A DNA stretch of 59,255 nt, the filler included, from Sanchytrium tribonematis (taxonomy: Eukaryota): assembly GCA_018985235.1 (NCBI GenBank). It is 6 parts of 6 records of this genome, joined end to end, with 100 filler letters (N's around TTAATTAATTAA, not from the genome) between each part and the next. Parts side by side here need not be neighbours in the genome. Positions count along the whole stretch, not along the records: positions 49,582 to 59,255 come from JADGIG010000323.1; 5 more parts are not named here. One strand, 5' to 3'. Positions 1-59,255 of this stretch are shown here, in pieces. Under the pieces are notes generated by a model. The model did not search any database. It saw nothing but the letters and a program-made list of their open reading frames with translations, and was not told the DNA's origin. The position numbers were made by a program, and so were the translations under genes. Position 1 is the stretch's first letter. Every line of letters begins with the position of its first letter.

Positions 1-10293: not shown

Positions 10294-11817
10294 TCAAACA
10301 AATGTATTTGCCATGGAACTCTTTTGACTTTGTTTGCCTTTTTTAATAAAAGGTGTTTTACCAATGACATATGCCAATACCAATGCATCCACTGTCACTC
10401 TCAATATCATCATAATGTTAATACTGATTTGCAACATTGATTTTGCTTTAAATGAGACTACGTATGCAGCAGCCACTGTTTTTGATTCATAATGAATTTG
10501 AGTGGTATTTTGGATAGAGAGGGATGTTGTTTGCAGTGTAGTGGATAATTTGGGTCGAAATATCACTCGAGTAGCCACTGTTTGAATCGCATTTTCTATT
10601 TCTTCAGTAGAATGGTATGAAACATGTTGCAAACTGGATGTGATTGTTTGGGAAGTTGTTGATTCACTAGTGGGCATGTCTGTACTGATGATGAGACTAT
10701 CAGATGTCATGACAGGCTCCATAGTGTCTGTGCTGCTAATTTCGCTTGTCATCTGGCTAGTTATTGAGCTACTTACTGCGTTTGCCATTGAGCTAGAAGT
10801 GCTGTCTGCAATGACGGAACTTGTGCTACTAGCAATATTCACTGGTACTGCCGTGGTAGCGATGCTTCCCATAGCACTGGTTAACGAGCTTGTGGGATTA
10901 CTCGTGCTAGTCAATTGAATTGCAACGGTGCTGGTTAATGGCACATTGCTCGTCGTGCTAGTTGTCAAAATCGATGAACTCGTTAATGAATATAATCCGG
11001 ATTGCACACACGCATTGGTAGGTGGCAAATTCGACTTTCCCAATAATGGATTATTGCTAATATCACATTGATTTGCAAATAATCCAGTATAATCAGAAAT
11101 ATTCAATCCTGAAATAATATTGTCTTTAATCCATAATATTTGTGGTTTTAACATGCTTAATGTGCCACTAAATTGATTTTGAGTCAAATAAATAGCGAGT
11201 AATGCGTCTGGCATAATTGGCAATTTACCAGATAATAAATTGTAATTGATACTCATTTGTTTTAAAGCAGTTGGCAAAATAGGAAGATTTCCTGTTAACA
11301 AGTTGCTACCTAGATATAAATACCATAGAGATGCTGGTAAAGTAGGGATACTGCCACTGAATTGATTTGATGATAAACTATATCGATTCATCAAATTTGG
11401 AATGGCTGGCAATAAACCAGTAAATCGATTATTACTGAGTATCAAGATGGTAATTTTAGATGGAATCACCCAATTCTCAATAGATCCATTTAAATAGTTG
11501 TTGCTGGCACGGAATACCTTGACATTTGCGGGAAATAAAGTGGAAATCCCTTTTGTGAGGTAATTGTTGGAAACATCGAAATCTGTCATGGATGTCAATG
11601 TAGATAAATCACCACCCAACACTCCATTTAGATTGAGATATGTGAAATCTATAGCGGTGACTCTATTTGAGACACATGTGATTCCAGTTGCTGTGCAGCA
11701 ATCTGTGTTTAATTGAGTCCAAATGGTCGTATTGACCAAATGCATGTTGAGAGACTGTGCAAATGGGATGACTTTGGCACAATCTACTGACACTGCGACT
11801 ACGAGAGCGTAGAACAT
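10294..11817 (-). CDS. LRR cell-surface protein, copy 1 (signal peptide, Cys cap, LRRs, Ser/Thr stalk, C-terminal TM)
   Basis: LxLxxNxLxGxLP repeats, S/T-rich region, hydrophobic C-terminal helix followed by a basic tail. Confidence 0.85.
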   Translation of the reverse strand: MFYALVVAVSVDCAKVIPFAQSLNMHLVNTTIWTQLNTDCCTATGITCVSNRVTAIDFTYLNLNGVLGGDLSTLTSMTDFDVSNNYLTKGISTLFPANVKVFRASNNYLNGSIENWVIPSKITILILSNNRFTGLLPAIPNLMNRYSLSSNQFSGSIPTLPASLWYLYLGSNLLTGNLPILPTALKQMSINYNLLSGKLPIMPDALLAIYLTQNQFSGTLSMLKPQILWIKDNIISGLNISDYTGLFANQCDISNNPLLGKSNLPPTNACVQSGLYSLTSSSILTTSTTSNVPLTSTVAIQLTSTSNPTSSLTSAMGSIATTAVPVNIASSTSSVIADSTSSSMANAVSSSITSQMTSEISSTDTMEPVMTSDSLIISTDMPTSESTTSQTITSSLQHVSYHSTEEIENAIQTVATRVIFRPKLSTTLQTTSLSIQNTTQIHYESKTVAAAYVVSFKAKSMLQISINIMMILRVTVDALVLAYVIGKTPFIKKGKQSQKSSMANTFV

Positions 11818-11948
11818 GGGTGAGAGAGGGCGATGTGCGTTTTTTATATGGATCGGCTTAGTCTCATTGGGTAGAAAATTAGAATGTTCTAAGATTTAGC
11901 GAATCAAATGTGGATATGACAAGCCATCCAGAGAGTTGTGCAGCTCAT

Positions 11949-13145
11949 TTATTGAATAACAACCAAAGAATGTCTGGGTTTTAATCTAATATATACTGTC
12001 TTTGCGACGACATAAACTACAAAGATCAAATCAAATGCAAGTTTGACAATCATTGCAATTGTAAATATCAGAGACATTTGAGGCATTGTAAAATGAGATG
12101 TTTGATTCGAAATTGGTGATGATATTTGCTTATTTCTACTTTTAGTAGTTTGATATTGAGTTGATAATGAGGTTTGTAAGCTGCTTGTTGTCAACAATTG
12201 CTTAATATTTCTTGTTTTGATTAATGGAAAATCATTCGCAAAATTGGATGAAACAAGAGGCAAATCGATCAAATTTTCAGTCAAAGAAAAACTATAATCA
12301 GTATTCGGTAATGAATAGAGATTGTTTTGCAAGCAAATAAGTGGGGATGGTAAATTGGAGGCACCCGCCAATGGATTCTGATCAATACTGCACCTACTTG
12401 TCACAATGGCAGAATAATCAGTAATATTCAACCCTGTGAATTTGTTGTTATTGATAAACAAGACTTGAGGCTTAAACGCACTAAATGTGCCAGTAAATTG
12501 ATTCTGAGTCAAATAAATGGATGATGCGGAGTCTGGCATGATGGGCAAGACTCCAGAGAACATGTTATAGTTGACACTAAATTGCTTGAGTAATGGTGGA
12601 AATGTAGTAATTGATCCAGATAATAAATTGAATCCCAAATACACAATTTGCACGGATGGTGGAAAGTAAGGAAGCCCCCCAATAAACATGTTGTGCTCAG
12701 CACTTAAACGATTCAGTTGATTTGGAAGAGTAGATGGAAGATGTCCTGTAAAGTTATTTCCTGACAAAATCAAATTTTGTACTTTTGATGGAATTATCCA
12801 ATTTTCAATAGACCCATTCAAATGATTGTCATTCAACTGAATTGCTCTAATGTTACTTGGAAATGTCAATAAAATAGAACCATCAATCAAATTGTTGGAG
12901 AGATCCAAATTTGTCAACGAACTCAAACTTGTTAAATTTCCTGACAAACTTCCGTTTAAACTATAATTTCCCCAATTAATCTGACTCACTTTATTTGACA
13001 AACATACGATGCCATCTGCTAAACAACAATTTATGTTTAATTGACTCCATGCTGATGAATTAACCAAATGCATATTCAAATTATGAGCAAATTGAATCAC
13101 ATTCGGACAATCAACAGACGTAGCATGCAATAATGAGAGCAACAT
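11949..13145 (-). CDS. LRR cell-surface protein, copy 2
   Basis: Paralog of 10294-11817 (VDCxxVIxFAxxLNMHLVN, GSIENWxIPSK, LPIMPD...IYLTQNQF) with a shorter stalk. Confidence 0.85.
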   Translation of the reverse strand: MLLSLLHATSVDCPNVIQFAHNLNMHLVNSSAWSQLNINCCLADGIVCLSNKVSQINWGNYSLNGSLSGNLTSLSSLTNLDLSNNLIDGSILLTFPSNIRAIQLNDNHLNGSIENWIIPSKVQNLILSGNNFTGHLPSTLPNQLNRLSAEHNMFIGGLPYFPPSVQIVYLGFNLLSGSITTFPPLLKQFSVNYNMFSGVLPIMPDSASSIYLTQNQFTGTFSAFKPQVLFINNNKFTGLNITDYSAIVTSRCSIDQNPLAGASNLPSPLICLQNNLYSLPNTDYSFSLTENLIDLPLVSSNFANDFPLIKTRNIKQLLTTSSLQTSLSTQYQTTKSRNKQISSPISNQTSHFTMPQMSLIFTIAMIVKLAFDLIFVVYVVAKTVYIRLKPRHSLVVIQ

Positions 13146-13298
13146 TGGCAGAGGGGTATTACTTCAATTTATTTCAGCACTTTATCATTTATTGGACCAT
13201 CAATTGAATTTTCTAATTTTCAATCCAATCAAATGATATAAATGAAAGCCATCAAAATTTAGCAAAAAAGACGCGAATTGTTACTTTTTTACTTTTAT

Positions 13299-14282
13299 TT
13301 ATTGATCAATAGACCCCAATAATTTGGTCTTTTTTCCTCCATTTCTACTAAATGGTGATTTAGTAAAGATATAAACCACAATTCCAAGATCCAATGCGAC
13401 TTTAATCATTAAAGATAATGTTAAATTGATGGAATATTGAGACATTTGGAAATGTGTCACCAAATGGTTGATTGTGGATGAATTCATAGGTTTGCTACTA
13501 TCCATAATGTGAGACTGGATATAAAACGAGGTTTGGGAGAGTCTGGTAGATGTCAAAATTTGTAGATTTCGAGTGACAACTAGATTAAATTTAAATACTT
13601 GATTTCTGTGCATCAGTTTCTAGTGCCGTGGTACTCGATTGTGCCAATTTGTTGCTTGATATTGTATAACTCGTTGTTTCTTGCATCGTGAAAATGGATG
13701 AAACAAATGGTAAATCCGTAGATTTCTCAAATGTGCTGAAATATGCAGATTGCCAAGTACTCATATCCATACTCGTGGTCAATATAGTAGATGTTTGTAC
13801 TGCAATTGAATATGTGGTCGAACCAGCAAGTGAGTAAATGCTGTTTTGTGCACAAATACTTGGAGATGACAAATTGGATGATCCTTTTAAAGGATTCTGA
13901 TCAATACTGCATCTACCTTGTAAAAATGCAGAATAATCTGTAATATTTAATGCTGTGAATTGTAATAGGCTTATTTGCACTAAATGTCCCAGTAAATTGA
14001 TTTAAAGAGATGTAAATGGTAGTTAATGTGTTTGGCATAATTGGCAAATCTCCAAAGAATAAATTGTTGTTGAGACTCAATTGAGTGAGAAATGTTGGCA
14101 AATTTGTGATTAATCCAGATAATAAATTGGATCCACAATATAATACCACAAATGATGGTGGTAAATTAGGAATATTACCAGTAAATTGATTCTGTTCTGC
14201 ATAAATTCTAGTCATTTGATTTGGGATGGTTGTAGGGAGAGGACCTTTAAAATCATTGCCAGTGATATCCAAAACACGTATG
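13299..14282 (-). pseudogene. LRR cell-surface protein, copy 3: 5'-truncated, two frameshifts
   Basis: Three ORF fragments align to copy 2. About 20 nt are missing with a frameshift near 13960, there is a second shift near 13600, and homology stops at about 14282 where the LINE begins. Confidence 0.8.
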
Positions 14283-14618
14283 AAACCTGGAGTCGACATT
14301 TTGCGCAACTTTTTGGAAAAATGGCAAAACAAATTTGCTTTAAAAGTTCGTTATTTGCTCGCATGGTGGATTTATTTAATAATAAATATATTTTTATTGT
14401 TAAAACTCTCTTTAAATAATATTAACACTGAAAAATCTAAAATTCAAACTTTTAATATTACCCAATTTATTTTGTCTATCCAAAGCAATTTTATAGAATG
14501 GCGTCAAGTTTTGCCATCATGGCACAAAACACATCCATGTGACACTATTGATTGCCAAAAATGGCGTAATAACACATCTGAAATAACAAATAAATACAAA
14601 TATTCCCACTTTTACAAA

Positions 14619-15755
14619 ATGTCATTTCTTTCAATTGGCCAAAAATGCACTGTGCTTCGGCAGTTTATGGATAATCTTAGTGATTTTACGATTGGTAAGC
14701 TCATGTTTTTAGCGCAGGAACTGGAGAAAGCGGATCTACTTGATGTTGATATTCAATGTAACGAATCGTCAAAAATTAAAATTGAAAAGAAAAATGGCTT
14801 TTTAGAAGCCTCATGTGAGCATGGCGCAACGATGGTGCAGGGAATGGACGACAACTCTAAAAAGAGCAACAAAAGAACATTCTATAATATATGCGCAGGT
14901 CCCCTTTCATTTGATTTACCTAAAGTGCTAAGCATCATTGAAACAAACTTAAAAAAAATGGATTTGAAGCAATTACAAAACCTTATCAAATTTCAAAATG
15001 TATTCAATGCTGAAAATGCTGATTGTGTCAATGAAACGCCTCTATTTTTTAAATTCAACTTTGAGGCAATTGGGATTTCCAACGTCACTTTCGGAAATGT
15101 ACTTAAATTTTTTGAAACAAAATTAACTCTCCCTTCCACGGATAATATCTACGACCTGGAACCCAATACCATTCGATTAACCACTAGAGGAAAACACACC
15201 AAAGACATCCAAGTAGTCCTTCATGTTTATTATTGCAATTCCAACAGAATTGAGACCGCAAGAGCATTTCAAAAGCGCATCACAGATGCCTTTAAGCCTG
15301 TTCATGTCACATCTTTCTATGATGAAAATAATGAGAATGTTTTTGTAGTAATTGGAATTTGCGATGCAAACCAATCAGATGAATTAAAACAATTCGCAGA
15401 TTTAGAAGGATTTGTTAAAACTGGCACTGAATTAGAAAAGCATTTCTGGTCAACAGTGGTTTGTACTAGATATCTTAGAAAGCACGAGCAACATCTATTC
15501 AATTCGGGAACAACAAATACAAAAGTGGATTTAGCCAATCTTGCCAAAGACAAGTTTCTGGCTTTGATGTGCTTATTTCTTAAACACAACTGTAAGGAAC
15601 AGTACGCCAAATACATTGAACAATATGGTAGTCAATTGAATAAGCTATTTTATCGTATCAGAGATGGGATGCATTTGCCAAAACATCGTGAATTTAGTAC
15701 ATCCCAATATTGTAGACCCAAATGGAGTCATCAAGACAGCACCACATCAAATTAG
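14619..15755 (+). CDS. LINE ORF1 (no recognisable domain)
   Basis: Long ORF upstream of and overlapping ORF2. Start chosen at ATG 14619 (uncertain). Confidence 0.55.
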   Translation: MSFLSIGQKCTVLRQFMDNLSDFTIGKLMFLAQELEKADLLDVDIQCNESSKIKIEKKNGFLEASCEHGATMVQGMDDNSKKSNKRTFYNICAGPLSFDLPKVLSIIETNLKKMDLKQLQNLIKFQNVFNAENADCVNETPLFFKFNFEAIGISNVTFGNVLKFFETKLTLPSTDNIYDLEPNTIRLTTRGKHTKDIQVVLHVYYCNSNRIETARAFQKRITDAFKPVHVTSFYDENNENVFVVIGICDANQSDELKQFADLEGFVKTGTELEKHFWSTVVCTRYLRKHEQHLFNSGTTNTKVDLANLAKDKFLALMCLFLKHNCKEQYAKYIEQYGSQLNKLFYRIRDGMHLPKHREFSTSQYCRPKWSHQDSTTSN

Positions 15756-18700
15756 AATGAGACCAGATGATCTGGCACTTCTAGAAGTGCAACGACTTGC
15801 AGAGATTTGGTATCCTGAGGATGATGTAACATTAATCAAATTTGTTGGCAAAATCCCCATTGGGAAGCACAAGTATAAAAAAGTAGAAATTGAAGATGAT
15901 ATGACAGCTCAGCAATTAACAGAAATGGGTGTTACTGATATTGAACCAACTAGTGAAGAAATTAATGAAATGGTAACTACACTTTATCTAGGATCCTATG
16001 GAGGACAATTAAATATGAATGACTCAATAAACCCATTGAATATAGTCCACATTACGCTTTCTAATTTTAAATGCAAAGGGGATACTATTTTTTATAAAAT
16101 TGAAATAAGCAGAAAGTACATGTCTCTAATTGATGATTTTCTCTTTCCATATGCAATTTTGCCATTATGGCAAATAATTCGACAAGTTTGGCACGACAAA
16201 TTGCCAAAATGGTGTAATATCGCATCATTATGTGATATAAACACATCTGATTCTTTTCAATACTCAATAAACAAATCAAAATTCAACCGATTAATTTATA
16301 TCAATCACCAATTGTTCATTTCTTCTATTCAATTCCTGACCAACAATGACGAGACATATGTAAAATTTGGCTATCTCGACAATTCTTATAGATTCAAACA
16401 AGATTTACATCATCTACCCATCCACATAGACTTGCTAGTTACAATTTTAAAAAACGAGTACCAAATGCCAAATACAATCATCAATCAAATGCGCATATAC
16501 TCAAATAATGGACTATTGTTTAATAAATACTTTACTAAAAGAGGCATAAATTACACCCTGCAAATAAAAGGCTCCGTGGGTGGTAATCCTAAGCACACAC
16601 AAGCCAAGTCTATTGCAAGAAATTCGCTAATCTTTTCAAGTGATTCCTCCATTACTTGTAGTAATGAAAACAGTAAATTTAAACGCAAAATAAAACTGCA
16701 AAAATTTGCACCCTCTAAACGACATAAACCAAATTTGGATGATCCCAAACCTTCTGACATCATTTTGACCAAATTAAGATTGTCCAAGAAGAATAGAACA
16801 CAAATTGAGAGACCAGCAACAATCAAATTACTAGAATTTGGATCTGATATTCCTAGTGAGGCAATGACATTTGATGAAAACAAATCCAATGTTAACTTGA
16901 AAAGAAAACATTCAAAAACAGCTTTGAATCATGAAAATGAAACAACGGAAATTGATCTCATCAATAATACATCACCTGATACAACGAATAGAATGGATTT
17001 GGGAGATCACAACTGTAAGAGAAGCAGAACAAGCCAATTTCTGTCTACTAATCTACACACAAACACATCAGTGGATGACATGATCAATGAACCAGAAATC
17101 CCATCTGAACTAGACACAATTGAATCTTATCAAGCACAAGTATCTAAATTAATTAGAATATTAGTCTACAATTGTCGTGGATACAAGCGCATTAATAAAC
17201 AACATGAATTGACTAATCTTTTGGTTCATCGCCCCCACATTCTGTGCCTACAAGAAAGCAAAAATATCCACTTTCTACAACATATTCCTGGCTATAAACA
17301 AATCATTCTCCCAAATTCAAATCTACAACACAAACAGCATTTACTGATTCATAGTTCATTGACAAATATATCTGAAATACACTCTCAAAATAATTGTTAT
17401 ATCTATAAGATAAATGACCAATTAGTGGCATTTATTTACATCCCTTACAATCTAATTGTATCAAAGAACATTGAAGCCATCATGGCAATTCTCAAACCAG
17501 CTATAGACAGGAAAGCAACAATTCTTGGAGATCTAAATTGGGATATTATCGAATTTATACTCAGAACAAATGCAGTCAGTAAATTGCTTTGTCTTCATAT
17601 GCAAAATTCTTCTTATCAGTATCATAACTCAAATACTCCAACAAAATCCAACTCAGATCGAGTCTTGGATCACTGCTGGACTCATACCAGCAAGAATCAC
17701 ACAATAAATTCGCATATTGTATTAAATCATCCACAAGATTTTACATCAGATCATTTTCCAACACTCACTATTCTGAATTCGGACATACCAATAATAGAAA
17801 GCGACAAAGTCAATTGGCAAAAGCTGAAATTGGCAAATTATAGAATCAAATTTAAAGTAATACTACAGAAATTATTACATAAAAATGCGACAAATTGTCT
17901 TGACATGGAAAATATTGAGTTAATAAATGCCACTTTTCAAAATTGCTATCTAACAGCAGGAAAAATTGCACTTGGATTGATTCTAATAAACCCAGACAAT
18001 CCCAATTACTCACAATCAACACACATCATGAATAAGAAAATAAAAAATAAACAAAGAAAATACTCCAGAAGCAGATCTTCAAGAAGGAAAAAGCAGCTGC
18101 TAAATGAAATCAAATCCCTGAGGAAAAAATTTAATAATGAAGTAGAAAAACAGACATATCAGAAACAATTAGATGTACTTAATGAAATAAACAAAAGTAG
18201 CACACTTGCATACCACGAATTGTGTAAGATAAATAAACAAACTGTCAAAAAACAGTATTTTTGCGATTTAAATGAGATGCTGAATTATCAAAAGGCTCAC
18301 TTTGACGCACAAGACCATGAATGGGAAAAAAGACAACTGAATGACAATGAAAAAAATCTTGCATTTGAGCATGCTACGAGTATCTTTACCAGAAAAAGAA
18401 TCAAAAAAGAATTGCGGCAATTAAACTGCAAAAAATCATTTGGTGGATTTCTCCCACCCATTGCTCTTAAATATTCACCATCGAATTCAATTAAAATTAT
18501 GAAACACATTTTTTGCTTTTGTTATGTCAATGGAATTATCCCAAACGAATGGACAGATTCTTCAATTGTCGAAATCTTCAAAAATAAGGGGAGCATTGAA
18601 AATCCCATGTTTTACAGGCCAATAAGTCTAATTTGTGTTCTCAGAAAACTTTATGAGAAGCTACTTTATTATTATCATCTAAAGAATGAGTTGATACCAT

Positions 18701-19857
18701 CATACAGGCAACATGGCTTTGCTTTTAGTCGCGGAACTCTGACACAATTGCATTTGGTTTTAAATTTAATAAAGAAATTTGGTAGAAATGGCAATATTTA
18801 TATGGGATCTTTAGATTTGAGCAGTTCATTTGACACTGTAAACTGGAATGACATTGAAAAGTCCACCCAAAATTATTTAAAATCATGGGATTTAAATGCA
18901 TTAAGATCACTGATTGTGCATCAATCACTACATTTAAAACGTGATTCAAATAAGACGCAAGTAAAATTAAAACAAGGTGTACCTCAAGGAGGGACCTTAT
19001 CGCCTTTAATCTTCTCTTTTATTATTGACAAAATCATTTCCGAGCTGAAATTTGATGAAAATCGACTCAATCTTTGCTTATATGCTGATGATATTTTTGT
19101 AATTTCAAATAATAAAGAGTATTTACAAGAAATACTTGTCAAATTGACAGATTTATTAATGCGGCATTCATTTAAAGCCAATCCACAAAAGTACCAAATT
19201 GTGGCATCTGAAAAGGTAGAAATTGTAATTCAAAATCAAATCCTTCAGCAATGTAACTTTATGCGATATCTTGGCGTTCATATTAACAAAGATGGCATTG
19301 ATTATGCGCAAGAAATCAAACACAAACAAAACAAAATTAAAATGGTTCAAGCCAAATTAAATAATGGATGTGCCAAAAAGCTCTTTCAAGGAAAGCCACT
19401 ATTTGTAAAAGGCATAATTGAATCGATTTTATCGTATGGATTGTCTCTATGGAATCCAAAAGAATTAGACAAACTGGAGAAATTAAGAAAATACACCATT
19501 AATAAATTATTTGGAAATACTAGACTGGTACATGAATACCTCTGTGGTTTTTTAAATGCTATCGAATTATATCAACGAGCAAGAATTAGCCATGAAAATC
19601 AAATAAAAAACATCATTTTTACTTTGGAACAGCAAAATACGCCCCAAAACTACTTAGAATTGCTTAAACGTGATACATCAATGGCCTGTAATATTAATGA
19701 CTATATCCCTCTTGATACAGGGACTTCAAATGAGCTGATGGGGAGAAATGAAGAGAGATTGAAGGAGATGTGGAACACAAATCCGGCGGAAAGAGGGAGT
19801 AGATTGGATACTGAGAGCAATCTAATGAGACTACTGAAGAGCAACAAGTATACCAGA
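15664..19857 (+). CDS. LINE ORF2: about 500-aa N-terminal extension + APE + RT (3' partial)
   Basis: APE starts at about 17158, RT spans about 18540-19280. Confidence 0.85.
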
Positions 19858-19957
19858 NNNNNNNNNNNNNNNNNNNNNNNNNNNNNNNNNNNNNNNNNNN
19901 NTTAATTAATTAANNNNNNNNNNNNNNNNNNNNNNNNNNNNNNNNNNNNNNNNNNNN
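19858..19957. other. Artificial contig linker
   Basis: N44-TTAATTAATTAA-N44. Confidence 0.97.
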
Positions 19958-19985
19958 CAACGACTGTCTTATTTTTGAAATATCT

Positions 19986-21190
19986 GTGTGCGAGCAAAAA
20001 GCATTGTTCGATGTCAAAGAAGCCATAAGCGAAATTCTTTCATTGTATTCAGATATCGAAGTGCCCTATGATTTTTTCGATGAAGACAGCCCTGAGACTT
20101 TCATTAAGCAGAAGAATCCACGCAGTATTAACACCAGCAACCAAATTATAAAAGAAAATTGGAGTGTAGAAAGAATACAAAAAATATTACAATCAAACGA
20201 TTTTGTGCTAGATAAAAATTCTGAAGAGATTATTAAGGTAGAGCTAATCCCAAAAGTAGACGTACCTGACGAGCCGCGCCTAAAACCAAGAGCAGTTGGT
20301 TTATTTGATATTGTTACCGCAAGACCTGCTACCAAATCCCTAGTGTTGCCACATTTTATTTTAAGCACAATTACCTCAATCTCTAGCATTTATAAAGGAA
20401 TTTCGTACTCAACTAGTATGATTTATTCATTTTTTAAAAATACTCCAATATTAATGCATTCAACCACCCTTGCCACATCAGTGGTTATTCTGGCAAGATT
20501 GTCAGATGTATTTACCTTTTTGAAAAAATCTGGAAATGTGCTTTTGCAGTTATCTGGGTTAATATACAATGTGACATTCAAAATATTTGTTGATGTTGGA
20601 TCTTCTGTCACTGGTTTCCTGTCTCCTGGGTTCACTACCATAGGCAAGTCTAGCGTCAAGCCTCTCTATGTTCCAAATCTTAGTATAACAAAAGCTCCAA
20701 ATTTTGATCTACCGGATACCAGAGCTCCCTTAGTCTTTCCGAAGCGGGACCTCTCGTACTTTGAGAAGTCTTACGGATTTCTACAATCTGCGATAATTCC
20801 AGCTAATTACATATATGGCGCGGCCATTGGCATTTCAGGTATTGTTTATCTCATTTAGTATTCGGAACCTTGCTATACTGCTTTACTGATATTCAGAGGA
20901 CAGTCCAGAGCACTGTAATTCAGAAGTCTATTGATTACATCAATCATCTTAATCTTTCTGATTTGTACTCGCGGAGGCTTGCTGGATTGAGTGAAAGATA
21001 CATACTAGGAAAGGTAGGAGAAATAGACCCTAAAATTCATCATTCCTTGATACAAAAATCCAACAAATTAAATCAATCTCTCAAAGAATGTCACTTGCTA
21101 GGTGATAAAATTCTTGCTTTATGTAGTGAAATGGAAAGATTAGATTCATTGATGCAAGTAGTTAGTAGCATCGATATTAATGAGCACTAG
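19986..21190 (+). CDS. Hypothetical membrane/coiled-coil protein (probably 5' partial); ORFs joined by intron 20839-20858
   Basis: Splicing gives a continuous hydrophobic helix YIYGAAIGISVFGTLLYCF. Confidence 0.55.
20839..20858 (+). other. 20-nt spliceosomal intron (GTATTGTTTATCTCATTTAG)
   Basis: GT-AG, in-frame join, same CTCATTTAG 3' consensus with A at -6. Confidence 0.7.
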
Positions 21191-21288
21191 TAAAAGGTTT
21201 TATACGTTTGCCGATTTCAATTATTAGTTTGTTGCCAATCATGTTTTGCCAAGTGGCACTAAAGGCGGAGAACTCCATAAAATAAAAA

Positions 21289-21921
21289 ATGAATTCACAG
21301 CTAGGACATTTTCTGGATATACGGTCTGTAGAAGAGTGCCAAAAGCTGGGAACTATTTTAAATTACAATCAAGCTGCATTTGAATGTCGTGTATATGTTA
21401 ACACAAACATTGATAAAGAATCAAATTGCATGTTTGAAAAGCGACACTGGAGCGTTATATCAAATATGTATGGTTATTCCACTTCGAATGACTGTGAACT
21501 TGTTTGTAAAAATTTATTAGAATGCTCATTTTTTAGAAATGAAACAGGCTGCATATTGTATAATGCAAATACCACCTACGTCAATGATACATCCTCACTC
21601 TCATATTTCAAAATTTGCAAACAACCAGATGCTTCACCCAAAGAACCAGAACTGGTCCCTTCAAATACTAACAATATTACAATAATTATATCAGTTTGTG
21701 TGGTAGGTGGGCTTTTGTTGCTAGTAATATTATTCTTTATTTTGCTGCATAGAACCAGGTCAAGGCGCGATAAGCATCCAGAATTGCATCAAAATTCAAT
21801 AGAAAACATAATAGATAAGGAAGTTGACGATACCCTTGCACTTAATTCAGACTACAGTTCAAGTGCATCTGCCTCCGAGAACTTTTATGGTTTGAATCAT
21901 AATAGGTCTGGCCCCATTTAA
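21289..21921 (+). CDS. Single-pass membrane protein with Cys-rich (PAN/apple-like) ectodomain
   Basis: C-x3-C...C..F....C.LY pattern, TM IIISVCVVGGLLLLVILFFILL, basic stop-transfer. Confidence 0.55.
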   Translation: MNSQLGHFLDIRSVEECQKLGTILNYNQAAFECRVYVNTNIDKESNCMFEKRHWSVISNMYGYSTSNDCELVCKNLLECSFFRNETGCILYNANTTYVNDTSSLSYFKICKQPDASPKEPELVPSNTNNITIIISVCVVGGLLLLVILFFILLHRTRSRRDKHPELHQNSIENIIDKEVDDTLALNSDYSSSASASENFYGLNHNRSGPI

Positions 21922-21959
21922 TTATTAATTTACATATTTTTAAAAATAAATTTGAAAAC

Positions 21960-22751
21960 ATGAATTTAGATTTGTTTACACTTCAAAGGAACACACTTCA
22001 AGATCCAAGGACTGAACACACATCTAATGGTGTTCTTTGCATTAGAATCAATAGAATCACAATTCTCGAAAAATTGTCAGAAAAGGACCATGAAGGCTTG
22101 GGAGTGACAATCAAGTGCCAAGAAAAATTAAAACATTTTGCAATGCACGAGTTCTCGGATCTGGAGTGGAAAGAATCTTTGCTTCTAGGCATTTCCATCC
22201 CCACAAATACAAGGCATCCTTTCAACGAGCTTGTTTTTGAATTTCATTTGTTCGGAAAAACTAAAAAGATTTGGTCTACTATAACGTTTCACCTGCATGA
22301 TATTGTGAAAGCTAGTCCTGTGTCCACAAATTTGGATATATGGGGACCATTTGGACGAATTGGAATCCTTCAAGCAGAATTGACATTTAGTTATGGAGCT
22401 TTTGGCTATGGCAATTCGCCTTATAATTCAAAGTATGGGAAACCTAGCGCGATTTACAGTTTGTTTCCAGACTTTCAAATGCAAAGCTTAGATCAGTATG
22501 AATATCCGGACTATGTTCCGTCAATCCAGATAAGTGATGTACAACGAGAAGGAAAGCAGAGTTATATTCCTGATGACAGCGCAGATTTGAACGAAGATTT
22601 GAAAAGCTACTTTGGTGAAAGTAAAAGAATTTTAAGGCTATTAAACCTAAAAAAACAGCTTGAAAGTCCTGTAACTCAAAAGTCGTTTTTAAGAAAAAAC
22701 GAGCAGAAGGTTGAAAGTTTGAAGCTAGCGCATGTGAAAAGAAATAAATGA
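21960..22751 (+). CDS. C2-domain protein, C2CD6/ALS2CR11-like
   Basis: Beta-rich C2-like region, FHLHDIVK, ELTFSYGAFGYGNS motif (recalled from C2CD6). Confidence 0.5.
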   Translation: MNLDLFTLQRNTLQDPRTEHTSNGVLCIRINRITILEKLSEKDHEGLGVTIKCQEKLKHFAMHEFSDLEWKESLLLGISIPTNTRHPFNELVFEFHLFGKTKKIWSTITFHLHDIVKASPVSTNLDIWGPFGRIGILQAELTFSYGAFGYGNSPYNSKYGKPSAIYSLFPDFQMQSLDQYEYPDYVPSIQISDVQREGKQSYIPDDSADLNEDLKSYFGESKRILRLLNLKKQLESPVTQKSFLRKNEQKVESLKLAHVKRNK

Positions 22752-22792
22752 ACATTATACTATAATTTTAAATTTGACTGATCTGAAACAAT

Positions 22793-23680
22793 ATGTTTGT
22801 TATGCTAATATTCACCTACACATTTTCGGTATATTCTGATCTTGCGAGCCCACAATTATTTGATTTTAAATTCTTAAAAACAGATGCTCTACCTGAAAAT
22901 ACCATACCATATAAGACTGGTAGGAGGCAGTTCTACTGTTCGATTCCTCCTAGTCCAGCCAGTTCCAAGGTATTAACACCTAGAGAAGACTTAGATTACT
23001 CGGCCTTTCTTCAGGTCAGCAAGTGTCTTTACTTGAATTCAGGATGGTGGACATACGAGCTTTGTCCATCAACAAGTGAAGATTCGATTCGACAGCTTCA
23101 TTTAGACAACAACGTGGAAACTGACGGGTATACTCTAGGTAAATCAAATCAAAAATACGAATTGCAGGAACGCAATGGGCAATACGTAATTATTAAAAAT
23201 TTTAATAGAGGAACTTTGTGCGATGTAAACCAAAAACCACGAGAGGTAAAAGTTGAATATAGCTGTTTTTTGGATAACGAAAAAATTACTTTAACTAACC
23301 TGATGGAAGAATCAACTTGTTTATATCGCGCAACGGTTCACGTGCCCCAGTTATGTGGTGTAGAAGGCTTTCAGAAAAAAACCAACACAAACGACATTAC
23401 TTGTTATTATCTAGAAGACAAAAAACCCAAAGTTGCTGATAAAGCCAAAGCTCATGATATTAAGGAAGAAGATGATGGCGAGATGGAAGGTACTGAAAAT
23501 GTTGCTGAGGACGGTCAAATAGACTTAGGGCAACTTTCTAGTTTAGTCTCAAAGTTGATGGACCAAGCTGATTTTCAAATGGTTATGGTGGACAACGAAA
23601 ATTTGAATTTGAAGCAAGAGTTGCAGAAATTGCTAAACAAGAAGAAAAAGAAAGAGAAGAAGAAAAAAGAGGAATTGTAA
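22793..23680 (+). CDS. YOS9: OS-9/Yos9 ER lectin (MRH domain)
   Basis: Signal peptide, CLYLNSGWWTYELC, IRQLH, GTLCDVNQKPREVKVEYSC, EESTCLY, PQLC, C-terminal KEEL. Confidence 0.85.
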   Translation: MFVMLIFTYTFSVYSDLASPQLFDFKFLKTDALPENTIPYKTGRRQFYCSIPPSPASSKVLTPREDLDYSAFLQVSKCLYLNSGWWTYELCPSTSEDSIRQLHLDNNVETDGYTLGKSNQKYELQERNGQYVIIKNFNRGTLCDVNQKPREVKVEYSCFLDNEKITLTNLMEESTCLYRATVHVPQLCGVEGFQKKTNTNDITCYYLEDKKPKVADKAKAHDIKEEDDGEMEGTENVAEDGQIDLGQLSSLVSKLMDQADFQMVMVDNENLNLKQELQKLLNKKKKKEKKKKEEL

Positions 23681-23682
23681 AT

Positions 23683-25353
23683 TTAATAAACAAATTCTTT
23701 TTGAATGTTTGCTCTTTCCACCCACCAATCTTGTCTGCCTCGTATGTAATCAAAAAGTTTTAAAAGACCTCTGGATACCTCTCCAAGAGACCAGATACCA
23801 AGCCTTTTCAATTTCGTAGACCTTAGCCTTTCATCTTGGTATAGCTTAAATAGGGACAGCCCTGCAGCTTTCGAAATAGAATCTAGTAAATTAGAATTGT
23901 ATATGCTCCAAGCACCATTAAAATCAGCGGAAGTCATCGTAAAAGCCGAGACAAATGAAATATTAGTATGGTGATTATTGAGAAATGCGACTAAGGGTCG
24001 AGCAAAAGTTTTCCACCCAAAAATGTTACTCATATTATTTGGCATATCGGCTCGCAAGTCTTTAATCTTAAGAGACATTGTAAAGTTTAATCCAAACTTA
24101 GAAAACATGGGCTGGGATGGAATGTCATCTACCTCATTAGGAATCCCAAGTTTTTGAATCTGCTGTTTGGTCAATGATTTTAGATCTCCAACAAAAGTGT
24201 GTTCTGGATCATTAGGAATATCTATCACAGCACTCATATCGATTGTTCCCTCATTTATCCAACCTAATGGCCCGGTTGCTCCATAGTTGAACAGATCAAT
24301 GGGTAAATTATCAATTTTAATCTGCGATTTTTGAAATAACACGTCGCTACTCTCTATCTTGTTTAAACTAAATAGACAATTGTCGTACATCCCACTTATA
24401 GAATCACTTTTGAGCAAATCATACACGATCCAATTTTTCCTAAATTTTGCAGTGGATCCATGGAAAACATCAATTTTGATTGGCCTAAAATCTTTGTATA
24501 AAATATTTAAAGACAAATCACTAACTTTTAAGCCATCAATGACTATGTCTTCGCTATGAGGTTCAAATTTCATAGAATTTTCAACATTGTAATCGACATA
24601 TCTTTTATCTATTTCGCCCCGTATGCCCTTCAGTTCGGCAAATTTGATCAGACCTTTTCCAAATATAAAATTCCACAACGAAAGCTTCACTTTGACTTCT
24701 TTGAAATTCAAATTGTATAAAGTGTGGTTGACGTTGCTGTAATCAATTTCTGCAGGCTGATTCTCAAACGGAGGAACTTGACTTTTGTAGTAATAGTGTG
24801 ATTTTACATTTCCTTCGTCTGGCTTTGACTTGGATACTTGGATATCTTTGAAAATAATAAAACCTTCCCTGAGATTAGGAATAATTGCAGATTCGAAAAT
24901 CACCGTTGCATTCAATATTTTAGTGATATATTTGCCAACGAGGAAAGCAATGAGTTCTTGAAATTGCAGAGAGTTCAAGACAATTAGTAATAGAGATATA
25001 AATGAGGTAGTTCCGACTAACAAGAAAAAAGAATGTGATAAAAACAGCCAACTAAACATGGCCAAAAAATCATCTGTTGACCACCTTCGTTTTTTCTTTA
25101 AAAAAAATATAAATCGATTCCTATAAGAATTTTGCTTTTGATAATTTTGATGGCTGTGAAAGCTCCTTTTTTGAATCATATTTAATGGTTCTACTTTGAT
25201 CAAAGAATTGAGTGGTTTTGCTCTAAAGCAAGTATGAAAATTTAGCGATGCAATTGGCAGTGTCTTCTGCAGAATATGATTTGTGTACCAAAAATTAGAA
25301 TAAGTTGCTGCGGATTTGATCATCCGATTCCTTATTATATGCCTCAAAAGCAT
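23683..25353 (-). CDS. MDM31: Mitochondrial distribution and morphology protein Mdm31/32
   Basis: RRWSTDDFLAMFSW, GTTSFISL, NSLQFQE, VIFESAIIP, SGMYDNCLF, LKRLGIWSL. Confidence 0.9.
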   Translation of the reverse strand: MLLRHIIRNRMIKSAATYSNFWYTNHILQKTLPIASLNFHTCFRAKPLNSLIKVEPLNMIQKRSFHSHQNYQKQNSYRNRFIFFLKKKRRWSTDDFLAMFSWLFLSHSFFLLVGTTSFISLLLIVLNSLQFQELIAFLVGKYITKILNATVIFESAIIPNLREGFIIFKDIQVSKSKPDEGNVKSHYYYKSQVPPFENQPAEIDYSNVNHTLYNLNFKEVKVKLSLWNFIFGKGLIKFAELKGIRGEIDKRYVDYNVENSMKFEPHSEDIVIDGLKVSDLSLNILYKDFRPIKIDVFHGSTAKFRKNWIVYDLLKSDSISGMYDNCLFSLNKIESSDVLFQKSQIKIDNLPIDLFNYGATGPLGWINEGTIDMSAVIDIPNDPEHTFVGDLKSLTKQQIQKLGIPNEVDDIPSQPMFSKFGLNFTMSLKIKDLRADMPNNMSNIFGWKTFARPLVAFLNNHHTNISFVSAFTMTSADFNGAWSIYNSNLLDSISKAAGLSLFKLYQDERLRSTKLKRLGIWSLGEVSRGLLKLFDYIRGRQDWWVERANIQKEFVY

Positions 25354-25535
25354 GTGGTAAATGATTAATGTGTCAAGGGAGAAATTTGCAGCGATTTTTA
25401 GTGTTTTAATCTGGATTGAAGACTGGTGATTACTAAGTAGATATAAAAATTTATGAGTAGATTCACCGATGACTTTTTCTATTCAATGCAAATAAACCAA
25501 AATATTTTCCAACCACTCCTTTCGGAATTTTGAAC

Positions 25536-27696
25536 ATGCAAAATTGTTTGATTGGTATTGAACCCGACCATTTAATATTCGAGCAACAATTACTTAGATA
25601 CCCGCTAGATGTGAAGACTTGGTTCAGATACATAGAATATCAAGCAGAATTGCGACCTAAATTATTTTTATATTTGAGAGCGTTGTCAAAATGTCCTTTT
25701 TACTACAAATTATGGTTCAAATATTTACAATTCAAACTGGAAATATTGCCAGAGACTCCACTTTACCAAGACTTGAATTCAATTGTCATAGATTTCGAGC
25801 TCTGTCTAATATTTATGGATAGCAAACCTGTTATTTATAAGCTCTATCTTGAATTCTTAATATCTAAATTGCCGTACAGAAAATTACTTATTATGGAAAC
25901 ATTTGATAAGATGCTAAAATTGTTGCCATATCCTTTGCATAAACAATTTTGGGATATTATTTTAAAATTTGCTGAAAATATTGATAATCATTTGGCAGCG
26001 ACTTTATATAAGCGTTATTTTCTAACCCTTAACACCATTGAAGAAAAGCAGAAATATTTGAAATTACTGCTTGAATTGGATGTTAGAGAAGGCGCTCAAA
26101 TTTTTTTTACTTTCATGAAGCAACACCCTGGTTCTCTACATTTTATAGAAAAAATCGTCTGCGAGTATGCCTCCGAATTAGGGGATTTTGTAGATGTTTT
26201 CGCTATTTTATCTGGCATCATCAAATCTCATTTAAATTACAAAGTTGTTAATGCTTTAGCTAGATTTCAAATTCTAGAAGGTGACATTGAGGGTGCAATA
26301 AGTACTTTCGAACGCTCTTTGAATGATGTTGAGTCGATCTATGACGGAATATTTATATATGAGCAGTACTTGCTTGTTTTGGAACAATATGTCGAGATTT
26401 TGTGCGAAGAAGAATCTGATTTATCGGGCTTATGGATGGAGAAGTATAAATTTGTTCTGGAAAGACACCAGATAATCATACAGAGCATCTTGACAAGACA
26501 ATTTCCAAATAGTATCGAAATATGGAGAAACTACATCAATCTTCAAAAGATGCTTAAGAAACCACTAAAACAAGCATACCAGATGGCATTACATCAAATT
26601 GATCCCAAGCGCGCTACGCCACCTAATCAGTTGCAAGTTTTCTGGAAAGAGTATGCTGATTCTTGTGGCGCTGAAGTTTATAATGAGGCAACTCAATTCA
26701 AATTTCAGACCATGGGAGAACTAGAAGAAATGTACATCATTAAGGCTAAACATTTTCATGATGAACCTTTAAAGGCAAGAGAAATTTATGAGGAAGGCAC
26801 CAAAAATTGTAAAGGATTTAAAATTTGGTATTCCTATCTAGATTACGAAGAAAAGTTAGGATCTGATAAAGTCATACAGACTTACGAGGCCTGTATCAAA
26901 TCAAAACAGGCCACTCCTCAAATTTTTATGAACTACATTGTGTACCTACACCACAACGAAATGTATGAGGCCATGTTTTCCATCTTTGAGAGAGCCGTGC
27001 AAGCATTTAGAAAATTACAGTTTTCTTTCTTTGAATCTTATTTGCCAATTCTTGTTCAATTGCATAAGGGTAGCAAAATTGAGAGAATTCGCCACACGTT
27101 TGAGAATTGCCTCAAATTGTTACAAGATCAGGATTGTTCAAAGTTTCTTAATTGGTATGCGCTTTATGAAATTGAATTTGGAATGATACAAAAAGCCATC
27201 CACATTTACGAAAAAGGGACGAAATTTTCCGGGATCAAAGACAAGCTTTCTATTTATAATGAATACATTAAAAATACGATTGAGTATTGCTCCGTTAATG
27301 AAATTAGAACTGCGTATACCTCCGCCATTGAAAGTTTACCAGACGATGATGCCAGGAAAATTTGTTTTGAGTTTATTAAATTTGAATTAAACCTTGGAGA
27401 AATTGACAGGGTTCGAGAATTATACAGTTATGGCAGCCAGTTGGCCAACCCTAGCGTAAATTATTTTCATTTAGCTTCATGTAGACTTTTGGGAAAATTA
27501 TCAATCGTTCGAAGTGAAATTTGGTAATGAGCTCACTTTTAAAGAGTTTTTAAGACAAAAGAAAGCAGCATTCGAACTTTACGATACGGAAGAGCAATAT
27601 TTGAAGACAGAGCTACTTAAACCTCATAGTCAATCAAATATCAATCTAAATCCTCTCCAAAAACTCGAAAATACTGTTTTATTTCATAAAGCATAA
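25536..27696 (+). CDS. SYF1: Pre-mRNA splicing factor Syf1/XAB2 (HAT repeats); intron 27456-27474
   Basis: FEQQLLRYP..VKTWFRYIE, ATPQIFMNY, KIERIRHTFE, LGEIDRVRELYSYGSQ. Splicing gives DFWENYQSFEVKFGNE. Confidence 0.9.
27456..27474 (+). other. 19-nt spliceosomal intron (GTAAATTATTTTCATTTAG)
   Basis: Restores the conserved Syf1 FW..FEV..GNE motif. Confidence 0.9.
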
Positions 27697-27697
27697 A

Positions 27698-28751
27698 TTA
27701 TTTTTTGGCACTTATTAACCACCAATAAACACATTCATCGTCCTCAAACGGCACTTCCAAAGTCATTCTTATTGGTCTGCATATTCCCTCAACATAAACG
27801 ATTTGTCCTTCCAAAGCAGTCAAATTTCTTTTCAAGGTGCTAACGTCAAACATTTTTAATGTTTTCAGAAAGACCCTGAATTTTTCGATACGAATTAAGG
27901 ACATGTAATTTTTAAATATTATTCTTATCCAAATCATAACCATGATGCCCTATATTAATACGGATTACGAGCAGCGGCCAGTACCAAAAAAAAGACAGTC
28001 TGTTACCAAGAAGGAGAGGTAAAACAGCGAGAACTACAACTAATATAACAAGAATCATAAACATTATCTCCTGGGCCCATCCAGGGTTCTCATGAAATGG
28101 GGCCAATTTTCTAACTAAGCTGGATTGAGCTGAGAATGGTAATTTAAAATTTTTAGTGGCATTAGCTACACCCAGGTCGACGTCAGCTTCCTCATCTCTT
28201 CCTTCATAGCCTGGAGGCATGTGCAAAGTTTCTATTAATGTATAATTAGGTAAAGTGTCGCTTCCGGAACCGTAAAGTCGTTGTCTACAATCTTGCGCTG
28301 TCTCCCGGACCACTAAAAGTAATCCTTGCAACATGTCCAAATTAAATCCAGGAAGAAGGCTCCGCTTTCTTGGAATGGCTCCAATTTGGTATTCTCCTTT
28401 ACTATTTTTTTCAACTTTGCCAATAACGGCAACACGCTGATTTGGTATAATTTTCAACTGGCCAAACCTATCACATCCTTTGGCGAAGGGTATAGATATG
28501 TTTTTCCAGGTAATAGAGTATTTGAGGCAACTTTCTGCTGGTTTTACATGGGTTACAGTTGAGTTATTGCAAATGGAAGAATTTGGTGCAACCTTTATCG
28601 AATCTCTTTCATTCGATAATTCAAAATCTACTGCACAAGAAAAGGTTGAATCTATCACGTTCCTTTTCATTTGCATCACAAAATTTGAGGGGTTTCTCCA
28701 TCTCCATCCAAGTCGTAAACGAATAGGTCTTTGTAAATCTTCACCAATCAC
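27698..28751 (-). CDS. Hypothetical membrane protein; intron 27950-27968; start uncertain
   Basis: Two ORFs join in frame to give YWPLLGIMVMIWIRII (TM). Confidence 0.5.
27950..27968 (-). other. 19-nt spliceosomal intron (GTAATCCGTATTAATATAG)
   Basis: GT-AG, in-frame join, A at -6. Confidence 0.8.
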
Positions 28752-28795
28752 AGGATCTGACTTAGTTTTAAAATTCGAAGTAACATCAATTGTTT

Positions 28796-29726
28796 ATGAA
28801 CCTCTTCATTTCCGTGCCATATCTAGTAGTTCAGATGGTTAGCACGTTGTGGTTATATAAATGTAGGAATTACCCTACAGCTAAATTGAGATTATTTAAA
28901 TTGACAATTTTGGCAAATTTTGTGACAACATTAAGTGGCACGATATTATTGATGTACTTTGATGATCCGAATGAAATCAGACCTGAACTAAGTTTAGTTT
29001 TCGAGGTGGTGGCTCTGAATTTTGTTTCATTATTATTATTTTTCAAAAATTTACTATATTTTTGTGCCTTCAGAAATAAGTCGATCAAGTGCCTTTTCAA
29101 AAAGCACAAGAATATTTATAAGCTATTCAGTAGCTTTCAAGCCGCTATTGCTTCCCTGGGGGCCTTGATAATGGCTCTGTGCTCACCATTGTGGATGCTT
29201 TTACCCCTTTACAATATACCTTGGCATTTACTCACAATCTCAGAGCTAATTCTGGTAGTTTTCGTTTGGAAACATTTGAGAAAATACAATCTGCTATCGG
29301 AAACTCTTGCAATAATTTGTTGCAAATTTTCATATTACATATTGGCTCTATTTTATCCTTATTTTGCAGCGTTGGTCTTTAGTGTAATACTTCCCTCTTT
29401 GATATCATATTATCCTTTAATCTTGATATTCAGAGAGAGAGACTCTCTCTCATTATTTAGAGGAAAGAGACAATATTTTGAGTCTGTTGTTTTACAAAAC
29501 GGTGAATTGTTCGATCGAGTTGTTATATTAGCAGATGAAAGGTTTTGTTTGGAGTTAACTTCTTTCATTACAAATTACAACAATGATGTTGGTATTGATA
29601 AAATGTTCTACACCTATATTCAAAAAAATTCTCCCGACGAATTAAATCTTGAAGACGAAATGCAAAACAGATGCATTGCTCTACATCAAAAACAGCAACT
29701 AACAAACGCTCATTTGTCAGAGGTTT
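28796..29726 (+). CDS. Multi-TM protein with C-terminal RGS-like domain (3' truncated)
   Basis: About 6-7 hydrophobic helices, then ERFCLELTSF...YIQKNSPDELNL (RGS-like SP.ELN motif). Confidence 0.6.
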
Positions 29727-29762
29727 ATAATGAAACAAAATTCAGAGCCACCACCTCGAAAA
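28998..29762. repeat. Perfect 36-nt inverted duplication (28998-29033 vs 29727-29762)
   Basis: TTTTCGAGGTGGTGGCTCTGAATTTTGTTTCATTAT is the reverse complement of the last 36 nt of the contig. Confidence 0.9.
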
Positions 29763-29862
29763 NNNNNNNNNNNNNNNNNNNNNNNNNNNNNNNNNNNNNN
29801 NNNNNNTTAATTAATTAANNNNNNNNNNNNNNNNNNNNNNNNNNNNNNNNNNNNNNNNNNNN
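29763..29862. other. Artificial contig linker
   Basis: N44-TTAATTAATTAA-N44. Confidence 0.97.
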
Positions 29863-30017
29863 ATGCTGCCATATAATAATAATGACCAATAAACATGAAA
29901 TAAAACGATATCCTCTAAATAATATAAATAAATGGGCTCTGTAGTCAGTGGATTAAACATTGATGGAAATGGTGGAGAACTGTAGCCTAATGGAGGCTGA
30001 TAAGAGACACTAGACAT
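29863..30017 (-). CDS. TMEM170-family membrane protein, N-terminal part (3' partial)
   Basis: PPFPS...YLYY..DI..F..YWSLLL resembles fungal TMEM170 N-termini. Confidence 0.5.
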
Positions 30018-30067
30018 AAATGATAAATCTCCAAGCTTCAAAAATCATTTCATAAATTTATTAATTC

Positions 30068-31815
30068 TTAATACCCCATACAAGTAGTCATATTAACAAA
30101 AGAGTAGCCCAAACCTCCAAAAAATGTTTTCAATGAAGCAAGATTTCCACCGCAATATGTATAATCACTGCTACATTGAATAGAATGTCCAAAAATAGTA
30201 TCCTGAACTTGTCCTTGAATGTTTGCAAGGACTGCCGCAGTAGATGTAAGTCTCCAGTCACCACTATCTATATCAAAATACACAGCAGTATATCCATTTG
30301 TGTTCCAACCAGTAATGCTGTTGCTATCGTATCCGTCAAACGCAGGTCGAATCCATTTCACAGATTTTAGCAAATTGTTTGAGGAGCTAATCAAATTGTT
30401 GATTTGAGTGTTCAAATTTGAATTGAAAGTATTTACAGTGTATCCATTGCTGGTCTTCCAACTATCTTTTAATCCAATTTCATGTCCCGCACTAATAATT
30501 GATCGATAAGTTCTGGATCATTCGTAACTGCTGCACTACTTACAAAAAATGTTGCCTTGATGCCATTATTAGACAATTGAGTCAACAATGTTGGATCATT
30601 AGCGGTGTTGGGTCCATCTTCAATAGTCAAGGCAATGTGTTTTGGATTTAAACAAGTCGAGTATAAATCTGGTTGAGGGTTTTGAGACTGATATTTACCA
30701 CTTCCACTTTTACAGTTGACAGAACCACCATTCACAAGCTGATTGCCAGGCAAAGTGTTGCTGGTAGCATCTCTTTTGGTCAAAAAAGAGTCTTTTTGCA
30801 AACAATGTAAATTTGAGTAGCAATGAGTATTTGTTGTTCCACAATATCCATGAACAGAGCAGCAACCTTGAGTACATGGCTTGTAAAATGTTCCACTCGT
30901 ATTAGTGGTCAGACAAGTCGTTGTTGCGGTACCTGGCAAAATAGTAATATTTTTGTACGAGCCCATGGCAATATCCATCCATTGGTAACCTCTGTAGTCT
31001 AAAAATCTATTCAATCTTCCAGACATGCGATGCAATAAATCACTTCCTGTCATCATGATTCCATTTAATCCTAAAGAAGCCTGAGTGATATTGTGATAAT
31101 AATATTCCAAATCTGTCATATCACTAACAATTAAATTGGGTGTCATGACATTCAAATTTAATGCACTCGCAGTTAGCCTCATAGATTCATTATTGTAATT
31201 AGCCATGATATACGTAGGATACTGGTGCGTCAAATTAAAAATGGTTGATCTATCTTGGTTAATAATACTAGCGATCTGATCTGCTGACTTGAAGTCAAAC
31301 TCGTTGTAGTATTGAAGACCAATACTGTAATTATAATAGTGAATTAAATACAAAAGTGGATTAATTTGGTTTAAAGAATTGGCATAAACAGATGGACTAA
31401 TTAAAAAAGAGCAATTCAAATTGTATTGATTACACTTGTAAATCATGTTTGGATTACTATTAAATTGAACAGCCAAATGGATTTCATGCGATTTAGAGGT
31501 TAATAAAGGGTAATTTTGATTAACCTTGTCTTGGTTGCAATATGCATCACCACTTCCACAAAACCCATTGGAACTGCAACATTGTGAGTTTGGGCAGTCG
31601 TTATTGCCATTAATTGGATTACAAATACCATGTACATTACCACATAATCCAAATGCAATTTGACATCCGGAGCCACAAAAATTGATTGAAAGACCGCAAT
31701 AATTTCCAGATGAGCAACAAAGTTCTGGTCCGCAAGGATTGTTATTGGCTGCAGCGCCACATCTCTGGGCAAATCCCATCATGAAAAAAATTGAGATGAT
31801 TGAGAATTTCATCAT
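30068..31815 (-). CDS. Secreted CBM18 (hevein) x3 + degenerate polysaccharide-deacetylase (NodB) domains; 1-nt frameshift at about 30499
   Basis: Signal peptide; three CCSxxxYCG/FCG hevein motifs; IALTIEDGP, KATFFV, and after the frameshift IISAGHEIG, WIRPAF, DSGDW. Confidence 0.75.
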
Positions 31816-32122
31816 GTTTCAAAAAACCGTTTCCTAAAACTCAACCCCGTTAATCAAACATCGCGCAAGAATCTTAATTTAGGGATTTGTGAATAGAAAT
31901 GATACATGCCAGCTTCAAATAGTAAAGAATTGTTTATTTGATGTATCTTTTAAAAAAAGGTTTTCGCTTTTGATCTTTGTAGATATTGTAACTTTTGAAG
32001 TCTCAACATAACGCAGAATGCACTTGTAAGTGATAATTAAAGACATATTTTTCCGCTCAAGTCTGTAATTCTTGTGTACTGATTTTGTGAAACCTCTTGT
32101 CAGACATTTCAATTTCTCCCCT

Positions 32123-33196
32123 ATGTTTCTGACAATTGTGGCTAATGCCATTCCTTCACCACAAAATGGGATCCCATCGACTGCTCCCATGCTAAAAGAT
32201 CTACTGGGTTCTGCAGTAGATGTGGTTGCCAATTATCTGCAGGATATAGATTTAGAGCAACCATTCTCAGTTAGAAAATATGCCAATTGGGGACTTTTAC
32301 GGATAAGTTCGAAGGAAAAAGTGATTCAAAATAGCAATTATATATACCCAACTAAAGGAGGCGATGATTCCCATATCTACGTGATCGATAATTGGGTCCC
32401 ATTAGATCAGACTTTAAAAAATAATCATAGCGCTTTGCATTTTGAAGATTATACCGGTAAAGGCTTTGACAATGTGAACCAACGTGGAATAGAAGTTGCG
32501 ACTATCATCGGAAATGAATTTTATGGAATAGCACCAAAAGCACATTTGCATTTGAAGAAAGTTGGATATGAAAATATATCCGGTGCTTGTTTACTCTTGA
32601 ATGTAGTCAGTGCATTTACAGATATTATAGGAAACGTGACTACATATAATCAAAAGGCTGTGATCAATTTAGGAATGAAGTTTAACACTTTTAATAATCA
32701 TGAATTAATTGTTATGGAAATGTTAATTAAAAGGGCAAGACTTAATAACATTTTAATCGTTAAAAGCGCTGGTAACGTGAACGAAGATGCTTGTAATGTG
32801 GCTGTTAGTAATATGACTGAGGTGATCACGGTTGGTGCAATTTCTTCCACCAATACTTTACTATACAAAAATCAAACATTTGGATCAAATTTTGGCAAAT
32901 GTGTTGATATTCTTGGTCCTGGAAGTCAACTATTTCAGAACTCAAAAGAATTGGGAATAGGGACAGCTTATGCAGCGGCCCATGTCACTGGTGTTGTCAG
33001 TTTATATCTTTCATTAGGTGTTCCCTTGAATGATATAAAACAAGCGTTGATTGAAAGCGGAACCAAAAATATCGCGTACATTCACAGCGGAACTCCAAAT
33101 AACATTGTTTTTAATCTGCCAACATCCCATTATTCATTCAGAAAGTACGACAGATCTTTAAATGTTTTTTTGAGATATATGGGCATAGCTAATTAA
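32123..33196 (+). CDS. Subtilisin (S8, proteinase K-like) homolog lacking catalytic His and Ser
   Basis: NWGLLRIS, IYVID, YGIAPKA, SAGN..DAC, VITVGA, SNFGKCVDILGPG. HGT is replaced by RGI and GTSMA by GTAYA. Confidence 0.8.
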   Translation: MFLTIVANAIPSPQNGIPSTAPMLKDLLGSAVDVVANYLQDIDLEQPFSVRKYANWGLLRISSKEKVIQNSNYIYPTKGGDDSHIYVIDNWVPLDQTLKNNHSALHFEDYTGKGFDNVNQRGIEVATIIGNEFYGIAPKAHLHLKKVGYENISGACLLLNVVSAFTDIIGNVTTYNQKAVINLGMKFNTFNNHELIVMEMLIKRARLNNILIVKSAGNVNEDACNVAVSNMTEVITVGAISSTNTLLYKNQTFGSNFGKCVDILGPGSQLFQNSKELGIGTAYAAAHVTGVVSLYLSLGVPLNDIKQALIESGTKNIAYIHSGTPNNIVFNLPTSHYSFRKYDRSLNVFLRYMGIAN

Positions 33197-33197
33197 T

Positions 33198-45249: not shown

Positions 45250-47128
45250 CTATAATTCCACGACATGATTTGCAGGAAATAGTCCAGATTGATCATCTAT
45301 ACTTCCCTGCCACCAGCCTTCATCAATTTTATTAATTTCAGTGATCAAATCTCCAACTTTAAAAGAAATTTCGTTCGACTCTTGTGCATTATAATCATAA
45401 CAGGCTTTAGCGCATAAACTTTCTGTAACTATATTAGATAAAAGCACCATAAGATATTGGAAACATTCCTTGTTTGTTGTTAATTTCTCCCAAAGACCAA
45501 CCTTCGTCGATTTTTTCAACAATAAACACGATTTCACCCTCTCTGAAGGATATTTCGTTACTTTCTTGAGCATTGTAATCAAATAAAGCAATTGATTTTG
45601 TTTTAGATTTGAGGACAGGCGACATGGGCTTTTCTTGTCCCACTTCTTGCACAAAATTTCCTGGAAACAGACCAACATTTTGACCAACAATGCCCTCCCA
45701 CCAATTGGTGTCAACCTTATTAATATTGTAAATTTTGTCCCCAGCCTTAAAGCTAATCTCATTGCTTTCAGCCGCGACATAATCGTACAGTGCTACAGCA
45801 TCATGATCTTTTTCCAAGGCGGTAGGAAGCGCCGCAATTTCTTCACGTTTAGGCAAAACTGTTTGAAAAGGTTCTTCTCTTTTTGGTAACATTGGCTGGG
45901 AATCTTGATCAGGATTTTCACGTTTTGGTAACGGTGGCTGGTTCTCTTCTTTTTTAGTAAAATAAGCGGCACCTTCATACATCGATCTTTTTGGTTGCAA
46001 TGGAGTTGGTTCTGATATATAATCTTTTCGTTCATAAGAATCGTTTTTAGACTCGAATTTTGATCTCAAGTCATTCAAAGAGCCTGACGCAGATTTCTGA
46101 GAAACATTCTCCTGAGAGGACGTTATATCCATCTGTTGAAATTTAGCCTTTAAACTAGAAGTTGATTTAATATTATCTAGTTCTTGTCTTCGAATTTCAG
46201 ATTCTGTCAATTTTTTTTCTTGAGCAGGTTCAAAATCTAGTGTGGTAGTTGGCGGTTTTTTACGAAGTTGCTCTAGCTCTTGTTTTCTTAAATCAGATTC
46301 AGAAAGTTTAGTTTCTGGTTCTGGAAAATAATTTGCAGCCGCTTGTAAGGATTGACCACGTAGCTCCTCAATTTCTTTCCGATGGTCCGGATAAAGCTGT
46401 TTTGGAGGAGATGGTGACCTATTTCTATTCTGCTCATCAGCCTTTTGAGCGGCAATCATTTGAGCTGTAGTACTATTACTGGAAAACTCTCTGCTTAATC
46501 TTTGCGGGATTGTTGGCTTTGTGGGACTAACTGAATTGTTTGATTTTTGAGGAACTATCGGCACGAATTTACCTGGCCGATAATCAAATACCGCTGGATG
46601 ACTTGTTTCTTCCCGCTTTGGTATTTCTGGAATATTGCTGCGTTGAGGAATGTTTGGGGCTTGGGACCTCGTTGGAAGATCTGGTTTTGTGGGTTTTGTT
46701 GGAGAAGTTGTAGAGACAGTGCTAGTATTTGCAAGATTATATTTAGCCCCACTTGCCTTGGTTACCAAAGATTCCAGATACTTGTAAGTTATGTCTCCTT
46801 CGCTCCTTGCATTCATTACAGCGTGGCAAGTCACTAACGATTCGACTTCACCCACCAAACCTGCAAATCTACCTTTAAGTTGAGGAGGAGCAGAATCGCC
46901 TAACCAGTGAATTAGAATTGTCTTACGAAGATCATTAAGCTGAACGCCAAGAATGGCGTGACTTCCTTTTGACGTATTAAAGCATTCTAAAAAATCTTCC
47001 TCATCGAAAGTTTCTGCCTTATCGCTAAAATTCAAATACAAATTTTTGTCATATGAATATATGATATAAGAAAGGTCTCCTGATTGCACCTTTTTAAAGT
47101 CGCTCATAAATTCTTGAGGAATAGGCAT
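45250..47128 (-). CDS. ABP1: Abp1/drebrin-like actin-binding protein (ADF-H, Pro-rich, three SH3); intron 45429-45447
   Basis: N-terminal ADF-H ([17 protein letters not shown]) and three ALYDY-type...W...GxFP SH3 units. Confidence 0.8.
45429..45447 (-). other. 19-nt spliceosomal intron (GTGCTTTTATCTAATATAG)
   Basis: Gives FPISYV and links to the third SH3. Confidence 0.88.
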
Positions 47129-47187
47129 TATTATATAGTGATTTCAAGGAGATAATTCCAAAACTAATATCTTATGAAATGTTTATT

Positions 47188-47866
47188 TTAAGCTCTAATT
47201 GATTCGGTCTTACTATCCTCTCTCGATATTGGTATACCTCTAAATAACAGCTTTTCAAAATGATAGGAATGCAAAAATTTGAGGTCCGCCTCTATATGAT
47301 TTTTGTAAGATGGATATTCATCAATAACAATCAGTAAAAAATGAATCATTGCAGCAGAATATAGCACACTTTCTCTAGGAGATAGCTCTTTGAAAAAGGA
47401 TTCATTAATTTTGAAAGGATTTTCACAAGGGAAAAGTTGTACAATGTCATTAACGATGTGAAATAAATGAATATTTTCTCCCTCCCATTTTTGTGTTGAT
47501 TCCAGCTTCAATGGCTGTTGATAATCAAAATTCGCAATATGATTTGACAATAAATGGTGATTCGCTCTCATCTAAATAAATACAAAATACCCAAACAAAT
47601 GGAGCCTTGTATTTTTGATACGCAGCAATTAAAAATACTGGAAAATTGTCTTTTCTGCTAGGTGTAGGGGATGCTGGTGGTATTAATAATGAGGATGACT
47701 GCAATTTTAATATTGGTCGCAAAACAGTATGTTTTTGATAAGGAAATACTTTCAGTTCTAATTCTTCCCTTCCTCGAATTCTTAATTCGAAGTAATGAAA
47801 CCCTTTTAAAGAACCGACAAGTAAACATTCTTTGTAAAATTCTTGAAGTTTTGCTTTCGCGTCCAT
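47188..47866 (-). CDS. Hypothetical protein; intron 47572-47590
   Basis: Two ORFs join in frame: FLIAAYQKYKAPFVW|MRANH. Confidence 0.65.
47572..47590 (-). other. 19-nt spliceosomal intron (GTATTTTGTATTTATTTAG)
   Basis: GT-AG, in-frame join, A at -6. Confidence 0.82.
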
Positions 47867-48007
47867 AGAGTTTTACCCACTTCTGACCAAAGATGAATTT
47901 GATGCCTAGAGTAGTTGGTTTATCTATAGATTTTAAAGATATTATTTTATATCTAACAACATTCTTTTTAAAGACGGAGTCACATTTTCTCCTTATATCA
48001 TTGTTGG

Positions 48008-48985
48008 ATGACTCAATTTACAATTTTGGCGGGAGCTGAATTCTCACAATTAATTGTACAAGTACCTAAGGATGCATATTACATCAACGGGGCATATCAT
48101 AACATTGCAACAGTTGAATTAGGCATAAATCAAACTGAAAATTATCGCGATTCCATTATAAAATCAATTCCTTACGGGGATATTCATTCTGAACCGTTTT
48201 ACTACTTAGATTCAATGAAATACCTTGTAGATTATTCTCTAAAGTTTAGTCATGTGTATGTCATAATTCATTCTGATTTGAAGCCAGGTATGGGCCAACA
48301 AATTTTTATGGAAATTTGCAATTATTTAAAACCACACAATCCAGGCGCAATATTGTTTGAACACATTAATCTCCCTGATTTTATCACCGATATTCAGTTT
48401 GCGACTGCTTCCTCGTCAGAATTTCGTGAAAAACAACTTCGACAAATTTATATAAGGAATTTATTCAAAAATAGACTCAATTCTTTCACTCTAATCAAAT
48501 TGAAGTCTTTAGCATTTATAGGTCTCTCTCCATTTAGAAAACGACCTATAAACATAAACAGACTAATTTCTGGTAGTTTTTGCATGATTTGTCAGGTTGA
48601 TGGAGATCCAGAGGCTCAACCATTGTACATCAAACACTGTAAACCATCGAGTATTAAGTTTTTAAGTCTCAATTTTGTTCACCACCTCAATCTAGAAACG
48701 AATGAAATTGGTCTTTGTGGAGATTTACCTGATAATTACAATTGTATGCTTATAACAACTAGTTCTAAGCCTACCCAAATGCCCCACGAATTTGAGGAAG
48801 ATGCATCTTTAAGATTAGAAAGTGTCTCCTCAACCTTGTTGACTAAAATTCCAAGTTTTTCTGATTGGAAAGGAAAAATTGATCGATTAGAAAAACCTAT
48901 CTGTCTTTCCCCGAATTATTGCACTTCGGTATCATTCTCGGGTGTTGGAGGCCATCCATTAAGAGTTAGGCGCAAATTTCAATAA
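48008..48985 (+). CDS. Hypothetical protein
   Basis: 325-aa ATG-started ORF with upstream CTCCTT motif; no motif recognised. Confidence 0.55.
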   Translation: MTQFTILAGAEFSQLIVQVPKDAYYINGAYHNIATVELGINQTENYRDSIIKSIPYGDIHSEPFYYLDSMKYLVDYSLKFSHVYVIIHSDLKPGMGQQIFMEICNYLKPHNPGAILFEHINLPDFITDIQFATASSSEFREKQLRQIYIRNLFKNRLNSFTLIKLKSLAFIGLSPFRKRPININRLISGSFCMICQVDGDPEAQPLYIKHCKPSSIKFLSLNFVHHLNLETNEIGLCGDLPDNYNCMLITTSSKPTQMPHEFEEDASLRLESVSSTLLTKIPSFSDWKGKIDRLEKPICLSPNYCTSVSFSGVGGHPLRVRRKFQ

Positions 48986-49038
48986 AATTGGTGTTTTGTT
49001 AATCTATTGACTTTTGGAATAAGTAACATTTTTCAAAC

Positions 49039-49481
49039 ATGAAGCGAAAAAGCAAAACTGATGATGCATTGATAATATATCAAGAGCTAATCCAAAGATG
49101 CCTATTTGATGATGCAAAAGTCATGGCAACTTTTATTAAAGAACCTATTTCAAACCTTACTATAACCTACACGGAAAGAAGGTGTTTATTTTTATCCAAA
49201 AAATACCAAATTTTATTACGGAAGCCTTGCAAAACATCTATGGAACATTATTTTTCACTGACCAGCTTATATGAACTAAATTCCACTATGCTTACTTTGG
49301 TAAAGCAGTCGGTGTGGACCGACAAACTTTTATCACAGAGCGAGATTCTTGTAAAATGTTGTAAGGATGATCCATACATAATATACCTAAGATCTAAAAT
49401 TTTGATCGAAAGTGGGTCTTTAAAAGAAGGGTTATCATTGCTGGCAAATTGCTTGTGGCAAAGTGGACGCGCCAATTTCCT
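49039..49481 (+). CDS. Hypothetical helical/TPR-like protein (3' partial)
   Basis: Open to the contig end; DPYIIYLRSKIL resembles a TPR. Confidence 0.4.
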
Positions 49482-49581
49482 NNNNNNNNNNNNNNNNNNN
49501 NNNNNNNNNNNNNNNNNNNNNNNNNTTAATTAATTAANNNNNNNNNNNNNNNNNNNNNNNNNNNNNNNNNNNNNNNNNNNN
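49482..49581. other. Artificial contig linker
   Basis: N44-TTAATTAATTAA-N44. Confidence 0.97.
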
Positions 49582-50225
49582 ATTTCATCACCCTCAAACA
49601 TATATCGGTGCGTCTTTAATTGAAATAATAAATATAAGCCATACATAATTAGTAAAATGACAGCCACACCTCTGCTCAATTCTACAATATATTTGTCATT
49701 TGCAATTCCCTCACTATTAGTGACTAATGCTGCAGGAATGATTAATGCCAAGGTAGTCAAACCCAGTAGACTCGCACTGGTGTTAGCAGCTGATTGATTA
49801 AAAGTTTGATCCCGGTATTTGATTCCTCCACATAAGAAGGAAAAACCCAGAACTAGTAGCAAATTACTAAGAATACTGCCCAAAAGTGAATTTTGCACGA
49901 CTGAAATCATTCCGTTTTTTAATGCAAAGATGGACACGATCAATTCCACAGTATTACCAAATGTGGCATTTAATAAACCACCAATAGTTGTACCAGTTGT
50001 TTTACTTAACTCCTCTGTGGCAAAGCCCAGTAAGGAAGCCAATGGAATAATTGCAAAAAAATTTAGCCAAAATGTAGGAACTGATCCCCAGCCAAGAGCA
50101 CCAGATAAAATGGCAATAGGAATGACCAGAATCATATAGTGTATTTTTTTCTCATGAAAGGCAATTTTAGCAGACTTTATAAAGGTAATATTAGACGAGG
50201 CTAACAGTGGCTCCGTATCCAACAT
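49582..50225 (-). CDS. VCX1: Vacuolar Ca2+/H+ exchanger (CAX), N-terminal half (3' partial)
   Basis: AIIPLA, GGLLNATFGN..ELI, LLGSILSNLLLVLG, LFQLKTH. Confidence 0.92.
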
Positions 50226-50333
50226 GTTTCAGTAAAATCTCCAAAATTTCGGTCTGACTTGATTTATTCTCGATAGTTAAACGAATTATCATACAGACAA
50301 ATGCATAAAAATATGGAAATCATCTAGAACCAA

Positions 50334-51443
50334 TTATGGGTCAGAGAGCTCAAAATGAAAAATGCCTGAATGATTGTACTCCTTAATACCAAAAAACACA
50401 TCATCTCCATCGCAACCAACACCACAAACTGCTCCAAAAAAATCATAAGAGCAAGTGGTGTTGGTTTTTAAATCATAAAAATGAATATAATCATCAGTTT
50501 CCGCACCGACTAGATATCCTGACCTGGTAAATTGGACATTTCTAAATGCACCTATTTTAGATTTTAGGCAAAACAACTCTTGCTGAGAATTTCTAAGATC
50601 CCAAACCCGAACAGTCTCATCTTGAAAAGCACCCGCTATATAGCAACCGTGCCATGAGAGAGAAAATCCATCGTCTTGAGGTCCACTTAGCTTTGTATAT
50701 AAACTGTCTGAGCGCAAATCCATTATAGCTACTGTGGGGGAATCTAAGGCCATTCCCAACAAGTTTAATTCGCTGTTAAATCTGGCGCAATTCACGGCTG
50801 ATTCGGCATGTATCGATGTAGTTTTTTCATTTGATTTGCGGTCAAAGATATTGCAAAATTTGTCATTACATCCGATAATTAGGTTGTCCCTCGTCATTTC
50901 CACCGAGTTGATGATTGAATCGGAGCACTTAATGGAGTAATTGCAGTTTGATTGCAAAGAGGAGAGGTAAACTTTTCCAGCAAAATCCCCATATAATATT
51001 TCATTGCCGAATGTAGACACTGTGGTGATGTAACCATTGACAGGACATATTGTGGTTGATTCTTTGGTAACCCAATTGAGATAACAGAGGTTTCCGCGAC
51101 TTAAATAAACAGTTATATGTTTACCACAATTGGCAATACAATGTCTCAATTGAAAATGATAAAAGTCCGGTTGTGTGAATACACCACATTTGTAGCTGTA
51201 AAATTCCTCGTTGTAAAATCTATTCCAATGAAATGAAGATTTATCATAGCATTTGAGCGTGAAATCCTTATAGTCATTTTCCCTATCAATTCGTATTCTC
51301 TGTCTATCTTTGGAAAGGTCCCGCCAGCAAATACCTTGCAGATCCATTTTAAGGCTATCTACATCAACCGCAGCTCCCTCGTGATAGGCTACAGGTGATT
51401 GATAATAATTGTCCAGAAAATCATGTCGCAACACTTGTTTCAT
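50334..51443 (-). CDS. WD40-repeat protein (DUF2415-like)
   Basis: HFQLRH, QDETVRVWDLRN, GAFRNVQF...AETDDYIHFYD. Confidence 0.7.
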   Translation of the reverse strand: MKQVLRHDFLDNYYQSPVAYHEGAAVDVDSLKMDLQGICWRDLSKDRQRIRIDRENDYKDFTLKCYDKSSFHWNRFYNEEFYSYKCGVFTQPDFYHFQLRHCIANCGKHITVYLSRGNLCYLNWVTKESTTICPVNGYITTVSTFGNEILYGDFAGKVYLSSLQSNCNYSIKCSDSIINSVEMTRDNLIIGCNDKFCNIFDRKSNEKTTSIHAESAVNCARFNSELNLLGMALDSPTVAIMDLRSDSLYTKLSGPQDDGFSLSWHGCYIAGAFQDETVRVWDLRNSQQELFCLKSKIGAFRNVQFTRSGYLVGAETDDYIHFYDLKTNTTCSYDFFGAVCGVGCDGDDVFFGIKEYNHSGIFHFELSDP

Positions 51444-51468
51444 TCTTATAGATTAGGCCGTAAAAATT

Positions 51469-51984
51469 TTATTGACAAAATACATGAAGATCGATAATGC
51501 AGAACCGCAAAGTTTTGCAACAATTCTCAATTGACTCAATTTGACTATCTTGGAACTCCTCCTGACACAACTGAGATATAAATTGCGGATAAGCCACAAA
51601 GTGTTCCCAAATAAAACAGACTAAACTCTTGACTTGATCGCTGTTATATTGAAGCATCATTTTCTGACATTCTTGGATAACCTCTTTTGTTCTTAAAGTC
51701 AATTGGTGCTTCTTACTAGAAAATAAATTCAATAAGTCATTGACATCTTTCCCGTGGATAACATCGGCCAATTCATCTCTTATACTTTTATGCAACTTGA
51801 CGAGGTCGGATGTGTCGATATAAGGCACTTTTAATGATTTCTTTTTTAAAATGTCTATAAAATCAATTTCTGAATGAAATATATTTTGAACTGATTGATA
51901 CTGTATGAGGGGACAAAAATTTGGATTAGATTGATGCAGCGACTTTGAGTCGTGTAATGGCGATTCTTTGGGAAGCATTGACAT
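51469..51984 (-). CDS. Hypothetical protein, weak DH/RhoGEF-like helices
   Basis: NIFHSEIDFIDIL resembles the DH CR1 motif; weak. Confidence 0.4.
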   Translation of the reverse strand: MSMLPKESPLHDSKSLHQSNPNFCPLIQYQSVQNIFHSEIDFIDILKKKSLKVPYIDTSDLVKLHKSIRDELADVIHGKDVNDLLNLFSSKKHQLTLRTKEVIQECQKMMLQYNSDQVKSLVCFIWEHFVAYPQFISQLCQEEFQDSQIESIENCCKTLRFCIIDLHVFCQ

Positions 51985-52039
51985 TCTTTCAATTCCAAAC
52001 AGCCGTCGCCCAATTCTAAAAATGAATTTAAAATTAGGT

Positions 52040-53861
52040 TTATTTCTTCTTTCTAAGGAAATCACTGGATAATAGCTGTTCTACGTCCGGCCGAATCGAA
52101 TCATCAATTGAAAATCCCAATTGCAGAAAATTGGTGGCTGCTGTTGAAAGATTTTCAGGGATAGTTGGTCTTTCGAGCTTACTTAATTTAAATAAAGCCT
52201 CAATCTGACCAATACCGGGACCATATGGATTTTCAGCGGAAAACATTTCGACAATGACGCAAGCAACAGCCCAAACGTCAGATTTAGCAGAGTAATGAAG
52301 CCTAGTAACTACTTCAGGAGCCATCCAATAAACAGAAGATTCCAAGTTCGAATTTCGAAGAAACCTTTCGTCAATGAAGCTATTATTGTGCTTTTTTCTT
52401 TCATTCATGGCATACCCAAAGTCTGACAATTTGCATTTTCCTTTGTCACCTACCAATATATTTGTTGACTTGATGTCCCTGTGAATAATGTGCTTTTTAT
52501 GCAGATACCTGAGTCCGCTAAGAATTTCATTCGTAAATGATACTACTAGCTTTTCAGGAAATTTGCCATAATTTTCAATCATTGTTTTTATGCTACCTAG
52601 ATTAGTCAGATTTACCACCTGGGACGTATTCCAAAAATAATTGTAGCTTGTTTTTCTCTATGTCGAACCCGTAATATTCAATAATATGATCGTGCTTTAA
52701 TTTTCGAAGATACATTGACTCTTTCTGAAGGATTTCGATAGCCTTAGCTCGGACAAGCTCATCAGAAATTTGCTCTTCTAATTCGATTTCTTTGATGGCA
52801 ATCATTTTTCCACTTTTAGAGTGCATGCCCAGGTATACTGCAGCAGAATTTCCTCTTCCCAACAGCTTACCCTTAACAACGGCTTCAACATCAATAAGGT
52901 TAGGATCAATTTTCATCCCTTTGGACAAAACACGAAATGATGTTCCAATGAATACAGAATCTGTAGCACTAGAAACAGTCGAATCTGTTGTATCATTAGA
53001 TTTTCGCTTTGGTGGTGTGATAGACGAAGTTAGCACTTCTTCAGATTCTGTGATTTCCGATTTAGCCATAATCTCTGATTGAGATTTTGATAACAATAGA
53101 TTTTTTCTTCTAACAAACATTGACTTGTCAGTTTTTGGATCAGAGAGCATTTTTGCAAACAAAGATTCAGTCAACTCTAAAACTGATCCTTTATCTTTGA
53201 TTAAAAATGTATAGTCATTTTGATCTGTGATTTTAAATTTTTCAAAAATTAACTTGCAAGCCGCACTAAAAGTCCAGTCTTTATCAATTACGACTTTTTT
53301 ATAGTGCTCATCTTCTCCGTAAACGGTGATTGCGATTGGAAGGATATCTTCCTTACTAAAATTTAAGCTTCCAATTTTTACCGATTGAAAAGGTGAAGCC
53401 AACACCTCCAATAATTTTTTATCTGGGGATAGAGGCTGGGATCTTGATCTTTTTCGTTGATTAAACATAGTTCCCACATAAGAATTATTGTCATCGTATA
53501 TTTGTATAAAATTGTGAAATACTGCATCGTGTTGATATAATTTCGAATTTTTCAAATCTTCAAGTGACTGAATAGGATACCTTATGTCGAACGATAGATA
53601 ATCTGCAGGAATAATACCGATTTTATCATTCAATTTACACAAATAATTTGATTTATCAATAAAGCATAAAATGCTAACAAGATCACCGATTTGAGCATTA
53701 ATTTCACCCTTCAATAGACCTCGGAAATCGTTGTTAATATAAGCCATATTGATGCCAAATTCTAAAGAATTATTGGACGTGTTCGGAGACTTCTTGACTT
53801 TACTGAAGAAAGTTGTTTCCAATAAATTTGTAAAGCTTGTGCTATTTTTAAGTTTCGACAT
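52040..53861 (-). CDS. STE11/MEKK-family MAPKKK with SH3-like and RA-like N-terminal domains; intron 52597-52615
   Basis: IAIKEI, LFLEYVPGGS (after splicing), HRDIKSTNIL, DFG, SVYWMAPEVV. Confidence 0.85.
52597..52615 (-). other. 19-nt spliceosomal intron (GTAAATCTGACTAATCTAG)
   Basis: Splits EYVPG|GS; contains a GACTAAT branch-like sequence. Confidence 0.95.
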
Positions 53862-54001
53862 AATGGGTAATTGTAAAATTTTTTCCGAATTGCATCATAA
53901 ATAATTATGATAAATTCTATTCAGTTTAGCTCAAGCTTTGACCAGGCACCTTAGAAAGAGAGTTTCTTCTTGAAACATTTGTGAATTTTCTTCAATTTCA
54001 T

Positions 54002-55196
54002 ATGAGCACCAATTGGACTTCTCCTAAGCTTGTTCCTGCTCGTATAACCCGTGAAAACGAAGAGCCGTCTTCATTGTTGGATTATTTTTCAGTACTTAAG
54101 CCAGCTAAAGCACCCATTCGCGAGCCTAGTGGGGATGACGAAGTTTGGAATATAAAAGAGCCCAAAGAAAGGAAGCCCTCCAGCGCGTCTGAGTCACCAA
54201 TTGTCAACAGCCCAGTGACTCTTATCGAGAAACTAAATAATTTAATAACCTCCGAGAGTTTGAACATACAAGATTTAAGGAAATTATGTTGGAATGGAAT
54301 TCCTACCAATAAACTTAGAGCTGCCATTTGGCCAATATTGATCGGTATGGTTCAGCCAAATGACCCAGAGAAGCGAGCCGCATTTATTATTAAGCGTAAA
54401 AATGAATATATCGAGCAAAGGATCCTGACTTTAAATGAAACTCGAGATGCAAATACGTGGCACCAAATAACAATTGATATGCCAAGAACTCACCCCGGCA
54501 TACCTTTATATCAAAAAGAGTCTACCCAACAGGCCATGTTAAGAATTTTATATGTTTGGTCGGTCCGACATCCTACAACAAGTTATGTTCAAGGTATTTT
54601 ACACTAAATTAGGAATGAACGATTTACTTACACCATTCTTTAGCGTTTTCCTCTCTCAGATTATCGGACAAGAAAGCATCAATGATTATGATCCGGCTGA
54701 TCTAACAGAGAGTCAGATGGATGACTTGGAATCACTTTGTTATTGGTGTCTTACAAAATTGATTGAAAGAATACAAGATCACTATACCTACTCTCAGCCA
54801 GGAATACAAAAGCAAATACTTTTACTTAAGGAGCTGATCAAACGAGTTGAGCCAGCATTGGTAAAACATTTGGAACAGGAAAATGTTGAGTTTTTACAGT
54901 TTGCATTTCGATGGATGAATTGCTTGTTGATTAGGGAATTTCAGTTGAGTCAAATAATAAGAATTTGGGACACTTATCTTAGCGAAGGGAAAGATTCATT
55001 TTCCGTATTTCATTTATATGTTTGTGCATCATTTTTACAAAATTATAGGGATAAAATTTTAAAAGCTGACTTTGTTGGTATTATGCAGCTCTTGCAATCT
55101 CCGGATACTAAATCTTGGTCAAATAGGGATATAGAAAGCATGCTTAGCCAAGCATTCGTGTGGAGTAGCCAATTCGCTATGTCTGGGCACTTATAA
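54002..55196 (+). CDS. GYP1: Rab GAP Gyp1/TBC1D22; intron 54594-54612
   Basis: LRKLCWNGIP, QITIDMPRT, spliced YVQGMNDLLTPF, LQFAFRWMNCLL. Confidence 0.93.
54594..54612 (+). other. 19-nt spliceosomal intron (GTATTTTACACTAAATTAG)
   Basis: Splits the catalytic YVQG|MND motif. Confidence 0.95.
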
Positions 55197-55223
55197 AACA
55201 AATAAATCTCCTTTAATTTAGAA

Positions 55224-56528
55224 ATGTTCTCTAATCAATTTTATTACGTTCTTCCAACGAAACTGTCCAATTCGTTCCATTACGAAAAATATATAACAGA
55301 TAACGGAGGTATTTTGGTGTCAAATCCTCGGAATTGCACCGTTGTTTCCGCACTAGTGGTAGAAAAAAGAATTTTAAAACATGTTGATAAAAGTTGCAAA
55401 GTTGTCTCAAATCAATACATCGATGACTTGGAATCTGGCAAATGTAAACCTGAAGAGATCATCAGGTACATTGTCTACGAACAAAAGGTAGATTTTACTG
55501 ATGACAGAATTGTTTATCTTGATTTTCCACATTTAAAGGGTGAAAAAAAGCAATTAGTTGAACTATTGGACATCATAAGAAAAGAGAGAGAATTCAACGG
55601 AGATCATTTTAATTCTTTAGCGTATAAAAATGCTATAAGTGGCATACGGTCAAGCACAGTAACTCTTGAAGAGGCTGTGCAAATAAAATTTAAAGGAATT
55701 TGCTACGTTGGAGCTAAAATTGGGTCTCTGATTACTGAATTTGTCGATACAGGTGAAATTGCAGAGGCCAAAAAAATCGCTGACTCTGAACGATTCAGAA
55801 TTATTGACCAGTTTACAAAGATATGGGGAGTTGGTGAAAAAACAGCATTGAACTGGTACAACAAAGGCTACAAGAATGTAAATGACCTACTTGATGCCGA
55901 TGAGAAATTGCCTAAATCTATTGCAATGGGAATAAAATATCATCACGATTTGAAGCCCATCCCACGGGCACTTGTAAAGGAGATTGTAGAATATTTAGAT
56001 GATCAATGTCAATGGAAATCGAATGGGGTTTCGATTGACATCGTTGGTGGTTATCGTCGAGGCAATGAACTTTCGGGTGATATTGATATTGTTATTTCTC
56101 ATCAAAGCGAAGATGTTTGCGAATCCCTTATTGATAAATCTCTTAACAAGTTAAGATCAAAGGGAATTTTAGCTGATATATATACAAAAGTTGCGAAAAT
56201 GAAGTATCGCTATGACACTGGCTCTAAAACAAATGACAGTGACGACTTAGACAAGGCACTGACAGTTATACAATACAAAGGCCAATATCACCAAATAGAC
56301 CTTATAGCGTGTGCTCCAGAGCAATACCCATTTTGCCTTTTAGGTTGGTCAGGTTCTGCTACTTTTGAGCGATTAATCAAAATGCATGCTAAAACTATGG
56401 GCTACACTTTAAGTGCCTCGAGCCTTTACAACGCTAAAACTAAAGAAAAAGTACCTTGTAGCTCAGAGGCTGATATATTCCATGTATTGGGATTGCCATA
56501 CAGAGAACCAAATAAACGAAATGCTTAA
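55224..56528 (+). CDS. DNA polymerase X family (Pol4/mu-like, degenerate BRCT)
   Basis: HhH GVGEKTA, GGYRRG..GDIDIV, QIDL, LLGWSGS, SEADIFHVLGLPYREP. Confidence 0.92.
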   Translation: MFSNQFYYVLPTKLSNSFHYEKYITDNGGILVSNPRNCTVVSALVVEKRILKHVDKSCKVVSNQYIDDLESGKCKPEEIIRYIVYEQKVDFTDDRIVYLDFPHLKGEKKQLVELLDIIRKEREFNGDHFNSLAYKNAISGIRSSTVTLEEAVQIKFKGICYVGAKIGSLITEFVDTGEIAEAKKIADSERFRIIDQFTKIWGVGEKTALNWYNKGYKNVNDLLDADEKLPKSIAMGIKYHHDLKPIPRALVKEIVEYLDDQCQWKSNGVSIDIVGGYRRGNELSGDIDIVISHQSEDVCESLIDKSLNKLRSKGILADIYTKVAKMKYRYDTGSKTNDSDDLDKALTVIQYKGQYHQIDLIACAPEQYPFCLLGWSGSATFERLIKMHAKTMGYTLSASSLYNAKTKEKVPCSSEADIFHVLGLPYREPNKRNA

Positions 56529-56543
56529 TTTATTTTCGAACAT

Positions 56544-57210
56544 TTAAAAAACTACTATCAGCGCAAAAATAGCGTACAGTAAAAACAATGGATATGCCAC
56601 AAGTATCCTCATGTGCTCCATATGAAGAATGTTGACAAAAATACTCGAGCTAGAAAAAGTGCACCAAAATATTGACAAGGAGGTTAGAACACCTGTTATT
56701 AAGCCAGAGCTGAGCCCCAAAAATACTGAAATTAAGGACAGAAGCACCATGGGCAGTAGACAATAGCCAATAACAGATGAGGTTTGACTCAAAGAAAGAC
56801 CGCTTTCACTCATCAAATTCATTACTGCATACATCACCAAGCATCCGATTGCTGCAAATCCATAGACGTAACTAAATTGTAGTTTGCCGCTCTACATAAA
56901 TGTGAAAAACCATCAATAAAAATATTCCAAACAAGAATGCAAAGAGGAAAGGACCAGCTAAATCAGTGTCATCCATCAAATGTGAATCGACTCTTTTAAA
57001 TGGATTGAGAACAGTAATAGTTTTTGTCTTGATGTGACTAAAGTTCACACCCAATTCCGTTAATAAGCCTTCTTCGCCTGGAAACCCACCAGTAGTAAAA
57101 GCAGATTTATAGTCTATAGGTATATGTTGAGGGTTATATGGCAAATCATTTTGCTGAGGTCTGGCTTGAACATTTTGATACTGGTAATTGCCATCAGAAT
57201 AATATTCCAT
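56544..57210 (-). CDS. YIP1: Yip1/YIPF5 Golgi-ER transport protein; intron 56892-56910
   Basis: [18 protein letters not shown], spliced [25 protein letters not shown]. Confidence 0.93.
56892..56910 (-). other. 19-nt spliceosomal intron (GTTTTTCACATTTATGTAG)
   Basis: Restores the [14 protein letters not shown] motif. Confidence 0.92.
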
Positions 57211-57365
57211 TTCAAAACAGGGGCTAATCAATCTAGATTTTTTGATTAACTTATATATTTAATACCTCCTATTAATTCAAAACTTGAACTAGAACTAATA
57301 AAATTTAATCATTGTCCTTATGCCTTTCAAGATTATAATAATTCAGATCATCCCCTTTTTCCAAC

Positions 57366-59043
57366 ATGACACTTCCATTTGCAACTCGAAAGGACAAAGT
57401 GTCCATAGATAAAGCCTATCAGCGACTGCAAAAATGGATAAGTGAAAGTTTAGACAATATCAAAGTCGAACTTCAACGAACGTTATATCCACTTTTCGCA
57501 TATTCATACCTTAAATTAATTGCGAGTCAGAATACAGAGGTGGCAAAGAAGCTGATGGAATTGGCAAAAATGGATCATAAAATTGACGAGTTTTTAAGCA
57601 TTAATGACCAGCAACATTTGCAAGAAAGCGGATTGTTTGCAAGTTGGATGGACAAAAAGTACGAGATTCAGATATCTCGATTCGCATTTGAATTACTTAT
57701 AAACTTTATGGATGAACACTCAATGATATTTTTTTTGACTATTTTAAATAGCAATATTAAAGTCAATATTACTGATAAGCCAAAAATGGAACACGATGCA
57801 GATGCAAGTCATCAAAGTAAAGTGTATTTGGGGGCTTCAATTCTTCATGAAGATGAAATGTTGGCTAAGAAAATTAAATACAAGGATGAAGAAGTCTCAA
57901 ATCCATTCGACCAGAAACAAAAGCAATTAGAATTGCAACAGGACAGGCCCGCTTACGATCGAGTTCCGCAGCCGCCATTGACTCATTTTGATTTAGAAAA
58001 TGAAATAGAAGAACTTAGAGATTTAAAAAGAATGATGCAAGTTACGAATAGGTATTTACCTTCCATTTGTTGCTACACTCTTCATAATACAAACAACGAA
58101 ACTAGCTGCGCAAAGTTAAACGATGATATCACAATCCTGGCTGCTGGTTTCAGAAAATCAACCATTAAGCTTTGGAGTTTAAATGATTCAAAATTAAGAG
58201 CGCTTTTATCGGATCCTGACCCAAATGCCACTGAAATTGATCAAGTTTTGGATCAAGGCACCACTGAAAGGGAGCTTGTAGGGCATTCAGGTCCTGTATA
58301 TGATATTGAATTCAGCAGGGACAAAAAATTTATGCTTTCTTGTTCACAGGATGCGTCAAGTAACTATTTTTTATGTAGTTAGATACTGGTCGTTACAGAA
58401 TTATTCGAATATGTGCATGTACCAAGGTCATCAGTACCCAGTTTGGGATATTGATATGGGAAATCAGGATGTCTACTTTGTAAGTGGAAGTATGGATGGA
58501 ACTGCAAGATTGTGGACCACTGACAGAGTACAGCCACTGAGAATATTCGCTGGACATTTGAGTGATGTCGATTGTGTAAAATTGCACCATAATTTGAACT
58601 ATGTGCTTACAGGAAGTAGCGACCGTACCTGTAGACTCTGGGATAATTTAAATGGAGAATCTGTGAGACTTTTTACAGGACATGAGGGGCCGATTACAGC
58701 TTTAGAATATTCTCCAGATGGTAGATTATTTGCCTGCGCGTCCCACCACACAATATACGTTTGGGATATTGCAGAGTGTAAAATTTTGACTAAATGTCAA
58801 GGCCACAAAGATATTATAACAACTCTTGCTTTTGATAGAGCTGGTAGTTTACTCACTAGTGGATCCATAGATGGTAGTGTATGCATTTGGGATATGAATA
58901 TTTCTTCAGGAAATGCTTTAACTTTACCACTCAAAATATTATACACTAAAGCAACTCCACTGTTAAATTTAATGTTTACAAAGCGAAATTTACTCATGGC
59001 TGTCGGGTCTTTTTGTCCAGAGCTACTCAAATATGATAAGTAA
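57366..59043 (+). CDS. TAF5: TFIID subunit Taf5; intron 58360-58378
   Basis: NTD2 (WISESLD, LYPLFAYSYL), LPSICCYT, LVGHSGPVY, GHQYPVWD, PLRIFAGHLSDVDCV. Confidence 0.95.
58360..58378 (+). other. 19-nt spliceosomal intron (GTAACTATTTTTTATGTAG)
   Basis: Restores the WD repeat SCSQDASIRYWSL. Confidence 0.93.
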
Positions 59044-59053
59044 ATTTATTTTT

Positions 59054-59254
59054 TTAATATCTGAGTCCTAATTCCTTATTGATTTGTCGTAATCTTTCTT
59101 TCAAGTAAGCGACGTTGTCAAGTTTATCTTGCAGTTGTTTAATTTCGTTTTCAATTGAGGTTTCTTCCTCTTCAGTGCCAATTTTGTTAAATTGCCAAGT
59201 TTTTTGGTCCCCTACCAGATTCAATAAATGTCCATGATATTTAAATAGTGCAGG
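59054..59254 (-). CDS. Peroxisomal ABC transporter (Pxa1/ABCD) C-terminus (5' partial; not in ORF track)
   Basis: Manual translation PALFKYHGHLLNL...W...IENEIKQLQDKL...RLRQINKELG matches the ABCD1/Pxa1 tail pattern. Confidence 0.7.
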   Translation of the reverse strand, partial: PALFKYHGHLLNLVGDQKTWQFNKIGTEEEETSIENEIKQLQDKLDNVAYLKERLRQINKELGLRY

Positions 59255-59255
59255 T

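What the first reader, a model, noticed from the sequence alone, without database searches (positions are those of the whole stretch)
52597..52615. Branch point fused to the 3' splice site: invariant A at -6 in 14 of 14 introns
Seen: all introns end in Y-T-H-A-H-N-Y-A-G (e.g. CTAATCTAG, TTCATTTAG, TTTATGTAG, CTAAATTAG). The 20-nt intron keeps this 3'-anchored register. The donor is weak beyond GT(A) and there is no room for a polypyrimidine tract. Inference: the -6 A is the branch adenosine, giving a lariat loop of only about 14 nt. U1 and U2 could hardly bind such an intron at the same time, which implies a remodelled spliceosome. Stentor tiny introns also have a conserved A six nt from the 3' end, so this would be convergence.
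Basis: partly seen in the sequence, partly recalled or inferred. Interest (0 to 1): 0.82.

Follow-up and report, generated by a model that had tools for sequence, protein, structure and literature searches.

The report
Tiny 19-base introns in a fungus
A very compact fungal genome carries introns only 19-20 bases long, among the shortest known, and the invariant A six bases before their end is likely the branch point, an arrangement already seen in the ciliate Stentor and the yeast Yarrowia.

Summary
52597-52615 (minus strand) is a 19-nt GT-AG intron in a Ste11-like kinase gene. I found 14 such introns (13 of 19 nt, 1 of 20 nt) from open-frame joins and protein-domain continuity, without using position -6. 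All 14 have A at -6. T at -8 is 14/14, Y at -9 is 14/14, T at -5 is 12/14 and T at -3 is 13/14.

Among 283 other GT-N15-AG 19-mers, A at -6 is 30% (Fisher p = 1.3e-7). Each intron is a GTAWWT donor, a 4-nt spacer and YTNAYNTAG. Splicing restores conserved proteins exactly (VPS4, ALS, Syf1 and others). The public proteome holds only the unspliced fragments.

In two relatives, the read-through peptides at the same Syf1 site back-translate to the same 3' motif.

That -6 A is the branch adenosine remains an inference. It rests on the yUnAy context and on Stentor and Yarrowia precedents. No RNA, lariat or snRNA data could be reached, so the "remodelled spliceosome" idea is untested.

The gene content is fungal, so convergence with Stentor holds. 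My searches found no report of 19-nt introns in fungi. This scan earlier noted 25-38-nt introns in other fungi.

The parts
52597..52615 (-). The finding: 19-nt intron GTAAATCTGACTAATCTAG in a Ste11-like MAPKKK gene, phase 1
   Evidence: Pkinase 3-84 | 76-263; 426 and 184 open codons; junction LEYVPG(G)SIKTMIENYGKF
2411..2429 (+). 19-nt intron GTATTTATTTTTAATTCAG in ARPC1 (the only CAG acceptor among the 14), phase 1
   Evidence: 340 and 34 codons; exon 1 aligns to residues 2-334 of the 370-aa ARPC1A; the 34-aa exon 2 is WD-like (weak, E 0.004)..
4128..4146 (+). 19-nt intron GTAGTTATTCTTTATTTAG in a long-chain acyl-CoA synthetase gene, phase 2
   Evidence: AMP-binding, then AMP-binding_C; junction IFKLAQ(G)EYIAPEKIEGVY. 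The 16- and 31-nt alternatives share the same 3' end.
13580..13598 (-). 19-nt intron GTATTTAAATTTAATCTAG in an LRR membrane-protein gene, phase 1
   Evidence: 134 and 92 open codons. Frame-join support only.
20839..20858 (+). 20-nt intron GTATTGTTTATCTCATTTAG in a gene of unknown family, phase 1
   Evidence: 293 and 109 open codons. Frame-join support only. A at -6; position 14 from the 5' end is C.
27456..27474 (+). 19-nt intron GTAAATTATTTTCATTTAG in the splicing-factor gene Syf1, phase 0
   Evidence: (HAT_Syf1_C profile 96-315 | 316-368), (relative P0253 runs through the junction uninterrupted)
27950..27968 (-). 19-nt intron GTAATCCGTATTAATATAG in a membrane-protein gene of unknown family, phase 0
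   Evidence: 275 and 83 open codons. Frame-join support only.
41363..41381 (-). 19-nt intron GTATATCATTTTCATATAG in VPS4, phase 1, splitting the Walker A motif GPP(G)TGKS
   Evidence: on chain 5uie_A, exon 1 ends at residue 175 and exon 2 starts at 177; the split codon supplies 176..
43486..43504 (+). 19-nt intron GTAAATTAGATTTACATAG in acetolactate synthase, phase 0
   Evidence: TPP_enzyme_C profile 1-30 | 31-151. (SGGLGTM|GFGLPAAIGAK is continuous in homologues).
45429..45447 (-). 19-nt intron GTGCTTTTATCTAATATAG in an Abp1-like ADF/SH3 gene, phase 1
   Evidence: a third SH3 domain in the downstream frame; 565 and 58 codons
47572..47590 (-). 19-nt intron GTATTTTGTATTTATTTAG in a DUF7886 gene, phase 0
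   Evidence: (profile 10-32 | 33-144)
54594..54612 (+). 19-nt intron GTATTTTACACTAAATTAG in a RabGAP-TBC gene, phase 1; the only one of the 14 with A at -5
   Evidence: RabGAP-TBC 2-93 | 87-216; junction SYVQ(G)MNDLLTPF
56892..56910 (-). 19-nt intron GTTTTTCACATTTATGTAG in a Yip1-domain gene, phase 0
   Evidence: 116 and 115 codons; Yip1 domain in the downstream frame
58360..58378 (+). 19-nt intron GTAACTATTTTTTATGTAG in TAF5, phase 1
   Evidence: junction SCSQDAS(I)RYWSL, a WD repeat. Chosen over three other frame-joining GT..AG stretches at this site by the WD motif, not by the intron motif.
9880..9898 (+). Probable 15th intron GTAACTTTATTTAATTCAG at the end of an EF-hand gene; its downstream exon is cut off by the end of piece 1
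   Evidence: (best-scoring 19-mer outside the set, 14.6 bits). Not counted among the 14.

Best explanation
These are 19-20-nt GT-AG introns whose removal restores conserved proteins exactly, and their invariant A six bases before the 3' end is likely the branch adenosine, which would give a lariat loop of 14 nt and a 5-nt tail.

Shown: each intron is a donor hexamer GTAWWT, a variable 4-nt spacer (5 nt in the 20-nt intron) and a 3' nonamer Y-T-N-A-Y-N-T-A-G. So 15 of 19 positions carry signal: 6.8 bits at the donor and 11.0 bits at the 3' end.

Inferred: the nonamer is a branch site (yUnAy) fused to the acceptor. It would be read by the usual U2-type machinery, that is branch-site binding protein and then U2 pairing around a bulged A. 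The first AG, five bases downstream, would then be used in the second step, as in Yarrowia lipolytica and Stentor.

The genome is intron-poor in this sample, roughly 0.3-0.4 introns per gene. That fits the known tendency of intron-poor lineages to evolve rigid 3' intron structures. How U1 and U2 share a 19-nt substrate is not known here.
For: (1) Real introns. Frame joins peak sharply at 19 nt although all lengths are equally common. Junctions are exact: VPS4 residues 175/177 on 5uie_A; ALS, Syf1 and DUF7886 abut at profile positions 30|31, 315|316 and 32|33; conserved motifs are restored in ACSL, MAPKKK, TBC and TAF5; ALS and Syf1 homologues run through the junctions without a gap.

(2) Constraint. 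A-6 14/14 against 30% in 283 background 19-mers, p = 1.3e-7. T-8 14/14, T-3 13/14 and T-5 12/14, while -7 and -4 vary freely. Motif hits are 16 against 5.0 +/- 2.2 expected.

(3) Discrimination. With the -6 column left out of the scoring matrix, several stretches score as high as true introns but have T or G at -6 and no frame support, for example 2567-2587, 41767-41787 and 16535-16554.

(4) Branch-site context. Y-T-N-A-Y with the A at -6 occurs in 13/14. Elsewhere that pattern is scattered over -13 to -10.

(5) Conservation across species. At the window's Syf1 intron site, two relatives (52-54% protein identity) have ORF-called proteins that stop just inside the site. Back-translation of VNSILI* allows only a 21-nt GT..TAG intron before the stop, with Y-9, T-8, A-6, T-5 and T-3. 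Back-translation of VIFTKIDMY* allows a 19-nt intron with C-9, A-6 and T-3.

(6) Precedents. The Stentor branch A is at -6 (PMC9505925, passages). Yarrowia has ACTAAC-AC-AG; Trichomonas and Giardia anchor the branch site two bases further out (PMC2483917, section 9).
Against: No RNA evidence: no RNA run holding this DNA was listed, so splicing is inferred from DNA and proteins only. No lariat mapping. The sample is small: 14 introns in 59 kb, with no whole genome held.

Only 2 of 14 match the stricter fungal CTRAY. Every intron has at least one other A at -13 to -7. A simple pairing score against the canonical U2 GUAGUA (recalled, not read from this organism) ranks -6 first in 9, tied in 1 and second in 4 of 14.

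The relatives' introns are back-translations, not DNA. For one of them a 30-nt alternative with T at -6 is not excluded. Two frame breaks in the window have no intron of this type; if the 28-nt GT..AG at about 13950 were a real intron it would have T at -6.
Confidence: 0.68

Rival explanations
1. The introns are real, but the -6 A belongs to an extended acceptor signal used in the second step or read by a protein. Branching would happen at another, variable upstream A (positions 7-13), or at -7 in some introns.
For: Every intron has other As between +7 and -7. A at -7 occurs in 6/14. The U2-pairing score prefers an upstream A in 4/14. T-3 and T-5 are as conserved as the A, so the whole nonamer could be one acceptor element.
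Against: No other A position is conserved (at most 6 of 13). An upstream branch would make loops of only 7-10 nt inside or next to the donor hexamer. The invariant pair T-8/A-6 matches the two most constrained branch-site positions elsewhere (PMC8531310, abstract). Yarrowia's unambiguous ACTAAC box sits in the same register (PMC2483917).
Confidence: 0.17
2. The shared motif reflects recent common descent. The introns would be copies of one short element that spread recently, so the invariance says little about function.
For: Intron positions turn over among close relatives. The ALS intron is absent from two relatives at 79-80% protein identity, one of which seems to carry an intron 33 codons downstream. 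The Syf1 intron is absent from a third relative. Introns share on average 12.3 of 19 positions.
Against: Invariant and freely varying columns alternate: -8, -6, -5 and -3 are fixed while -7, -4 and the spacer vary. No two introns are identical (at most 16/19). The orthologous Syf1 intron keeps the fixed columns, while the other columns, and in one relative the length, differ between species whose Syf1 proteins are only 52-54% identical.
Confidence: 0.08
3. These are not spliceosomal introns. They would be assembly or amplification artefacts, programmed frameshift sites, or DNA removed before transcription.
For: No RNA evidence. Two other frame breaks in the window look like plain indels, so the assembly or the genes contain some errors.
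Against: All 14 begin GT and end AG and are 19 or 20 nt long. They share donor and 3' motifs, interrupt conserved motifs at exact codon positions, occur in 5 of 6 separate pieces, and are mirrored at the Syf1 site in two other organisms.
Confidence: 0.03

Closest known systems
Stentor coeruleus 15-16-nt introns (PMC9505925, passages read)
   Same: GT(A) donor and (T)AG acceptor. About 76-78% A+U. The putative branch A is fixed six bases from the 3' end, leaving a 5-nt tail. The length distribution is very narrow. The commonest Stentor intron reads as donor hexamer plus YTNAYNYAG with no spacer.
   Different: Stentor is a ciliate and this is a fungus. These introns have a 4-nt spacer, so the loop is 14 nt rather than 10 nt. 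The density is much lower here. Stentor's snRNAs and spliceosomal proteins have been inventoried; none could be examined here.
Branch site anchored to the acceptor in Yarrowia lipolytica, Trichomonas vaginalis and Giardia lamblia (Irimia and Roy 2008, PMC2483917; abstract, sections 9 and 15, passages)
   Same: A fixed branch-to-AG distance and no pyrimidine tract between them, in intron-poor genomes. In Yarrowia (ACTAAC-AC-AG) the branch A is at -6, as here, and Yarrowia is also a fungus.
   Different: Those species have a strong WCTRAY box. Here only 2/14 match CTRAY, and the consensus is the looser yUnAy. Yarrowia introns are long (median 204 nt), and short Trichomonas introns are about 25 nt.
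Chlorarachniophyte nucleomorph introns (PMC4035089 and PMC2483917, passages)
   Same: The same modal length: 19 nt in 68.8% of Bigelowiella and 49.1% of Lotharella introns. GT-AG ends and a very compact genome.
   Different: Nucleomorph introns are reported to show no branch-point signature and a donor limited to GT(A). They are about ten times denser. Gene content there is algal housekeeping, whereas here it is fungal and includes a retroelement.
Miniature introns of Microsporidia such as Encephalitozoon cuniculi (PMC2483917 and PMC6349667, passages)
   Same: Holomycota, reduced genome, few introns, and a conserved CTAAYTT-type branch motif.
   Different: Those introns are 23-52 nt with a strong GTAAGT donor, and the short ones are reported as poorly spliced (<20%). 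Here the introns are 19-20 nt, G at +5 is absent (0/14), and splicing efficiency is unknown.

Membership tests
U2-type (GT-AG) spliceosomal introns | GT at the 5' end and AG at the 3' end | tested here: met
   14/14
U2-type (GT-AG) spliceosomal introns | Precise removal restores the reading frame and the conserved protein sequence | tested here: met
   Exact junctions for VPS4 and for ALS, Syf1 and DUF7886. Motif continuity for ACSL, MAPKKK, TBC and TAF5. Three introns rest on frame joins alone.
U2-type (GT-AG) spliceosomal introns | Spliced mRNA observed | not testable with these tools
   Only one DNA run holds the stretch
U2-type (GT-AG) spliceosomal introns | Lariat formed at a branch adenosine paired by U2 snRNA | not testable with these tools
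   No RNA data. No snRNA gene in the window. No whole genome held.
U2-type (GT-AG) spliceosomal introns | The organism encodes spliceosome components | tested here: inconclusive
   One component, Syf1, is in the window. The rest of the machinery lies outside the data.
Acceptor-anchored branch-site introns (Yarrowia / Trichomonas type) | Fixed distance from branch site to AG | tested here: met
   The candidate branch A is at -6 in 14/14, including the 20-nt intron. The branch identity itself is inferred.
Acceptor-anchored branch-site introns (Yarrowia / Trichomonas type) | Strong WCTRAY branch box | tested here: not met
   CTRAY in 2/14; YTNAY in 13/14
Acceptor-anchored branch-site introns (Yarrowia / Trichomonas type) | Intron-poor genome | tested here: inconclusive
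   14-15 introns against 46 ORFs of at least 150 aa in 59 kb. The genome-wide figure is unknown.
Ultra-short introns of Stentor type | Narrow length class below 25 nt with A at -6 and a 5-nt tail | tested here: met
   13 of 19 nt and 1 of 20 nt; A-6 14/14
Chlorarachniophyte nucleomorph genome | Algal housekeeping gene set with about 2-3 introns per kb | tested here: not met
   Best named hits are fungal. MDM31/32, chitin-binding plus deacetylase, and a LINE-like element are present. About 0.25 introns per kb.
U12-type introns | Long conserved donor (ATATCC-type) and a TCCTTAAC-like branch box (both recalled, not from a call) | tested here: not met
   The donor is GTAWWT and the branch context is YTNAY

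The most novel reading that the evidence does not exclude
An early-diverging fungal lineage has independently shrunk its introns to one 19-nt unit: donor hexamer, 4-nt spacer, and a branch site fused to the acceptor. These would be the shortest introns in Opisthokonta. The unit is so small that U1 and U2 cannot sit on it together in the textbook way, so the intron would be recognised by an altered assembly path. The introns have been missed by ORF-based annotation, so the public proteomes of the lineage are fragmented at every intron.
Probability: 0.3. Interest if true: 0.85.

Novelty: new member of a known kind. Interest (0 to 1): 0.62.

Why it matters
If the pattern holds genome-wide, this would be a fourth independent origin of introns under 20 nt, after heterotrich ciliates and chlorarachniophyte nucleomorphs, with myxozoans and dicyemids close behind at 22-27 nt. 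It would be the first in fungi. It also reaches both the 19-nt mode of nucleomorphs and the -6 branch register of Stentor and Yarrowia. That recurrence points to physical limits of the spliceosome: a 5-nt minimum from branch to acceptor, and roughly 14 nt for the lariat loop outside ciliates.

It would give a second, fungal system for asking how donor and branch site are recognised when they are 7 nt apart.

There is a practical consequence too. The public proteome of this organism contains the unspliced halves of at least six genes in this window (10 of 10 ORF fragments looked up were present verbatim, 7 of them cut at introns). Gene counts and orthology calls for the lineage are therefore distorted, and a simple 19-nt motif scan could repair them.

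Tried and rejected
- Whole genome: none is held, so there is no genome-wide logo, snRNA search or protein inventory.
- RNA evidence: no RNA holder was listed; one DNA run, probably the source, holds the stretch.
- Rfam on the window: no match at gathering thresholds or at E up to 1. No tRNA.
- Relatives' DNA: a metagenome scan with the ALS exon gave 80 loci, the best at 59% identity and most about 45% and bacterial. None is a close relative.
- U2 snRNA of this organism: a conserved U2 motif found no viral contig. It found 86 stretches in genome contigs; all 20 that I checked by Rfam are U2 genes. The organism's own U2 could not be read from the data at hand, so U2 pairing is untested.
- Codon-usage scoring of exon flanks was too weak to find introns; frame joins and Pfam continuity were used instead.
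- A search of protein representatives for more relatives met a full queue twice.
- Nucleomorph origin: considered because of the 19-nt mode, and rejected on gene content and intron density.
- Ciliate origin: rejected. TAA and TAG act as stops and the homologues are fungal.
- The 33-nt and 28-nt GT..AG stretches at the LRR frame break and the 38-nt one at the deacetylase break: rejected as introns, because they cut conserved residues or lack both motifs.
- Literature: 9 searches found no report of introns under 20 nt in fungi. 'Introns of 19 nt' phrases retrieved only nucleomorph papers. A paper on two compact, roughly 35% GC zoosporic fungal genomes predicted proteins by ORF calling, and its only use of 'intron' is in a reference title (PMC8371127, passages). 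I did not test, and do not claim, that the window belongs to that lineage. Its supplements were not opened.
Full report
What the window is. The 59,255 bases are six pieces of about 9.9 kb joined by N44-TTAATTAATTAA-N44 linkers. Genes are cut at the joins, so the pieces are separate loci. GC is 35%. ORFs of at least 150 aa cover about 52 kb. TAA, TAG and TGA all end long frames (34, 9 and 3 of 46). The gene content is fungal. DAHP synthase and acetolactate synthase have only fungi among their best named hits, at 62-64% identity. Pfam finds MDM31/32, chitin-binding domains with a polysaccharide deacetylase, a Ste11-like kinase with an RA domain, and an intact LINE-like ORF. Two or three unnamed relatives exist at 72-80% identity for these enzymes. 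The lineage within fungi was not determined.

The observation. The reverse complement of 52597-52615 is GTAAATCTGACTAATCTAG. It interrupts a kinase domain whose Pfam profile continues in the next frame, and removing it gives LEYVPG(G)SIKTMIENYGKF. To avoid circularity I collected introns without looking at -6. Among 1986 GT..AG stretches of 17-23 nt, each length occurs 263-305 times. Those joining frames open for at least 100 codons on both sides are 9 of 19 nt, 1 of 20 nt and 2 of 22 nt (one is a variant of the finding's site; the other, 52647-52668, was not examined further), and no others. Pfam profile continuity added the Syf1 and DUF7886 introns, where read-through frames stay open. Where several GT..AG pairs could join the frames (ACSL, MAPKKK, TAF5), I chose by protein homology; in ACSL and MAPKKK the alternatives share the same 3' end. 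The result is 14 introns, 13 of 19 nt and 1 of 20 nt, spread over 5 of the 6 pieces.

Counts and chance. A-6 is 14/14, T-8 14/14, Y-9 14/14, T-5 12/14, T-3 13/14, A+3 12/14, T+6 12/14 and G+5 0/14. Positions -7, -4 and the spacer vary. In 283 other GT-N15-AG 19-mers, A-6 is 86 (30%), giving Fisher p = 1.3e-7. Thirteen matches are the introns and one is a probable 15th intron at a piece end. Leave-one-out matrix scores of the true 19-mers are 8.5-18.0 bits, against a background mean of -3.3 (sd 5.5). When the -6 column is dropped from the matrix, decoys that score as well as true introns appear. The top ones carry T or G at -6 and join no frames. So -6 A separates introns from look-alikes.

Anatomy. 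Each intron is GTAWWT (6.8 bits), then 4 variable bases (5 in the 20-nt intron), then Y-T-N-A-Y-N-T-A-G (11.0 bits). The introns are 78% A+T, against 65% for the window. Phases are 0, 1 and 2 in 5, 8 and 1 introns. If the intron is retained, 11 of 14 frames meet a stop in or just after it.

Are they real introns? On yeast Vps4 (5uie_A), exon 1 aligns up to residue 175 and exon 2 from 177, with the split codon supplying 176, inside the Walker A motif. ALS, Syf1 and DUF7886 abut at profile positions 30|31, 315|316 and 32|33. ALS homologues read SGGLGTMGFGLPAAIGAK straight through. ARPC1 exon 1 covers residues 2-334 of a 370-aa homologue, and the 34-aa second exon supplies a WD-like end. Three introns (LRR, the 20-nt one, and a membrane protein) rest on frame joins alone. 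There is no RNA evidence.

The public proteome lacks these introns. All 10 ATG-to-stop ORFs I looked up exist verbatim in a public proteome source; 7 of them are ORFs cut at introns in five genes, including both halves of TAF5 and the truncated ALS, and the other 3 are whole single-ORF genes. The introns are therefore not modelled there.

Relatives. At the window's Syf1 intron site, two relatives (52-54% identity) have ORF-called proteins that end 6 and 9 residues past the junction, with tails VNSILI* and VIFTKIDMY*. A third relative (48%) runs straight into the exon-2 homologue, which confirms the junction and shows that the intron is absent there. Back-translation allows, for the first tail, only a 21-nt GT..TAG intron before the stop. 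Leu-Ile-stop reads Y-T-N-A-T-H-T-A-G, so -9, -8, -6, -5 and -3 all fit. The second tail allows a 19-nt intron with C-9, A-6 and T-3 (and R at -5); a 30-nt alternative would have T at -6. This is indirect, but it is what purifying selection on the fixed columns predicts, and the 21-nt case again keeps the 3' register. The ALS intron is not shared: one relative is uninterrupted, and another stops 33 codons further on with a tail that fits a GTATHT donor. So intron positions turn over within the group.

Mechanism. The two invariant internal letters, T-8 and A-6, are one base apart within Y-T-N-A-Y. This is the general branch consensus yUnAy (PMC2367711, search listing only). In cattle and human the T and the branch A of nnyTrAy are the most constrained positions (PMC8531310, abstract). 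No other A is conserved. Yarrowia lipolytica places an unambiguous ACTAAC box so that its branch A is also six bases from the 3' end, and Trichomonas and Giardia place it two bases further out (PMC2483917, section 9). Stentor's 15-nt introns have their putative branch A at position 10, again -6 (PMC9505925, passages). I therefore read the nonamer as a branch site fused to the acceptor. Branching at nt 14 would give a 14-nt loop and a 5-nt tail. This step is inferred. A pairing score against the canonical U2 box (recalled) ranks -6 first in 9, tied in 1 and second in 4 of 14, which is only mild support.

The claim that U1 and U2 cannot bind together, and that the spliceosome is remodelled, could not be tested. 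For Stentor all snRNAs and most core proteins are reported as present, with differences only in some branching factors (PMC9505925).

Unresolved or against. The sample is small. There are no RNA, lariat or snRNA data. Two frame breaks are not explained by this intron type. A third LRR copy shifts frame near 13916-14001, where the only GT..AG that fits is 28 nt with a poor donor and T at -6, and it would delete a repeat. The deacetylase gene shifts by one base near 30490 and has lost its histidine motif. Both look like indels or pseudogenes.

Comparison and novelty. Irimia and Roy reported that short-intron lineages (Paramecium, the Bigelowiella nucleomorph, dicyemids) lack branch signatures, while intron-poor lineages evolve rigid 3' structures, and that species with both traits follow the intron-poor rule (PMC2483917, section 15). 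This genome, with about 0.3-0.4 introns per gene in the sample, fits that rule. The modal length equals that of nucleomorph introns (PMC4035089). A 2026 survey lists ciliates, Microsporidia and Dicyemida as the known exceptions below about 30 bp and puts the animal minimum at a 22-bp median (PMC13644364, passages). My searches found no report of introns under 20 nt in fungi. Earlier notes of this scan describe 25-32-nt introns in Rozella and about 36-38-nt introns in Neolecta on other DNA (not checked here).

Verdict. The finding is a new member of a known kind: ultra-short introns with an acceptor-anchored branch site. It occurs in an unexpected lineage and has been overlooked by annotation.

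Noticed in passing
window 9909-10008, 19858-19957, 29763-29862, 39657-39756, 49482-49581: The window is not contiguous. Six pieces of about 9.9 kb are joined by N44-TTAATTAATTAA-N44 linkers, and genes are truncated at the joins (for example a DnaJ C-terminus at 9961 and an alcohol dehydrogenase lacking its N-domain at 39757).
   Followed up: yes
window-wide; e.g. 42073-43491(+), 57366-58379(+), 58300-59040(+): A public proteome source holds the unspliced ATG-to-stop ORF fragments verbatim (10 of 10 looked up). Intron-containing genes are therefore split or truncated in the public protein set. A sister proteome carries ORF-caller style names on assembler node contigs.
   Followed up: yes
43486-43504(+) and proteins P0131, P0132; 27456-27474(+) and P0253: Intron positions differ among close relatives. 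The ALS intron is missing in two relatives at 79-80% identity, one of which seems to have an intron 33 codons downstream. The Syf1 intron is shared by two relatives and missing in a third.
   Followed up: partly
30440-30520(-): The chitin-binding / polysaccharide deacetylase gene changes frame by one base just before the expected metal-binding motif, which reads AGHEIGLKDSWKT and has lost the later histidines. It is probably a pseudogene or an assembly indel.
   Followed up: partly
13302-14350(-), beside 10297-11895(-) and 11952-13163(-): A tandem family of three LRR proteins, each with a Ser/Thr-rich stalk and a membrane anchor. The third copy has a frame break near 13916-14001 that corresponds to a deleted repeat, besides its 19-nt intron.
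   Followed up: partly
15640-19857(+): An uninterrupted ORF of about 1400 aa with endonuclease and reverse-transcriptase domains, so a LINE-like retroelement that is possibly active. It contains one intron-motif look-alike (15973-15991) whose removal would break the frame.
   Followed up: no
5640-5680(-), 21906-21921(+), 23677-23686: Intergenic spacers are extremely short. For example, the stop of the RPAP3-like gene at 5666-5668 is followed in the same frame by the next gene's ATG within about 15 bases, and several neighbouring ORFs overlap or abut. Transcripts probably overlap.
   Followed up: no
L081-L160 (genome contigs): Many bacterial MAG records hold tandem arrays of eukaryotic U2 snRNA genes; all 20 loci I checked were confirmed by Rfam. 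One such contig also carries 5S rRNA and another a tRNA. This indicates host or eukaryote contamination of those bins.
   Followed up: partly
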